Under the pieces are notes generated by a model, which did not search any database, was not told the origin of the DNA, and saw nothing but the letters and a program-made list of their open reading frames with translations. A stretch of DNA of 64,000 nucleotides from Verrucomicrobiota bacterium (GTDB lineage Bacteria > Verrucomicrobiota > Verrucomicrobiia > Limisphaerales > SIBE01): positions 8,247 to 72,246 of the forward strand of contig JAIPJX010000002.1 in assembly GCA_021733945.1 (NCBI GenBank). The letters are read 5' to 3'. Shown here in pieces: positions 1 through 64,000 of this stretch (position 1 is its first letter; each line of letters starts with the position of its first letter). A program made the translations under genes and the position numbers.

Positions 1-637
1 CGCCGGCAAAAGCACCTTGATCAAGGCGGTGTTGGACCTTGTGCCCAAAGCGTCGGGGCGTGTCACGGTTTTCGGGCAGCCTTACCAGCGGCAGCGGCAC
101 CTGGTCTCCTATGTGCCGCAGCGGGAGAGTGTGGATTGGGATTTTCCGGTCAACGCCCTGGACGTCGTGACCATGGGGGTTTACGGAAAGATTGGCTGGT
201 TCCGTCCGGTCCGCAAACCCCACCGTGAGTTGGCGATGGCGGCTCTGGAGCGGGTTGGGATGGCGGATTACGCCCGCCGGCAGATCAGCCATCTTTCCGG
301 CGGACAACAGCAGCGGATTTTTCTCGCCCGCGCCCTGGTGCAGGATGCGGAGATTTATTTCATGGATGAACCGTTTGCAGGGGTGGATGCCGCGACGGAA
401 AAGGCGATCATCCACCTGTTGCACGATCTGAGATCGGCCGGAAAAACCGTGGCGGTGGTGCATCACGATCTGCAGACGGTTTCGGACTATTTCGACCACC
501 TGATCATGCTCAACATGCGCGTGGTGGCGGCCGGGCCGACGCGCGAGATATTCAACCGCGAGAACCTGCGCAAAACCTACGGAGGCCGGCTCTCTCTGCT
601 CGACCAGGCAGCGCAGGCAATCATCTCCCAGAGTTAG
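1..637 (+). CDS. Metal (Mn/Zn/Fe-type) ABC transporter ATP-binding protein, 5'-truncated by the window edge
   Basis: The frame starting at nt 2 reads AGKSTLIKAV, the end of a Walker A motif. ABC signature LSGGQQQRIFLARAL, Walker B IYFMDEP and H-loop VVHHDL are present. It is followed by two ABC-3 permease genes. Confidence 0.9.
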   Translation, partial: AGKSTLIKAVLDLVPKASGRVTVFGQPYQRQRHLVSYVPQRESVDWDFPVNALDVVTMGVYGKIGWFRPVRKPHRELAMAALERVGMADYARRQISHLSGGQQQRIFLARALVQDAEIYFMDEPFAGVDAATEKAIIHLLHDLRSAGKTVAVVHHDLQTVSDYFDHLIMLNMRVVAAGPTREIFNRENLRKTYGGRLSLLDQAAQAIISQS

Positions 638-640
638 GCG

Positions 641-2122
641 GTGACGCGTGGGTTCCAAACTAAAGTGATCGCCCGGGTGGTTCCCAAAGTCAGGATGCAA
701 TTCAAATTCTGGATCTTAGTCAGCCTTCTGCTCGTCGGCGCACCCGCCGCATCGGCGGATGTCATGCCGCTGATGCGCGTGCTCACCCTCCAGGACTACA
801 ACACGCGGGTGGTGGTCGTCGGCATTCTCCTTCTGGGCATTGCCGCCGGGGTGATTGGATCGTTCATGCTTCTGCGCAAACGCGCCCTTGTCGGGGACGC
901 GGTGAGTCACGCCACGCTTCCCGGTTTGTGCGCCGCATTTATGATCATGGCTTCCATGGGCGGAGATGGGAAATGGCTTCCGGGCCTCCTGCTCGGCGCG
1001 CTCGTGACCGGAGGTCTGGGGATTCTGATGGTGCTCTGGATCCGGAGTCAGACCAAACTGAAGGAAGACACCGCTCTGGGGATCGTACTCAGTGTGTTTT
1101 TCGGGATGGGTGTTTCGTTGCTTGGGATCATTCAGAAAATGCGTCAGGGCCACGCCGCGGGTCTCGAGTCCTTCATCTACGGAAAGACGGCCTCCATGCT
1201 GGCCGGGGATGCGATGCTGATCGGAGGCGCGGCTTTGGTGGTCATCACCACGGCCGTTCTGCTGTTCAAGGAGTTTCGTCTGCTTTGCTTCGACGAGGCG
1301 TTTGCCAAATCCCAGGGCTGGCCTGTGCGTGCCTTGGACATCGTCATGATGCTGTTGGTGGTGACCGTGACGGTGATCGGTCTGCAGGCGGTGGGTTTGA
1401 TCCTGATGATCGCACTGCTCGTGATTCCCCCGGCAACGGCACGTTTCTGGACGGAGCATCTGCAGACCCTGGTCTGGCTCTCGGCAATCACCGGCGGGAT
1501 CAGTGGCTTGATCGGGGCCCTCGCCAGCGCCCTGGTTCCGAACCTGCCCGCCGGCGCGGTGATCGTTCTGGTGGCCGCCGCTTTCTTTGTATTCAGCATG
1601 CTCTTTGGATCGCGTCGCGGGGTTGTCATCCGCTTCTTCGAACACTGGAAACTCAGTCGCAAGGTGGGCCGTCAACACCTTCTGCGCGCACTCTACGAAT
1701 GGGTCGAAGAATCGAGTGGCACGGGCCCTGACGAGTTGGCAGCGGAACGAGAGAGCATGGGAATTTCATTCGAATCGCTGCTTCCGGAACGCTCCTGGCA
1801 TCCCAGGCAGCTGCGCCGCTGGCTCCGGGACGCGATGGGTCAGGGGAATATCTATGATGGGTCGGATGGATTGTTCCACCTCACACGCGAAGGCTGGTCG
1901 GAAGCGCGCCGCGTCGTGCGCAATCATCGACTCTGGGAAATCTACCTCATCGAATACGCGGACATCGCGCCCAGCCACGTCGACCGGGATGCCGACATGA
2001 TCGAGCATGTCCTGGGGCGGGCCATGGTGGACGAGTTGGAGGCCCTGCTCCGCACGCGATACCCCCATCTGGCCATGCCGCCCAGCCCACACACCCTGTC
2101 GCTCGCCGGAGGTCGGTCATGA
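641..2122 (+). CDS. ABC-3 family metal transporter permease fused to a C-terminal DtxR/MntR/TroR-like metalloregulator domain
   Basis: The N-terminal ~330 aa are multi-TM and carry the ABC-3 motif VGDAVSHATLPG. The C-terminal ~150 aa align by eye with DtxR: RQHLLRALYEWVEE, then a wHTH-like region, then RNHRLWEIYL...HVDRDADMIEHVL. The start may be GTG 641 or ATG 695. The stop overlaps the next gene by 4 nt. Confidence 0.85.
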   Translation: MTRGFQTKVIARVVPKVRMQFKFWILVSLLLVGAPAASADVMPLMRVLTLQDYNTRVVVVGILLLGIAAGVIGSFMLLRKRALVGDAVSHATLPGLCAAFMIMASMGGDGKWLPGLLLGALVTGGLGILMVLWIRSQTKLKEDTALGIVLSVFFGMGVSLLGIIQKMRQGHAAGLESFIYGKTASMLAGDAMLIGGAALVVITTAVLLFKEFRLLCFDEAFAKSQGWPVRALDIVMMLLVVTVTVIGLQAVGLILMIALLVIPPATARFWTEHLQTLVWLSAITGGISGLIGALASALVPNLPAGAVIVLVAAAFFVFSMLFGSRRGVVIRFFEHWKLSRKVGRQHLLRALYEWVEESSGTGPDELAAERESMGISFESLLPERSWHPRQLRRWLRDAMGQGNIYDGSDGLFHLTREGWSEARRVVRNHRLWEIYLIEYADIAPSHVDRDADMIEHVLGRAMVDELEALLRTRYPHLAMPPSPHTLSLAGGRS

Positions 2123-3018
2123 ATTGGACGATGCTCGACACCTGGATCGTGATCGCCGGAGTGCTGAGCGCCTGCTCCTGCTCGGTCCTCGGAAACTTTC
2201 TCCTCCTGCGCCGCATGAGCATGATGGGGGACGCCATCAGCCATGCTGTGCTTCCGGGGCTGGCCGTTGGCTTTCTGCTGACAGGCAGCCGCTCCAGTCT
2301 CGTGATGTTCCTCGGGGCCGCGGTGGTCGGGGTGCTCACCGCCGTGTTTACCCAGTGGATCAACCGGTTTGGCAAGGTGGACGAGGGGGCTTCCATGGGG
2401 GTGGTTTTTACAGCCCTCTTCGCAGTGGGTCTCGTGCTGATTGTTCAGGCGGCTGATGCGGTGGATCTGGACCCGGGCTGTGTGCTCTACGGTGCGATCG
2501 AAACCGTGCCGCTCGACACAGTTCAGCTCGGTTCCCTGAGCATCCCGCGCGCCGTGCTGACCCTGGCCATCGTATTCGCGATCAACCTGGGTGTCATCAT
2601 CGTGTTCTTCAAGGAATTCAAGATTTGCGCCTTCGACGAGGAATTGGCCACCACGCTCGGCATTCGTTCGGCCTGGATGCACTACCTGCTCATGACACTC
2701 GTTGCCGTGACCACCGTCGCTTCGTTCGAAAGCGTCGGAAGCATCCTCGTCATTGCCATGCTCATTGTTCCGCCCGCCACAGCCTATCTTCTGACAGATC
2801 GTCTCCAATCAATGATCCTGCTGAGCCTCGGATTTGCCACCCTCAGCGCGATTGGCGGGCATTGGTCGGCGATGGCGGTTCCCCCGATCTTCGGGTTCGC
2901 CGACACCAATACCTCCGGAATGATGGCGGTGGTGGCCGGGCTTCTGTTCAGCTTCGCCTTCGTCTTCTCGCCCAGGCAGGGCTTGATCGCGCGATTCCTG
3001 AAACCGAAGACCAACTGA
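2119..3018 (+). CDS. ABC-3 family metal transporter permease (TroD/MntD/ZnuB-like)
   Basis: 299 aa and multi-TM, with motif MGDAISHAVLPG. ATGA overlap with the upstream permease gene. Confidence 0.9.
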   Translation: MNWTMLDTWIVIAGVLSACSCSVLGNFLLLRRMSMMGDAISHAVLPGLAVGFLLTGSRSSLVMFLGAAVVGVLTAVFTQWINRFGKVDEGASMGVVFTALFAVGLVLIVQAADAVDLDPGCVLYGAIETVPLDTVQLGSLSIPRAVLTLAIVFAINLGVIIVFFKEFKICAFDEELATTLGIRSAWMHYLLMTLVAVTTVASFESVGSILVIAMLIVPPATAYLLTDRLQSMILLSLGFATLSAIGGHWSAMAVPPIFGFADTNTSGMMAVVAGLLFSFAFVFSPRQGLIARFLKPKTN

Positions 3019-3049
3019 CCCGGTACCCTGCCGGAAGCCGGCAATGCGC

Positions 3050-3259
3050 TCAGAGCCTTGTGCGGATGCCACACGCCCGAAGCGCGCACCAACCGCGCAG
3101 CGCCTCGAATGCGACAAAGAGCCCGGAAGCCGCGAGGACGATGGCCAGCCAATGGGAAACGGAAGTGCACGCCGCCGCGCCGCCCAGCAGTGCCAGGGCT
3201 CCAATTCCACGCACCAGGCGTCCACGGTTGTCGATGTTGCGGGTAAAGAAGGGTTTCAT
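3050..3259 (-). CDS. DUF2892 (YgaP-like) small membrane protein
   Basis: 69 aa. N-terminal NIDNRGRLVRG and C-terminal FEALRGWCALRACGIRT resemble the DUF2892 pattern (N.g..DR..R..G ... GwCp.ya..Gi.T). Two hydrophobic helices. The ATG overlaps the stop of the upstream regulator (ATGA at 3256-3259). Confidence 0.55.
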   Translation of the reverse strand: MKPFFTRNIDNRGRLVRGIGALALLGGAAACTSVSHWLAIVLAASGLFVAFEALRGWCALRACGIRTRL

Positions 3260-4200
3260 CGTTTTCTTTGAGTTGCAGGTTTGCGCAGTTGATCAAGCAC
3301 CGAGCAGAGGTGATTGAGGTCTTTCATTTCGATCGCACCGATCCTTTCCAAAACGGGCCGATAGGCAGGGGCCGCCCGTCCCCCCACCAGCAGAGTGATC
3401 TCCGGGGGCAGTGCTTCGCGCAGGCGCGTCAGCTCCCCCTCAAGCCGTGGGTCATCTTCCGGATACACCAGGCTTAATGCAACCGCCTTGGCTCGGTTTT
3501 GCCGGGCCGCTCCTGCGATCTCGGCCGCCGGGAGACTGACTCCCAGATAAGTCACATGCCAGCCGAGATTTGCCGCCGCCGCTCCCGCCAAAAGGGCTCC
3601 CAATTCGTGGATCTGCCCCGCAGGCGTGGTAATGACAATCACGGGCGAGTCCTGGGTTCCGGCAAACGGCTTGGAGGCGTGGCCGAGAAAGACGCGGATG
3701 ATCGCACTCGCAAAATGTTCGTGCGCGGCCGTGATGGTGCCCTCGCGCCAAAGCTCGCCAATCGTTTGAACCAGCGGGGCGATGACCCGCTGCAACAAAC
3801 CCTGGGAACCAAGCTCTGTCGACGCTTCCCGGAGTGTGTCATCCAGCAATCGGGCATCAAGGGACCTCACTGCCAGGAGGCATGTCTCGAGGTGCTTCGG
3901 AGCGCCCGGCTCGGCTGTTTTAAGAGGGGCCCTGGCACCGTTCGTTGCGGGGACCTCGTTGGCGAGCCGGCGCAATTTCTGCGTGGGCAGTTGAGCGACG
4001 TGGCCGATGCTGTGGCCCATCTGAGTGATCTGCCGCAACAGGCTCAATCGTTCAATCTGCTCTTCGGAATACAGGCGGCGGTTGGTTCCGGTCCGGTCGG
4101 GGGCTACAGCCTGATAACGTTTCTCCCAGACCCGGATGACGTGCAGGCTGAGACCGGTCCGTCTTGAAACGACTTTGATGGCGTGGTGAGCGTCTGACAT
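3256..4200 (-). CDS. carH: MerR-family, B12-binding light-responsive transcriptional regulator (CarH/LitR type)
   Basis: N-terminal MerR HTH (IKVVSRRTGLSLHVIRVWEKRY...RTGTNRRLYSEEQIERL). W-x9-EH motif (LWREGTITAAHEH). B12-binding Rossmann segment VIVITTPAGQIHELGALLAG with the lower-ligand His motif HxxG. Divergent from carotenoid genes. Confidence 0.8.
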   Translation of the reverse strand: MSDAHHAIKVVSRRTGLSLHVIRVWEKRYQAVAPDRTGTNRRLYSEEQIERLSLLRQITQMGHSIGHVAQLPTQKLRRLANEVPATNGARAPLKTAEPGAPKHLETCLLAVRSLDARLLDDTLREASTELGSQGLLQRVIAPLVQTIGELWREGTITAAHEHFASAIIRVFLGHASKPFAGTQDSPVIVITTPAGQIHELGALLAGAAAANLGWHVTYLGVSLPAAEIAGAARQNRAKAVALSLVYPEDDPRLEGELTRLREALPPEITLLVGGRAAPAYRPVLERIGAIEMKDLNHLCSVLDQLRKPATQRKR

Positions 4201-4440
4201 AAATTAGACAATCTTGCGACATAAAGTTCTTCCTTGGCAAGTGTTGATTTCGAAAAAAACGCCTGCAACGGTTTTATCCCGGCAAACACCGGTTTCCAGG
4301 CGGTCTCGAACCGGGGGCAGCCAAAAATATCTTTAATAGACAAATGCTTGACATTGAAACCTGTTTTAGACAATGTATGGTGGATTAGTTCGAAAACAAC
4401 GCTGCCAGCTGCAAATCAATTCCGCCCAAACCCAGAACCT
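4201..4440. promoter_or_regulatory. Divergent carH / carotenoid-operon control region with four T(A/T)GACA elements and a candidate -35
   Basis: TAGACAAT at 4205-4212, TAGACAA at 4337-4343, TTGACA at 4348-4353 and TAGACAAT at 4367-4374. ACA/TGT triplets fall at 4340, 4351, 4362 and 4374, roughly in 11-bp phase. The region is AT-richer than its surroundings. Confidence 0.4.
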
Positions 4441-6036
4441 ATGCAAAAAGAAATTATCGTGATCGGTGCCGGCCCGGGTGGGCTTGCCTCAGCCATTCTC
4501 CTGGCTTCGGCTGGGGTGAAGGTCAAAATCGTGGAACGTCTCCCGGTGATCGGTGGTCGGACCTCGAGTATTGAAGCCGACGGATTCAAGTTCGATTTGG
4601 GTCCGACCTTCTTCCTGTATCCCAGAGTGCTGGATGAGATTTTTGGTGCGGCTGGCACGAGTCTTCGGGAGGAGGTTGAGATGGTTCGTCTGGATCCGCA
4701 GTACCGGATTCAGTTCGGGGCTGGCGGCAAGCTCGACTGCACGCCGAACATCGAGTCGATGGAGCAGCAGATTGCCTCCTTGTGCCCCGCCGACGCCCCG
4801 GGATTCCGTCGGTTTCTCGCCGAAAACAGAACCAAACTTGCCGCGATGGAACCCTGTCTCGAATCCCCGTTCCTTGGGTGGCGGGATCTTGTGCAGATGC
4901 GGTTGCTCAAGATGCTGCCCATGCTTCGACCCCATCAATCGGTCGATGGTTACCTCAAACGGTTCTTCAAGGACGAACGGGTGCGCCTGGCATTCTGTTT
5001 TCAGTCAAAGTATCTCGGCATGTCGCCGTTCCGATGCCCGAGCCTGTTCAGTATCCTCAGTTTCCTCGAATACGAATATGGCGTTTTCCACCCCATCGGC
5101 GGGTGCGCCGCGGTGACCCGGGCGATGGAGCGTGTGGCGCGGAGGCTTGGGGTTGAGATCTGCCTGAATGAACCCGTGGAAGAGATCCTGTTCGCGGGAC
5201 GCAGGGCTGTGGGGGTTCGAACCGGCGCGGATACCCACCGGGCCGACGCTGTCGTCGTGAACGCCGACTTCGCCCGGGCGATGGAACGGCTGGTGCCCGA
5301 TCAACTTCGGAGGCGGTGGACCAATCGAAAGCTCGCGGGGAAGAAATACTCCTGTTCGACGTTCATGATGTACCTCGGCGTCGAGGGAACGTTCGACCTG
5401 CCGCATCACACGATTCACATCGCCAAGGACTACGCGCAGAACCTTGAGGATATTGAGAGCCGCCATGTTCTGAGCGAGGACCCCAGTTTCTACGTGCAGA
5501 ACGCCTGCGTGACCGATCCGACGCTCGCGCCCAAGGGCAAGAGTGCGCTTTATGTGCTTGCCCCCGTTTCCCATCAACATCCGAACGTGGACTGGAGCAG
5601 GGACAAGGCCCGGTTCCGGAACCTCTCGTTCGACAAGATCGCCCAGGCGGGTTACGGCGATCTCGAGAAACGCGTTCAATACGAGCGGGTGATCACTCCG
5701 GCCGATTGGGATCATCGCTACGAAATCTATCGGGGTGCCACCTTCAATCTGGCGCACACGCTGGATCAGATGTTGCACCTCCGCCCGCACAATCGCTTCG
5801 AAGACCTCGATGGAATGTACCTCGTTGGAGGCGGAACACATCCCGGAAGCGGGCTGCCCGTCATTTTCGAAAGCGCCCGGATCAGTTCCCGGCTTCTGCT
5901 TGAAGACCTCGGAATACCCGCCGGGCATATTGACTCGGCTCGGACCTCATCCGGTTCAAAGCTCCCCGATGAAAAGCCGGGACTGCTCAATGCCATGGCC
6001 GGAATGTTTGGCCTGAACTCCAAATCATCGTTGTGA
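4441..6036 (+). CDS. Phytoene/diapophytoene desaturase family FAD oxidoreductase (CrtI/CrtN/CrtP family), copy 1
   Basis: The ATG at 4441 is followed directly by the dinucleotide-binding motif IIVIGAGPGGLASAILLA...VERLPVIGGR. The C-terminal signature is YLVGGGTHPGSGLPVIFESA. The ORF-track start at 4234 is an unsupported upstream extension. Confidence 0.85.
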   Translation: MQKEIIVIGAGPGGLASAILLASAGVKVKIVERLPVIGGRTSSIEADGFKFDLGPTFFLYPRVLDEIFGAAGTSLREEVEMVRLDPQYRIQFGAGGKLDCTPNIESMEQQIASLCPADAPGFRRFLAENRTKLAAMEPCLESPFLGWRDLVQMRLLKMLPMLRPHQSVDGYLKRFFKDERVRLAFCFQSKYLGMSPFRCPSLFSILSFLEYEYGVFHPIGGCAAVTRAMERVARRLGVEICLNEPVEEILFAGRRAVGVRTGADTHRADAVVVNADFARAMERLVPDQLRRRWTNRKLAGKKYSCSTFMMYLGVEGTFDLPHHTIHIAKDYAQNLEDIESRHVLSEDPSFYVQNACVTDPTLAPKGKSALYVLAPVSHQHPNVDWSRDKARFRNLSFDKIAQAGYGDLEKRVQYERVITPADWDHRYEIYRGATFNLAHTLDQMLHLRPHNRFEDLDGMYLVGGGTHPGSGLPVIFESARISSRLLLEDLGIPAGHIDSARTSSGSKLPDEKPGLLNAMAGMFGLNSKSSL

Positions 6037-7553
6037 ACCTGGCCACCGGAGAGTTGAGTCCGCAGGAACTGCCCCATTTGCCTGCCTTGCATCCCGATCT
6101 AATTCCATCGGCCATGCGGGCGGCACGGGCCGCTCAGCGAAACTGGGCTCTCAAACCGGTTGCCCGAAGGCTGGTTCCGGTAGCCGAATTGCGGCGTTTG
6201 ATCTCAGAACATGCGATGGCCCTGGCCGCCGCCTCGGCCGGTTCGCGGCAACGCCCGGTTGCAGAATCCCTGACCGCCGAAGTAATGCCTCTGGCTGAGG
6301 CGTGCCGTTTTCTCCTCCGAAACGCCGGTGCGCTGCTCAAGACCCGGTGTCTGGGATCCCGTTCCCTTCCGCTCTGGCTCTGGGGAGTGCGTCGGGAGAT
6401 CCGTCGTGATGCCCTGGGTGTCATCCTGATCATTGGCCCCGGCAACTATCCCCTGTTTCTACCGGGGGTGCAGTTGCTCCAGGCACTGGTCGCTGGAAAT
6501 TCCGTGATGCTGAAGCCCGGGGTCGGAGGTGCCCCTGCAGCCGCCGCACTCATCAACCTCATCGTTCGTGCCGGATTTGATCCGGGTCTGGTCTGGCTCC
6601 TGCCCGAATCTCCGGAAGCCGCTCGCTGCGCCATCGCAGCGGGTCCGGACAAGGTCCTCTTTACTGGAAGCGCCGGGACCGGAGAGAAAATCCTTCAGCA
6701 GCTCGCACCCGCCCTCATACCGGCGACTCTCGAACTGAGCGGATCGGATGCTGTGGTTGTCCGGGCCGATGCCGATCTCGATCTGGTCACAAAGGCCTTG
6801 GTGTTCGGGTTCCGGTTGAACGGAGGGGCGACCTGCATGGCTCCCAAACGCGTCTTTGTCGATCGCAGGATCGCAACCGAGCTTGAGGGACGTCTGGCGA
6901 AAGCACTGCCGTCCGAAAATTCCTGTCGGCTCTCGGGTGAACTTGCGACCCGGCTTCGACCCTGCCTGGATCGGGCGCTGGAGTCCGGAATGCATTTCAT
7001 CGCAGGATCCCACCACCCCGAAGAAGGACTCATGGGGCCGGTGGTGCTGGGGGGGGCAACCCCGGACGCTCCCATCCTGCAGGAGGATCTTTTCGCCCCG
7101 ATCGTGGTTCTGGTCACCGTAGCCGACGACGCCGAGGCCGTGATGCGCGCCAATGAGTGTCGATTTGCCCTGGGTGCCAGTATTTTCAGTCGCAATCAGG
7201 CAGCGGCCCGCACGATGGCGGGCCGATTAAACGCGGGGGTTGTCACGATCAACGACCTGATCGTGCCGACGGCCGACGCGTGCGCCCCGTTTGGAGGTCG
7301 AAAACGGAGCGGCTTCGGAGTGACCCGTGGAGCGGAAGGTCTTCTCGAACTCACAGCACCCAAGGTCATCACTCTCACCCGCGGAAAAATGCGGCCCGCT
7401 TTTGATCAGCCACATCCGGATGACGCAGCGCTCTTCGAGGCTTACCTCGGGCTCGCGCATGGACGTGGACTGACCGGACGCATCCGGTCCCTGGTCAATG
7501 TCATGAAATCGCTCACGAATCGCAGTAAACCCAAGAATCAATCCGGATTATGA
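6033..7553 (+). CDS. Aldehyde dehydrogenase family protein (candidate carotenoid-aldehyde dehydrogenase)
   Basis: ALDH-type motifs are present: catalytic Glu context ELSGSDAVVV, catalytic Cys context NGGATCMAPKRVFV, and FAPIVVLV...ALGASIFS. The GTG start overlaps the upstream stop (GTGA). Confidence 0.85.
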   Translation: MNLATGELSPQELPHLPALHPDLIPSAMRAARAAQRNWALKPVARRLVPVAELRRLISEHAMALAAASAGSRQRPVAESLTAEVMPLAEACRFLLRNAGALLKTRCLGSRSLPLWLWGVRREIRRDALGVILIIGPGNYPLFLPGVQLLQALVAGNSVMLKPGVGGAPAAAALINLIVRAGFDPGLVWLLPESPEAARCAIAAGPDKVLFTGSAGTGEKILQQLAPALIPATLELSGSDAVVVRADADLDLVTKALVFGFRLNGGATCMAPKRVFVDRRIATELEGRLAKALPSENSCRLSGELATRLRPCLDRALESGMHFIAGSHHPEEGLMGPVVLGGATPDAPILQEDLFAPIVVLVTVADDAEAVMRANECRFALGASIFSRNQAAARTMAGRLNAGVVTINDLIVPTADACAPFGGRKRSGFGVTRGAEGLLELTAPKVITLTRGKMRPAFDQPHPDDAALFEAYLGLAHGRGLTGRIRSLVNVMKSLTNRSKPKNQSGL

Positions 7554-9130
7554 AAAACTCCACGCAAGAACGTATTGGCGTGATTGGCGGCGGGCTCGGC
7601 GGACTGGCTGCAGCCTGTACCCTGGCCGCTCGCGGTTACCAAGTTGTCCTCCTCGAACGCAACGAATGGCTCGGTGGAAAGGCCGCGCAGCTCGAAGGGG
7701 ATGGTTTTCGCTTCGACATGGGACCGACCATCGTCACCATTCCCTCCGTGTTGAGGCGCATCTTTCAGGAAGCGGGGCGCCGGATGGAGGATTATCTCGA
7801 CATGGTGCGGCTGGATCCGCAATGGCGTTGTTTCTTTGACGATGGTTCCGTTCTCAACCTGATGCAGGACCCGGAGACGATGGCGTCCACGCTCGAGGCA
7901 TTCGCGCCGGGCACGAATTCGGGCCGGCGTTATCAGGATTTTATGGCGTACAGCAGGCGCTTGAACGACATCTCCCAGCGTCATTTTTTCTACAAACCCA
8001 TTGGCGGTCTGAGGGACATGTTTGATTTGAAGACAAGCTTTGATCCCAAGATCCTTGGCGATGTGCTCGCGATGCGCATGGGACGCAGCGTTGCCGGCAC
8101 GGTCCGATCCTTCACCCCGGACTCGCGCGTGGCGCAGATGATGGATCACTTCACGCAGTATGTCGGTTCCTCTCCGTACGGATCTCCCGCCGTGCTCTGC
8201 GGGATCGCACACATGCAGACCGACGAAGGCATCTGGTATCCGATGGGCGGCACACGAGCCGTGCCTGTCGCGTTGGAAAAACTGGCCCGGGAACTTGGAG
8301 TCGAGATTCATACCGGGGTACAGGTAACAAGGATTCAGACGCAGGGCGATCGTGTCACCGGAGTGATCACAAACCGGGGAACCGAGATTCCCCTCGGGGC
8401 AGTGGTTTCCAATTGCGATTCCGTGCGAACGCATCGCGAACTGATCAGCGGTCCCGTGGGAACGAAGTTCGAACGTCGGCGCCACTACGAAGCCGCCTGT
8501 TCCGGCGTTGTCCTCTACCTTGGGTTAAAGAAACGATACGATCACCTGGCTCACCACGACTTCGTTTTCAGCCGCGATCCCCACGAGGAGTTCGAGGCGA
8601 TCTACAAGAGAGGGGAACCCGCTCCGGATCCAACCTGTTATCTGGCGGCGACCACGTGCAGCGAAAAGGCAACGGCCCCCGAAGGGGGGGAAGCCCTCTA
8701 CGTGCTTGTGCATACCCCCTACCTGCGGCCCCACCACGACTGGAAAAGGATGTTGCCCGCCTATCGCGACGTAATCATTGAGAAGCTCAAGACGACCGGC
8801 CAGATGCCGGATCTCGAGGAGCGAATCGTATTCGAGCGCACCCTGACACCTCAGGATATCCACGACCGTTACCAGGTGTTGGACGGGGCCATCTACGGGC
8901 TCGCTAGCCACGGGACTTTTCTCGGAGCGTTTAAGCCAGGCAACCGATCACCGGATCTCCGGGGTCTTTATCTCGCGGGTGGAGCCGCGCATCCCGGACC
9001 CGGCATGCCGATGGTGCTCATGAGCGGATGGATCGCAGCGGACACGCTCGATCAGGACGGTGTGGTGGAAGCTGGAGAGCCGGCACCCTTCGATTCGGAA
9101 AGGGATCGTTCCGAGCTGACTCCTGCCTGA
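7550..9130 (+). CDS. Phytoene/diapophytoene desaturase family FAD oxidoreductase (CrtI/CrtN/CrtP family), copy 2
   Basis: N-terminal IGVIGGGLGGLAAACTLAARGYQVVLLERNEWLGGK. C-terminal YLAGGAAHPGPGMPMVLMSG. ATGA overlap with the ALDH gene. Confidence 0.9.
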   Translation: MKNSTQERIGVIGGGLGGLAAACTLAARGYQVVLLERNEWLGGKAAQLEGDGFRFDMGPTIVTIPSVLRRIFQEAGRRMEDYLDMVRLDPQWRCFFDDGSVLNLMQDPETMASTLEAFAPGTNSGRRYQDFMAYSRRLNDISQRHFFYKPIGGLRDMFDLKTSFDPKILGDVLAMRMGRSVAGTVRSFTPDSRVAQMMDHFTQYVGSSPYGSPAVLCGIAHMQTDEGIWYPMGGTRAVPVALEKLARELGVEIHTGVQVTRIQTQGDRVTGVITNRGTEIPLGAVVSNCDSVRTHRELISGPVGTKFERRRHYEAACSGVVLYLGLKKRYDHLAHHDFVFSRDPHEEFEAIYKRGEPAPDPTCYLAATTCSEKATAPEGGEALYVLVHTPYLRPHHDWKRMLPAYRDVIIEKLKTTGQMPDLEERIVFERTLTPQDIHDRYQVLDGAIYGLASHGTFLGAFKPGNRSPDLRGLYLAGGAAHPGPGMPMVLMSGWIAADTLDQDGVVEAGEPAPFDSERDRSELTPA

Positions 9131-9152
9131 AGACCGCTCCGGAGGCCAAACC

Positions 9153-10061
9153 ATGAACCCGATCCTGTCCAGTCTACCACTTCCCGATCTGTCTGATCCC
9201 GGCCGGGCCGGCAGCCTGGAATTGCGCTCCGATACATGCGCGGGAGCACCACCGGCATCCCGCCCATCAGAGCGTCAGCCGTCGAAACAGCCGGACATTT
9301 CACCGCTGCTCCTTCGGTGGTTCACCGCGTACGGTCGCCGCTACATTCGTCGTCACTTTCATTCGCTTCGTGTCTCGCAATCCGGGATTCTGTCGGACGC
9401 GGAAGGGGTTCCGCTTGTGATCTACACCAACCACGCCTCCTGGTGGGATCCCCTGATCGGGCTCGTTCTGAAACAGGCCCTGCTTCCAGACCGCAGACTG
9501 TTCAGCCCGATCGACGCCGCCATGCTTGAGCGCTACCGCCTGTTCGCAAAGCTCGGTTTCTTCGGAGTTCAGCAACAGACCAGGCGGGGTGCGGTTCAGT
9601 TCCTGCGTGCGAGCGAAGCCATTCTTTCCGAGCCGGATTCCCTGCTCGCACTGACACCTCAGGGGAGATTTGCCGATGCCCGGGAACGACCCGTGCGATT
9701 TCAATCGGGCATCGGACATTTGGCCGCACGAACGACTCGGGCGGTCTTCGTGCCCATGGCGACCGAATTTGTGTTTTGGGAGGAACGCCTGCCCGAAGTC
9801 CTGGTTCGGTTCGGTGAACCGGTGGAGGTGCGGCGGGAACACGCCGCGGCTTTTGATTCGAAATATTGGACCGCTCTGTTCGAACAGAAACTCGAAACCG
9901 CCCAGGACGGCCTGTCCCTGCAGGCGCAACGGCGCGATCCAAAAGAGTTCATCACGTGCCTCCGGGGAGAAGCGGGTCAGGGAGGTGTCTACGATCTGTG
10001 GCGGGCCACAAAGGCGCGGTTCTTCGGTGCCGCTTTCCGGAAGGAGCACGGAAACAAATGA
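9153..10061 (+). CDS. Lysophospholipid (PlsC-type) acyltransferase family protein
   Basis: HX4D acyltransferase motif (YTNHASWWDPL), followed by LTPQGRF and a typical PlsC-like layout. Sits in the carotenoid operon. Confidence 0.75.
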   Translation: MNPILSSLPLPDLSDPGRAGSLELRSDTCAGAPPASRPSERQPSKQPDISPLLLRWFTAYGRRYIRRHFHSLRVSQSGILSDAEGVPLVIYTNHASWWDPLIGLVLKQALLPDRRLFSPIDAAMLERYRLFAKLGFFGVQQQTRRGAVQFLRASEAILSEPDSLLALTPQGRFADARERPVRFQSGIGHLAARTTRAVFVPMATEFVFWEERLPEVLVRFGEPVEVRREHAAAFDSKYWTALFEQKLETAQDGLSLQAQRRDPKEFITCLRGEAGQGGVYDLWRATKARFFGAAFRKEHGNK

Positions 10062-11212
10062 ATCTCGACACGCTCTCGCTGATTGCCCTGGTGTTGGCCG
10101 CCGTTCCCTGCGCTCTTTTTTTCATCAACCTCCTCGTGTACCGCAGGGTCCTCAAGGGCCCTTCGCGTTCCGACACCGCGGTCTCGGTGCTGATTCCCGC
10201 ACGCAACGAGGAACAAAACCTCGCCGCCACTCTCGAAGCCGTGCTTGCGAATCGGGAAGCCAGGTTCGAGGTGATTGTCCTGGACGATTCATCAACCGAT
10301 GGAACCGCGGAGATCCTGAAAACCTTTGCCCGGCGTGATCAGCGTGTCCGTGGGGAATCCGCCCCGTCGCTTCCGAAGGGATGGTGCGGCAAACAACACG
10401 CCTGCCACGTGCTCGCCGGACTGGCGCGCCACCCATTGCTCCTGTTTATCGACGCGGACGTGCGGCTGGCTCCGGATGCTTTGTCCCGGATGGTTCATTT
10501 CATGGAGCGGAATCCCGCTGCCCTGGCCAGTGGTGTGCCCAGGCAGAAGCTCGGGACCTTCAGTGAACGATTGCTGCTGCCATTGATTCATTCCGTCCTG
10601 CTTGGTTTTCTCCCCATGCACGCCATGCGCTGGACCCGGCGGGCTTCCTTGTCCGCAGGTTGCGGTCAGCTCTTCATCGCTCGACGCGACGCATACAAAC
10701 GCTGCGGAGGTCACGCCGAACTGCGTGCCTCCCTGCACGATGGCATTCGCCTGCCGCGCGTTTTCCGGAAGGCCGGATTCGCGACCGATCTTTTTGACGC
10801 CACCGATCTGGCCTCGTGCCGGATGTACCGAACCAACGGGGAAACCTGGCGCGGTTTGGGCAAGAATGCCACGGAAGGGTTGGGTGCTCCCGGAAGGATC
10901 GTGCCGATGACGGCGCTCCTTGCGGGTGGCCAGGTGCTCCCGTTCATCCTCTGCGGCTGTGCCCCAATCCTGTCTTCCAAGGCCCTCGTGCTGGCCCTGA
11001 GTGCCGCTGCGTTTGCGATCCTGCCCAGGCTGTTTGCGGTTCTTCGGTTCAGGCAACCCCTGGGCAGCGCTCTCCTGCATCCCCTTGGAGTTTTGGCCCT
11101 GCTCGCGATTCAGTGGAGTGCGCTCGTCCGGCAACTCCTTGGCAGACCTTCCCAATGGAAGGGCCGTTCCTATGGTCCCTCGGAGAGGATTCAACCGGCA
11201 GAAGCATTATGA
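10058..11212 (+). CDS. Family 2 glycosyltransferase (CrtQ-like position in the carotenoid operon)
   Basis: ATG at 10058 (ATGA overlap). An N-terminal TM segment is followed by VSVLIPARNEEQNLAATLEAVL...EVIVLDDSSTDGT (GT-A/GT2), with C-terminal TM helices. The ORF-track start at 9866 is an upstream extension. Confidence 0.85.
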   Translation: MNLDTLSLIALVLAAVPCALFFINLLVYRRVLKGPSRSDTAVSVLIPARNEEQNLAATLEAVLANREARFEVIVLDDSSTDGTAEILKTFARRDQRVRGESAPSLPKGWCGKQHACHVLAGLARHPLLLFIDADVRLAPDALSRMVHFMERNPAALASGVPRQKLGTFSERLLLPLIHSVLLGFLPMHAMRWTRRASLSAGCGQLFIARRDAYKRCGGHAELRASLHDGIRLPRVFRKAGFATDLFDATDLASCRMYRTNGETWRGLGKNATEGLGAPGRIVPMTALLAGGQVLPFILCGCAPILSSKALVLALSAAAFAILPRLFAVLRFRQPLGSALLHPLGVLALLAIQWSALVRQLLGRPSQWKGRSYGPSERIQPAEAL

Positions 11213-11769
11213 CACCCATGCAACTCTCATTACTACCGCTGATCGTTTTCCTGTTGAGCGGAATGCTCGTTCGGTTCAATGAGGCCGCTCCTGCGCTGGA
11301 TCAAGCGCCGCCAAACGTGGAACTGCACGATCAGTACAACGTTGCTCACATCCTTTCCTTTCCAGCCCGCCGTGTCACCCTGCTCACGATTGCCGACCGA
11401 AAAGGTTCCAAACAGGTGGCGGGCTGGATCGAGGCCATCAAACCGGGTTACGGGGAGCGGATCGATATTCGGGGCCTCGCTGATTGTGGCGCCGTACCCG
11501 CATTCCTCCGGGGCTGGATCCGGAAGAAATTCCAGGAAACCCTCAAATATCCTGTGATGATGGATTGGACGGGTGAAATCTGTTCGCAGTTCGGATTCAA
11601 ATCGGATCAGGCAAACATCCTTGTGATCGGACCGGATGGCGTCATCCGGGCGCGTGTCTTTGGTGAAGCCAACGCCGTCGCGATTGCGAAGATCACCGAG
11701 GCTCTTGATGAGGCGGTTGCCGCCGCCCCGGGCAACGCCTCGGCGCATTCCCGTTGGGTTAAGAATTGA
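11209..11769 (+). CDS. Secreted or membrane-anchored thioredoxin-fold-like protein lacking a CxxC motif
   Basis: ATG 11209 overlaps the GT2 stop (ATGA). N-terminal hydrophobic signal or anchor LSLLPLIVFLLSGML. The layout is redoxin-like (VELHDQYNVAHILSF..RVTLLTIADRKGSKQV ... ILVIGPDGVIRARVFG), but the CxxC position reads DRKG. Confidence 0.6.
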   Translation: MTPMQLSLLPLIVFLLSGMLVRFNEAAPALDQAPPNVELHDQYNVAHILSFPARRVTLLTIADRKGSKQVAGWIEAIKPGYGERIDIRGLADCGAVPAFLRGWIRKKFQETLKYPVMMDWTGEICSQFGFKSDQANILVIGPDGVIRARVFGEANAVAIAKITEALDEAVAAAPGNASAHSRWVKN

Positions 11770-11985
11770 AAAGAGATCGCGAACCACGCGCTGCCATTGT
11801 GTCGTGTCCGCTGACCCTGCCGGGGGGCATCCGCTCCGAACGGTGTGCCCCGCCAACCAGATAAGGCCGAATGGCATTGGGTTTAAGTCCGCGACCCCGG
11901 ACGATGCAGCCGCTGGCCGAAGGAGGATCGCTGGAATGAAGGCGCTGAGATTGACAGCGTTCAACCCGGCGGGCACGGTTTTTGA

Positions 11986-13347
11986 ATGAGCAATGTCACT
12001 CGGTTCGGCGCGTCGGGGGATGGCCTGACGGATGATACGGAGGGAATTCGGCATGCGGTGGCCAATGGCGATGGGATGCTGCACTTTCCTCCGGGAACCT
12101 ACAGAATCACGGCACCGATCGAGATCGATCTTGCATCGCGCAGTCCGCTGGCAATCGACGGCACAGGCGGCACGGCGCGCATTGTCATGGCCGGCAAGGG
12201 GCCGGCGTTTCGATTGATTGGCACGCACCGAGGCACGGGCGATCCCGGCAGCCGTGAGGGCAATGTGGCGACGCATCAGCGGATGCCGACAGTTCGGAAC
12301 ATCGAGATCGCGGGAGCCCATGAGGAGGCCGACGGCTTTGAGTTGATTCAGACGATGCAGGCGATCTTCGAGGGGGTGATGGTGACGAAGTGTCGGCACG
12401 GCATTCATCTGACCCGGCGCAACCGCAATGTGCTCATCACTCACTGCCACCTGTATGCCAACACGGGCGTGGGGATTTACCTCGATGGCGTGAGTCTGCA
12501 TCAGATCAATCTGAATGGAAATCACATCAGCTACAACCGGCTGGGTGGAATCCGGGTGGAACGTTCCGAAGTCCGCAACCTCCAGATCACCGGCAATGAC
12601 ATCGAGTACAACAATCATCGTGCCCATCAGACCGAGCCCGAACCGACTGCCGAGATCTACATCGACACCACGGCCGAAGGCGCGAGCGTCAACGAGGTGA
12701 CCATCGCTTCGAATACCATCCAGGCCACCCATTCGCCCGGTGGCTGCAACATCCGCATCCTCGAGAAACGGGATGCTTCCCGACCTCCAGGTTTGTTTTC
12801 GATTGCCGGCAACATCATCGGAAGTCAGGAGAACAACGTGCATCTAACCGGGTGTTATGGAATGGCCATCAGCGGCAACTGCATTTATTCGTGCGCGAAT
12901 CGAAATCTGCTGATCGAGGATTCACGCCTGATCAACATCTCGGGAAACACCTTCCGGCGCCACACCCCGGAATCCGGCACGGGCGTGCGTTTTGTGGGGT
13001 GCTCCGACATCGCGTTCACGGGTTGTTCCATTCTGGATGAAACCGAAAGCGGCCAGCCCGGCCTCGCCGGCCTTCTGGAAATCACCGGCTGTGATCGCAT
13101 CAACATCACGGGGTGTCAGTTTCTCAACGGGGCTCCCGCGAGCATCGCATCCGTTAACAGCCGACAGTTGTCCATTACCGGCAACACACTGTGCGACACC
13201 CGCAAAACTCCGGTCGCCCGGCACGCCATTCAGTTCTCCGGCCCCGGGGCCGGACATCTTGTGACAGCCAACACCATCGGTCCCACGACGGGTCAGGCCG
13301 TGACGGGAGAAGCCCGACTCGAAGGCAATCTCGTGTCTGGGAATTGA
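11986..13347 (+). CDS. Right-handed parallel beta-helix repeat protein (pectate-lyase-superfamily / GH28-related N-terminus)
   Basis: N-terminus VTRFGASGDGLTDDTEGIRHAVANGDGMLHFPPGTYRI. Repeated I-x-G/N-N turns are present (NLQITGNDIEYNN, TIASNTIQA, ISGNCIYS, ISGNTF, ITGCQFLN, SITGNTL). Confidence 0.8.
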   Translation: MSNVTRFGASGDGLTDDTEGIRHAVANGDGMLHFPPGTYRITAPIEIDLASRSPLAIDGTGGTARIVMAGKGPAFRLIGTHRGTGDPGSREGNVATHQRMPTVRNIEIAGAHEEADGFELIQTMQAIFEGVMVTKCRHGIHLTRRNRNVLITHCHLYANTGVGIYLDGVSLHQINLNGNHISYNRLGGIRVERSEVRNLQITGNDIEYNNHRAHQTEPEPTAEIYIDTTAEGASVNEVTIASNTIQATHSPGGCNIRILEKRDASRPPGLFSIAGNIIGSQENNVHLTGCYGMAISGNCIYSCANRNLLIEDSRLINISGNTFRRHTPESGTGVRFVGCSDIAFTGCSILDETESGQPGLAGLLEITGCDRINITGCQFLNGAPASIASVNSRQLSITGNTLCDTRKTPVARHAIQFSGPGAGHLVTANTIGPTTGQAVTGEARLEGNLVSGN

Positions 13348-13459
13348 ACGATCAGGAGTGGTGCGGGCCCGGCTGCGCGAGGCCCTTCTCTCCATCATCA
13401 ATTTGCGTTCCCTGGGTCTTCGCGTGAGACCCTCGGAACGACGAGTCTCCGGCCGGATC

Positions 13460-14656
13460 CTACTTGCGAAGAACCCTTGCGACGGGTCGGCCCGCCTCCG
13501 GATGCGTGGCATGAAAGTCCAGTCCAAGAAAGGAACTGAGCGTGGCTGCGATCTGGTTCTGGTAAATGGTTTCCGCATTCGCCCATTCGCCGCGCAGGTT
13601 GTTGTCTGGATTTACGAATGCCATCCAAATGTATTGCGCCCCCTCGATCTTTGAACCGTGACCGGTCCAGTCTTCACCGGTCAACCCGCGGCCGTGGTCG
13701 GTGGTGATCACCAGGCTGGTTTTTCCACGATACTGTTCCTCGGATTGCAGATAGTCCCAAAGCTGCCGGAAATAGGCGTCGCATTGTTCGGCGGACTGAA
13801 GCACTCGATCGTATCGGCCATCATGCGCCCAATCGTCCGTTTCACCGAGGCTCAGATAGAGGACTCGCGGTTTGTAGGTTCGCAGATGGGCCATGGCGAA
13901 ACGAAACGTGTAGGCGTCGTGCCGGACGCTGTCCCAGGGAGTGCCGGTCTCCCTTTGCAGTTTGTTGAGAAGCTGAACCTCCGGCGACGGATGATCGTAG
14001 GGTTCGAAGCCGGCATTGATCGTGATGGCACCCGGCGATTTTTCCGCGATCCAGTTCATGACCTCCCAGGAAGCGAACGCGGCAACCTGATTCTTCGAGA
14101 GTTCCAGTTTGTCCTTGAGAAATTCAAGCACGGAAGCGTTTGGATTCTGGATCTTGTCGTTGCTCCGGATCAAGTCATCATGTGCCTGTCCGGTCAGGAT
14201 CTCGGAATACCCGGGATACGAAAACCGATGGCCGTTTGTCAGGAGCACGGTGCTTCCCTGGGTGCGGTTGCCCGCCACCGAACCATGATCCCGCATCAGG
14301 GTTTTCCAGAAGAACGGCATCAATTTCTCACGACGCTCTTCGGCGGTGGGTGCCCAGTACTTCTGGTACAACGGCGACTCTTCAACGGGTTTGCCTTGGT
14401 TCACCGAGCTGAGGATTTTCAGGTCGATGCCCCCGAACAATTCCTGAATGCGAAGGCCGTCCATTGTCACGAGCACCACGTTCTCCGTGTGGTTTTCAGC
14501 TCCAATCGCTTTTCCAGGCAAAAGGGGCGGAATCAGCAACCCGATCCAAAGAAAAAGGCGGCAGCAGGTGAGCTGGGTTTTGTGAAATCTCACTGGGAAC
14601 GAAGGCCCTTTCCACAAGATTCTCAACACGTTCCATCCAACGATTTGATCCATCAT
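13460..14656 (-). CDS. Alkaline-phosphatase-superfamily metalloenzyme (NPP/phosphodiesterase-like), secreted
   Basis: [13 protein letters not shown] (metal-binding Asp), [13 protein letters not shown] (nucleophile region), [12 protein letters not shown] and VITTDHGRG. The start is placed at the ATGATG at 14656, ahead of a hydrophobic leader. The ORF extends to 14818. Confidence 0.7.
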
Positions 14657-14803
14657 GACACGCGTTGATCTAACACAGTCCTGCGTTGAAGGCCACCCTT
14701 TCCTCAGTGCCCAATGCCGAGCTGTGACCCAGTGATGACAGGGGTGCCGATTGTGATTGGCGCGAAGCCGGGCAGGCGGTAGTTTTTGGGCAATCCACGA
14801 TTT

Positions 14804-16081
14804 ATGAAACTTTGGCATCCTCCCAGATCGGCTTCCTCGGCAATGCTTCTCCTCGCTGTCGCGCTATCGCTTGCGTCGCGTGCGGCTGACTGGAATGGAT
14901 GGCGCGGTCCCGGGGCATTGGGGGTGAGCCCAAACCAGCCCGTTCCCGTGAACTGGACCGCTGAAACCGGGACGACATGGAAGACCGAGTTGCCCGGCGC
15001 GGGAGGTTCCAGCCCGATCGTCTGGGGCGATCACATTTACGTGACGGCTTACACCGGATACGGAGTGCCGGGTGAACCTGCCGGTGAGATGCAGGACCTG
15101 AGTCGGGAGCTTCTCTGCCTGAACCGTTGGAATGGTGGTGTGATTTGGAACAGAAGGGTGCCCGCCGTACTTCCGGAACAGGAGAAGGTGCGTGACCACG
15201 GGTACGCCTCCAGCACTCCGCTTGCGGATCAAGACCGCGTTTACGCTTTCTTCGGAAAATCAGGCGTGTTTGCGTTCTCGCACGCGGGCGAACAACTCTG
15301 GCGGGCGGATGTTGGGGACGGGATTCACGGCTGGGGCTCGGCCTCCTCGCTCGTGCTTTACAAAAACCTGGTGATCGCCAACGCAAGCGTCGAGAGTGGG
15401 GCGATGATCGCTCTGGACCGCGCGACAGGGAGGGAAGTCTGGCGGACTCCGGGCATGAAGGAATCCTGGAACACCCCCTTGCTGGTCCCAGTGGGCGGGG
15501 GGCGAACGGAGTTGGTGGTCGCGATCTTCGGAAAGGTGCTCGGACTGAATCCGGATTCGGGAGAATCCCTCTGGTCGTGTGACACGGGGATTGGCTGGTA
15601 CATGGTGCCGAGCCTTGTGAATCAGGAAGACATGGTTTACTGCATCGGGGGGCGAACGGGTGGCGGTCTCGCCGTGAAAGCGGGCGGTCGCGGAGATGTC
15701 ACTCAATCCCACCGCGCATGGACGATGAAAAAAGGCTCCAACGTCTCCTCCCCGATCCTCCACGAGGGTCACCTGTACTGGGTGCACGAGCAGTTGGGCG
15801 TCGTCAATTGCGCCCGGGCCGACACTGGCGCAATGGTCTATGAAGAGAGACTGACGCGGGCGGGTCAGGTCTATGCCTCCCCGATCCTCGCGGGGCGGAA
15901 CCTCTATGTGCTCTCTCGAAGCGGAACTGTTTTTGTGATCACGGCACAACCAAGATTCGAACTCATGGCCACCAATCATCTGGGCGACAGAAGTCGATTC
16001 GATGCGAGTCCGGTCGTGGACGGAGACCGGTTGCTGGTCCGCTCCGACCGTTACCTGCATTGCATCGGAGCGAAGCCCTGA
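14804..16081 (+). CDS. PQQ-like (BamB-type) beta-propeller repeat protein, secreted
   Basis: Signal peptide [27 protein letters not shown], then [14 protein letters not shown]. Propeller blades recur (IYVTAY, VYAFFG, VIANAS, MVYCIGG, LYWVHE, LYVLSR). Confidence 0.8.
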
Positions 16082-16217
16082 GCTGAGAAGTTGCCGTTGA
16101 ATCAGGGCAGGGCGCGAAAGGGTCGCAGGAGAAGGGCCCTGCCATGGATCCGCCGGCCGCATCAGGAAGGCGACCGGCCACTTCTTCTGAATCCCGAAAG
16201 GTTGGCCGGCCCCGGGC

Positions 16218-17570
16218 CTATCCAGCCGTCGAGCACGGCACCAGAATCGCGTCCCGCATTCCGTGGATGATCTTTTTGTCGGCGGGACAAATCGTTGCCA
16301 GCACCCCGCCGAGTTGGGTGCGGGCGGAATCCCCCAGGCCCGTGACAAAGAAATAGGGGCAAAGCCGGACGCGTCCCTGCATCGTGACTTCCGTTTCCGC
16401 TTCAAAGTCGAACCAGCGTGTTTCCACCGTTCTGGGTTTGTGGAAACGCTGCAGGACATGGGGGGATTTTTCGAATGACCGCAAAGCAACATCGACGGCG
16501 GCGCTCCAGTCACCGCTCGAAAGGTCGTTGCCGAGAAACACACCGCGGGCACCCCAGGCCTGCTCGGAATATCCGGAGATCTTGAGAATCAGATTGCGCT
16601 CCTTCTGTGAGAGCGTTTTCAGCTGGTTCCAGTCGGTGAGATTCAACTCGGGAATCGCCCCGTGCGCCGGAAGCGGGGCCGGATCCATCACCCATGTGTA
16701 TGGCACGGATTCGAGCATCTTGTCGAGGAACCGACCACCCAGTTCCTGACGCCAGAAATCCCGCAGGTTCCGATTCCAGAGGAGTGCCAGCAACAGTTTC
16801 TCCTCAAACAACGGCTTGGGCGGAGGTGTGAGCTGGATCTTTCCCTCACGGGCCAATGCAAGCGCCTGGCGCGCATTGGCGACATTGTGCAGATCGAACA
16901 GCTCAAAAAAACGGTAGACTGCATCACCGGGTTCGAACCCGGTGAACTGCGAATCCCGCACCGCGAACCGATCCGTCCCCAACTGTGCGCAAATCCATTC
17001 CATCTCCGGACGGTACGTGGCCGCTTCTTCGGATACGACGACGTGGACACGGGGTGCGTCCCCGAAGATGTTTTCGAACCCCCGGATCATGCCATCCGCC
17101 CCGCCGATGATGCCTCCGGTTTTTGCCGCCCCGGAGGTGGGTGGGGGAGTCAGGTCGGCGTAGGTCTGGTTGAGCCACCCGGTTAATCCAATGCCTCCGG
17201 GAACACTGTCCAATTCGGTGATCGCAAGTCCCGTTTCCGTCAGGAGCACATCGGGACGGATGACACGGGGCAGGTCGTTCTTGAAGGTCGCGGATCGCTG
17301 TAGTTCGATCAATTCCGCCGGCTTTCCCTGATCCAGCCAGCGGGCGATCCAGGCCGGTTGTTTGCCTGCCACGCTCAGCCGGTAGAGCAGGTTGGTGGCG
17401 CGATTGAACTGGAACAAAACACGGCCGAGAAACTCCAGGTCCTTGGCCAGGCGCGGCTCCAATTCGAAGGGCGCCGGCGCGATGCGGAAGTCCTTTCCTT
17501 GGAAAAGCCCCTCGTTCGGAAATCGCCCGCGCACGAAACGCGCCTTGTCGCCCGGTGAATCAGGATGCAC
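16218..17570 (-). CDS. Conserved hypothetical protein, possibly a circularly permuted ATP-grasp (eukaryotic-type glutathione-synthetase-like) enzyme
   Basis: Long ORF in the proA operon. The upstream part of the 553-aa track ORF overlaps proA, so the start is placed at GTG 17570, 13 nt after the proA stop. By-eye similarities to eu-GS include RIAPAPFELEP, VIRPDVLL..ITELDSVPGGIG, LILKISGYSEQAWGARGVFLG and VLQRFHKP. The function is uncertain. Confidence 0.5.
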   Translation of the reverse strand: MHPDSPGDKARFVRGRFPNEGLFQGKDFRIAPAPFELEPRLAKDLEFLGRVLFQFNRATNLLYRLSVAGKQPAWIARWLDQGKPAELIELQRSATFKNDLPRVIRPDVLLTETGLAITELDSVPGGIGLTGWLNQTYADLTPPPTSGAAKTGGIIGGADGMIRGFENIFGDAPRVHVVVSEEAATYRPEMEWICAQLGTDRFAVRDSQFTGFEPGDAVYRFFELFDLHNVANARQALALAREGKIQLTPPPKPLFEEKLLLALLWNRNLRDFWRQELGGRFLDKMLESVPYTWVMDPAPLPAHGAIPELNLTDWNQLKTLSQKERNLILKISGYSEQAWGARGVFLGNDLSSGDWSAAVDVALRSFEKSPHVLQRFHKPRTVETRWFDFEAETEVTMQGRVRLCPYFFVTGLGDSARTQLGGVLATICPADKKIIHGMRDAILVPCSTAG

Positions 17571-17583
17571 GAAAACCTTGTCC

Positions 17584-18864
17584 TCAGGTCCGGATCTGCC
17601 CGGTACCCAGGCAGTGCCATTTGTAGGTGGTGAGTTCCTCCAGCCCCATGGGGCCGCGGGCACCCACCTTGTCGGTGCTGATGCCGATTTCCGCGCCCAT
17701 GCCGAATTCGCCGCCGTCGGTGAACCGGGTTGAAGCGTTCCAATACACCGCTGCGGAATCAATCGCGTTGAGAAACCGTTGAGCCCGGGCTTCGTCGCGC
17801 GTGACAATACAGTCCGAATGCCCCGAGCCGTACTCGTTGATGTGGGCAATGCCCTGATCCAGGCCATCGACAATCGCAATGTTCAAAATCAGATCGTTGT
17901 ATTCCCGGTACCAGTCCTCCTCGGTGGCGTCCGTGACATTCAATCCCTCGATGGGATCCTTCAAAAGATCTTTGGCGGCCGCATCCACCCGCAATGCGAC
18001 ATGGCTCGCGGCCAGCCTTCTGGCGAGACCGGGAAGAAAGTCGGCCGCGACACTCCGGTCGATGAGCAGCGTCTCCATGGCATTGCAGACTGCGGGGCGC
18101 TGTACCTTCGCATTGAACGCAATTTCTCCGGCCATCTCCAGATCTGCCTCGGAATCCACGTAGACATGGCAGACCCCCTTGTAGTGCTTGATGACCGGTA
18201 CGCGGGAACATTCCGTCACGGCACGAATCAGACCTTCGCCGCCACGCGGCATGCACAGGTCAACCAGTTCGGTGAGCGAGAGCAGTTCCCGGATTGCTTC
18301 CCGGTCGGGTGTCGACACCACCTGCACCGCGCCAGCCGGGAATTTGGGGGAAGCGCGGCGTGCCGCATCCACCATCAATCGCGCAATCGCCTGATTCGAG
18401 TGGAGCGCTTCCTTGCCGCCGCGCAGGATGGTTGCATTGCCCGATTTGAAACAAAGACTCGCCGCGTCCGCCGTGACATTCGGCCGGGATTCGTAGATGA
18501 TCACCACCACCCCGATCGGAGCCGAGATTTTGCAGAGCTTCAATCCGTTCGGCCGGTTGCGCTCCTCCAGGAGGCGACCCACGGGATCCGGCAATGCCGC
18601 GACCTCCCTCAATCCCCGAACCATGGCCTTGATCCGCTTCTCGTCCAGTTTCAGGCGATCCAGCATCGGTCCCGACAATCCCGACTGCGCTGCTGCCGCC
18701 ATGTCGAGGTCGTTCGCCTTCCGGATGGCATCCCGATTGTCATCAATCGCTCCCGCCATTGCTTCCAGGCACAGGTTTTTCTCGTCGGACGTCAGCGTGG
18801 AGAGCTGGCGAGCCGCGGTCTTCGCCCGGCGCGCCAGTTGCATCATCTGTTCCGTCAAATCCAT
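17584..18864 (-). CDS. proA: Glutamate-5-semialdehyde dehydrogenase (gamma-glutamyl phosphate reductase)
   Basis: Full-length ProA-like sequence: ...ILRGGKEA, catalytic Cys context VCNAMETLL, and C-terminal ASTRFTDGGEFGMGAEIGIST. Confidence 0.95.
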   Translation of the reverse strand: MDLTEQMMQLARRAKTAARQLSTLTSDEKNLCLEAMAGAIDDNRDAIRKANDLDMAAAAQSGLSGPMLDRLKLDEKRIKAMVRGLREVAALPDPVGRLLEERNRPNGLKLCKISAPIGVVVIIYESRPNVTADAASLCFKSGNATILRGGKEALHSNQAIARLMVDAARRASPKFPAGAVQVVSTPDREAIRELLSLTELVDLCMPRGGEGLIRAVTECSRVPVIKHYKGVCHVYVDSEADLEMAGEIAFNAKVQRPAVCNAMETLLIDRSVAADFLPGLARRLAASHVALRVDAAAKDLLKDPIEGLNVTDATEEDWYREYNDLILNIAIVDGLDQGIAHINEYGSGHSDCIVTRDEARAQRFLNAIDSAAVYWNASTRFTDGGEFGMGAEIGISTDKVGARGPMGLEELTTYKWHCLGTGQIRT

Positions 18865-18908
18865 GGGGAGAACTTAAGCGATCCGGCCGAAGAGAAAAGC
18901 GTGAAGTT

Positions 18909-19538
18909 TCACGATTGAATCCAGACCAGGGTTCCTTCGGGAATCCGGTCGAACAGGGGGAGAAGATCCGATGCCGCCAGGTGAATGCAGCCGATCGAAG
19001 CCGGTCTGCCCAGGGTGCGTTCGTCCCCGATCCCGTGGATATAAATATACCGGTCATGGGAGTCGACGCCGTCCCCGCGATTGAATCCGGGTTCGAGACC
19101 TTCCAGCCAGAGAATCCGGTGTGCGATGGGGGCATCCGGCATTCCCTGTGAAACCAGACCCACCGGTTCGCGGGAACGAAACACGGTGCCGACAGTTAAT
19201 CCGGTCCCGATTTTTTCGGCCACCCGATGCAACCCCAGCGGGGTCTGGTTCGATCCTGCCGCCTGTCCCGTTCCCATTCGCGAGCTGGAAATTCGATATT
19301 GCTTCATGAGGCGAAACTGCCCCCATAACGGGCGGGCAGAACGGTGCGTCGTTCTCCTGAACAGCCGCATCTGCTGGGTCCGAATCGTGACTTCGAGAAC
19401 CTGGGGAGAGAGTGGCACGGAATGGTGCCTGGCCGACCGCACCATGGACGGAGAAAGCCGGGCGAAGCCTCGAGGAACGATCCGGGGTGTGGGCGACAAC
19501 CCCGCTCGGTCGTGGGTCGGTCGATCGGTCGGTTGCAC
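18909..19538 (-). CDS. L,D-transpeptidase (YkuD domain) family protein
   Basis: YkuD catalytic region HGIGDERTLGRPASIGCIHL, preceded by the beta-rich V.I....Q.L pattern (LEVTIRTQQMRLF). The start is uncertain: GTG 19538 or ATG 19445. Confidence 0.8.
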   Translation of the reverse strand: MQPTDRPTHDRAGLSPTPRIVPRGFARLSPSMVRSARHHSVPLSPQVLEVTIRTQQMRLFRRTTHRSARPLWGQFRLMKQYRISSSRMGTGQAAGSNQTPLGLHRVAEKIGTGLTVGTVFRSREPVGLVSQGMPDAPIAHRILWLEGLEPGFNRGDGVDSHDRYIYIHGIGDERTLGRPASIGCIHLAASDLLPLFDRIPEGTLVWIQS

Positions 19539-19540
19539 CG

Positions 19541-20857
19541 TTACTCCACGGATCGGACCGGCTTTGCGCTGACCGGTCGGGCCAGCTTTTTGACCAGCAC
19601 CTTTGAATTGCGTCCGCTCTGCGCATATTTCTCACGGCGCGACGGAGGCAGATCCTGCACCGTGCCCTCGGTGAAGCCGGCTTTCGACTGAAAATAGGTG
19701 AACGTCTGCGTCGACATGGTGATCAGTTCAGCAAAGCCCATGTCGCGGGCCTTTTCTTCGACAAAACTCACCAGCTTGCGCCCGATGCCCTGATTTTCGT
19801 GCGATGGGTCGACGTAGAGGCATGCCAGTTCCCCCTTCTTCTCGGCGGGATACGGATGCAGCGCCACGCACGCCACCGGGTTGCGGTCGATCTCAAAAAT
19901 ATAGTAGTCGTCGAGTTGCTTCTCGATCGTGAGCCGGGTGCGTTTGACCAGTTCCTCGATGGCCACAGAGGATTTGATCAGCGTGAGGATGCTCCGGATG
20001 TCCTTCTTGAGCGCGCGCCGGATCTGCTGGTATTCACTGGCATGGATCAGGGTGCCAATGCCTTCGTTGGAAAAAATCTCGGCGAGCAATCCTTCGTCCA
20101 CCTTCCCGTTGATGACATGCACCCGCGGCACACCGACGCGACAGGCGGCGACCGCATAAATCGCCTTCGAAACCCCTTCCGGATCCAGTTCCTGACGCCG
20201 GTAATGCAGAAGCTCGGCCAGTTCGTCCACCTGGATCTGATGGATCAACTGGCCATGCCGGACCAATCCGTCCCGGGTCGTCATGTAGATCAGCTTGGCG
20301 GCCTTCAGGGACTCCGCGATGGACACGGCCACGGCATCGGAGTTCACCCGGAATGTTTTTCCGTCCCCGTCGAATCCGAGCGGAGGCACCACCGGGATGA
20401 TTCGCGATTCCAGGAGTGTCTGCAACAACTCCGCATCCACACGCTCCACCTTGCCCGTGTACTCCTGATCGATCCCCTGAATGATTCCAACCGGTCGCGC
20501 AATCACGGCGTTGGCGTACGCCGCCCGCTGTCCATTGGAGGACAGCCCCTCCATGATCTCATGAGTTACCTGACTCGATGCTGCCAGCGCCAGTTTGAGT
20601 GTTGCCAGATCGGTGCGACCCCGACCATCCAGATCGGAGGCGGGGCGTTGACTCGCCAGCGCCATCGCCGCGATTTGAGCGGCCGCACCGTGGACCAATA
20701 CCACCCGGATGTTCAACGAACGCAGCAGCGCAATATCCAGAAGGATGTTTGCGAAGTTCTCGTCGGCCACGACCGCTCCGTCCAGGCTCAGAACGAACAC
20801 TTTCTGCCGAAAGCGCGGCACATATTGAAGGATTCCTCGAAGGTCGGTCAGTTTCAC
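19541..20857 (-). CDS. argA: Amino-acid N-acetyltransferase (N-acetylglutamate synthase; AAK + GNAT domains)
   Basis: N-terminal amino-acid-kinase fold (FRQKVFVLSLDGAVV...IRVVLVHGAA). C-terminal GNAT with the acetyl-CoA loop (HENQGIGRKLV). Confidence 0.9.
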   Translation of the reverse strand: MKLTDLRGILQYVPRFRQKVFVLSLDGAVVADENFANILLDIALLRSLNIRVVLVHGAAAQIAAMALASQRPASDLDGRGRTDLATLKLALAASSQVTHEIMEGLSSNGQRAAYANAVIARPVGIIQGIDQEYTGKVERVDAELLQTLLESRIIPVVPPLGFDGDGKTFRVNSDAVAVSIAESLKAAKLIYMTTRDGLVRHGQLIHQIQVDELAELLHYRRQELDPEGVSKAIYAVAACRVGVPRVHVINGKVDEGLLAEIFSNEGIGTLIHASEYQQIRRALKKDIRSILTLIKSSVAIEELVKRTRLTIEKQLDDYYIFEIDRNPVACVALHPYPAEKKGELACLYVDPSHENQGIGRKLVSFVEEKARDMGFAELITMSTQTFTYFQSKAGFTEGTVQDLPPSRREKYAQSGRNSKVLVKKLARPVSAKPVRSVE

Positions 20858-20888
20858 GGTGATTTATCGGTTGCCCGGGAACATGGCT

Positions 20889-22037
20889 TTAAGGATTCCG
20901 CGCGGCAACCCCGCCGGCGCTTGCCTCCAATCCGCTCCCGACTGAAACAATTTCTTTCAACACCTTCAGGCAGGCCTTGTTTTCCCGCTCGGTTCCCACC
21001 GAAATGCGAATCCAATCGGGAAGACCGTAGCCTCCCATCGGGCGGGTGATGATCCCGCGCTGCTGCAGTCCCTTAAAAACGGCGCTGCCGTCACCCACTC
21101 GCACGAGAACGAAATTTGCCGAGGAGGGCACAAACTCCAGCCCCAGGGAACGGAACGTTTCCTCAAAAAATCTTAATCCGTCCGCGTTGTTCTTGCGGGT
21201 GTTCTGGAGATGTTCCTCGTCCTGCAGCGCAGCCAGGGCCCCGGCCTGCGCTATGGAGTTGATGTTGAAGGGCTGCCGGATCTTTTCGAGACCGGCGATC
21301 ACCTCGGGTGCACCGATCCCGTAACCCAGCCGCAGTCCGGCAAGACCGTAGATCTTCGAAAACGTCCGCATCAGCAGGAGATTCGGATGTTTCCCGTCGC
21401 GGATGTGCGGCAGCAGATCGACCGGCTCGTCCAGAAACTCGACATACGCCTCATCCATGACCAGCAGCACGTGCGGCGGCACCGCGTCCACGAGTCGAAG
21501 CACGTCGTCCCGCGAAGCCAGGGTGCCTGTTGGATTGTTGGGGTTCGCCACGAAAAGAACCCGTGTCGCCGGAGTCACCGCCTCCAGCATTGCGGTCAGA
21601 TCGTGGCCGAGCCCTTTGGCGGGCACCGTCACCGGTGTTGCGCCAAACAAACGCGCGACGATCGGGTAGATGGCAAAACAATATTCGGAAACGACCACCT
21701 CGGCTCCCGGGCACATCAATGCGTGGCCGATGAATTCGATGAGTTCGTTGGAGCCGTTGCCAAGAATGAGGTTTCGCGGCTCGAGCGTGAGCTTCGCCGA
21801 GAGCGCACGTTTGAGGTGGAACGCGTTCCCATCCGGGTAGAGATGCAGCTGCGCAATCGCCTCGCGCATCGCCTCTGCGGCGCGGGGGGACGGGCCCAGT
21901 GGGTTTTCATTGGACGCAAGCTTGATGACGTCCTTCGTCGGGACTCCCAACTCGCGGGCCACTTCGTCGAGCGGTCGTCCGGGTTGATAGACCGGCAGCG
22001 ACTCCAGCACACGATTCAACTCAAGTTTCAAGGGCAT
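20889..22037 (-). CDS. hisC: Histidinol-phosphate aminotransferase
   Basis: LASNENPLGPSP, NGSNELI, and PLP-lysine context RTFSKIYGLAGLRLGY. ATG 22037 lies directly after the upstream stop. Confidence 0.9.
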   Translation of the reverse strand: MPLKLELNRVLESLPVYQPGRPLDEVARELGVPTKDVIKLASNENPLGPSPRAAEAMREAIAQLHLYPDGNAFHLKRALSAKLTLEPRNLILGNGSNELIEFIGHALMCPGAEVVVSEYCFAIYPIVARLFGATPVTVPAKGLGHDLTAMLEAVTPATRVLFVANPNNPTGTLASRDDVLRLVDAVPPHVLLVMDEAYVEFLDEPVDLLPHIRDGKHPNLLLMRTFSKIYGLAGLRLGYGIGAPEVIAGLEKIRQPFNINSIAQAGALAALQDEEHLQNTRKNNADGLRFFEETFRSLGLEFVPSSANFVLVRVGDGSAVFKGLQQRGIITRPMGGYGLPDWIRISVGTERENKACLKVLKEIVSVGSGLEASAGGVAARNP

Positions 22038-22039
22038 GC

Positions 22040-23131
22040 TCACAACAGTTTCAGAATCCGATTCACATCCACACATTTGGAGACCATATCCCGGATCAGC
22101 GAGATCTTATCTGTCTCATTCGGGCGCGTCTTCACGATCAGATCGTGCACCTTGGAGGCCACCTTGTAAATGTCCTGTGACGCGAGCAGAACGGGAAACG
22201 GCATTCGTTCGATCACTTTCAAAACATTCGGACTCGGTCGGATCTTGCCCGTCAGGACAATTCCAGCCATGCCGTCGTTTTGTTCAAACAAGGTGGTCAT
22301 GGCTGCGAGCACCAGATCGGCACGGTCTCCGGAAGCGATCAAAAGCACTCCGCTTCGCAGTTGACTCATCGCATTCTGCACGCTCATTGCTCCGAGCAGC
22401 ACGTCGTCCACCTGATTCAACAGCTGGCCGTCGTCGTTCAGCAGTTCGGCGTTCAACTCTTCGCGGATCAACCCCATGGTCGGTCGCGATAGGATCGCCT
22501 GATGCGGGATCACCCCCAGCAGTTCAATTCCTTTTCGCTTCAGGCCTTTCCGGGCGAACTCCGTGATGTAGTCGAGCTTGTCGGCCATGACCTTGTTGAC
22601 GATCACGCCGATGACCTCCACGCCCTCCTTTTCAAACAGGGCGTGATTCAGGGCCACTTCGTCGATCGGTTTGCCTATTCCCCCCTGGGTCACAATCACC
22701 ACTTTGGCGTTCAGCAGCTTTGCCACGCGCGCATTGGACAGATCAAAGACCGATCCCACGCCGGCGTGTCCCGAACCTTCGCACAACACAAACTCCTTTT
22801 CCCAGGCCACGCGATCGAAGGCTTTCTGGATCCTTCGGACCAGGGTTTCGTAGTTCGAGGACTGAAGGTATTTCCGCGTGAAATCCGGCTCGACGGCGAT
22901 CGGACTCATCTCAATCAGCGGACAGTTCAACTGGTAGACGTGATCCATGAGGACGGTGTCCTCGTCGATCGCGTGCTGATCGATCCTCACGAACCTCTGA
23001 CCAACCGGCTTGATGAATCCGACTCTCGGGTAGGTGAGCTGCAGCGCGGCCAGCAAACCGAGTGAAACCGTGGTTTTGCCGTCATTCTGCCGTGTGGCGG
23101 CGATAAAAACTCGTGGTGTTTCTGTATTCAT
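22040..23131 (-). CDS. BioD-like P-loop + DRTGG domain protein (equivalent to the N-terminal regulatory region of long Pta enzymes)
   Basis: N-terminus VFIAATRQNDGKTTVSLGLLAAL (dethiobiotin-synthase-like P-loop). The C-terminal half has DRTGG-like LLIASGDRADLVL. The ATG immediately follows the pta stop (TGAATG). Confidence 0.8.
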   Translation of the reverse strand: MNTETPRVFIAATRQNDGKTTVSLGLLAALQLTYPRVGFIKPVGQRFVRIDQHAIDEDTVLMDHVYQLNCPLIEMSPIAVEPDFTRKYLQSSNYETLVRRIQKAFDRVAWEKEFVLCEGSGHAGVGSVFDLSNARVAKLLNAKVVIVTQGGIGKPIDEVALNHALFEKEGVEVIGVIVNKVMADKLDYITEFARKGLKRKGIELLGVIPHQAILSRPTMGLIREELNAELLNDDGQLLNQVDDVLLGAMSVQNAMSQLRSGVLLIASGDRADLVLAAMTTLFEQNDGMAGIVLTGKIRPSPNVLKVIERMPFPVLLASQDIYKVASKVHDLIVKTRPNETDKISLIRDMVSKCVDVNRILKLL

Positions 23132-24229
23132 TCAGACTGCCCCCGCCCCCTCGGGTCCCTGGGAACCTTTCTCCTCCGTCTTCCTTGCCTGCTCCCGGCT
23201 GTGCTCCCAATACAACAGGTCATAGGCGATGGCCTGCAGGCCCAGGATGGCTGCGACTCCCAGTATGTCATGGGCATTCGATCCCCGCGAGACATCTGCT
23301 GCGGGTCGGTCCAATCCCAGGAGAATCTGACCATACGCGTTGGCCCGGGCAATGTGCTGCACCAGTTTGCTCCCGATGTTTCCCGAGTTCAGATCGGGGA
23401 AAATAAACACGTTGGCTTTCCCGGCCACTTTGCTGTCGGGCACCTTCCTGGCCGCGATCTCTGGCACCAGCGCCGCGTCCAACTGCAATTCACCGTCAAA
23501 TTCGGCCTCCAGGCGAAGGGTGGTCGCTTTTTCCCGTGCCAAAGTCGTCGCGGACCGCACCTTTCGAATGGTCTCGTGCGTGGCGCTGCCCTTGGTGGAA
23601 TACGAGAGCATCGCGACCCTTGGTACGGTTCCCAGCAGTTGCCGGGCGAGCTGCGCGGTGGACACCGCGATGTCGGCCAGCTGCTCCACGTTCGGGTCCG
23701 GAATCACACCGCAATCAGCCATGAACAACACTCCGTTTTCGCCAAAACTCAAATTCTCAATTTCCATGATCATGCAACTGGATGCCGTGGCTCTCCGGGG
23801 ACCCACCTTGATGATCTGGAACAGCGGACGCAAGACACTTCCGGAGATCTCGTTGGTGCCCGAGACCATGCCGTCAACCTGGCGCAACGCCACCATCATC
23901 GCTCCGAAATAGTTCGGCCGCTGCACGACTTCCATGGCTTCCTTTTCGGAAACCGGTTTGCTTCGGCGCACCTCGACATAATGTTTGGCAAATCGTTCGG
24001 TCTCCTCGCTCTGCTCCGGATTGATGATTCTCACTCCTTCCAGGGAAACATTCAGTCGTTCAGCCGCCTCCTTGACCTTCGACCTGTCTCCGAGGAGGAT
24101 GGGAACGCCCAACCTCAGCGAATAGAATTGCCGGGCAGCCTGCAGCACCCGCGGTTCGGTTCCTTCCGGGAACACGATCCGTTTCGGATGCCTCTGCAGC
24201 TTTTCGATGACACTGCCGATGAAACGCAT
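23132..24229 (-). CDS. pta: Phosphate acetyltransferase catalytic (PTA_PTB) protein
   Basis: IVFPEGTEPRVLQAA, AMMVALRQVDGMVSG, LSYSTKGS, IFPDLNSGNIGSKLVQ and ADVSRGS. The start is taken at ATG 24229 (MRFIGSVIEKL). The ORF extends to 24277. Confidence 0.85.
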   Translation of the reverse strand: MRFIGSVIEKLQRHPKRIVFPEGTEPRVLQAARQFYSLRLGVPILLGDRSKVKEAAERLNVSLEGVRIINPEQSEETERFAKHYVEVRRSKPVSEKEAMEVVQRPNYFGAMMVALRQVDGMVSGTNEISGSVLRPLFQIIKVGPRRATASSCMIMEIENLSFGENGVLFMADCGVIPDPNVEQLADIAVSTAQLARQLLGTVPRVAMLSYSTKGSATHETIRKVRSATTLAREKATTLRLEAEFDGELQLDAALVPEIAARKVPDSKVAGKANVFIFPDLNSGNIGSKLVQHIARANAYGQILLGLDRPAADVSRGSNAHDILGVAAILGLQAIAYDLLYWEHSREQARKTEEKGSQGPEGAGAV

Positions 24230-24280
24230 CCGCGTGTAGTACCCGAGCTGAGTCCAATCCGCAACACGCAAAGACAACCT

Positions 24281-24353
24281 AACTAAGGGACTAAGGGACA
24301 GGCTTATTGTTTTCAGAGTTTAAACTATGTGCCAGGCTCAAAGAAAATTTGAC
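24281..24353 (+). repeat. REP-like GGGACAGGCT-family motif copies upstream of RAYT-like gene 1
   Basis: CTAAGGGACTAAGGGACAGGCTTATTG (24283-24309) includes a tandem CTAAGGGA duplication. A degenerate copy, CCAGGCTCAAAGAAAATTTGAC, lies at 24332-24353 and matches the leader of RAYT-like gene 2. Confidence 0.6.
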
Positions 24354-24412
24354 TGCCGCCCCAACTCGGACGAGTTTGACGTGCCTAGTTCGTTTTTTAC
24401 TGGAGGTTTTTT

Positions 24413-25384
24413 ATGCGTCGACCCCGCCTGACACTCTCTGAGGTCACATGTGTTTATCATTGTATTTCCCGAATCGTCGCGGGTGAATTCCTGCTTTCGG
24501 AAGCCACGGCAAAGGAGTCTCTCCTGAATCTACTCAAACGTCAGGCGGCGTTCTGTGGCGTCCAGATCATTACATACAGTCTGATGTCCAACCATTTCCA
24601 CGTTCTGACCAGAGTTCCGCACCAAACCGAACTTTCAGACCAGGCGTTGCTTGGGCGGGTGAAGGCGTTTTACGGAAAGACCGCGGGCGAAACTCGAAGA
24701 CTCCAGGAATCGATCGCAACGATCGGGAAAATCCTCGACGAGGACCGCACCCGGCTCCTGAAAAGGATGAACAACGTCTCGACGTTCATGAAAGAACTCA
24801 AACAAAGCTTCAGCGTTTGGTACAACAAGAAACACAACCGCTACGGCACCCTTTGGTCGGAACGTTTTCGAAGTATCCTGGTTCAGGATCGACCGGATGT
24901 GGTGCGCACCGTGGCCGCGTACATTGATCTCAATCCTGTCCGCGCAGGAATGGTGGAGGATCCGGCGGATTACCGATTCTGTGGATACGCGGCTGCGGCT
25001 GCCGGTAATGCGCTGGAAATCAACGGCATAGCCAGTTTCGAAGGCGATGGCGAATGGCGTCGGGTGGTAGGGAAGTATCGGGAAACCCTGTTCTGCAGGA
25101 CAGGTGCAGGCCATGCGGGTGGGACGGATGAGCTCAATCTCGAGAAGGTAAGAGAAATCTGGAATGCCCACGGTGAGATGAGTCAATCGCAGGCACTTCG
25201 ACTGAGTATCCGATATCTGATCGACGGGGCGGCGCTTGGTTCACAGGCATTTGCAGAAGAAATGTTCGAAAGGTTTCGAGACAGGTTCGGCCCGAAACGA
25301 AAAACGGGTGCGCGTCGCCTGGGGCGCTTGCCGTTTAAACAATTGCGAACGCTGCGTCAATTGCGAGTCTCGGCGGTGCGGTAA
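24413..25384 (+). CDS. IS200/IS605-superfamily-like Y1 HUH transposase homolog (RAYT-like), paralog 1
   Basis: HUH motif SNHFHVL, catalytic Tyr context AAYIDLNPVRAGMV. 323 aa. Closely related to the gene at 55493-56467. Confidence 0.8.
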   Translation: MRRPRLTLSEVTCVYHCISRIVAGEFLLSEATAKESLLNLLKRQAAFCGVQIITYSLMSNHFHVLTRVPHQTELSDQALLGRVKAFYGKTAGETRRLQESIATIGKILDEDRTRLLKRMNNVSTFMKELKQSFSVWYNKKHNRYGTLWSERFRSILVQDRPDVVRTVAAYIDLNPVRAGMVEDPADYRFCGYAAAAAGNALEINGIASFEGDGEWRRVVGKYRETLFCRTGAGHAGGTDELNLEKVREIWNAHGEMSQSQALRLSIRYLIDGAALGSQAFAEEMFERFRDRFGPKRKTGARRLGRLPFKQLRTLRQLRVSAVR

Positions 25385-25480
25385 AACATTTCCGGGGAAG
25401 CGCAATGGTTCACGGGATGATCCCGGTTTTGCCGGGGACGAACCGTCTCTCCGGGTCCTCCCGAACTCTGGAAGCGGATT

Positions 25481-27442
25481 CTAGTTGTTGTCCCCCTTCA
25501 TCAGGGAGGCGATGCGACGGGCGATGAGCTCTCGCACCTTCGGGATCTTTGACCGGTTCATTAGCTTGAGTCCGCGCCGCCAGTCTGTGCTGACCGGGCC
25601 TTCGGCCGCATACCAAACCATGAGAGGGAGATTGTGGTCCGAGGCGTCTTCGGCATGGGTTACCAATCCCTCCAGCGTGTTCCAGCGCCGCTCCACCGGC
25701 AGGCGTTGCAGCGCGGAGGCGAGATACAGTCGGACCACCGGCGAGGAATCCGATGAGGCCATGCGCGCAAACTGACCAAGCGCGGTGTCCGACACCTCGC
25801 GGGACTCCGTCAGGCATTGAATGGTCCAGGCGCGGACATGTTCATCGGAATGATCCAGCAAAGACAACGCCTTGGTTTCTTTCAGGCCGCCTGTGACATG
25901 CAGCGTCCAAAGCGCGTTCAGCTTGTGCGTGGTCTCGGGGTCGCTTTCGAGCATGGCCAACAACCCGGCGTGCACCGCGGCATTGCCCCCGCGTTCCTGA
26001 AGGATCTGTCGTGCATGCCGGACATACCAGTCGTTGGCATGCGCCTGACAGCGGACCAACTGCTCGTCGCTGGCCTCTGCCAGATTGACGGAAGTCCATT
26101 TTGTATCGCCGTAAACAATCTTGTAGATCCTGCCATTGGACCGATCGTGCCCCTCATAGTTGCGGTGGTGGCATTGGTTTTTGTCATACCAATCGATCAC
26201 ATAGACCGAACCGTTTTGATCGTACCGCATGTTGAGAGCCTGGGACCACTGATCGTTGAAGTTGAGAAAATCGGGACCGTGATGCCCGACAAATCCGGAT
26301 CCCCGGCGCTCCGGTACGTCCATGTTCATGCGCTGACCATGGATGTTGTTCATAAAAAGTTTTCCGCGATATTCCGCCGGCCAGCTGTCTCCCAGATAGA
26401 CCATCAGACCCGCATGGGCGTGCCCTCCTCCGGCGGAATCCGACCGGCTGTTGCCGGCGTGTGGGCCCTTGTCTCCCGCCCAGTGCACATGATCGCCGAT
26501 CGATTGCATGTCCTCATAAAAGTAAGGGAAGACCGGTTTGCCGCTCCGCGCTTCCACATGCGTTGTGTTGCGCCGGATTTCATCGAGGTTCACCGAATAA
26601 TGCTGCCCACCCTGACGCTGATAGCGGGCACCCTGAATCATGTGCCACAAATGCGGAATGACGCAGGCCTCAATGAAACACTGGCCGTAGGCATCGAAAT
26701 CAACTCCCCAGGGGTTGCTGGTGCCTTCCGCGAAAACTTCGAAGGCATGCCGCTGCGGATGGTAGCGCCAGACTGCCGCGTCGACCCACTGCCGCTCCTC
26801 GGCGGGGGTTCCGGGTTTTCCGACATTGGACGGGCAAAATACTCCGTGACAGCCGTACAGCCAACCGTCCGGTCCCCAGGTGAATGTGTTGAGGGTCTCA
26901 TGGGTGTCGGCCGTAAAATTCCAGCCGTCCAAAAGAACCTCGCCATCGTTGTCCGGCACGTCATCTCCATTGCGATCCGGTATAAAAATCAGATTCGGAG
27001 CCGCTCCGACCCAGACCCCGCCAAATCCGACCTCCAGCCCGCTGATCAGATTCATCTTGTCCTTAAACACCTTCCGTCCATCGAAATGGCCGTCTCCGTC
27101 CGTGTCCTCCAGAATCAGAATCCGATCCCGGCCTTCCCCCTCCCTGGCGCGGAGGGGGTACTCATAGGCTTCCGCCACCCACAAGCGTCCCCGGTGATCC
27201 ATGGCAAAGGCGATCGGCTGCAGGATGTCCGGTTCGGCGGCGAACAGCTGCGCGGAGAATCCGGGGGGCAGGGTGAGCGCCTTGACCGCCTCTTCCCCCG
27301 AGAGCCCGGCGAAGCGAATGGAATCCATCGGGGGCATGGGCACATCGCCTGCGGCGTCCGCAGCCCGCAACGGGTGACCGATTGAGAGGGACACGGCCAA
27401 TACTCCGATCCAGGCACCTACCGGGTTCTTCTTGATCATCAT
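25481..27442 (-). CDS. PVC-type 'membrane-bound dehydrogenase' domain protein (sugar-dehydrogenase-like beta-propeller) with C-terminal HEAT repeats
   Basis: Signal peptide MMIKKNPVGAWIGVLAVSLSIGHPLRA, then DILQPIAFAMDHRGRLWVAEAYEYP...RILILEDTDGDGHFD. C-terminal HEAT-like repeats (EHVRAWTIQCL, SPVVRLYLASAL). No CxxCH seen. A GTG at 27475 is an alternative start. Confidence 0.8.
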   Translation of the reverse strand: MMIKKNPVGAWIGVLAVSLSIGHPLRAADAAGDVPMPPMDSIRFAGLSGEEAVKALTLPPGFSAQLFAAEPDILQPIAFAMDHRGRLWVAEAYEYPLRAREGEGRDRILILEDTDGDGHFDGRKVFKDKMNLISGLEVGFGGVWVGAAPNLIFIPDRNGDDVPDNDGEVLLDGWNFTADTHETLNTFTWGPDGWLYGCHGVFCPSNVGKPGTPAEERQWVDAAVWRYHPQRHAFEVFAEGTSNPWGVDFDAYGQCFIEACVIPHLWHMIQGARYQRQGGQHYSVNLDEIRRNTTHVEARSGKPVFPYFYEDMQSIGDHVHWAGDKGPHAGNSRSDSAGGGHAHAGLMVYLGDSWPAEYRGKLFMNNIHGQRMNMDVPERRGSGFVGHHGPDFLNFNDQWSQALNMRYDQNGSVYVIDWYDKNQCHHRNYEGHDRSNGRIYKIVYGDTKWTSVNLAEASDEQLVRCQAHANDWYVRHARQILQERGGNAAVHAGLLAMLESDPETTHKLNALWTLHVTGGLKETKALSLLDHSDEHVRAWTIQCLTESREVSDTALGQFARMASSDSSPVVRLYLASALQRLPVERRWNTLEGLVTHAEDASDHNLPLMVWYAAEGPVSTDWRRGLKLMNRSKIPKVRELIARRIASLMKGDNN

Positions 27443-27487
27443 TTCTAGGAATTGAGGTTTGATTGGAATGGACACCCGGAGGCCGGG

Positions 27488-28840
27488 TCAATGATGGGCA
27501 CCGGCGACCGGCTTGGGCTGGGCTTTGGTCCAGACGGACTCGCTGACGTTCGCTGCGGTGTGCAGGAAAACGAACGTCCCCTTTTTGTTGCCGACCACGA
27601 TATCCGGAAGACCGTTGCCGGAAACATCACCCACGACCACCTGAGTGCCCACACCCGAGGCGTTGTCGATCTGGTACGGCACGAAGTCGACACCGTGGTT
27701 CGAATCGCGGACGAGTTTGAACCAGTAAAGCACCGCGGGAGCGTTTGGCTCCACATCGCCTGTCGGGCCGTGAGCCCAGATTCGTTTTCCGGTGACAATG
27801 TCCTTCAAACCATCGCCGTCCATGTCGATCAGATCCACCGCGTGCAACTGGGAGAACTTGACTCCATAACGATTGTCGGCGGGTTCGCTGCCCATGATGC
27901 GATGGGCCTTGAATGTGATGGCTCCGTTCTCACGCACGTTTTCGTACCAGGCCAGTCCGAAGCCGTGTGCCGCCAGGCTGGTCACCACGTCGTTGTCCCC
28001 GTCCCCATCGACATCGTAGGCAAACATATGGGAGCTGCCGTCCTTGGGCGCAAACGGGAAGGGGTGTTCCTTCCAGAGCGGGTCCCCCGCCAACGACGCG
28101 GGCTGTTCCCACCAGGCATCCTTCTCAAGGATGTCGTTGCGTCCGTCCCCGTTGACATCCCCAAAGCCCAGACCGTGTGTGTAGCGCTGCCATTTCGGAG
28201 CTTCCGGAGTCACCGGGTGGAAGGTCCAGGCCCGCGTGGGATTGTCCCAGTCGGGTGTGGCGTAGCCGATGCGCCCCGTGCGCGCGCCGGGTCCGGTGGG
28301 GCGGGAGGTCTGCAGCACCAACTCAGGCAGGCCGTCGCCGGTCAGATCCGCAAAGGTGGGAGATTCATTGTCCGCTACGGCAAAGATCCCGTGCCGGGGC
28401 CAGTGTCCCTTCGCGCCCTTGGGATTCTCAAACCAGGCGACCTCTTCTCCGGGAAATCCGATGATCAGAATGTCCGTCCATCCGTCCCGGTTGAGATCGT
28501 GCGTGAAGGCAAAGAAATTGCCGGAGTACGCGTTTTTGGAACCGAGGAATCCTTCGTATCCGGGCACTTGTTCCTTGGTTCCATCCTTGAGAGTACGTTC
28601 GAAGGTCTGGGTGGCTGGAGAGTATTCGTGGCGGTTTTTGAAGCCCGGCCCTTCATACCAGAAGGGACCGGAGACAATGTCCTGGTTTCCATCCCGGTTA
28701 AAATCCGCAAAATGGGCACCTTCCGCCCAGAACTGATTGGTCAGTTCGATCTTTTGAAACGAATGAAGAACCCGGTCCTTATCCGCAGCCAGAATACCGG
28801 CCGACGACAGGACCGCCAACAGACAGGGGAACATTTTCAT
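27488..28840 (-). CDS. FG-GAP / VCBS repeat (ASPIC/UnbV-like) secreted protein
   Basis: Seven Ca-binding-type repeats: DFNRDGNQDIV, DLNRDGWTDIL, DLTGDGLPELV, DVNGDGRNDIL, DVDGDGDNDVV, DMDGDGLKDIV, DVSGNGLPDIV. Signal peptide begins at MKMFPCLLAVL. Confidence 0.85.
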   Translation of the reverse strand: MKMFPCLLAVLSSAGILAADKDRVLHSFQKIELTNQFWAEGAHFADFNRDGNQDIVSGPFWYEGPGFKNRHEYSPATQTFERTLKDGTKEQVPGYEGFLGSKNAYSGNFFAFTHDLNRDGWTDILIIGFPGEEVAWFENPKGAKGHWPRHGIFAVADNESPTFADLTGDGLPELVLQTSRPTGPGARTGRIGYATPDWDNPTRAWTFHPVTPEAPKWQRYTHGLGFGDVNGDGRNDILEKDAWWEQPASLAGDPLWKEHPFPFAPKDGSSHMFAYDVDGDGDNDVVTSLAAHGFGLAWYENVRENGAITFKAHRIMGSEPADNRYGVKFSQLHAVDLIDMDGDGLKDIVTGKRIWAHGPTGDVEPNAPAVLYWFKLVRDSNHGVDFVPYQIDNASGVGTQVVVGDVSGNGLPDIVVGNKKGTFVFLHTAANVSESVWTKAQPKPVAGAHH

Positions 28841-28908
28841 GACCCTATCTGTGTCACCGACACGCCCCAGCGTCAAGTCACGGTTCGGGGCGGTGCTGCC
28901 CTGGCACC

Positions 28909-31900
28909 TTATTCAGTCTTGCCGCAGCACTGCTTGTATTTGCGGCCACTGCCGCATGGGCAGGGATCGTTTCGACCGACTTTCGGACCGGACCGGCTTG
29001 GTTTGGCCCGCGCGAGCACCTCGGAGGCTTCCTGAACAATCTCGCTTCCGGGGCCTTTGGAGGCGGCCGCAGGCTGGCCTCCCTGACCTCCGAACGCACT
29101 GGATTCGGTGTGTACGGTCCGTTGCGGAAGGTTGCGAAGGAACTGGTCAAACGCCATCACGCTTGAAGCGCTGCGGAAGATGTTGTGACAAATCTCGGAT
29201 TTGATGTTGACCATCAGTTCCTCGAAAATCTTGAACGCTTCGGCCTTGTATTCGATCAGAGGATCCCGCTGGCCGTAGGCCCGGAGACCGATGCTGTTGC
29301 GCAGGCTGTCCATTCCGTACAAATGCTCCTGCCAAAGCTTGTCGATCGCGCTGAGAATCGTGTAACGCTCGATCGATTTGAGTGCCTCGGGATTCTCGAA
29401 GCTGATCTTGACCTCGTACGCATCACGGATGCTTTTGATGACAAACCGGCAGAGCGCAAGTTGCGAGGCGCTCAATCCATCGAAAAACGAGCCGGCGATC
29501 GGTGCTTCATCACCGGAATTGGCGATCTTGAGAATCTCCTCCTCGGGAATGCCGAGCGGGAAGTTCAGATTCACCCAATCGGCAAAGCCGCGCAGGTTCC
29601 AATCGTCCGGGTGGGTTTCTTCGCTGGAGAACTGGGCCACCTTCTGGACGACCACTTCCTCCATGACATCCATCAGGCGGTCCTGGACATCCTCGGCCTC
29701 GATGATTTCGTTGCGGAAGCCGTAGATGACCTCGCGCTGTTTGTTCATCACGTCATCGTATTCGAGGGTGCGTTTACGAATCTGATAATTGTGGCCTTCC
29801 ACCCGCTTCTGAGCGGTCTCGATCGACCGGTTGAGCAGCGGGTTCTCGAGCGGATCCCCCTCCTCGAGACCGACGCGCTCCATGACTTTGACGATCCGAT
29901 CCGATCCAAACAACCGCATCAGATCGTCCTCCATCGAGATGAAGAAATGCGATGAACCGGGATCGCCCTGGCGGGCGCAACGGCCCCGCAGCTGACGGTC
30001 GATGCGGCGCGCTTCATGCCGCTCGGAAGCGATCACATGCAGTCCGCCGATCTCGGCGACATCCTTTCCGAGTTTGATGTCAGTGCCGCGGCCGGCCATG
30101 TTGGTCGCGATCGTGACCGCTCCGCGCTGTCCTGCCAGGGAGACAATCTCCGCTTCCCGTTCATGAAATTTGGCGTTGAGGACGGCATGGGGGATTCCCG
30201 CCCGGTTGAGCAGGCGTGCAAGGTGCTCGCTGACCTCGACCGAGATGGTGCCGACGAGGATCGGCCGTCCCAGGGCGTGTATTTCCTTGATCTCGTTCAG
30301 TACGGCCGCGTATTTCTCGCGCTTGGTCTTGTAGACCGTGTCGTTGTAATCCTTGCGCTTGACCACCCGGTTGGTCGGAATGACCAGCACGCCGAGCTTG
30401 TAGATGTCGAAGAATTCGTTTGCCTCGGTTTCAGCGGTGCCCGTCATGCCGGCGAGCTTTCGATAGAGCCGGAAATAGTTCTGAATGGTGATGGTCGCCA
30501 GCGTCTGGGTTTCACGCTCAATGGCCACGCCCTCCTTGGCTTCGACAGCCTGGTGCAGTCCGTCGCTCCAACGTCTGCCGGACATCAGGCGTCCCGTGTT
30601 TTCATCCACGATGATGACCTTGTTGTCCTGGACCACATACTGCACGTCCTTTTCATACACGCAATACGCCTTGAGCAGCTGGGAGATCGAATGGATCTGC
30701 TGGGCGCGTTGTTCGAATTCCTTCTGCAGGCTGGCCTTCTTCTCCAGTCGCTTCCGAACGTCGGGCTCGGGCCCGGAATCAATTTCGTGAAATTGGGTGA
30801 TCAGGTCGGGAAGAACAAACGCTTCGGGATCCGCCGGGCTGAGCGCGGCACGGCCCTTTTCGGTGAGATCCGCTTCGTGGCTCTTTTCGTCAATTGCAAA
30901 GAAGAGCTCCTCCTTCTGCTCGTAGAGCATCTTCTTGGATTGATCGGCATGGAGCTCCATCTCCGCCTTGTGGGTCATTCGGAGATTTTCGGGATTCTCC
31001 AGCAGCTTGAGCAGGCCGGGTGCCTTGGGATTGCCCAGTTTGACGCGGTACAGGAGCAGCCCGATTTCGTTCTCCAAATTGTTGCCCTTGGGGGGATTTG
31101 ATCCATCCTCGGGACGCAGTTTCTTAAGCAGGGTCTCCGCCTCGGAAAGAAAACGGCCGCAGAGACGCTGCTGATTCCTCACCAGCGATTCGACCGAAGG
31201 CTTAAATTTGTCGTACTGATTGTCGATGTTCACCACGGCGGGGCCGCTGATGATCAGGGGAGTGCGGGCTTCGTCAATCAGGATGGAATCCACCTCGTCA
31301 ACGATCGCGAAATAATGGCCCCGCTGAACCTGTTCCTCCTTGCGGGTGGCCATGCCGTTGTCCCGAAGATAATCGAACCCGAATTCCGCGTTGGTCCCGT
31401 AGGTGATGTCGCACCAGTACTGCTCGCGTCGCACGCGCGGGGGTTGGTCGTGCAGGATGCAGCCGACCGTGAGCCCAAGGTATCGGTACACGGCTCCCAT
31501 CCATTCGCTGTCGCGTGCGGCCAGGTAGTCGTTGACGGTGACCACATGCACGCCGCGACCGGTGAGTGCGTTCAGATAAACAGGGAGTGTGGCAACGAGG
31601 GTCTTGCCTTCGCCGGTGGCCATTTCCGCGATTTTGCCGCTGTGCAGGGCGGCACCGCCGATCAACTGCACGTCGAACGGAACCATTTCCCATCTCAGGG
31701 GATGACCCCGTACGGACACATCGGTGCCGCTGAGGCGTCTGCAGGCGTTTTTGACGACCGCGAACGCCTCGGGCATGATCTCGTCCAGGACCTGCGCCAG
31801 TTCGGAATCATCCGTGATGGCGGAGAGCCGCGTCTTCCACTCTGCGGTCTTCTGCCGCAAAGCTTCCTCCGGCTGGCTCTGGAGTGATTGCTCGATCTCA

Positions 31901-31986
31901 TTGATCCGGGCAACCAACGGCCGCATCTTTTTGACTTCCCGGTCGTTCTTCGAACCCAGGACTTTTTTGATTATGAACCCAATCAT
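28909..31986 (-). CDS. secA: Preprotein translocase ATPase SecA
   Basis: MATGEGKTLVATLP, DEVDSILIDEARTPLIISG, TNMAGRGTDIKLG, and the C-terminal zinc SEC-C motif CPCGSGRKYKQCCG. Confidence 0.97.
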   Translation of the reverse strand: MIGFIIKKVLGSKNDREVKKMRPLVARINEIEQSLQSQPEEALRQKTAEWKTRLSAITDDSELAQVLDEIMPEAFAVVKNACRRLSGTDVSVRGHPLRWEMVPFDVQLIGGAALHSGKIAEMATGEGKTLVATLPVYLNALTGRGVHVVTVNDYLAARDSEWMGAVYRYLGLTVGCILHDQPPRVRREQYWCDITYGTNAEFGFDYLRDNGMATRKEEQVQRGHYFAIVDEVDSILIDEARTPLIISGPAVVNIDNQYDKFKPSVESLVRNQQRLCGRFLSEAETLLKKLRPEDGSNPPKGNNLENEIGLLLYRVKLGNPKAPGLLKLLENPENLRMTHKAEMELHADQSKKMLYEQKEELFFAIDEKSHEADLTEKGRAALSPADPEAFVLPDLITQFHEIDSGPEPDVRKRLEKKASLQKEFEQRAQQIHSISQLLKAYCVYEKDVQYVVQDNKVIIVDENTGRLMSGRRWSDGLHQAVEAKEGVAIERETQTLATITIQNYFRLYRKLAGMTGTAETEANEFFDIYKLGVLVIPTNRVVKRKDYNDTVYKTKREKYAAVLNEIKEIHALGRPILVGTISVEVSEHLARLLNRAGIPHAVLNAKFHEREAEIVSLAGQRGAVTIATNMAGRGTDIKLGKDVAEIGGLHVIASERHEARRIDRQLRGRCARQGDPGSSHFFISMEDDLMRLFGSDRIVKVMERVGLEEGDPLENPLLNRSIETAQKRVEGHNYQIRKRTLEYDDVMNKQREVIYGFRNEIIEAEDVQDRLMDVMEEVVVQKVAQFSSEETHPDDWNLRGFADWVNLNFPLGIPEEEILKIANSGDEAPIAGSFFDGLSASQLALCRFVIKSIRDAYEVKISFENPEALKSIERYTILSAIDKLWQEHLYGMDSLRNSIGLRAYGQRDPLIEYKAEAFKIFEELMVNIKSEICHNIFRSASSVMAFDQFLRNLPQRTVHTESSAFGGQGGQPAAASKGPGSEIVQEASEVLARAKPSRSGPKVGRNDPCPCGSGRKYKQCCGKTE

Positions 31987-32149
31987 GTTTCGTTCCGAAA
32001 ATCCGACTGGAAACGCTACGGGAAGAGTCTGGGGGCGTCAAAGGATTTACGTCCCCCCAAGAATGGGCGCTTCGACGCGAATCCACGCATTCGACTCAGA
32101 CTCCTCCTTTGCGCGGAGGCCTTCGAGCGTCCGCGCGTCCAGTCTTCTC

Positions 32150-34129
32150 TCAAGCGGTCCTCGGTTTGATGCCTCCCCGGTGCGACAGTTTGGGGGTGGA
32201 ATCGACCGGTCGATTTCCTTTGAAACTCATCCAGAACCGAGGGGGGAGCATGCCCAGGCCCATGACCACCAATTGGCTGATGATGAAGGTCAGGAGCCAG
32301 ACAAACGCCTTGTCCATAAAACCGTAGGAATGTAGTCCCACACCCAGCATGTTCACTCCGAACCAGGACCAGGCGGTGACGATATTCCCTGCAATCGCCA
32401 TCACCATCAATCCCCGGTCGCGGACAATGCCGCCCCAGCGCGCATGCAGGATCGCGGCGTTCATCAGAACGATCAGGAGAGCCCCGTTTTCCTTCGGGTC
32501 CCATCCCCAGAATCGGCCCCAGGACTGATCAGCCCAGATGCCTCCGAGGACCGTGCCGACAAAGGAGAAAAGTGTCGCAAAACAGAGGATTCCATAAACC
32601 ATGCGGGACAGTGACTTGCCCGTCTCCGCAGTGAGCCCCTTGGAAAGCACCCCCCGGAGGATGTAGACAATGGCCAGAAATCCGGCGAGGAACGTTGCCG
32701 AATACCCGATGGTGATCACCACCACATGGGTCGCGAGCCACAGATTGGTATCGAGCACGGCCCGCATCATTTCCATGGTATCGCCGGTGGCAGAAAGATG
32801 ATGGGCGATGATCAGCGTTACAAAACCAATGGTGGAGGCGGTGACGACCCCGACGCCATCCTTAAACAGGCGCTCAAGGATAATGCCCAGCACCACGGCA
32901 CCCCATCCGACGAACACCGCCGAGGAGTAAAGGTTGGTGACCGGCGGCCGGCCTTCCAGGAACATCCGGAAGAGCACGCCCGCGGTGTGAATGGCAAATG
33001 CCAGAACGACCAGATAGAAGGCGGTGCGGCGAACCGGATGTGAAAAATTGAGCCAGAACACGCAGCCCAGGATCAGGGCCGCCACATAGAGGGTCATGCT
33101 TTTATAGAAAGGCTCCAGGTGATTGAACAGCCATTCCCTCTGGCCTTTCTTGAGTTCCGGCGTGAGGTTTTTGTCCTGAAGCCATTGTCGGTATTCGGCC
33201 ACCGCTGCGTTGAAGTCATCGGATCGTCCCTTGCGAAACGAAGAATCCATCCGCGCAAAATAGTCGAGAGCGGGGTTTACCTCACCCGACCGCAACGATT
33301 CGGACAGGGAGGTGCCGATGTTGCTCCAGTCGTCCCGGCTCACGTCCGGATGCATCGGGGGCACAATCAACGGATACGCAAACCTGGAAAGTGGCTCGTA
33401 GCGTCTGAAAAACGAGGCGAGCAGCTGGACATCCGCCTGATTGTATTCTTCGCCCGCGGCTTCCTTGTGCAGCAGGGTCATCGCCACCGGAACCAGCTGT
33501 TTGTAGAGCTTGAGTTCACCGGCGAATTCCCCGGATTCCGAGGCGGTCAGGCTTGCTTTGAGAGGGTGATCCGGAAGGTGCTCCAGAAAATGTTGCGAAT
33601 TCTCGGGACGCAGACTGTTCCGCAACCGGTGGTAGAGATGAACGCTCTCGGCCAGATGCAGCGCGTCCTTTTCGTACCCGGACCGCAGTTGAGAGTCCTT
33701 CTCTGAAATCCTGCGAGCCTCCTGCTCCAGATCCTGAAGTTTCTGCTGGGAAAAATCGTTGTATGCCAGCTGCCCCAGTCGTCCCTCGCGCGCATCCAGC
33801 AGGTTGCGCAGTTCGAGACTTTCCACCCGAAACACCTGGCGGTTGCCGGCCTGTTCCGGTTTGCTCATGAGCTCCAGCAGCCATTCGGTGGCACTGAGGA
33901 CCCGGCCGGAAGCCTCTCCCGGAGCAGGGCGTACGGTCTGTGTGCCGTGCATCGAGAGGAGCGTGTTTCTGGCGACCGAGTCGAACGGTTGCACGCGGCC
34001 GTTGAGCAGAACTGGCAAACGACCAAATTCCGCCAGCGCAAAGCCTCCCGGTTTGGGTGCCGGTCGTAACGCCGACAACACCCACAACGCGAAAAGACCA
34101 CAAACTATCCAAGGCAGGCGTTGTTTCAT
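32150..34129 (-). CDS. ccsA: System II cytochrome c biogenesis protein CcsA/ResC with a large N-terminal domain
   Basis: Tryptophan-rich heme-handling motif WGRFWGWDPKENGAL, multiple TM helices, ATGA overlap with resB. Confidence 0.9.
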   Translation of the reverse strand: MKQRLPWIVCGLFALWVLSALRPAPKPGGFALAEFGRLPVLLNGRVQPFDSVARNTLLSMHGTQTVRPAPGEASGRVLSATEWLLELMSKPEQAGNRQVFRVESLELRNLLDAREGRLGQLAYNDFSQQKLQDLEQEARRISEKDSQLRSGYEKDALHLAESVHLYHRLRNSLRPENSQHFLEHLPDHPLKASLTASESGEFAGELKLYKQLVPVAMTLLHKEAAGEEYNQADVQLLASFFRRYEPLSRFAYPLIVPPMHPDVSRDDWSNIGTSLSESLRSGEVNPALDYFARMDSSFRKGRSDDFNAAVAEYRQWLQDKNLTPELKKGQREWLFNHLEPFYKSMTLYVAALILGCVFWLNFSHPVRRTAFYLVVLAFAIHTAGVLFRMFLEGRPPVTNLYSSAVFVGWGAVVLGIILERLFKDGVGVVTASTIGFVTLIIAHHLSATGDTMEMMRAVLDTNLWLATHVVVITIGYSATFLAGFLAIVYILRGVLSKGLTAETGKSLSRMVYGILCFATLFSFVGTVLGGIWADQSWGRFWGWDPKENGALLIVLMNAAILHARWGGIVRDRGLMVMAIAGNIVTAWSWFGVNMLGVGLHSYGFMDKAFVWLLTFIISQLVVMGLGMLPPRFWMSFKGNRPVDSTPKLSHRGGIKPRTA

Positions 34130-35457
34130 GAGTTTCTATTTGAATGGCTGTGATTGACCGCGCTGTTGACAGCCCCGGCGGGGACTGCGGCGGGTTGCCC
34201 CTGGGTTGGCGGTTGGTGGCCGCCCGCGGGCGCCCCTGAAGCGCCCTTGGCTCGAGCACTCGATTTCCGGAGGAATCCGGTCAGGTGCATTCCGAACTGC
34301 ACCAGCAGTCCGACTCCCACAAGGACGCAGGAAAGATAGGGTGTGAGCCAGGCGGGATTCTTCACCACCTGCAGGATCGAGACGGTGTCACCGGGTTCAA
34401 ACCCGCCCTGATAATAGGTTTCGCCACCGTAGCGCAGTGGGTTGTTCATGTAGATCAACACATCGCGTTCGACGTTTTCACCGGGGTCGCTCAGATGGAT
34501 CCGGCTCGAAAAATCCTTTGGAATATCGGTCCCCTTGTACCGCGCATGTGTAAAATCCAGAAGCTTCACCGTGTAGGGCTTGTAATAACGCACCGGCCTC
34601 AGCGCCAGTTCGTAGGTTCGTCCCGCATGCTGGAAGGTTTGTGGTCCGATCAGACTCCCGCCCGCACCGAGCTGCCCCTTCAGGTAGGTGCTCCAGGGGT
34701 GTTTGGTCAACCAGGTGCTGACGGTCCATTCGCCCAGGGCCGTGCCATCGGCGAGCACTTCGACCAGCGCCACCGGCTTGTTTTCGTCGTCCATCTTCGC
34801 CGTGACCGCTTGTTGATCGAAGGGCAGCCGAAGTCCGGTTCCCTGGGTTGCTGTGATTCGGGCTCCCGAAGCCTGGACCATCGGACCGCCGGGCACCGAG
34901 TTTCGGAAGAATTCCTTGACGCGAATTGAGATCGGAAACTCGGGAATATCGATCGTGGCACCCTTGACCAGGGAGCTTTGGGGGACGGCCACCACCTTTT
35001 CCTGATTGGGATCCGTGACGTCAATCACCGCCAGCTCGTTGCCGCGACCGTCTTCGCTGTAATTCTTGGCCTTGCCCTCCTCAATGCGCATGAAGCTTTC
35101 CACCTGATAGACCTCGGTGAGGAACTGGCCCACCAGAAGCAGGATCAAACCAATGTGCGTCAGGAAAATTCCGGATTTTTTGGCAGTGAACTTGAACCGT
35201 TTGATGTGGGCGGCGATCAGATTCGCCAGCAGCACCCCTCCCAGCAGGTAACCTCCCGGCCACACCGGGATTTTCCAGTTGGACCCCTCGGGCGTCCAGA
35301 AAACGAAGAGACTCCGGAAATACTGTTCCTGCGTCACATAAAGCCCCAGTTCGACCTGGGCGAGCGTGCCGAAGAAAACCAGAATGATCGCCGCAAACAG
35401 ACAGGCAACCGTCAGTCGGAGCGAGGTCAGAAATTGGATCAGGCCGTTAAGCATCAT
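34126..35457 (-). CDS. resB: System II cytochrome c biogenesis protein ResB/Ccs1
   Basis: N-terminus LTSLRLTVACLFAAIILVFFGTLAQ, a large soluble middle region and a C-terminal TM helix. Adjacent to and overlapping ccsA. Confidence 0.85.
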   Translation of the reverse strand: MMLNGLIQFLTSLRLTVACLFAAIILVFFGTLAQVELGLYVTQEQYFRSLFVFWTPEGSNWKIPVWPGGYLLGGVLLANLIAAHIKRFKFTAKKSGIFLTHIGLILLLVGQFLTEVYQVESFMRIEEGKAKNYSEDGRGNELAVIDVTDPNQEKVVAVPQSSLVKGATIDIPEFPISIRVKEFFRNSVPGGPMVQASGARITATQGTGLRLPFDQQAVTAKMDDENKPVALVEVLADGTALGEWTVSTWLTKHPWSTYLKGQLGAGGSLIGPQTFQHAGRTYELALRPVRYYKPYTVKLLDFTHARYKGTDIPKDFSSRIHLSDPGENVERDVLIYMNNPLRYGGETYYQGGFEPGDTVSILQVVKNPAWLTPYLSCVLVGVGLLVQFGMHLTGFLRKSSARAKGASGAPAGGHQPPTQGQPAAVPAGAVNSAVNHSHSNRNS

Positions 35458-36523
35458 TGGGAAGTTGGATCGATTGCAGGAACTTCATGAAGCCGGGCTG
35501 CTCGCGTTCGATCAACGCTTCGCTGCCGAGGAGTTTGAAGAACCAGGTTTTGCCCATGTGCGGAACAAGAGCCACGAGGATGCGTTTGGAGGCTGACCGA
35601 TCGCCGCCGCTGGAATTCGCCATGTCGACCAGCGTTGATTCCGCTCCGCCCACAACAATCGATTGGGTGATGCTCGCGAGCTCACCCGCACTCACCGGCG
35701 TGAGGCCCAGCTGCGTCCGCCAGCGGTTGACGTTCATCAACAATCCGCCGACATCCCCCGGGAAGGCGCTGACGGTCGCTTCTGCGGACCCGAGATCACC
35801 CCCGTCCACGCCATATTTTGCAATGAGCATGGAACTGGGTGTCTGGGCCACCCAACTGGAGGGGGGCTCCCATTGAGGCGCTCCGGAACCTCCCGCAGGA
35901 GGCGGCGGCATAACCGGGGGAACCGTCGAGGGAGCTCCGGCCAATGCCGTGGCTTCTCCGCTCGGAAAGACGAAAGACTCGATGAATTCGACGAAACCCG
36001 CCTTCTGAGCCGCCACCAATGATTCGGCCCCGATCATCTTGAAAAACCAGTTTGAGTCGCCCGACCGGGCAATCGCCGCCACAATCCGGGTGGGCTCGTT
36101 CTTGGCTGCGTCCACGCCCTCCAAGTCGACCAGAATCCCCGGAACCCCATCAATCACCACTTTCTGTTGCAGACCCTCCAGACCCTCGGCGGTCACCGGC
36201 GTCAGGCCAATCTGCCCTCGCCACCGGTTGATATTGTCGAGATCCGAACCTGAAGCTCCGCTGAGCGGAATGATCGAGACATCAGCGGTCTCGCCATTCG
36301 CACCCGTTACCTGGAAACTGCCGACGCGCATGCCGCTGGCAGGCTGCTCCTTCCAACCTGCGGGGATTTTCCATCGTGCAGGGCTCGCCTGAGCCTGGGC
36401 TGGCTCCTTGGACACGTTGTAAACCCGGACGTCTTCCTTCTGGCATCCGGACATCGCCATTGCCAAAACCGGGAGGAACCCCAACCACCTGTGACCCTGA
36501 ACTGACAACGATGCGAATTTCAT
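35447..36523 (-). CDS. Putative lipoprotein made of two tandem copies of an uncharacterised domain
   Basis: Signal with a lipobox-like sequence (LPVLAMAMSGC). Two ~140-aa repeats each contain W..P..W, NxNRWRxQxGLTPV and WFFK(M/L)xG.E.L....Q.GF..F(I/L)xS. The 3' end overlaps the resB start by 11 nt. Confidence 0.7.
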   Translation of the reverse strand: MKFASLSVQGHRWLGFLPVLAMAMSGCQKEDVRVYNVSKEPAQAQASPARWKIPAGWKEQPASGMRVGSFQVTGANGETADVSIIPLSGASGSDLDNINRWRGQIGLTPVTAEGLEGLQQKVVIDGVPGILVDLEGVDAAKNEPTRIVAAIARSGDSNWFFKMIGAESLVAAQKAGFVEFIESFVFPSGEATALAGAPSTVPPVMPPPPAGGSGAPQWEPPSSWVAQTPSSMLIAKYGVDGGDLGSAEATVSAFPGDVGGLLMNVNRWRTQLGLTPVSAGELASITQSIVVGGAESTLVDMANSSGGDRSASKRILVALVPHMGKTWFFKLLGSEALIEREQPGFMKFLQSIQLPNDA

Positions 36524-36605
36524 TAATAAACTTTCTACTCTCGGTGCCAGCTCATCGCAAGCTATGGCTTGTCTTCCTGCAAACAATATTTGTTTCAGGA
36601 TGTGT

Positions 36606-36638
36606 CTAAAAAGTGTGAACCGACCTCGGAAGGCTCAC
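36606..36638 (-). terminator. Candidate intrinsic terminator downstream of rho
   Basis: On the minus strand, GUGAGCC-N10-GGUUCAC (7-bp stem including one G-U pair) is followed by ACUUUUUAG. It lies about 165 nt after the rho stop. Confidence 0.3.
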
Positions 36639-36801
36639 TTCTCCACCACCAAACCGGGCGCACTTCGGAGAATCCGGAGTCCGGGCACCCACCCGGGATG
36701 TGGAGCTTTTATACTCGCCCTGAGCTTCGGTCGGGTCAAGGGCGGTTTCTGCGGGTATCCGTGGCAGGGGTGCCTCGCGGCATCGGGACGCAGAACCCGG
36801 T

Positions 36802-38322
36802 CTAACCGATGCCGACGGAGAGAAGGAATTCAATGTTTGAATTCGTCTTCTTGAGTTTGTTCAGCATCAGTTCCATGGCCTCGACGGGAGGCACACCCGT
36901 CAGGGCGCGTCGCAGCACGACCACGCGGTTGTATTCGTCCGGATGATAAAGCAGCTCTTCCTTGCGTGTTCCCGAGAGTTCGATGTTGATGGATGGGAAA
37001 ATGCGGCGATCAACCAGATGCCGGTCCAGATGCACCTCCATGTTGCCCGTGCCTTTGAACTCCTCGAAAATGACCTCGTCCATCCGCGAACCGGTGTCAA
37101 CAAGCGCCGTGGCGATGATCGTCAGGGATCCCCCCTCTTCGATGTTGCGTGCGGCACCGAAGAACCGTTTCGGTTTGTGCAGGGCGTTCGCGTCCACACC
37201 GCCGGAGAGAATCTTGCCGGAGTGGGGTTGTACGGTGTTGTACGCCCGGGCGAGACGGGTGATCGAGTCCAGAAGAATGACCACATCCTTCTTGTGTTCG
37301 ATCATTCGTTTGGCCTTCTCAATGACCATTTCCGCGACCTGAACATGGCGTTCGGGTGGTTCATCAAAGGTTGAACTGATGACTTCGGCCGGTTTACACG
37401 AACGTTCCATGTCCGTGACCTCTTCGGGTCGCTCGTCAATCAGGAGAATAAAAACGTAGGCCTCGGGATTGTTCTTGAGAATCGCGTTTGCCAGCTTCTG
37501 CAGGAGCACGGTCTTTCCCGTGCGCGGCGGTGCGACGATCAATCCGCGGGTGCCCTTGCCAATGGGGCAGACCAGATCCAGCACGCGGGTGGACAGTTCG
37601 TCGTGGTTGGTCTCCAGCATCAGCCGCTTGTTCGGGAACAACGGCGTCAGGTTGTCAAAATGGGTCTTGTCCTTGGCAATATCCGGATCTTCCTTGCCAA
37701 CAAGCTCCACCTTGAGGAGCGCGAAGAACCGTTCCTTCTCCTTGGGGGGGCGGATCTGCCCGGCGACCAGGTCTCCGGTCTGCAGGTCGAACCGCCGAAT
37801 CTGCGAGGGCGAAACGTAGATGTCCTCGGGACAGGGGAGGTAGTTGAAACTGTGCGAACGGAGGAATCCAAATCCTTCAGGAAGGATTTCCAGAACGCCT
37901 TCCGAGAAGAGAATGCCGCTGCGCTCGGCGTTCTTCTGCAGGATTTGGAAGACAACCTCGTGCTTCTTCATCGTGCCGAAGTTCTCAATCCCCATGTCCT
38001 TGGCCATCTGATTGAGCTCGGCCATCTGCATTGCCTGGAGCTGGCTGATGTTGACGGTGCGGCCGGATTCCTTGCCGTTGCCAGAACCGTTCCGCTTGGG
38101 TTTCGCTGCGGCGGGTGGCACATCTTCCGGCGCTTCGGGTTCCGGTGGCTGTGTTGGGGACGGGGTTGGTTTGGGCTGGGCCGCCTGCGCGGGTTCCACT
38201 TCCCTGGGTTCTTCCTCCCACAAAGCCGGCTGTTCAGGGCCCTTGGCTTCGGGCGCGGCTGCCTTGGGCTTCTTTGCGGCACCTTTTGGCTTGGCAACTC
38301 GTTTCGTCGTCGGTCTTGGCAT
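36802..38322 (-). CDS. rho: Transcription termination factor Rho with a ~90-aa low-complexity N-terminal extension
   Basis: From [25 protein letters not shown] the protein aligns by eye with the E. coli Rho N-terminus. Walker [12 protein letters not shown] is present. ATG 38322 (MPRPTTKR). Confidence 0.93.
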
Positions 38323-38388
38323 AGTCTGGTAAAATTGGATTCGTTCCAACGCGGCGGGCAAATGAGCGGATGAGCGTTGGGACGCTTT

Positions 38389-38423
38389 CTTAAAAGCTCT
38401 CGGAGCCGAGTTTCTCGGCTCCG
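38389..38423 (-). terminator. Intrinsic terminator downstream of the PTP-RpiB-GlyA gene
   Basis: Perfect 10-bp stem CGGAGCCGAG/CUCGGCUCCG with a 3-nt loop (38401-38423). On the minus strand it is followed by AGAGCUUUUAAG. It lies about 55 nt after the stop at 38479. Confidence 0.5.
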
Positions 38424-38478
38424 TCAATTCTCAAATCGGAGGTTGGCTGCCGTGGGTCGGTCTGTCGCAGATGGCTTC

Positions 38479-40650
38479 CTAATAAGGCAAGGGGAATCTT
38501 GCAGTCAGTTCGCGCACACGTTCGCGCACCTTTTGCACTGCGTCAAGGTTTTTAATGTCAAGCAAAACCTCGCTGATCATGTCGCCGATGGCAGCCATCT
38601 CGTTCTCCTTCATGCCCCGCGTGGTCACGGCCGGACTGCCCAAGCGGATACCGCTGGCCTGGAAAGGCGAACGGGTCTCGAACGGAATGGTGTTCTTGTT
38701 CACGGTAATGCATGCCTGGTCCAGTGTGCCCTGACACTCCTTGCCGGTTAATCCCTTGGCTCCCACATCGACCATCAGGAGATGGTTGTCCGTTCCGCCG
38801 CTGACCAGCCGGAATCCGTTCCGGTGGAGGGCATTCGCCAACGCAGCCGCATTCTTGATCACCTGCCGCTGGTAATCCGTGAATCCCGGTTTCAGCGCTT
38901 CCTGAAAACACACGGCCTTGGCCGCGATGACATGCATGAGCGGACCGCCCTGAATTCCTGGAAAAGCCTGGGAATCGATCGATTTGGCATATTCCGCCTT
39001 GCACAGGATGACTCCGCCGCGCGGACCCCGGAGGGTTTTGTGCGTGGTGGACGTCACAAAATCGGCGTGCTCGATCGGGCTCGGATGCAATCCTGTCACG
39101 ACCAGCCCTGCGATGTGGGCGATGTCCGCCAGCAGCAGTGCACCACACTCCCTGGCGATGGCACCCAGCCGGGCAAAATCGATCTGTCTGGAATAGGCGC
39201 TTGCGCCCACGGTGATCATCTTCGGCCGATGTTCCATAGCCAGGGCTGCCAGATGATCGTAGTCGATTCGTTCGTCGTCCTTGCGGACGCCGTAATGGAC
39301 AATTTCAAAGAACCGTCCTGAAAAATTCGCCTGGTTTCCATGAGTCAGATGGCCTCCATGACTCAGATCCATCGTGAGCAGTTTGTCGCCGGGCTTCAGG
39401 CAGGAGAAATAGACAGCCATGTTCGCGCCACTCCCCGAGTGCGGCTGCACGTTCGCGTGCTCTGCTCCGAACAGGCGTTTGGCCCGCTCGATTGCCAGCA
39501 GTTCCACCGTGTCGACGTGTTCGCATCCCCCGTACCACCGGCGCCCGGGATAACCTTCGGCGTATTTGTTGGTCAACACGGACCCCTGCGCCTCCATCAC
39601 GGCCGCGCTGGTAAAGTTTTCGCTGGCGATCAGCTCGATATTCTCTTCCTGGCGCCGTTTCTCCAGCTCCACAGCCTCGGCTATCTCCGGATCCACGCGC
39701 CGAAGACTCCTGGCGGGATTCCCAGTGGCGCGCTCCATTTTTCCGACCCGGCGTTCATGACGTCCCCCTTCAAAATGTGCGTTCAGAAACGTGTCGATGA
39801 TCCGGATGGCCATCTCGGGTGGTGTCTCCAACTGTCCCAGGCAGAGCACATTGGCGTTGTTGTGGCGACGCGCCAGTCCGGCCATCTCTTCGTTGAAGAC
39901 CAGGGCCGCCCGGATTCCAGGCACCTTGTTGGCGGCGATGCTCATGCCAACACCGGTCGAACACATCAAAATCCCAAGATCGTTTTCCTGTCGTGCCACA
40001 CTTTCCGAAACCGGCACCGCGTAATCGGGATAATCGGTGGATTCCTTCGAGTTCGTTCCGAAATCTGAAATCTCGAAGCCCTGGGCGAGCAAATGCGCCT
40101 TTACGAATTCCTTGAGATCCGTTCCGGCGTGATCGGCACCGAGCGCCACCTTCACCGACTTGCGGCCAACGCGCCCGGCCGGTTCCCCGGAATCCGATTG
40201 TTCGATAAACTTCAACATGGTCATGATCCCTCGTTCAATCTGATCCCGGCATTCCCTGTAGACCTCGTAGGAGCCTCCGATGGGGTCGGAAATATCCTTT
40301 TCAAACGGTTCCAAATCATCGTCGAACTCCCTCAATAAAAACGTTTTCTCGGCCGCCGAAGGATACATCGCGGTCACCGCCCCGATGTGCCCATGGGTCA
40401 TGCCAAAAATATAATCTGCCCGTTCGACCACATTCCCGGTCAGCGAGCAGCTCCTCTGTTTGGAAATATCAATTCCCAGTTCCTGCAATGCCTGAACGGC
40501 ATAACCGCTCGGGGCCTGCCCGTCCAGGGCCCCGACGCCCGCCGAGATTACCTCGTAATCGCCCCGGCCCTGCACCGCGTGGCGGAAAAGGCCCTCGGCC
40601 ATCGGACTGCGGCATACGTTCCCGGTGCAGACGAATAGAATGGTCTTCAT
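38479..40650 (-). CDS. glyA: Tri-domain fusion: LMW protein-tyrosine/arginine phosphatase + ribose-5-phosphate isomerase B + serine hydroxymethyltransferase
   Basis: One uninterrupted ORF. Approx. aa 1-150 carry the CX5R(S) P-loop CTGNVCRSP and DISDP. Approx. aa 166-307 carry VALGADHAG and [15 protein letters not shown] (RpiB/LacAB). Approx. aa 316-723 carry LIASENFTS and the PLP lysine [12 protein letters not shown] (SHMT). The start is taken at ATG 40650. Confidence 0.9.
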
Positions 40651-40705
40651 GGTTCCGATAAAGTCTTGAAGTTGAGGCGCACCATCCAAATCGTCAACCG
40701 TGAAA

Positions 40706-41764
40706 TCACCGTTGTCTTTTGAGTGCGGCCCATCCCTTCAGGAAGTCCAACGCCCGCGCCAGGGACGGATCCGTGATCAGGGGGGCTTGTTTCTCTTCCG
40801 GTTCCTTCGGCCCCGTTCCCAGGGTCTCTCCCCTCATGCGGATCAGTTCGGATTCGTTCAAACGCCGCCGTTCCCGTCCACTGGCTTCCGACCCTGCGAT
40901 GCCATCTGCCCCCAGGGCCGCAGTTCCCGCCGATTCTCCCTTGGTTGCAAAGGGATCTTCAAGGTGCGCTCGTTCCACGTCCGCATCCACCGTCACAACC
41001 AGATCCGGAGTTAATCCGGTGTCGGTGAGTGCCGTTCCGTCGCCCAATTCAACGGTCTGGGAGGCCACGCGGATCTTCTGTCCGTTGTTCAGCGGGAATT
41101 CGCGATAAACCCGGGCCTGCCCTGCGGTCGGGCTCCCGATCGTCAGACTGACCCCGGTCCACTGCAGGACCCCCGCCAGCGCCTCGGCCGCACCGGTGGT
41201 CTGTCGATTCACCAAAACCGTCACAGGCAACCCGATGGCGTTGGTCTTCGTGGTTGAGCTGAGCGACGTCCCCGTCCATTTCAAGAGAGGTTGCTCGGTT
41301 TCGACGAAAAGATCCGCAATGGCTGCCGATTCCCTGAAATCGAACCCGTCGGCGAAACGCAAATCCAGAATCAGGCCGGCCAGCTTCTGTTTCGATTCAA
41401 GTTCCGAAATCGTTGAACCCAGTGCCCGGGCGAGTCCCGCCGGGACGGATGTGAGCCGAACATACCCGTAGGCGCGTTCGAAAACGACTGTCTTGGCGAT
41501 TGCGCCGGAGGCCGCATCCAGGGCCTGATCGAGTTGGTTCGTGACGAGGGCGATCCTTGGATAAAACGCATTCAGCAGGCCTTCAACCGCCGCCCGGTTC
41601 AGATCGTTCTCGTTCACTCCCTTCAAATGCTCCAGCACCAGCTTCCGTACCTCCTGAAAGTCCGGCGTGTCCGCCGCATCTGCGGACCGGCCACAAAAAA
41701 GGGACGTGACTCCGATCAATGCCAGTCCGGCCCAAATCCCGCATGTGTGTTTCACCTGGCTCAT
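40706..41764 (-). CDS. S41 (C-terminal processing peptidase) family homolog with substituted catalytic residues
   Basis: [12 protein letters not shown] and [36 protein letters not shown] align without gaps to Prc [34 protein letters not shown]. Signal peptide from ATG 41764. Confidence 0.8.
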
Positions 41765-41774
41765 ATAACTTTTC

Positions 41775-43064
41775 CTAAAGTGCTTTTGCACCAATATCCC
41801 GACGGTAATGGGCCCCTTCAAACCGAATCTTTTCCACACCGCGGTAGGCGGTGTCCCGGGCCGACTTTAAATCCGGCCCCACCGCGGTCACTCCAAGCAC
41901 GCGCCCACCCGAAGTCACCACCCGACCCTCGACGGATGCCGTGCCGGCATGAAATACCTGGACCCCGTCGATCCCGGCTGCCTCTTCGAGGCCGTCGATG
42001 GGGCATCCCTTCTGGTAGGAGCCCGGGTAACCTCCCGAAGCCATGACGACACAAATGGAAGCGCCGGGTCGCCACTTGAGCTCGATCCGATCGAGCGTGC
42101 CTTCCACGCAGGCTTCCAGTAATTCCACCAGATCGTTCTCCAACCGGGTCAGGTAGATTTGTGTTTCTGGATCACCAAACCGGGCGTTGAATTCGAGCAC
42201 TTTTGGTCCGTCCCGGGTCAGCATGAGACCTGGATAGAGAATTCCACGAAAATCAATCCCTTCAGCCTGGCATCCTGCCAGCCAGGGTTTCATGAGGAGG
42301 GTCTCCACCTCCGCCAACTGCTCCGTATTCAGAAATGGTGCCGGGCAGTAGGCCCCCATGCCCCCGGTGTTCAGCCCCTGGTCACCCTCCAGAGCGCGCT
42401 TGTGGTCCTGCGAAACGGGGAACAAACGGGCGGTTTGGCCATCGCACAGCGCGTGCAGCGAAACTTCGGTTCCCTCCAAATACTCCTGGATCACGATTCT
42501 GGAACCAGCCGCGCCGAAAGACCCGCGCACGAGCATCTCATCAACAGCGGACTCCGCCTCAGCCTGGCTCGTGCACATCAAGACCCCCTTGCCCAGGGCC
42601 AATCCGTCCGCCTTGACCGCGCAACGCCCCTGCAGCGATGCCGCAAATGCCTTGGCGGCAGAGGTTTCCTCAAACAGTCCGGAGCGCGCGGAGGGAATTC
42701 CGTGACGTTCCATAAATTCCTGCGAAAACGCCTTCGAGGACTCAAACCGGGCGGCCTGCCGGTTCGGGCCCCAGATCCTCAATCCCTTTTCCTGGAAAAG
42801 ATCGACCAGTCCCAGCGACAGCGGGTTGTCAGGACCCACGACGGTGAGGTCCGGTTTTTTCTCCAGCGCAAACGCCAGGAGTCCGGGCAGATCCTCCGCG
42901 CCGATCGGAACCGGTTGCACGGGAGCCTGGTTCTTCTCCAACCGCTCCGCCGCGATTCCGGCATTCCCCGGGGCGCACCACATCTGCGTGACATGCGCCG
43001 ATTGAGCCAATTTCCATGCCAGCGCATGCTCGCGACCGCCTGAGCCTATGACCAAAAGTTTCAT
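41775..43064 (-). CDS. purD: Phosphoribosylamine--glycine ligase
   Basis: MKLLVIGSGGREHALAWKL and a full-length PurD-like ATP-grasp. Confidence 0.95.
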   Translation of the reverse strand: MKLLVIGSGGREHALAWKLAQSAHVTQMWCAPGNAGIAAERLEKNQAPVQPVPIGAEDLPGLLAFALEKKPDLTVVGPDNPLSLGLVDLFQEKGLRIWGPNRQAARFESSKAFSQEFMERHGIPSARSGLFEETSAAKAFAASLQGRCAVKADGLALGKGVLMCTSQAEAESAVDEMLVRGSFGAAGSRIVIQEYLEGTEVSLHALCDGQTARLFPVSQDHKRALEGDQGLNTGGMGAYCPAPFLNTEQLAEVETLLMKPWLAGCQAEGIDFRGILYPGLMLTRDGPKVLEFNARFGDPETQIYLTRLENDLVELLEACVEGTLDRIELKWRPGASICVVMASGGYPGSYQKGCPIDGLEEAAGIDGVQVFHAGTASVEGRVVTSGGRVLGVTAVGPDLKSARDTAYRGVEKIRFEGAHYRRDIGAKAL

Positions 43065-43134
43065 TCGAGCGGCAATTCAATCAGGAATCCAAGCAAAGAG
43101 GAACTCCTTTTCGAGCGTTTTCGAAAGTGCCTGT

Positions 43135-43259
43135 GAGCCTGTCCCTATGTCGATTGAGGAGGGTCAATAAGCCTGTCCCTATGTCGTTTCGTGTCCTGTC
43201 GTGCCGCGTCGAACCTTCGTTCTTCTAATTCTTCTAACTATGAGCCTGGCCCTATGTCT
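43135..43259 (+). repeat. Three direct copies of an 18-nt REP-like element (GAGCCTGTCCCTATGTCG family)
   Basis: GAGCCTGTCCCTATGTCG at 43135-43152, AAGCCTGTCCCTATGTCG at 43169-43186 and GAGCCTGGCCCTATGTCT at 43242-43259. The core is the reverse complement of the GGGACAGGCT motif found next to both RAYT-like genes. Confidence 0.65.
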
Positions 43260-43326
43260 CTCATTCTGCGGTTTGTCTGAGGTCTTGGCTTGAGATCCGG
43301 GCGGATGACATCTATGATGGTCGGCA

Positions 43327-43779
43327 ATGACGCAGGCAAACGTTGATGAACTTTTTCAGATCCCCATGTTCGAGAACATGGAGCGCAGTGACTTAACCGT
43401 GATCGCCGGTCATATCACCGTCCGGAAGCTCGAGCCCGGAGAAGTGCTGTTTGCCGAGGGGGAACCGGGCGAATTTATGTGTTTTATCCTCGAGGGGAGC
43501 GTCGATGTTCTCCAGGAAAACGCCGCCGGGAAATCCGTTGTCATCAATCAGGTCTCCCGGGGCAGGTCGCTCGGGGAAATGTCGCTCATTGACGGCACCG
43601 CTCGTTCGGCCACCGTAAAAGCCAGGGGCGATGCCGTGGTGCTCATTCTCACTCGCGAAGGTTTTTCCCGACTCATCGAGGTGCGTCCAAAAGTCGGGGT
43701 GGCTCTCCTCCTGGAGGTGTCCCGGCTGATCTGCCAGCACCTCAAGAAACAATCGAGCCGGGTGGCGGATCTGCTTTGA
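43327..43779 (+). CDS. Stand-alone cyclic-nucleotide-binding domain protein
   Basis: cNMP-binding pattern: FENMERSDL...LFAEGEPGEFMCFILEGSVDV...GRSLGEMSLIDGTARSATVKA. No DNA-binding domain. Confidence 0.85.
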   Translation: MTQANVDELFQIPMFENMERSDLTVIAGHITVRKLEPGEVLFAEGEPGEFMCFILEGSVDVLQENAAGKSVVINQVSRGRSLGEMSLIDGTARSATVKARGDAVVLILTREGFSRLIEVRPKVGVALLLEVSRLICQHLKKQSSRVADLL

Positions 43780-43784
43780 GCCTT

Positions 43785-43801
43785 CGGCTGAAGTTCAGCC
43801 G
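43785..43801. terminator. Short hairpin between convergent genes (possible bidirectional terminator)
   Basis: CGGCTGA-AGT-TCAGCCG, a 7-bp stem with a 3-nt loop, lies between the cNMP gene stop (43779) and the purM stop (43805). No clear U-tract. Confidence 0.25.
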
Positions 43802-43804
43802 GGT

Positions 43805-44857
43805 TTAAATCAGTTTTACGGCGCAGCGGCCTTTGACCACTTCTCCCAATGCGCAGGCCGGCACTCCGCCCGCGCGGATCGCCCGCAGGATCGCGTCTGC
43901 TTTTTCCTCAGCTACAATCGCAACCATGCCGATGCCCATGTTGAACACCCGGTAAAGTTCTTCCTCGGCCACGCCGCCCTTGGCCGCGATCATCTGGAAA
44001 ACCGGGGGAAGTTCCCAGGAACCCCTGCGGATGTGCACATCGCAATTCCTGGGCAGCACCCGGGGAATGTTGTCGAAGAACCCGCCGCCGGTGATGTGCG
44101 CCAGACCCTTCAATGCCCTGGCTGCTCCGGGCCGGTTGAACCGCTTCAGCACCTTGGCCAGCACCGGGGCATAGCTCCGATGGACCTTGAGCAGTTCTTC
44201 GCCGATTGTTGTTCCCAGTTCTGCCACGCGGCTTTTGGGCTTCAGTCCCAGTGTTTCAAAGAAAATCTTCCGGGCCAGCGAATAACCGTTCGTGTGCAAT
44301 CCGCTCGATTCGAGACCGATGACCACGTCCCCGGGGCGAATGGTTTTGCCGTCGAGCATGGCCGGCTTGTCGACCACGCCCACGATCGTGCCGCTCACGT
44401 CGTATTCGCCAGCCTGATAAAACCCGGGCATCTGGGCCGTCTCTCCGCCGATCAAGGCGCAGTTGTTTTCAGCGCAACCCCGTGCGAACCCCTTGATGAT
44501 CTCATTGAAAACATGGGGCTTGAGCTTTCCGGTGCCAAGGTAGTCCAGGAAAAAGAGCGGTTCAGCACCCAGCACCACGATGTCGTTCACGCAATGATTG
44601 ACAAGATCGTGACCGATGGTGTCGTGCCGATCCATCGCGAAGGCGATCTTGAGCTTGGTGCCGACCCCATCGACGCTGGAGACCAGCACGGGTTGACGGT
44701 GTTTCCGGGTGTCCAGAGCAAACAACCCGCCGAACCCACCCACCTTGCCCAGCACCTCGCGGCGGTGGGTGGAGGCCAGCAACGCGGGCAGACCCGCTTT
44801 CATTCGGTTTCCCAGGTCAATATCGACCCCGGCTTCGGTATACGCGGATCGTTTCAT
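43805..44857 (-). CDS. purM: Phosphoribosylformylglycinamidine cyclo-ligase (AIR synthetase)
   Basis: Full-length PurM-like sequence (YTEAGVDIDLGN..., GGFGGLF, DGVGTKL). Confidence 0.95.
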   Translation of the reverse strand: MKRSAYTEAGVDIDLGNRMKAGLPALLASTHRREVLGKVGGFGGLFALDTRKHRQPVLVSSVDGVGTKLKIAFAMDRHDTIGHDLVNHCVNDIVVLGAEPLFFLDYLGTGKLKPHVFNEIIKGFARGCAENNCALIGGETAQMPGFYQAGEYDVSGTIVGVVDKPAMLDGKTIRPGDVVIGLESSGLHTNGYSLARKIFFETLGLKPKSRVAELGTTIGEELLKVHRSYAPVLAKVLKRFNRPGAARALKGLAHITGGGFFDNIPRVLPRNCDVHIRRGSWELPPVFQMIAAKGGVAEEELYRVFNMGIGMVAIVAEEKADAILRAIRAGGVPACALGEVVKGRCAVKLI

Positions 44858-44873
44858 TGAATTTGAAATGGTT

Positions 44874-46337
44874 CTAAAACAACCGCTGCTGCTGCTCTTC
44901 CTTCACCAGTGCGTCACCCAGGCTCTCGACCCGCGAACGGCGACGTTCCATGATGTTCTTGGCGATCTGCGGGTCGTAGGGCACCGGGTAATCCCCGTTG
45001 AAACAGGCCATGCAGAATCCGTCGTGCGGCAGTCCGGTGGCCTTGACCATGCCCTCGGGTGACAGGTAGCCCAGCGAATCGGCGTTGAGATAATCCCGAA
45101 TCTCCGTGAGCGAATAATTGGCCGCCATCAGCTTGGTCCGGTCCGGAAAATCAATCCCGTAAACACAAGGGTTCATGTGCGGCGGGCAACTGACCAGGAC
45201 ATGCACCTCCCTGGCCCCGGCCTCTTTCAGGTTATTCACCCGCGCCTTGGAGGTGGTGCCGCGCACAATCGAATCATCGACGATGATGACCCGCTTGCCT
45301 TTCACCAGGTCGGCAATCAGGTTCAACTTCACCCGAACGTTGAAATCCCGAATCAATTCGGTCGGCTGCAGAAAGCTCCGGCCCACGTAATGATTCCTCA
45401 CAAAGGCCATCTCGAACGGAATGCCAGTCTCCAGGCTGACGCCCAGAGCCGCCGAGTTTCCGCTGTCGGGCACCGGAATCACCAGATCGGCCTCGATCGG
45501 ATTCTCCCGTGCCAGTTGACGGCCCATCTCCACCCGGACCTTGTACACATTCCGGTCGGCAATCGTGCTGTCCGGTCTGGCAAAATAGATGTACTCGAAG
45601 ATGCAGAAAGCCCGGCGTTTCTGCTCGGGAAAAGCTTGGATGCTCCGCAGGCCTTTCTTGTCGATGATGACAATCTCGCCCGGTTCGACATCCCTCACGA
45701 ACTTGGCGTGGATCAGGTCAAAAGCACAGGTTTCGCTCGCCAGGACCCAGGAGTCGCCCACCTTTCCAATGGAAAGTGGACGAAAACCGAACGGATCCCG
45801 CACGCCAATCAGCTCGTGCTCGGTCATGATCACCAGGGAATACGCTCCCTCAATCCGACGCACGGTGTCGATCAGGTTGTTTTCGTGTCCCGACAGGGAC
45901 GGCTGCGCCATCATGTGAAGAATGATCTCGCTGTCGACCGTGGTCTGGAAAATGGAGCCGTTCGATTCGAGTTCTTCCCGCAGAAATGCCGCGTTGGTCA
46001 GGTTGCCATTGTGTGCGATGGCGATCTGGCCCCGTTTGCAGTCGACCGTCAACGGTTGGGCATTGCGGTAATGGGATGCCCCGGTGGTTGAGTATCGAGT
46101 GTGTCCGACCGCCATCGTGCCCGTGAGCTTGGACAGCACCTCGGCATCGAACACGCGGGACACCAGACCCATGCCGCGATGGGCGCGGAACTGCTGGTCT
46201 TCACTCACAACAATGCCGGCACTCTCCTGCCCGCGATGTTGAAGTGCGTAAAGGCCGTAATACGTCAGCTCGGCCGCGTTGGGATGCCCGTAAATGCCGA
46301 ACACGCCACAATAATGTTTTGGATAGTCTTGACTCAT
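44874..46337 (-). CDS. purF: Amidophosphoribosyltransferase
   Basis: Ntn-type N-terminus ...[10 protein letters not shown] and PRPP loop [16 protein letters not shown] 46337 overlaps the purL stop (ATGA). The longer track ORF to 46652 is an unsupported extension. Confidence 0.95.
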
Positions 46338-48682
46338 ATGCGCATCGCCTCTGCGATCGCATTCCACCAGAGGCGATGCAATTCCCGCAGGTCCCAACTC
46401 CACTCTCCGGTTCCGGTTCTGATATTCAACGCCGTTCCGCCAGTGATCCCTAGGTTCAGGGCGGCTACGCCCAGAATTCGGGCTCGTTCGATGACCTTCA
46501 CCGCGTTCAACGCCGAAACCGACACCAACACCCGTCCCTGGCTTTCGCCAAAGAGCAGGGCGTCCAGCCGGAGATCCGACACCGAAGATAGATCGACAGA
46601 CGCTCCGGTCAACTGAAACGTGTCGCGCGCTTTTTGATGTGAGAAACAGCACTCCGCGAGCGCCACCGCCAGGCCCCCATCACTGCAATCGTGCGCGCTC
46701 TTGATCTCCCCCGAATAAATCAGGGCGAGCAGGGCCTCGTGCAGCTGCTTCTCCTTCTCCAGATCGCAGCGCGGCGGCGTGCCGGATTTTGTGCCATGCG
46801 CCACTTTCAGAAACGCCGAGCCTCCCAGCCCCAGCATCGGATCCGATCCGTCCACGGGTGCTCCCAGGAGCAGGATCGCATCGCCATCCTCCTTGAACCA
46901 TTGGGTGGTGATGTGTTCCTCCCGTTCGATCTGGCCAACCATCGCAATGGTTGGGGTGGGATCAATGGCCCCGTTCGGGTTTTGGTTGTACAGGCTCACG
47001 TTACCTCCGGTCACCGGCGCCCGGAAGACCCGGCAGGCTTCGGACAGGCCTCGAACCGATTCGGCCAGTTGATGAAAGATTTCCGGATTATGCGGGTTGC
47101 CAAAGTTCAGGTTGTCCGTGGTGCCCAGGGGCACCGCACCGGAGCAGGCCAGGTTCCTCGCCGCTTCGGCCACCGCAATCTTGCTCCCTTCGTAGGGGTC
47201 CAGATACACATAGGTGGCATTGCAATCCACACTCACCGCGATCAGTTTGTCCTGCGCCAACGCCTGCGGGGGCTGCCCGGGAACGGGAGGCACCGAGTCG
47301 TGCTTGATCCGGATCACGGCCGCATCGCTGCCCGGGCAGACAACGGAACCGTTTCGCACCATGTGGTCGTATTGGCGGAACACCCAGTTCTTGGAGGCAA
47401 TGCTCGGCCAGGCCAACAGCCGGGACAGCGCTTCCCGGGGATCGGTCAGATCCGGAACCGTCGCCAGGGAGAAGGCTCGGACACCCGCCAGATACGCCGG
47501 TTCCCGCGCTTCGCGGTGATACACCGGGGCATCATCCGCAAGCTGCCGCGCGGGTAAATCCACAACGACCGTACCCCCGTGTTTGACCACCATGCGACCA
47601 CTGTCGGTCACCGTCCCGATCTCGGACCAGGGAAGATCCCATTTGTCGAAAATTCGTTTGACCTCCTCTTCGCGCCCCTTGTGCACGATCACCAACATCC
47701 GCTCCTGCGATTCGCTGAGCATGATTTCATACGGGGTCATGCCCGGCCCGCGCTGCGGCACCTTGTCTAATTCGATCTCAATGCCCGTGTCTGCCCGGGC
47801 CGCGGTCTCACAGGTGGAGCAGGTCAATCCTGCCGCGCCCATGTCCTGCATGCCCGCCACCGCACCCGTGGCCAGCAGCTCCAGGCAGGCTTCACAGACC
47901 AGTTTCTCCATGAAGGGATCGCCCACCTGCACCGCTCCGCGCTGTTGCTGTGCCGATTCATCGGTCAAATCCTGGGACGCAAACGCCGCGCCTGCCAGAC
48001 CATCCCGCCCCGTCGCCGGGCCAACATAGAACACCGGGTTGCCGACTCCCGTCGCGGAACCGCGCGCAATCTGGTCGTGCCGCAGCACTCCGAGGCAGAA
48101 GGCGTTCACCAGCGGATTGCCTTCGTAGCAGGGATCGAAATAAACCTCGCCCCCAATGGTGGGGATGCCGAAACAGTTGCCGTAGTGGGCGATGCCACCA
48201 ACGACACCCGACAACAAACGGCGGTTGTTCGCGATCTCCGCGGTGACCCCGGACGATTTCGAGGGGGCCTGGGTGATCGGACCGAACCGGAGGGAGTTGA
48301 CCGCGCACACCGGGCGCGCGCCCATGGTGAAAATATCGCGGATGATGCCGCCCACACCCGTTGCCGCCCCCTGAAACGGTTCGACCGCACTGGGGTGGTT
48401 GTGCGATTCGATTTTGAAAGCGATCGCCAGCCCGTCTCCAATATCGATGATGCCCGCGTTCTCTTCGCCCGCGCCGACCAGGATTTTGGGCGATTTCGTG
48501 GGAAACGTCTTGAGCAGCGGACGGGTGTTCTTGTACGAACAATGTTCGCTCCACATCACCGAGAAAACGCCGAGCTCCGTGTAGTTGGGTTCCCTGCCCA
48601 GAATTCCAAGGATCTTCTCATACTCCTCGGGAGTGAGATTATGTTTCTGGACCAATTCGGGGGTGATGCGCGGTTCTGTCAT
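46334..48682 (-). CDS. purL: Phosphoribosylformylglycinamidine synthase subunit PurL
   Basis: 782 aa. Typical small-PurL sequence ([23 protein letters not shown]). Confidence 0.95.
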
Positions 48683-48794
48683 CGAATGTGAGCGCTGGTT
48701 GTTGAGGTTTTAAAAGCGTAGGAGCGAGGCATGGGCGTTTCCGTGTCCGGGAAGAGAACTTAATCGTTAACGTAGTCGCGCATCGTCACCGCGT

Positions 48795-49511
48795 TTATGG
48801 GGTGGCGCACGCCGGTTTCCGCCGCTGCAGCCAGTCGATCATGCTCTCAAAAAGGAGCCGACCATCTTCGCTTCCCAGAATCGCTTCACTGGCTCTCTCT
48901 GGATGCGGCATCAAACCCGCCACATTGCGGCTTTCGTTGCAGACCCCGGCAATATTTCCAACCGATCCATTCGGGCTGGCCATCCCGGACACTTCGCCCT
49001 GTTCGGTGCTGTACCGCCAGAGGATTTGTTGCTTTTCCTCCATGCGCGCGATCGTGGGGGCATCCGCATAGTAACAGCCGTCCCCGTGAGCGACGGGAAT
49101 CTTCAAGGTCTTGTCTGCGGGAACCTTGCAGGTGAACGGTGAGTCCCGGCTGATTGTTTTCAGGAAAACCTGTTCACAGCGAAATTGCAGCGACCGATTG
49201 CGGATCAGCGCGCCCGGCAGAAGCCCGGCTTCGCATAGGATCTGGAACCCGTTGCAAATGCCCAGTACCAGACCTCCGGCTTCCGCATATCCCCGAAGCG
49301 CCTGCATCACCGGACTGAATTGCGCAATCGCACCCGTCCGCAGGTAATCCCCGTAGCTGAATCCGCCCGGCACAATCACCGCGTCCGGTTCTCCCAGAGA
49401 CGATTCCTTGTGCCAGATCATTTGCGCGGAATGCCCAAGGACATGCCGGACCACATGGACGGCGTCCTGATCGCAATTGGACGCCGGAAATTGTAGGATT
49501 GCGAAATTCAT
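48795..49511 (-). CDS. purQ: Phosphoribosylformylglycinamidine synthase glutaminase subunit PurQ
   Basis: Class I glutamine amidotransferase with nucleophile context GICNGFQIL and a PHPER terminal motif. Confidence 0.95.
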   Translation of the reverse strand: MNFAILQFPASNCDQDAVHVVRHVLGHSAQMIWHKESSLGEPDAVIVPGGFSYGDYLRTGAIAQFSPVMQALRGYAEAGGLVLGICNGFQILCEAGLLPGALIRNRSLQFRCEQVFLKTISRDSPFTCKVPADKTLKIPVAHGDGCYYADAPTIARMEEKQQILWRYSTEQGEVSGMASPNGSVGNIAGVCNESRNVAGLMPHPERASEAILGSEDGRLLFESMIDWLQRRKPACATP

Positions 49512-49578
49512 GCTGTCTCAAGAATCATCGGTCCGGGTCAAACCAACCCTGCGTGACAGGCGGGCCGCCCGTGCACGA

Positions 49579-49821
49579 TCACGATTCGATCTCCAGTTGG
49601 TAATCTTCAATGACCGGGTTGCTCAGAAACCGGTGGCATGCCTCGTCCAGTTGCTTGCGTGCCGCTTCCTTGTCTCCATCCGCCAGCTCAATCTCGAGGT
49701 ATTTTCCCACATGCACCGCCTGAATGCCCAGGTGGCCCATCTGTTCCAGGGCGTTCTGGACGGTTTTCCCCTGTGGATCAAGAACGGCTTTCTTCGGAGT
49801 GACGATTATTTTAGCTTTCAT
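49579..49821 (-). CDS. purS: Phosphoribosylformylglycinamidine synthase subunit PurS
   Basis: 80 aa. VTPKKAVLDPQGKTVQNALEQMG is typical of PurS. Confidence 0.9.
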   Translation of the reverse strand: MKAKIIVTPKKAVLDPQGKTVQNALEQMGHLGIQAVHVGKYLEIELADGDKEAARKQLDEACHRFLSNPVIEDYQLEIES

Positions 49822-50603
49822 GGGTCAACGGAGCTGATTCGCTCCCGGGATGTTTGCGGGTTTGTCCCCTCGGACGCCAGACTATTCTGGAGCTTTCCCG
49901 GTCCCGCCTTCTGGATGAGCAACGCGCAGTTCCAGCTGAGGAACTCGCGAAACACCGGAATCTTGAGCAAAAACCCGAACTCGGGATAATATCTGGGCGC
50001 GGCCCGAACGATTCGTAACCCTGGCTGCCGCCGAAGGAAGGCCAGAGTTCGGCCGATGTAGGTGGGAAACAGGTTCACATGGGGGGTGTGTAATCTGGGT
50101 CGTCTGAATAGGCGGTCGTAGACCCGGGGGCCGCGTCGGCTTCCCAGATAATGGAATGGAGAAAACTCATGGCCCCCCCAGGGAGAAAGCCAGTTCGTCC
50201 AGCTCAAATAAAGCATCCCGCCCGGCTTGAGCAGGTTCCCCGCCGCCCCAAGAAACTCGAACGGCCTGGCCAGATGCTCCAACACGTTCGAACAGACCAC
50301 CAGGTCATAGTCGCCCAGTCCCGTCACATCATCCTTATCCAGATTGACTTGCAAAAACGGAAAATTGGCCATCTCCGGCATCAGGTGGTTCGATTCATCC
50401 GCAAAAACCACCGAACAGCCGTATTTCTGCAGTTCAGACCCGAATATGCCGTGTCCGGCCCCCAGATCCAGCACCTGCGTGCCTTCCTGCAGTGCCACAC
50501 CGCCCCTGCGGATCCACCGCAGGGCGTCTCTCGCCTGCATCGTGTAAAACTCCGGGTCGTCCCGATTGAACAGATGGTGAGCTATCAGCTTGTGAATGAT
50601 CAT
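49818..50603 (-). CDS. Class I SAM-dependent methyltransferase
   Basis: Motif I VLDLGAGHGIFG, an acidic residue at the end of beta-2 (VVFADES), and motif CSNVLEHL. The stop overlaps the purS start (ATGA). Confidence 0.8.
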   Translation of the reverse strand: MIIHKLIAHHLFNRDDPEFYTMQARDALRWIRRGGVALQEGTQVLDLGAGHGIFGSELQKYGCSVVFADESNHLMPEMANFPFLQVNLDKDDVTGLGDYDLVVCSNVLEHLARPFEFLGAAGNLLKPGGMLYLSWTNWLSPWGGHEFSPFHYLGSRRGPRVYDRLFRRPRLHTPHVNLFPTYIGRTLAFLRRQPGLRIVRAAPRYYPEFGFLLKIPVFREFLSWNCALLIQKAGPGKLQNSLASEGTNPQTSRERISSVDP

Positions 50604-50761
50604 GAACCCTCAGGGCGCGATCCGCTTTGCAGCCATCCGCCATTCCTAAAGCCCGGCGCGTGGTCTCGTCAACCGTTTCTTCCGGACCCGGCTCGCAGCA
50701 AAAGGGCTCGCCCTGCGTGCGCAGTGTAGGCAAGACTCACTCCCGGCGACAGCCTCGAATC

Positions 50762-51871
50762 ATGCGGTTTCTGATGCTTAATTGGCGAGATCCGAAAAAC
50801 CCCCGCGCAGGGGGGGCCGAACGGGTGTCGCTCGGTTACCTGGCCGCCCTGGTGGAACGGGGCCATCACGCCAGCTGGTTTACCCATGAATTTCCGGGTG
50901 CTCTCAGGGAAGAGCACATCCAGGGGGTGCAGATCATCCGTGGCGGCGGGGTTGGTTCGTCCATCCTCCACGCTCGCCGTTGGGCCGCCCGGCAAGCCCC
51001 CTTTGATCTGGTGATCGATCAACACCACGGCATCCCCTGGTTCGCGCCCTGGTGGTGCGGCACCCATTGCGTTGCCTTCATCCACGAAGTGTTGGGCCCC
51101 ATTTGGAACGTGTTTTACAAATGGCCGTGGAACGTCATCGGGCGTTCCCAGGAGCGCTGGACCCACTGGCTCTACCGGCGGGTACCCTTTTGGACCGCCT
51201 GCGAGTCCACGCGCACCACCCTGCACGCCCACGGAGTCCGCAATGTGACGGTCCTTCCCTACGGCGTGCATACCCGTGCTCTGCCGGAACTGGACTCCAA
51301 ATCGCTGCAACCTCCCCTGCGCCTGATCTCCGTCTCCCGACTCGCCCCCAACAAACGGGTCCACCACGCCATCCGCGCCCTGAACGCCCTCCTCGCCAGC
51401 GGCACCGCGGCCACTCTGAAAATCGTTGGAACCGGTGAGATCGAACCGCAACTGCGCCAGCTCACCCGGGAACTCGGTCTGGAGAAACAGATCACCTTTA
51501 CGGGCCCGCTGGATGAAGCGGAAAAGGACGCGGCTCTTCGGGAATCGCACTTTCTCCTGCACACCTCCCAGCGCGAGGGGTGGGGGCTGAACGTCATCGA
51601 AGCCAACGCAATGGGCACGCCCTCCGTGGTTTATCCGGTCGCCGGACTGATCGAATCCACGCTGCATCGTCAGACAGGACTGGTGTCTGAGCTCGAATCC
51701 CCTGAATCCCTCGCTGCCAGTATTGGTGAAGCCGTTCGTTCCCCGGAGCTTTACCAAACCTGGCGGCGCAACGCGTGGGCCCGGGCGAAAACGTTTCACT
51801 GGGACATTGTCCTGCCGAAAGCCTGCGATTGGCTGGAAGCCCGGGCCCGGGGGGATGCCTTCACCCCATGA
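50762..51871 (+). CDS. Glycosyltransferase family 4 (GT-B, GT1/GT4 type)
   Basis: C-terminal E-x7-E region SQREGWGLNVIEANAMGTPSVV. The start is taken at ATG 50762 (MRFLMLNW). Confidence 0.85.
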   Translation: MRFLMLNWRDPKNPRAGGAERVSLGYLAALVERGHHASWFTHEFPGALREEHIQGVQIIRGGGVGSSILHARRWAARQAPFDLVIDQHHGIPWFAPWWCGTHCVAFIHEVLGPIWNVFYKWPWNVIGRSQERWTHWLYRRVPFWTACESTRTTLHAHGVRNVTVLPYGVHTRALPELDSKSLQPPLRLISVSRLAPNKRVHHAIRALNALLASGTAATLKIVGTGEIEPQLRQLTRELGLEKQITFTGPLDEAEKDAALRESHFLLHTSQREGWGLNVIEANAMGTPSVVYPVAGLIESTLHRQTGLVSELESPESLAASIGEAVRSPELYQTWRRNAWARAKTFHWDIVLPKACDWLEARARGDAFTP

Positions 51872-52932
51872 CACACGGCCCGTCATCCCCATCCGAACCA
51901 CCCCGGGTGAGCGTCGTCATCCTCAATTACAACGGGGCTCCGTGGCTCGAGCGTTGCCTGGCATCCATCCGGGAACAATCGGTGTTCGACCGCATCGAGG
52001 TGATTCTTGCCGATAATTGTTCCACCGACGGATCGGATCGGCTCGCAGCGGACCTGATCCGGGATTGGCCCAATGCGCAGTTCATTCAGCACGGTCACAA
52101 TCTCGGCTACTGTGAGGGAAACAACCGTGCGGCTCTTCACGCCACAGGGCTTTTTCTCTTCTTCCTGAACAACGACACCTGGCTCGAACCGGACTGTCTG
52201 GAGGTTCTGCTCGCTGGGGTTGCTCAATCCGGTGCCGCGGCCGCGATGCCTCTGGTATTGAACTATCCCGACAACAGCTTTCAGTCCCTGGGTGCCGCCG
52301 GATTCGACCTGTTCGGGTTGGCCAGTCGCCACCCTCCATTTGACGGTGTCCGCGAGGTCCTGATGCCCGAAGGGTGCGCTTACCTGATCGACCGGCAGCT
52401 CTTCGAATCCATCGGAAGGTTCGACTCCACCTTCTTCATGTTTGCCGACGAACTGGATTTGTCCTGGAGGGTCTGGATCGCCGGGTACCGGGCCGTTGCG
52501 GTGCCCGCCTCCCGCCTTCATCATCGCGGAGCCGCGCAGGTCAATCCCAAGGGGGGTGCCCGGACCGCCGAATTTCGCACCAGCGACACCAAACGCTTTT
52601 ACGCCAATCGCAACGCCCTCCTGGTCCTCCTGAAGAACTGCCAGGGCCTGTTGCTCCTGCTCGTTCCTCTGCAAATCGCACTGCTGTTGGTCGAGGGATT
52701 GGTTGGTCTGGCCATCCTCCGTCGATGGTCCTTTATGAAGAACACCGTCCTGCGGGCAGTTCTGGATTGCTGGAATCTCAGGGGCCACATCACCAGGGAA
52801 CGTACGCTCATCCGGAAAATCCGTCGGCGGGGCGATCTTTGGATGCTGAGGTTCTTCAGGCTCCGATTGAACCGACTCGACGAATTGACCCGCGTGTTTC
52901 GGTTTGGACTGCCGCGCGTGTCCGAACGTTGA
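51868..52932 (+). CDS. Glycosyltransferase family 2
   Basis: VSVVILNYNGAPWLERCLASI...ADNCSTDGS and FLNNDTW. ATGA overlap with the GT4 gene. Confidence 0.85.
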   Translation: MTHGPSSPSEPPRVSVVILNYNGAPWLERCLASIREQSVFDRIEVILADNCSTDGSDRLAADLIRDWPNAQFIQHGHNLGYCEGNNRAALHATGLFLFFLNNDTWLEPDCLEVLLAGVAQSGAAAAMPLVLNYPDNSFQSLGAAGFDLFGLASRHPPFDGVREVLMPEGCAYLIDRQLFESIGRFDSTFFMFADELDLSWRVWIAGYRAVAVPASRLHHRGAAQVNPKGGARTAEFRTSDTKRFYANRNALLVLLKNCQGLLLLLVPLQIALLLVEGLVGLAILRRWSFMKNTVLRAVLDCWNLRGHITRERTLIRKIRRRGDLWMLRFFRLRLNRLDELTRVFRFGLPRVSER

Positions 52933-53032
52933 CCCGGCACCGGCGAACCGCTGCCGCAACTCGAACACAGGTGTTGCCGGAGCCGGTCGGTAAAGCTGGA
53001 GCCAAAGGTCATTTTCAGCTTAGGGTGAATGC

Positions 53033-53710
53033 ATGAAACGTTGGATCCAAGCGTTGGTCGCCTGCGGTGGTGCCCTGGTCACCCTCGCCCAGCCCGCCTC
53101 AAGCCCCCCCCAGACCGAGCCTTCGCAGCCTGCCGTGGTGTCGCTCGGGTCTGGGATCTACCAATTGGGCGAGGTGCGTTTGGATAAACCGTCCAGCACC
53201 CTCTCGTTCCCGGGTTTTGTCAACATGACCAACCTGGTCGTCGAATACGCCATCGTCGGGGCGGGTGGAAAACGCCACGAAAGCTTTCTGGCCACCAGGG
53301 TGGCACCTTATCAGATTCATCTTTCAGCCCTCCTGCTCGGGGCCACCAACCGTCTTTCCAACGCCGAGGCTGGGCAATCGCTTTCAGGTCATCCCATTAC
53401 CATCTGGGTCGCCTGGAAGACCGGGGAGATCGAAATGAAAGTGCCCCTGGAAACGCTTGTTCGGAGGGGCGTCGGCGGACCTGCCATGAGCCGCGGTGTC
53501 TGGCTCTACAACGGTTCTCAGGTGTTGCAGGGAACCTTCATGGCGCAGAAGGAAGAATCCATCGTTGCCATCATGGAGGACCCTGGTGCCCTGGTGAACA
53601 ACCCCCGCCCCGGGCGTGAAGACGATGAACTATGGTTTGTGCGCGACGACGCCGTGCCTCCGCTGGATACCCCCGTCCAGATTACATTCGACTTCTCTCA
53701 AAGCCGTTGA
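53033..53710 (+). CDS. Secreted hypothetical protein (tentatively YdjY-like)
   Basis: Signal peptide MKRWIQALVACGGALVTLA. The central segment VVEYAIVGAGGKRHESFLATRVAPYQIHLSALLLG resembles my recollection of the YdjY-domain pattern. The functional call is weak. Confidence 0.55.
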   Translation: MKRWIQALVACGGALVTLAQPASSPPQTEPSQPAVVSLGSGIYQLGEVRLDKPSSTLSFPGFVNMTNLVVEYAIVGAGGKRHESFLATRVAPYQIHLSALLLGATNRLSNAEAGQSLSGHPITIWVAWKTGEIEMKVPLETLVRRGVGGPAMSRGVWLYNGSQVLQGTFMAQKEESIVAIMEDPGALVNNPRPGREDDELWFVRDDAVPPLDTPVQITFDFSQSR

Positions 53711-53755
53711 TCAAGGTTTTTGAAAACGCGGTTGGCGGGATCACCCTTGGCGGGA

Positions 53756-55168
53756 TCAGATTCGCTTGGGACGCGGTCCCTTCGGCGTGTCTTCAATGAC
53801 CCAGCCGGCCGCTTTGAGTTCGTCCCGAATCGCGTCGGCTCTTTGGAAATCCCTGGCTTTTCGGGCTGCCTGCCGGGCTTCCAGGAGAGCGACGATCTCC
53901 GCGGGGGCCTCCGAATCCCGTTTCACTCCGATTCCCAGCACCGAATCGATCCCGGCCCACGCTGCCAGCCAGGCGGAAGCTTGTTCGGGCGACACGGCAT
54001 TTTCGCTCAATCGGCGATTCGCTTCGCGCACCCAGTCAAAGACGCACCCCCAGGCAGCCGAGATATTGAGATCATCATCCATCGCCTGACGAAAAGCATC
54101 CAGCAGATCCGGAGCCGGTGCCGTTTCGCCGCCTCTGAGTTCCTCCAGTTTCCCGAGGCATTCATCCAGACGGGCCAGCGCGGTGCGTGCTCCGTTCAGG
54201 CTCTCCAGCGTGAAATTCAGCGATGCCCGATAGTTGGCGGACAGCAATACATAACGAATCTCGCGTCCGTCAAATCCCTTCGCCTGGAGATCCCGCAGGG
54301 TGTAGAAGTTGCCGAGCGACTTGCTCATTTTCTTGCCTTCAACCAGCAGATGCGACGCGTGGACCCAGTACTTGACGAAAGGTTGGCCGGGTTCCTGCAG
54401 ACCCGCTCCCTCGCTTTGGGCGATCTCATCTTCGTGGTGAGGGAAGACCAGATCCTCGCCACCCAGGTGCATGTCGAAACTGGCACCCAGCAGCCGCATG
54501 CTCATGGCGCTGCATTCGATGTGCCATCCCGGGCGACCGGATCCCCAGGGACTGGGCCAGGTCACCGAGCCATCGTCCGGCACCTGTGCCTTCCAGAGCG
54601 CGAAATCCGCAAATGATTCCTTGTCGTATTCGTCGGCACTGACCCGTTCGCCCACGCGCATCTGGTCGAAATTGAGGTTGACCAACTGCCCGTACTGGTG
54701 ACCTGCCTTCCGATATTTCTCGATGCTGAAATAGACCGAGCCATCCGTCGCACGGTAGGCCAGGCCCCGGTCGACCAATTTCCCAATCAACTCCACGATC
54801 GGTTCGATGAACTCCGTTGCCCGGGGCGACTCGTCCGGAGGAAGACATTTTAACGCATTAAAATCCTCGAAAAACGCTTTTTCATAGCGGAGCGTGTGTT
54901 CCTGAGCCGTGATGCCCGAAGCACGGGCGGCACCGATGATCTTGTCCTCCACATCGGTAATGTTCATGACGTGGCGCACTTCGTAACCCCGGAACCCGAG
55001 GTATCTCCGAAGCAGGTCAGCGAACACAAAGGTTCGAAAATTACCGATGTGTGCGTAGTTGTGCACGGTGGGACCGCAGCAATAGATGCCGACCTTTTTG
55101 CCTGCGGGATCGCGCGGAATAAACTCCTCCACCGATCGTGTTCGTGTGTTGAATAATCTAAGGGCCAT
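53756..55168 (-). CDS. cysS: Cysteine--tRNA ligase
   Basis: HIGN (YAHIGNFRTF) and KMSKS (GKKMSKSLGN) class I motifs. Start at ATG 55168 (MALRLFNTRT). Confidence 0.95.
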   Translation of the reverse strand: MALRLFNTRTRSVEEFIPRDPAGKKVGIYCCGPTVHNYAHIGNFRTFVFADLLRRYLGFRGYEVRHVMNITDVEDKIIGAARASGITAQEHTLRYEKAFFEDFNALKCLPPDESPRATEFIEPIVELIGKLVDRGLAYRATDGSVYFSIEKYRKAGHQYGQLVNLNFDQMRVGERVSADEYDKESFADFALWKAQVPDDGSVTWPSPWGSGRPGWHIECSAMSMRLLGASFDMHLGGEDLVFPHHEDEIAQSEGAGLQEPGQPFVKYWVHASHLLVEGKKMSKSLGNFYTLRDLQAKGFDGREIRYVLLSANYRASLNFTLESLNGARTALARLDECLGKLEELRGGETAPAPDLLDAFRQAMDDDLNISAAWGCVFDWVREANRRLSENAVSPEQASAWLAAWAGIDSVLGIGVKRDSEAPAEIVALLEARQAARKARDFQRADAIRDELKAAGWVIEDTPKGPRPKRI

Positions 55169-55492
55169 CTTCGGCAATCGTTTCCACTGGTTTCCGCCCT
55201 GCCGGGGCGCTTTCAAAACCGCCTGCATCGATCAAAACCGAACGAAGCAAACCACGGGCCCGTTTATTCGAGCTCGTTCAAAATGCGTTGGTTGCCCCCG
55301 CCGGTTGCTCTTCTGTCTCCGGCGTGGACTCAAGCCAAGAACGCCGCAGCCTATCCTCACTCGATCGAAAGAAAAGTGAATTCCTCCCGGATCGGGTGTG
55401 CCGACCTGAACAACCGGGCTCCTCTTCGTTCCGGTATTCCGATCTGCCTGCGGACCTGACCTTGGAACAAGAGGGACGATGGTCACTCTCTT

Positions 55493-56467
55493 TCATTCGA
55501 CCGGGGACACGCGCAACGCCCTCAAGGTTCGCAACTCTGGAAAGGGCATGCGCCGCAGCGTCCGTGCGCCGGTTCGTCTTTTGGGTCCGAATCGATGTCT
55601 AAATCTCTGAAAGATTTCTTCCACAAACAGTTGTGAACCCAGGGCTGCTCCATCGTTGAAATACCGGATCCGCAGCCGGATTGCCTGGGTCGCGCTCAGT
55701 TTGCCCTTTGCTTTCCAGAGTTTCCGGATCTTTTCCAATTCAAGGTCATCGTTGGTTTCGCCGGATCCCGCCTTGCTGAACAACGTCTCCCGGTATTTGC
55801 CAACCACGCGTCGCCAATCGCCCTCCGCAGTTCCGACAAAACTCTCAATCCCGGCGATTGCCATGGATTGGCCTGCGGCTGCTTCCGCGTAGCCGCAGAA
55901 GCGGTAATTTGCTGGGTCTTCGACCATTCCGGCCCGCACCGGGTTCAGATCGATGTAGGCAGCCACGGTGCGCACGACATCCGCCCGGTCCTCGACGAGG
56001 ATGCTCCGGAACCGTTCGGCCCAGAGTGTGCCGAACCGATCGGTCCGTTTGTTATACCAGACGGTGAAACGCTGTTTGAGTTCCTTCATGAACACCGATA
56101 TGTCGTTCATCCGTTTCAGCAATCGGGTGCGCTCCTGATCCCGGCAGCCGCCTCCAATCCGGATCGATTCGGCGATGCGAAGGGTTATCGGTGCCGTCCT
56201 GCCGTAGAATTCGGCCGTCCTTTTAAGCAGCTCTCCGTCCGTGAGCTCCGGTTGTGGGCGAACCCGGGCGAGGATGTGGAAATGATTGGACATCAGGCTG
56301 TAAGTGATGATTTGAACCCCGCAGAACGCGGATTGACGATGCATCATCCTTTGAAGTGCCTCTTTGACCGGATTCTCGGCCAAAAGAAACTCGCCGCCAA
56401 CGATGCGGGATATGCAATGGTACACAGCGGTTTGATCTGGCGATTGTTTAAACCTCGGTATTCTCAT
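55493..56467 (-). CDS. IS200/IS605-superfamily-like Y1 HUH transposase homolog (RAYT-like), paralog 2
   Basis: HUH SNHFHIL and Tyr context AAYIDLNPVRAGMV. The start is taken at ATG 56467 (MRIPRFKQ), giving 324 aa against 323 aa for paralog 1. The track ORF extension to 56668 runs through the repeat hairpin. Confidence 0.8.
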   Translation of the reverse strand: MRIPRFKQSPDQTAVYHCISRIVGGEFLLAENPVKEALQRMMHRQSAFCGVQIITYSLMSNHFHILARVRPQPELTDGELLKRTAEFYGRTAPITLRIAESIRIGGGCRDQERTRLLKRMNDISVFMKELKQRFTVWYNKRTDRFGTLWAERFRSILVEDRADVVRTVAAYIDLNPVRAGMVEDPANYRFCGYAEAAAGQSMAIAGIESFVGTAEGDWRRVVGKYRETLFSKAGSGETNDDLELEKIRKLWKAKGKLSATQAIRLRIRYFNDGAALGSQLFVEEIFQRFRHRFGPKRRTGARTLRRMPFPELRTLRALRVSPVE

Positions 56468-56576
56468 AGAAATCCTATGTTTATGCAGGGGTAAGACGCG
56501 GGTAATTCGACGCCCCGATTCCCTCCGTTCCTCCTCAGGAAAGATCGCTCTGGGAGAGCGGCGCGTCAAATTCTTT

Positions 56577-56621
56577 GAGCCTGTCCCTTTGTTGTTTTCA
56601 ATGCGATAAAGGGACAGGCTC
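56577..56621. repeat. Perfect 14-bp inverted repeat of the GGGACAGGCT-family motif (REP-like hairpin)
   Basis: GAGCCTGTCCCTTT (56577-56590) and AAAGGGACAGGCTC (56608-56621) are separated by a 17-nt loop. The hairpin lies about 110-155 nt upstream of RAYT-like gene 2. Confidence 0.7.
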
Positions 56622-56677
56622 TTTGTTCTTGTTGCCGGGCTCTTGCGCTCCGGAGATTTGAATAGCATGATCGCCGG

Positions 56678-58546
56678 ATGATGATCCTGTTCCCATATCT
56701 GAGTCGCGGATGGTTTTCCGGGATTGGCACGCTTGGAATCCTCCTTTTGGGCTTCCCCGACATGGCATCCGCAGCAGCGCCGGAACGGGAGGCGCCCGGA
56801 TGGGCGAAGGGTGCGATCTGGTATCAGATTTTCCCGGAACGATTCCGGAACGGGGATCCGACCAATGATCCAATACGGGAAAGCCTCGAAGGCACTTGGC
56901 CCTATGTGGTTCCAGAGAATTGGGCCCTGAATTCCTGGACTTCGGATTGGTATTCACTCCAGCCCTGGGAGGTGGCCTCCGGCAAAGGGTTTTATCATGT
57001 GGCTCAACTCAGACGCTATGGGGGCGATCTCCAGGGGATCCTGGATCGGTTGGGATATCTGCAGGATTTGGGAGTGACGGCGATTTACCTGAATCCGGTC
57101 TTCGAGTCCGCTTCTCTTCACAAATACGGCGCGACCCTGTTCCATCATATCGATCGTCATTTCGGACCAGACCCGAAGGGCGACAAAGGGGTGTTTGAGC
57201 GTGAGGATGCCGCTGATCCAACGACATGGACCTGGTCGGCAGCTGACCGCTTGTTTTTGCGTCTCATCCGGGAGGTGCACCGTCGGGACATGCGAATCAT
57301 TATTGACGGGGTGTTTAATCATGTGGGGATTCCGTTCTGGGCGCTTCAACGTGCCCGTGCCGAAGGGCCGGACAGCCGTTTTGCCAAGTGGTTCCATATC
57401 AGGCAATGGGACGACCCTTCGACTCCCGAAGACGAGTTCGATTATCAGGGTTGGGTGGGGATCAAAGATCTTCCCGAGTTTCGAAAGGGGCCGACTGGGC
57501 CAGACCCCGATGTGAAGGAACATTTCCGGGCTGTTGTGAAACGGTGGATGGACCCTGATGGCGATGGTGATCCGTCCGACGGAATTGATGGGTGGAGATT
57601 GGATGTGGCCGAGCAGTTGCCGATCGCGTTTTGGGAGGAATTCCGGGGATGGGTCAAAGCGATTCGTCCGGACGCCTACATCACCGGGGAAATTTGGTGG
57701 GAGGACTACAATGCAAACAAATTCAAAAACGCTTCTCCCTACCTGGGCAATGCTTTCGATGGAGTGATGAACTACCGGTTTGGTGATGCTTTGTACCGGT
57801 TCTTTAATGAGTCACCCAACCCTGTCTTGCCGGCGGAGTTCAGCAACCTGATTCAGGGGATCCATCAGGACTACGGCTATGATCGCGCTTTGGGACTTCA
57901 AAACCTGATGGACAGCCACGATACCAGCCGGATCGGGTCCGCGGTCGTCAACCCCGGTTTCCGGCAGGATCACGGGGCGAACATTGACGGGAATCGAGCC
58001 TATCAGGTGCGAAAACCGAACCTGATGGAAAGGGAGGTGTTGAAGCTCATGGTGGCTTTCCAATTCTGTGCTCCCGGAGCTCCTTACGTTTACTACGGTG
58101 ATGAAGTTGGCATGTGGGGTGCCGATGACCCGGATTGCCGCAAACCAATGGTTTGGTCGGACCTGACCTACGAAACCGAGACGACGCATCCGTTTGGCCT
58201 GCCGCGTCCGAAGGATCCCGTCGCGGTGGACACCGATCTGCTGAACTTTTACAAACGCCTGATCCGGTTTCGCAGCCGTCACCCGGAGGTGCAGGAGGGT
58301 GCCACGCGACTGATCACGCTGCCAAATGAGCCACGGTTCATTGCCATCGCTCGAACCTTGTCGGGAGCATCGACCCTCGCCGCGTTTAATGCCGGCCCGA
58401 ATCCGGTCGTGATGACGGGCGGCTCGGTGGGGATGGATGTTCCGGGCGACTGGAAGGCAGTGTTCGGTCCGGCTCCGGCTCTTCAAATCGTTTTGCGTCC
58501 TCGTGAGTTCGCCGTGTGGAGCGATTCACCGGGGATGCAGCCGTGA
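56678..58546 (+). CDS. GH13 alpha-amylase-family glycoside hydrolase (neopullulanase/cyclomaltodextrinase-like), secreted
   Basis: Conserved regions I to IV: DGVFNHVG, DGWRLDVAEQLP, GEIWWE, LMDSHDTSR. N-terminal hydrophobic leader. Confidence 0.9.
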   Translation: MMILFPYLSRGWFSGIGTLGILLLGFPDMASAAAPEREAPGWAKGAIWYQIFPERFRNGDPTNDPIRESLEGTWPYVVPENWALNSWTSDWYSLQPWEVASGKGFYHVAQLRRYGGDLQGILDRLGYLQDLGVTAIYLNPVFESASLHKYGATLFHHIDRHFGPDPKGDKGVFEREDAADPTTWTWSAADRLFLRLIREVHRRDMRIIIDGVFNHVGIPFWALQRARAEGPDSRFAKWFHIRQWDDPSTPEDEFDYQGWVGIKDLPEFRKGPTGPDPDVKEHFRAVVKRWMDPDGDGDPSDGIDGWRLDVAEQLPIAFWEEFRGWVKAIRPDAYITGEIWWEDYNANKFKNASPYLGNAFDGVMNYRFGDALYRFFNESPNPVLPAEFSNLIQGIHQDYGYDRALGLQNLMDSHDTSRIGSAVVNPGFRQDHGANIDGNRAYQVRKPNLMEREVLKLMVAFQFCAPGAPYVYYGDEVGMWGADDPDCRKPMVWSDLTYETETTHPFGLPRPKDPVAVDTDLLNFYKRLIRFRSRHPEVQEGATRLITLPNEPRFIAIARTLSGASTLAAFNAGPNPVVMTGGSVGMDVPGDWKAVFGPAPALQIVLRPREFAVWSDSPGMQP

Positions 58547-58639
58547 AGAACAACCGGACGGCGAAAGGGTTCCGGTGCGGAATTCGGTTGCCGGGAGTCC
58601 GGGGGGCAGTATGAAATTCATCCGCGGCAACGCACGTTC

Positions 58640-60838
58640 ATGATACACACCGCCTCGATCCTTTCATCGATGGTTGACCTGTTCTCCCTGGTGAAGAGCG
58701 GGGAGATCCCATCCGCCGTCCGTGTCTGCCTGGACGTTGCCCATCCGTTGGAGCTGAAGCTGGTTGCGATGGGGTTGATCCCGTTCGTGCTTTTCCACTT
58801 TGTCCTGGGTGGATTCTCAAGCTCTCGCAAGGGTCATGTGTTTTTCGGCTGGATGGCGATGACGGGTGCCCTGCTTGGGCTGGCAATGAGCAGCGGATTT
58901 GATGCTCTCAGTTGTGTTTTGTTGTCTCTTTTCGCGCTGTTTGCACTTCGATTGGTTGGTGAGCTTCAAAACCAGCCGATGCACCAGCGGTTTGATCGTT
59001 ACGGTTGGCATTGGGTTGTGACGTCCGCCGTGGTGCTTCTGGGGCCCGTGGTGCGAGCCAAACTAGTGCCCGGCTTTTCTCCCTGGATCGGAGACGTGGC
59101 TGTTCTCGCCAACCTGTTCCTCTACCCTGTCCTCCTGTGTGAGATGCTGCCGGTGATGGTCCGTGCTGCAAGGGGAAGAAAGGAAGGTTCGATCGTCGGG
59201 ATTTCCGGCTTGGTCCTGTTGATTGTCGTGCAGGGTGGGTATGTCGGACTGCGCGCGTGGGGTGGGCCGTTCAGTGGCGAAGGATTGTTTCAGGGAGAAT
59301 GGTTGCTTCTGGGGGCGGCGGGCTTTCTGATGACCGGCTCTGTGCAACTGGCCATGAAGAGCGGGCGCACCGATCTGGCGCTGCGGGAACGTGACGTGGA
59401 ACTTGCGTTGGCGAACCAGCATCTGGAGCAGGTCCGGCGGGCAGCTGACACTTCCGACAAAGCGCGGGGCCGATTCCTGGCGAGCATCAGCCACGGAATT
59501 CGTTCCCCGTTGACTTCGATTCTGGGTCACGCCCAAATCCTGAGACGAGACGCGGCGCTTCCGGAATCCGGTCGGATCTCTGCAGAGACGATCGAACGGA
59601 GTGCCCTGCAATTGAAGCTTCTGATTGATGAAGTCCTGGATTTTGCCAGGATCGAGGCCGGACGCATGGAGGTGCGGCGAACCGACTTCGATCTGGGGAC
59701 TCTGATGGAGAGCCTCGTAGCGGTGTTTCGAATGCCATGCGCGGAGAAGAAACTCAGTCTGAAGATGGAGTGGGATTTGTCCGAGACCGCCCAAAAAGGA
59801 CGGTGGTTTGGAGAGTTTGACTCGGCGGCGGCCACGCACAGCGCGGACACACGGCCCCTACTGCCGGCCATTCCCCTGACGGGCGATGAAGGGAAACTGA
59901 GCTATGTGTTGAGCACGCTGCTGTCGAACGCGGTGAAATACACGGAGCGAGGCTCGATCAAACTGCGCATTTCTCTTTTCTCGTCCACTGAGTTTTCCAA
60001 ACGCCCGGCTGGATCCGCGGCGGAATCTCGAGGCCAGTCATCGACTGTCATGAATCCCGAACCCACGTCTCAGCGATCTCCGGGGGCGGTGGCCGGGGTC
60101 TCTGTGATTTCCGAGTCCATCGACGCGGGGGGGGCCTCTCTCGTATATCGATTTGAGGTGATTGACACGGGGTGTGGGATTTCGCACGGAGCCCAGATGC
60201 GGTTGTTCGAACCGTTTCGTCAGGAGTCGGGTGCCCCCAGAAGGGGTGGTCCGGGTTTGGGCCTCGCTCTGGCTCGCCGCCATGTGGAATTGATGGGGGG
60301 GCTTCTAAGAGTACAGTCCGAGTTGGGTAAGGGTTCGAAATTCTATTTTGATGTCCCGTTGGCCCCGGCGCAACGCGGAGCGGGACAGGCCTCTGAAACG
60401 CGCGAGGTTTCATGCCTTGCGGCCGGCCATTCGGTGAGGGCGCTTGTGGTGGACGACGTCCGCGAGAATCGGGATGTTTTGGCGCAGATGCTCTCCCGGA
60501 TCGGGTGCTCCGTAAGGATGGCGGGGAGTGGACCCGAGGCGTTGGAAATGATGCGCGCGGAGTTGCCCTCGATTGTATTCATGGATATCCGGATGCCGGG
60601 AATGTGGGGGGACGAGGCCTTGAAGCGGATCACGGCGGAATTCGGCGAACGAAGACCGGCAATGGTGGCGTTGTCGGCATTTGCACTGTCGCAGGAACGG
60701 GAGTCGTACATGGAGGCGGGCTTCAACGAGTTCCTCGGCAAACCGGTGCGTCTTGAGCTGCTGTGCGACACGCTCCGCCGGTTGCTTCAGGTGGAGTTTG
60801 ATTACCGGGACGGCGACGCAGGTATCCGGTTTGCCTGA
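58640..60838 (+). CDS. Hybrid sensor histidine kinase / response regulator with a multi-TM N-terminal sensor region
   Basis: About 6-7 TM helices. H-box FLASISHGIRSPL, N-box LLSNAVKYT, G1 VIDTGCGIS, G2 GPGLGLALA. C-terminal REC (ALVVDDVRENRD...MDIRMPGM). The start may lie downstream of 58640. Confidence 0.9.
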   Translation: MIHTASILSSMVDLFSLVKSGEIPSAVRVCLDVAHPLELKLVAMGLIPFVLFHFVLGGFSSSRKGHVFFGWMAMTGALLGLAMSSGFDALSCVLLSLFALFALRLVGELQNQPMHQRFDRYGWHWVVTSAVVLLGPVVRAKLVPGFSPWIGDVAVLANLFLYPVLLCEMLPVMVRAARGRKEGSIVGISGLVLLIVVQGGYVGLRAWGGPFSGEGLFQGEWLLLGAAGFLMTGSVQLAMKSGRTDLALRERDVELALANQHLEQVRRAADTSDKARGRFLASISHGIRSPLTSILGHAQILRRDAALPESGRISAETIERSALQLKLLIDEVLDFARIEAGRMEVRRTDFDLGTLMESLVAVFRMPCAEKKLSLKMEWDLSETAQKGRWFGEFDSAAATHSADTRPLLPAIPLTGDEGKLSYVLSTLLSNAVKYTERGSIKLRISLFSSTEFSKRPAGSAAESRGQSSTVMNPEPTSQRSPGAVAGVSVISESIDAGGASLVYRFEVIDTGCGISHGAQMRLFEPFRQESGAPRRGGPGLGLALARRHVELMGGLLRVQSELGKGSKFYFDVPLAPAQRGAGQASETREVSCLAAGHSVRALVVDDVRENRDVLAQMLSRIGCSVRMAGSGPEALEMMRAELPSIVFMDIRMPGMWGDEALKRITAEFGERRPAMVALSAFALSQERESYMEAGFNEFLGKPVRLELLCDTLRRLLQVEFDYRDGDAGIRFA

Positions 60839-60865
60839 TCGCGGATTCTGTGGCAGAAAGGGAGT

Positions 60866-63800
60866 ATGCGAACTCAATTCCTATTCGTCTGCACCCTGCT
60901 GAGCGTGGCCGGTTTCGTGGGGGAGCCGATCCGTGGAGCCGCCGAAGCGCCGCTGCAGTTCAACCGTGATATTCGACCGATTCTTTCGGACAACTGCTTT
61001 TCGTGCCACGGGCCCGATGAAGCGAAACGGAAAGCCAAGCTGCGGCTGGACAAAGAGGAGGGGGCGCTGGCGGATCTCGGGGGGTATCAGGCGGTGTTGC
61101 CGGGGCAACCTTCGGAGAGCGAACTGATCCGGCGGATTGTGGCAACGGATCCGGACGAATTAATGCCTCCGGCCAAGTCCGGCAAGAAATTGACCCCGGA
61201 GCAGGTGTCTACCCTGAGGAGCTGGATCGCACAGGGAGCGCAGTGGCAGGAGCATTGGGCTTACCTCCCGCCCCAACGGGTCGAGGCACCCGGGATGAGT
61301 TGGTTCGCGAATCCAATAGACTATTTTGTTTCCAAACGACTGGGCAAGGAGGGGGTGGAGCCGTCGTCCCGAGCCGACAAGGTCACGCAGATTCGAAGAG
61401 TGACCCTCTCGCTGACCGGGTTGCCTCCAACCCCGGACGAGGTGGAATCCTTCCTGCAGGACGCTTCGAGCAATGCGTATGAAAAGGTCGTGGATCGGCT
61501 GCTCGGTTCCCCGCGGTTCGGTGAACACATGGCAAGATATTGGCTCGACGAAGCGCGCTACGGGGATACGCATGGGTTGCACCTCGACAACGAACGTTCC
61601 ATCTGGCCGTATCGGGACTGGGTGATTCGGGCGTTCAACGACAACAAACCGTTTGATGATTTCACCGTCGAACAGCTGGCCGGCGACCTGCTGCCGAATC
61701 CGACCCGCGACCAGCTGGTGGCCACCGGGTTCAACCGGTGCAATGTGACCACCAGCGAAGGCGGAGCCATTCCGGAAGAGTTCGCCGTGCGGTACGCGGT
61801 GGATCGGGTGTCCACCATGGCCACGGTCTGGATGGGCACCACCGCCGGATGCGCGGTCTGTCATGATCACAAGTTCGACCCGTTGTTACAGCGGGAGTTC
61901 TACAGCCTTTACGATTTCTTCAACGATCTCGACGAGAACCCGATGGATGGCAATGCGCTGCTGCCGCCGCCGACGGTCCGGTTGGCGACGCCCGAACAGG
62001 ACGCGCGCCTGAAGGAATTCGAGGAGCAGATTGCACTGGTGCAGAAGGTCATTCACTCGACGGCGGAGGCGTTCCCTTATGAGGATCCGCTGGGTCCCGG
62101 GCAGGTCGAAACCCTTCCCTATCGCGAGTTTGTCTGGGTGGCTGTTGCTCCGCCCGAGGGCGCGAAAATCTCCACCGAAAAGGAGTCGTGGGAGTATGCC
62201 TCGAGGCGCGAGGCGCCGGTCCGCAGTGAAAGTCGCGTAGTTGTTCAGAACGCGTCGGGGCTCGGCCGTCATTTTTTCACCGAATCACCGACGGGCCTGA
62301 ATGTGGGGGTTGGGGACAGGTTGTTCGTTCGTGTTTATCTGGACCCCAAACGAACGCCGCGTGAAATTGCGATCCGAGTCCACGATGGGAAAGGGTGGAG
62401 CCAAAGCGCGTTCTGGGGGGAGGATCTGATCGATGCGGGAGCTCCGGACAGCGAGAGCCGCCACCGCGTCGGTGAGCTTCCGTCCGCCGGGCAGTGGGTC
62501 CGGCTCGAGGTGGAGACCTCGCGGCTCGGTCTGCAGCCCGGGGCACGAATCCGGGGAATGTCGTTTGATCAGTTCGACGGGCGTGTCTATTGGGATCAAG
62601 CGGGCATTGTGAGTCGATGGCCGCAGGCCGGGGAGGGGTTTGATTCGCTGCTTGCCTGGCAGGCTTATTCCCGTGAGCAGGAGAAACCGCCACTGCCGGA
62701 GGCGATCCAGAAAGCAGTCAAATCCGGGGTTGCAGCCCAGAATGCGGCGGAAAAAAAGCAGGTCCGGGAATATTTCGTCGAGAATGTCCATCCTGGTGCG
62801 AGGTCCGTATTCGGTGCGCTGCACGATCGGGTCAAGGAGTTGACCAATCAGCGGAACGAGTTCGATCGATCCATCCTGCGTTCGTTGATCACGCGGGACC
62901 GGAACGAGCCAATTCCGGCGCACGTCCTGAAGCGCGGCGAATACGACAAGCCGGGCGAGGAGGTGCATGCGGGGGTGCCTGCGGTTTTCCCGCCACTTCC
63001 CGAGGGACAACCGACCAACCGCCTCGGTCTTGCCCGATGGCTGGTGAGCCCGGAGCACCCGTTGACCGCGCGGGTGACGGTGAATCGGATGTGGCAGCAA
63101 CATTTCGGGATCGGCCTGGTGCGCACCGCGGAGGATTTTGGTTCGCAGGGGGAGCCCCCGTCGCACCCCGAGCTGCTCGATTGGTTGGCCACGGAATTTG
63201 TCGCCCGCGATTGGGATGTGAAGGCCATGCACAAACTGATCGTGATGTCCGCCACCTACCGGCAGGATTCGCGGGTTCGGAGCGAACTGCGGGATCCGGA
63301 AAACCGGTTGCATGCGCGTGGCCCCCGATTCCGTTTGGACGCCGAGTCCATCCGGGACAGCGTGCTGGCCATCAGCGGGCTTTTGGTGGAGGAGATTGGT
63401 GGGAAAGGTGTGAAGCCGTATCAGCCTCCGGGCATCTGGAAGGAGGTGGCCTATACGTCGAGCAACACCTCCAATTACAAGCGGGACTCAGGAGACGCCC
63501 TGTTCCGGCGCAGTGTCTATATCTTTTGGAAACGAACAGCCCCGCCGCCGATGATGCGGATTTTCGATGCGCCCACCCGGGAGGCATGCCAGGTGCGTCG
63601 GGAACGGACCAACACGCCCTTGCAGGCGCTGGCGTTGCTGAACGAAACGCTTGCCATCGAATCGGCGCGGCACATGGCCCGGCGCATGATCCGGGAAGGA
63701 GGGGGGAGCTGCGCGGCTCGTGTGGCCTACGGGTTCCGGCTGGCCACCGGGCGGACGCCCGATGTGGAGGAGCAGCAAACGCTCAATGCGTTGTGCGATC

Positions 63801-63961
63801 GGTTGCGGGCGGACTATGAAGCCGACCCCGGGGCGGCCCGCAAACTCCTGGAGGTGGGCGAGTCGAGGTTGGACCCGGAAGAAGCCACACCCGAGCTTGC
63901 CGCATACACCATGGTGGCCAATACCCTGTTGAACCTGAGCGAAACAATTACTTTAAACTGA
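60866..63961 (+). CDS. PSCyt1 (planctomycete cytochrome c) + DUF1549 + DUF1553 (PSD1) protein
   Basis: N-terminal FNRDIRPILSDNCFSCHGPDEAKRKAKLRLD, a second heme-like site CAVCHDHKFDP, and a C-terminal DUF1553-like region. This architecture is typical of PVC bacteria. Confidence 0.9.
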   Translation: MRTQFLFVCTLLSVAGFVGEPIRGAAEAPLQFNRDIRPILSDNCFSCHGPDEAKRKAKLRLDKEEGALADLGGYQAVLPGQPSESELIRRIVATDPDELMPPAKSGKKLTPEQVSTLRSWIAQGAQWQEHWAYLPPQRVEAPGMSWFANPIDYFVSKRLGKEGVEPSSRADKVTQIRRVTLSLTGLPPTPDEVESFLQDASSNAYEKVVDRLLGSPRFGEHMARYWLDEARYGDTHGLHLDNERSIWPYRDWVIRAFNDNKPFDDFTVEQLAGDLLPNPTRDQLVATGFNRCNVTTSEGGAIPEEFAVRYAVDRVSTMATVWMGTTAGCAVCHDHKFDPLLQREFYSLYDFFNDLDENPMDGNALLPPPTVRLATPEQDARLKEFEEQIALVQKVIHSTAEAFPYEDPLGPGQVETLPYREFVWVAVAPPEGAKISTEKESWEYASRREAPVRSESRVVVQNASGLGRHFFTESPTGLNVGVGDRLFVRVYLDPKRTPREIAIRVHDGKGWSQSAFWGEDLIDAGAPDSESRHRVGELPSAGQWVRLEVETSRLGLQPGARIRGMSFDQFDGRVYWDQAGIVSRWPQAGEGFDSLLAWQAYSREQEKPPLPEAIQKAVKSGVAAQNAAEKKQVREYFVENVHPGARSVFGALHDRVKELTNQRNEFDRSILRSLITRDRNEPIPAHVLKRGEYDKPGEEVHAGVPAVFPPLPEGQPTNRLGLARWLVSPEHPLTARVTVNRMWQQHFGIGLVRTAEDFGSQGEPPSHPELLDWLATEFVARDWDVKAMHKLIVMSATYRQDSRVRSELRDPENRLHARGPRFRLDAESIRDSVLAISGLLVEEIGGKGVKPYQPPGIWKEVAYTSSNTSNYKRDSGDALFRRSVYIFWKRTAPPPMMRIFDAPTREACQVRRERTNTPLQALALLNETLAIESARHMARRMIREGGGSCAARVAYGFRLATGRTPDVEEQQTLNALCDRLRADYEADPGAARKLLEVGESRLDPEEATPELAAYTMVANTLLNLSETITLN

Positions 63962-63969
63962 ATTTTCCC

Positions 63970-64000
63970 ATGAATTCCCTTCAATCTCATCTGGACGGTT
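63970..64000 (+). CDS. Start of a downstream ORF cut by the window edge (possibly the DUF1501 partner usually found after PSD1 genes)
   Basis: ATG at 63970 reads MNSLQSHLDG. Only 10 codons are visible. The DUF1501 suggestion rests solely on the usual gene pairing. Confidence 0.25.
   Translation, partial: MNSLQSHLDG

Follow-up and report, generated by a model that had tools for sequence, protein, structure and literature searches.

A CarH-type regulator divergent from a putative acyl-glycosyl carotenoic-acid operon in a member of the Verrucomicrobiota

CarH regulators are separated from the B12-independent CarA by a Wx9EH cap, and the published CarH repeat, nnnnTnnACAn, overlaps -35 or -10 promoter elements (PMC9304148). 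A histidine following the cap tryptophan is described for 'many' CarH homologues (PMC9304148); in Thermus CarH this residue, His132, serves as upper ligand in the light state and is reported to be critical for light-driven disassembly of the tetramer, at which the H132A variant largely fails (PMC10442372). On the biosynthetic side, the GT, LPLAT and CrtP cassette of M. extorquens has been shown experimentally to make acyl-glucosyl 4,4'-diapolycopenedioate, with META1p3664 providing the experimental precedent for an LPLAT-type acyltransferase (PMC10448405). Verrucomicrobia are reported to have CrtN and CrtP together with Sqs or HpnD (PMC9907078), and to make 2-acyl-xylosyl diapolycopenedioates (PMC3967232). 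Our literature search turned up no account of CarH/LitR regulation for the Verrucomicrobiota.

Here we describe a locus in a 64-kb window (the whole stretch of DNA analyzed) from a Limisphaerales/Pedosphaera-like bacterium of the Verrucomicrobiota. We consider it rather probable that it is a photoprotection module in which a CarH-type light/B12 switch represses an operon for acyl-glycosyl C30 carotenoic acids. This is also the main reading of the initial annotation and is supported here, its C30 element by context and short of proof.

Gene organization and candidate operators

The regulator gene and a six-gene operon lie back-to-back around a 240-bp intergenic region, with the operon genes in the order des1, aldehyde dehydrogenase, des2, PlsC-type acyltransferase, GT2 and a secreted protein (Table 1). 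All seven ORFs are present in the ORF list and translations at the positions first given for them, and the ORFs, their Pfam matches and their divergence bear out the initial description of a CarH-type regulator divergent from a translationally coupled operon. The claimed 4-nt start/stop overlaps are all in the sequence (GTGA at 6033; ATGA at 7550, 10058 and 11209), and the des2–acyltransferase junction is a 22-nt gap with no overlap. An independent assembly (Logan SRR12088351) yields identical gene calls except for the start of the last gene (ATG at 11218 versus 11209); the 4-nt overlap at the GT2/last-gene junction is kept in relatives.

Table 1. Features of the locus, in window coordinates
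Feature	Coordinates	Strand	Basis
DUF2892/YgaP-like_TM membrane protein	3050..3259	-	69 aa, two TM, motif FEALRGWCALRACG
CarH/LitR-type regulator	3256..4200	-	MerR wHTH, four-helix bundle with Wx9EH, Rossmann B12-binding domain
Candidate carH promoter and proximal operator	4205..4240	-	Sequence, homologue loci, pattern enrichment
Candidate operon promoter and distal operator	4337..4381	+	Sequence, spacing histogram, promoter scan
des1, FAD-dependent carotenoid desaturase, CrtI/CrtN half	4441..6036	+	crtI_fam, PDB matches, NJ tree
Aldehyde dehydrogenase	6033..7553	+	PF00171 (Aldedh) 280 bits; GTG start overlaps des1 stop
des2, amine-oxidase-family enzyme, CrtP/CrtD side	7550..9130	+	crtI_fam, CrtD models, tree
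PlsC/lysophospholipid-acyltransferase-family protein	9153..10061	+	PF01553; NHxxxxD (HX4D) and TPQxRF invariant
GT2 membrane glycosyltransferase	10058..11212	+	PF00535 (Glycos_transf_2) 92 bits; ATGA overlap with acyltransferase gene
Secreted Cys-less TlpA/ResA-like thioredoxin-fold protein	11209..11769	+	AlphaFold model, Foldseek, homologue alignment

Two features were missed by the initial annotation. The first is a DUF2892 membrane gene to which carH is translationally coupled, as the ORF, the overlap of its ATG with the carH stop codon (ATGA) and the gene call in an independent assembly show. Its product scores 24.8 bits against PF11127, just below the gathering score of 25.3, and at least 48 of the 80 related loci have a homologue that starts 0–24 nt from the end of carH. 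To our knowledge, the CarH systems described so far include no conserved membrane protein that is coupled to the regulator in this way.

The second is a set of CarH-type 11-bp direct repeats (TnnACA) in the 240-bp intergenic region, overlapping candidate promoter elements in both directions. On the carH side there is a candidate -35 element, TTGCCA (4240-4235), and the repeats TGTCGC (4221-4216) and TGTCTA (4210-4205) are spaced 11 bp apart; these end 4 nt before the carH ATG, which implies a very short leader. The layout CTTGCxA-N13/14-TGTCnn-N5-TGTCTA-N5/6-ATG recurs upstream of carH at almost every one of 76 homologue loci. On the operon side the boxes TAGACA (4337-4342), TTGACA (4348-4353, the candidate -35) and TAGACA (4367-4372) have spacings of 11 and 19 bp, and the candidate -10 is CAATGT (4371-4376) or TATGGT (4376-4381) paired with TTGAAA (4354-4359). 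A histogram of box spacing across the 76 loci peaks at 11, 19, 30 and 41 bp, and the distal consensus gAGACAAAnnnTTGACA...TTAGACATATT, with its embedded TTGACA, is found in 53 of 73 related loci. TGTCTA-N5-TGTCTA with two or fewer mismatches turns up five times in the window where 0.9 would be expected, and 4194-4353 contains three of the five; one distal and one proximal box are degenerate in the window, and the -10 candidates are weak. Promoter elements were deduced from consensus, and the evidence for the operators is that of sequence alone. The parts of the module are of known kinds throughout, and the predicted repressor binding sites appear unusually clear.

The CarH-type regulator

The initial annotation assigned the regulator a MerR helix-turn-helix, a Wx9EH motif and a B12 lower-ligand motif, and Pfam matches, residue mapping and conservation agree on all three. 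The regulator matches MerR_1 (PF13411, E 7e-15), and its C-terminal domain, for which a comparison with B12-binding models had been proposed, matches B12-binding_2 (8e-9) and B12-binding (2e-11); the peptides LWREGTITAAHEH and VIVITTPAGQIHELGALLAG are both found in the translation. Among solved structures the best match is to CarH of T. thermophilus (5c8d/3whp; E 2.5e-26, residues 6-308). The score against the NCBIfam CarH equivalog NF052513 (122.3 bits) is below its cutoff of 400, yet this is by far the best full-length model. Among 120 homologues the recognition helix RVWEKRY is invariant, with K replacing the first R of RR in RxWERRY. W151, E161 and H162 align with Thermus W131, E141 and H142 and are kept in 119-120 of the 120, a regular expression locates QIH198ELG-x41-SLV-x27-GG with the lower-ligand His198 conserved in 117, and conservation over W151, E161, H162, H198, G201 and GG273-274 is 117-120 of 120. 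Both dimer-dimer interface glycines are also retained (G181 and G213, Thermus G160 and G192). In every one of the 120 homologues the B12 motif opens with Gln where D/ExHxxG has D/E, and Arg152 occupies the Thermus His132 position in 117; the clade has an invariant extra His160 (HEH), and residue mapping to Thermus CarH shows the Arg176-Asp201 pair to be absent from the regulator.

We propose that in the dark the regulator would hold adenosylcobalamin, with His198 as ligand and Trp151, Glu161 and His162 as cap, and that the loaded protein would oligomerise and bind the 11-bp TnnACA direct repeats. Because these overlap both the operon candidate -35/-10 (4337-4381) and the carH candidate -10/start region (4205-4240), both directions would be repressed. 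Light would split the Co-C bond and take the oligomer off the DNA, with both transcription units then being expressed.

It is unlikely that the regulator binds these operators without being a CarH-like light switch, acting instead as a sensor of B12 availability or redox, as a CarA-like B12-independent protein, or through derepression that depends on a partner such as the DUF2892 protein. Several features could be read this way: Arg in place of the upper-ligand histidine (the residue whose loss impairs disassembly in the Thermus H132A variant; PMC10442372), Gln for D/E in the B12 motif, the missing Thermus dimer salt bridge, the conserved coupled membrane protein and the sub-threshold equivalog score. 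However, the Wx9EH cap that discriminates CarH from CarA is invariant, the lower-ligand His, SxV, GG and both interface glycines are conserved, and the histidine after the tryptophan is a feature of just 'many' CarH homologues (PMC9304148). The presence of UvdE in 13 and of TspO in 12 related carH neighbourhoods also fits a light regulon.

The carotenoid operon and its likely substrate

The initial annotation of two CrtI/CrtN-family desaturases is correct as to family: both match Pfam Amino_oxidase and NCBIfam crtI_fam (des1 542 bits, des2 412 bits), and des2 also matches CrtD models at 306 and 261 bits. Against the PDB, des1 scores 287 bits with CrtI (4dgk) and 167 bits with CrtD (4rep), and des2 244 and 240 bits respectively. 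The desaturase tree that had been suggested as a check recovers the expected carotenoid halves, with des1 among CrtI/CrtN and des2 among CrtP/CrtD (neighbor-joining, 100% bootstrap each), but no sister grouping to the staphylococcal references. The grouping of des1 with CrtI, as against staphylococcal CrtN, is weak (50%), and the placement of des2 with respect to CrtP and CrtD has 39% support and does not make it a sister of Staphylococcus CrtP. We do not take des1 and des2 to be orthologues of the staphylococcal enzymes CrtN and CrtP. Both fall in separate clades shared with Azospirillum, so the C30 assignment rests on context. The operon genes are 45-68% identical, gene by gene, to an Azospirillum cassette annotated crtI-crtI-LPLAT-GT (des1 60%, des2 68%, GT2 57%), and the aldehyde dehydrogenase is 49% identical to one flanking that cassette. 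We propose that des1 is a CrtN-like backbone desaturase, that des2 is a CrtP-type terminal-methyl oxidase, and that the aldehyde dehydrogenase, whose gene is coupled to both oxidase genes by overlaps, converts carotenoid aldehyde to carotenoic acid.

The aldehyde dehydrogenase and GT2 assignments are confirmed by their Pfam matches (Table 1). The GT2 protein also scores 119 bits with NCBIfam HpnB and 103 bits with CruG, both below their own cutoffs, and we propose that it forms a carotenoic-acid glycosyl ester. The acyltransferase scores 22.1-22.7 bits against PF01553, 0.3-0.9 bits below the gathering score of 23, but 12 of 13 family members match this model (best E 5e-8), and it is 45% identical to an Azospirillum protein annotated by PGAP as 'lysophospholipid acyltransferase family protein'. 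Family and motifs sustain its assignment as an acyltransferase, proposed here to act as a sugar O-acyltransferase, but a type like staphylococcal CrtO (PF18927) was rejected in favor of the Methylobacterium/Azospirillum LPLAT type. The last gene, previously an unknown secreted protein, does encode a secreted product, and neither this nor any of 99 homologues has a Pfam domain, but a fold can now be assigned. Its AlphaFold model (pLDDT 85) matches ResA in Foldseek (E 4e-8, TM-score 0.73 on target) with IADRKG at the CxxC site, and the gene holds the identical operon position in loci L081-L083; it is a conserved operon-terminal, Cys-less thioredoxin-fold protein.

A Pfam scan of long ORFs picked across the window found no SQS_PSY-family gene, in agreement with the initial statement that crtM and hpnCDE are not in the window, and no C30 backbone synthase (CrtM, HpnCDE, Sqs) was found in these ORFs or in the 6.7 kb preceding the window. 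For this phylum squalene, supplied by Sqs or HpnD, is a more probable precursor than a CrtM product (PMC9907078), and the backbone would come from elsewhere in the genome. In the pathway that we propose, des1 would desaturate this backbone to give a polyene of the diapolycopene type, des2 together with the aldehyde dehydrogenase would oxidize the ends to a carotenoic acid, GT2 would add a sugar as an ester and the PlsC-type acyltransferase would then add a fatty acid, with the exported thioredoxin-fold protein in an accessory role.

That the operon instead acts on a C40 backbone, with des1 as a CrtI-type phytoene desaturase and the other enzymes decorating a C40 or cleaved carotenoid and not a diapocarotenoid, seems to us quite improbable. 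In identity des1 is as near to the CrtI proteins of Pantoea and Thermus (34-36%) as it is to CrtN of Staphylococcus (31%), with the weak CrtI grouping noted above, the source (JGI) label for its family is 'phytoene desaturase', and the C40 thermozeaxanthin-type cluster of Thermus pTT27 likewise contains an LPLAT and a GT. However, no crtE, crtB or cyclase gene was found in the operon or among the window ORFs scanned, an oxidase plus aldehyde dehydrogenase leading to carotenoic acid is a hallmark of C30 pathways, and a paralogous desaturase with 64% identity to des1 shares its cluster with a CrtO of PF18927 and a CrtP that is a true orthologue. Verrucomicrobial pigments known so far are C30 (PMC3967232). 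C30 chemistry is probable, and well supported by context.

Related loci and comparison with known systems

The arrangement of carH divergent from all six operon genes is found in about 23 of 80 related loci; L038 represents a second verrucomicrobial cluster type, which is the true CrtP/CrtO-type counterpart of the Staphylococcus and Planctopirus systems. It is very improbable that the adjacency is incidental, with the regulator controlling itself or other genes only and the carotenoid operon being constitutive: in about 45 of the 80 loci carH faces a fasciclin gene in place of des1, and many loci lack any crt gene within 10 kb, but the candidate distal operator with an embedded TTGACA lies 90 nt upstream of des1, it keeps its position in loci of either kind, with des1 or with a fasciclin gene facing carH, and crt genes often follow the intervening fasciclin gene on the same strand (L016, L017).

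To a further, joint reading we give a low but appreciable likelihood: the verrucomicrobial CarH clade may have a distinct B12 photoreceptor mechanism, and the last-gene protein may be a periplasmic carotenoid handler. The light state could be held by His160 as upper ligand, or could lack a bis-His state, the regulator perhaps being coupled to a membrane partner, and the last-gene protein (DUF2141 in Azospirillum) could carry the pigment, a glycolipid, as far as the outer membrane. The signature of such a clade would be WR...HEH and QxH, with neither His132 nor the Arg-Asp dimer pair. The co-translated two-TM DUF2892 protein carries a GWCxLRACG motif.

As a CarH-type switch over a carotenoid operon, the locus would extend B12-based light control of carotenogenesis to the Verrucomicrobiota and to a C30-type pathway, without overturning current understanding. 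Binding and reporter experiments could be designed directly from the conserved layout of operators and promoters, and natural CarH variants lacking His132, now central to the Thermus photoactivation mechanism, should be useful for photobiology and CarH-based optogenetic tools. The locus also brings out two conserved proteins, one with DUF2892 at the carH end and one with a Cys-less thioredoxin fold at the end of the operon.

With Thermus CarH (5c8d, 3whp) and B. megaterium CarH/LitR the regulator shares the MerR wHTH, the RxWE(R/K)RY helix, the Wx9EH cap, the lower-ligand His in xHxxG-x41-SxV-x27-GG, both interface glycines, tandem 11-bp TnnACA repeats over promoter elements and the link to carotenoid genes. 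It differs from Thermus CarH (~30% identity) in having Arg for His132, the extra His160 and Gln for Glu175, and in lacking the Arg176-Asp201 pair. Relative to described CarH operators, the repeats here show an 8-bp phase shift in a 2 + (2-3) box arrangement, and a predicted autoregulatory site of two boxes stands apart; unlike in Thermus and B. megaterium, carH is coupled to a DUF2892 gene and the predicted target operon is of C30 rather than C40 type. The enzyme set, in which the proposed CrtP-type oxidase, the LPLAT and the GT2 are adjacent, is shared with M. extorquens AM1/PA1 (CrtN, CrtP META1p3665, GT META1p3663, LPLAT META1p3664), whereas the sequence identities of 45-68% refer to the Azospirillum brasilense p4 cassette only. 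Unlinked precursor genes and the proposed product, acyl-glycosyl 4,4'-diapolycopenedioate, are further points that this locus has in common with those systems, but here the aldehyde dehydrogenase lies inside the operon, a CarH-type regulator is attached, and the final gene codes for a thioredoxin-fold protein in place of the DUF2141 protein of Azospirillum. Staphylococcus crtOPQMN and the squalene route of Planctopirus limnophila follow the pathway logic proposed here, with desaturase, oxidase, aldehyde dehydrogenase, GT2 ester and acylation steps; this operon differs from them in having no linked crtM or hpnCDE, an acyltransferase that is not a PF18927 CrtO, and desaturases that are 31-32% identical to, and not sister clades of, S. 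xylosus CrtN and CrtP.

Organization of the carH locus

The regulator gene and divergent six-gene operon described in the initial annotation are confirmed, the open reading frames and overlaps being present, and the interpretation placed on them is supported with the refinements described here. The GTGA/ATGA overlaps at 6033, 7550, 10058 and 11209 are all found in the sequence, and the sole junction with a gap is that between des2 and the acyltransferase gene (22 nt). An independent assembly of this sequence (Logan) has identical gene calls except for the start of the last gene (ATG at 11218); the 4-nt overlap at 11209 is retained in relatives. A terminator scan gave 9 sites against 9.8 expected, with none convincing 3' of 11769. 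A 536-aa ORF (11233-12843, minus strand) is without a Pfam family, overlaps both the last operon gene and a beta-helix gene (11986-13347, plus strand), and is probably spurious.

Genes of the locus, in window coordinates (carH and the operon genes from the ORF listing and translation)
Gene	Coordinates	Strand	Remarks
DUF2892/YgaP-like, two-TM	3050-3259	-	69 aa; ATG overlaps carH stop
carH (regulator)	3256-4200	-	314 aa
des1	4441-6036	+	
aldehyde dehydrogenase	6033-7553	+	
des2	7550-9130	+	
acyltransferase	9153-10061	+	
GT2	10058-11212	+	
last operon gene	11209-11769	+	186 aa

The DUF2892 gene was missed in the initial annotation and is called in the independent assembly. It is translationally coupled to carH, its product carries FEALRGWCALRACG and scores 24.8 bits against a Pfam gathering score of 25.3, and at least 48 of 80 related loci have a homologue 3' of carH. 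An SRPBCC/Polyketide_cyc gene, absent from the window, is nearby in 42 loci, in many directly after the DUF2892 gene.

The arrangement in the window is shared by about 23 of the 80 loci. In about 45 loci (including L004, L016, L017 and L026) the first divergent gene facing carH encodes a secreted fasciclin (FAS1) protein. After it there is often a gene for a sigma-70-type factor and one for an SDR, with the crt operon next in some cases, as in L017, which has them all; the window has no fasciclin, sigma-70-family factor or SDR gene near carH. Genes for UvdE, TspO, CIA30-like and SRPBCC proteins recur near the relatives' carH, the first three in 12-14 loci. These recurrent neighbours fit a light or photo-oxidative-stress regulon, and the window has a pared-down form of the relatives' arrangement. 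In the related locus L081 (10534-12587) the operon extends, with overlapping starts, into genes for UvdE (UV damage endonuclease), TspO and a CIA30-like protein.

Elsewhere in the window, a 736-aa ORF (38479-40689, minus strand) carries domains of three enzymes (low-molecular-weight phosphotyrosine phosphatase, RpiB/LacAB isomerase and serine hydroxymethyltransferase); if real, such a triple fusion is unusual. An ABC-3 (Mn/Zn-type) permease (641-2122, plus strand) has a C-terminal DtxR-type Fe_dep_repr_C metal-binding domain, and a separate DtxR-like repressor and ZnuA are encoded just upstream of the window. A 391-aa ORF (55493-56668, minus strand) with an IS200-like Y1 transposase domain at residues 83-142 is far longer than a typical IS200 transposase.

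The regulator and its proposed operator sites

The regulator has MerR_1, B12-binding_2 and B12-binding Pfam domains, its C-terminal part matching B12-binding models as had been proposed. Of the NCBIfam models the CarH equivalog ranks first, with 122 bits, below its cutoff of 400, and the closest solved structure is that of Thermus thermophilus CarH (E 2.5e-26, residues 6-308). When Thermus numbering is mapped onto an alignment of 120 regulator homologues (at least 70% identity), the recognition helix RVWEKRY, the Wx9EH motif (W151, E161, H162), H198-x2-G-x41-SxV-x27-GG and both dimer-dimer interface glycines are kept. An intact Wx9EH and B12 motif tell CarH apart from the B12-independent CarA (PMC9304148). 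The family differs from Thermus CarH in having Arg152 at the position of His132 (117 of 120 homologues), Gln196 at that of Glu175 (all 120), Ile/Ser for the Arg176/Asp201 pair, and an invariant extra residue, His160, giving HEH. The histidine following the tryptophan is present in only 'many' CarH homologues (PMC9304148), and the Thermus tetramer is reported to depend critically on His132 for its light-driven disassembly (PMC10442372; bioRxiv 2025.08.13.669063). Judged from its defining motifs, the regulator therefore belongs to the CarH family, with notable variation at the predicted light-state ligand. Neither the Rfam scan nor the tRNA scan gave a match in the window, which therefore has no detectable cobalamin riboswitch. 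A literature search found no relevant report of CarH/LitR in Verrucomicrobia or Planctomycetes.

The carH-des1 intergenic region is 240 bp long and contains TAGACA/TTGACA boxes. Alignment of the 260-400 nt 5' of carH from 73-76 related loci reveals two conserved sites, in which candidate promoter elements were assigned by consensus and conservation. At the proximal site the order is CTTGCxA(-35)-N13/14-TGTCnn-N5-TGTCTA-N5/6-ATG, its boxes covering a candidate -10 and the start site of a putative carH mRNA with almost no leader. The distal site, present in 53 of 73 loci, reads gAGACA-N5-TTGACA-(8-bp shift)-nnnACA-N5-TAGACA-N5-nnnACA on the operon strand; its TTGACA is a candidate -35, with a CATATT-like -10 located 17 bp further on and within a box. 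Box-to-box spacing peaks sharply at 11, 19, 30 and 41 bp, and the boxes agree with the experimentally defined CarH repeat, a tandem 11-bp nnnnTnnACAn overlapping the -35 or -10 (PMC9304148). Three distal and one and a half proximal boxes survive in the window, where a strict two-box pattern has 5 matches (0.9 expected), three of them in the carH-des1 region. The operator is clear and conserved in these alignments, and, of the computational results, its architecture speaks most strongly for the prediction that the regulator represses both divergent units.

A further 11-bp-spaced pair of TnnACA boxes, TTCACA-N5-TAGACA, is located at 36603-36619 on the minus strand, about 20 nt upstream of the first gene (35447-36586, minus strand) of a ResB/CcsA-like cytochrome c biogenesis operon. 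With 0.9 such sites expected per window, this pair could have arisen by chance.

The desaturases and the carotenoid backbone

Des1 and Des2 are 33% identical and both belong to crtI_fam (NCBIfam). In a neighbor-joining tree (200 bootstraps) with references from annotated plasmids and PDB alignments (Staphylococcus xylosus crtOPQMN, Pantoea and Thermus CrtI, and Nonlabens CrtD 4rep), CrtI, CrtN and the Des1 clade are separated from CrtD, CrtP and the Des2 clade with 100% support. In its half of the tree, each window protein lies in a clade of its own with Azospirillum proteins (60% identity for Des1, 68% for Des2); bootstrap support is low for the position of Des1 relative to CrtI versus CrtN (50%) and of Des2 relative to CrtP versus CrtD (39%).

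The operon probably acts on a C30 backbone. Pairing an oxidase with an aldehyde dehydrogenase is a typical feature of C30 pathways. Another verrucomicrobial cluster type adjoining carH paralogues (L038, 2018-9744; also L001, L020, L045, L055, L057 and L061) also counts for C30, containing a CrtN-like gene (a des1 paralogue, 64% identity), an aldehyde dehydrogenase, CrtP, a GT2 and a PF18927 CrtO; the L038 CrtP is a true orthologue, joining S. xylosus CrtP with 100% bootstrap support. So do the 2-acyl-xylosyl diapolycopenedioates made by Rubritalea (PMC3967232) and reports in Verrucomicrobia of CrtN/CrtP with Sqs or HpnD, plus a squalene route (PMC9907078). A C40 backbone is a distinctly less likely substrate; the points against C30 are the low bootstrap support in the tree, the source annotation of the Des1 family as 'phytoene desaturase', and the presence of an LPLAT and GT pair in the C40 Thermus cluster also. 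A joint Des1 and Des2 profile search matched only Des1 relatives, under that same source name, and is uninformative for C30 versus C40. We note that several MAGs each contribute two separate carH loci to the locus set.

The absence of a backbone synthase gene from the window holds for SQS_PSY among the long ORFs scanned across it; no SQS_PSY gene was found just upstream either, and a search past the ends of the window gave no synthase. The 1-3 kb carH-des1 gaps of relatives were considered as sites for crtM or sqs, and contain fasciclin, sigma-70-type and SDR genes instead.

Comparison with alphaproteobacterial cassettes

The enzyme genes of the operon have counterparts in a cassette on an Azospirillum brasilense chromid (plasmid p4, NZ_CP032343.1, ~23.4-30.5 kb; L086), arranged aldH <> crtI-crtI-LPLAT-GT-DUF2141, with gene-by-gene identities of 45-68% (aldehyde dehydrogenase 49%, acyltransferase 45%, GT 57%). 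No CarH is encoded near the p4 cassette. The gene-by-gene likeness suggests that the cassette moved horizontally between Alphaproteobacteria and Verrucomicrobiota. The window acyltransferase by itself is marginal in Pfam, and 12 of 13 members of its family match PF01553 (best E 5e-8), with NHxxxxD and TPQxRF invariant; the family profile has only chance-level matches to ribonucleotide reductase among PDB sequences (E 0.05 or worse). In Methylobacterium extorquens AM1, which has no CrtO homologue, a GT and a neighbouring lysophospholipid acyltransferase, encoded beside crtP, make 4-[2-O-acyl-glucosyl]-4,4'-diapolycopenedioic acid, as established by deletion and complementation (PMC10448405).

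The Azospirillum cassette ends in a different small exported protein, DUF2141, whereas the last gene in the window, always final in this operon type among the relatives' loci, encodes a thioredoxin-fold protein. None of its 99 homologues has a Pfam domain, and its AlphaFold model (pLDDT 85) matches ResA/TlpA-type periplasmic thioredoxins (E 4e-8) with IADRKG at the CxxC position and no conserved cysteine. Arg in place of His132, the DUF2892 partner of CarH and this Cys-less protein are three small variations in a locus that is otherwise composed of known kinds: a CarH-type switch and an alphaproteobacterial-type, probably C30, acyl-glycoside cassette.
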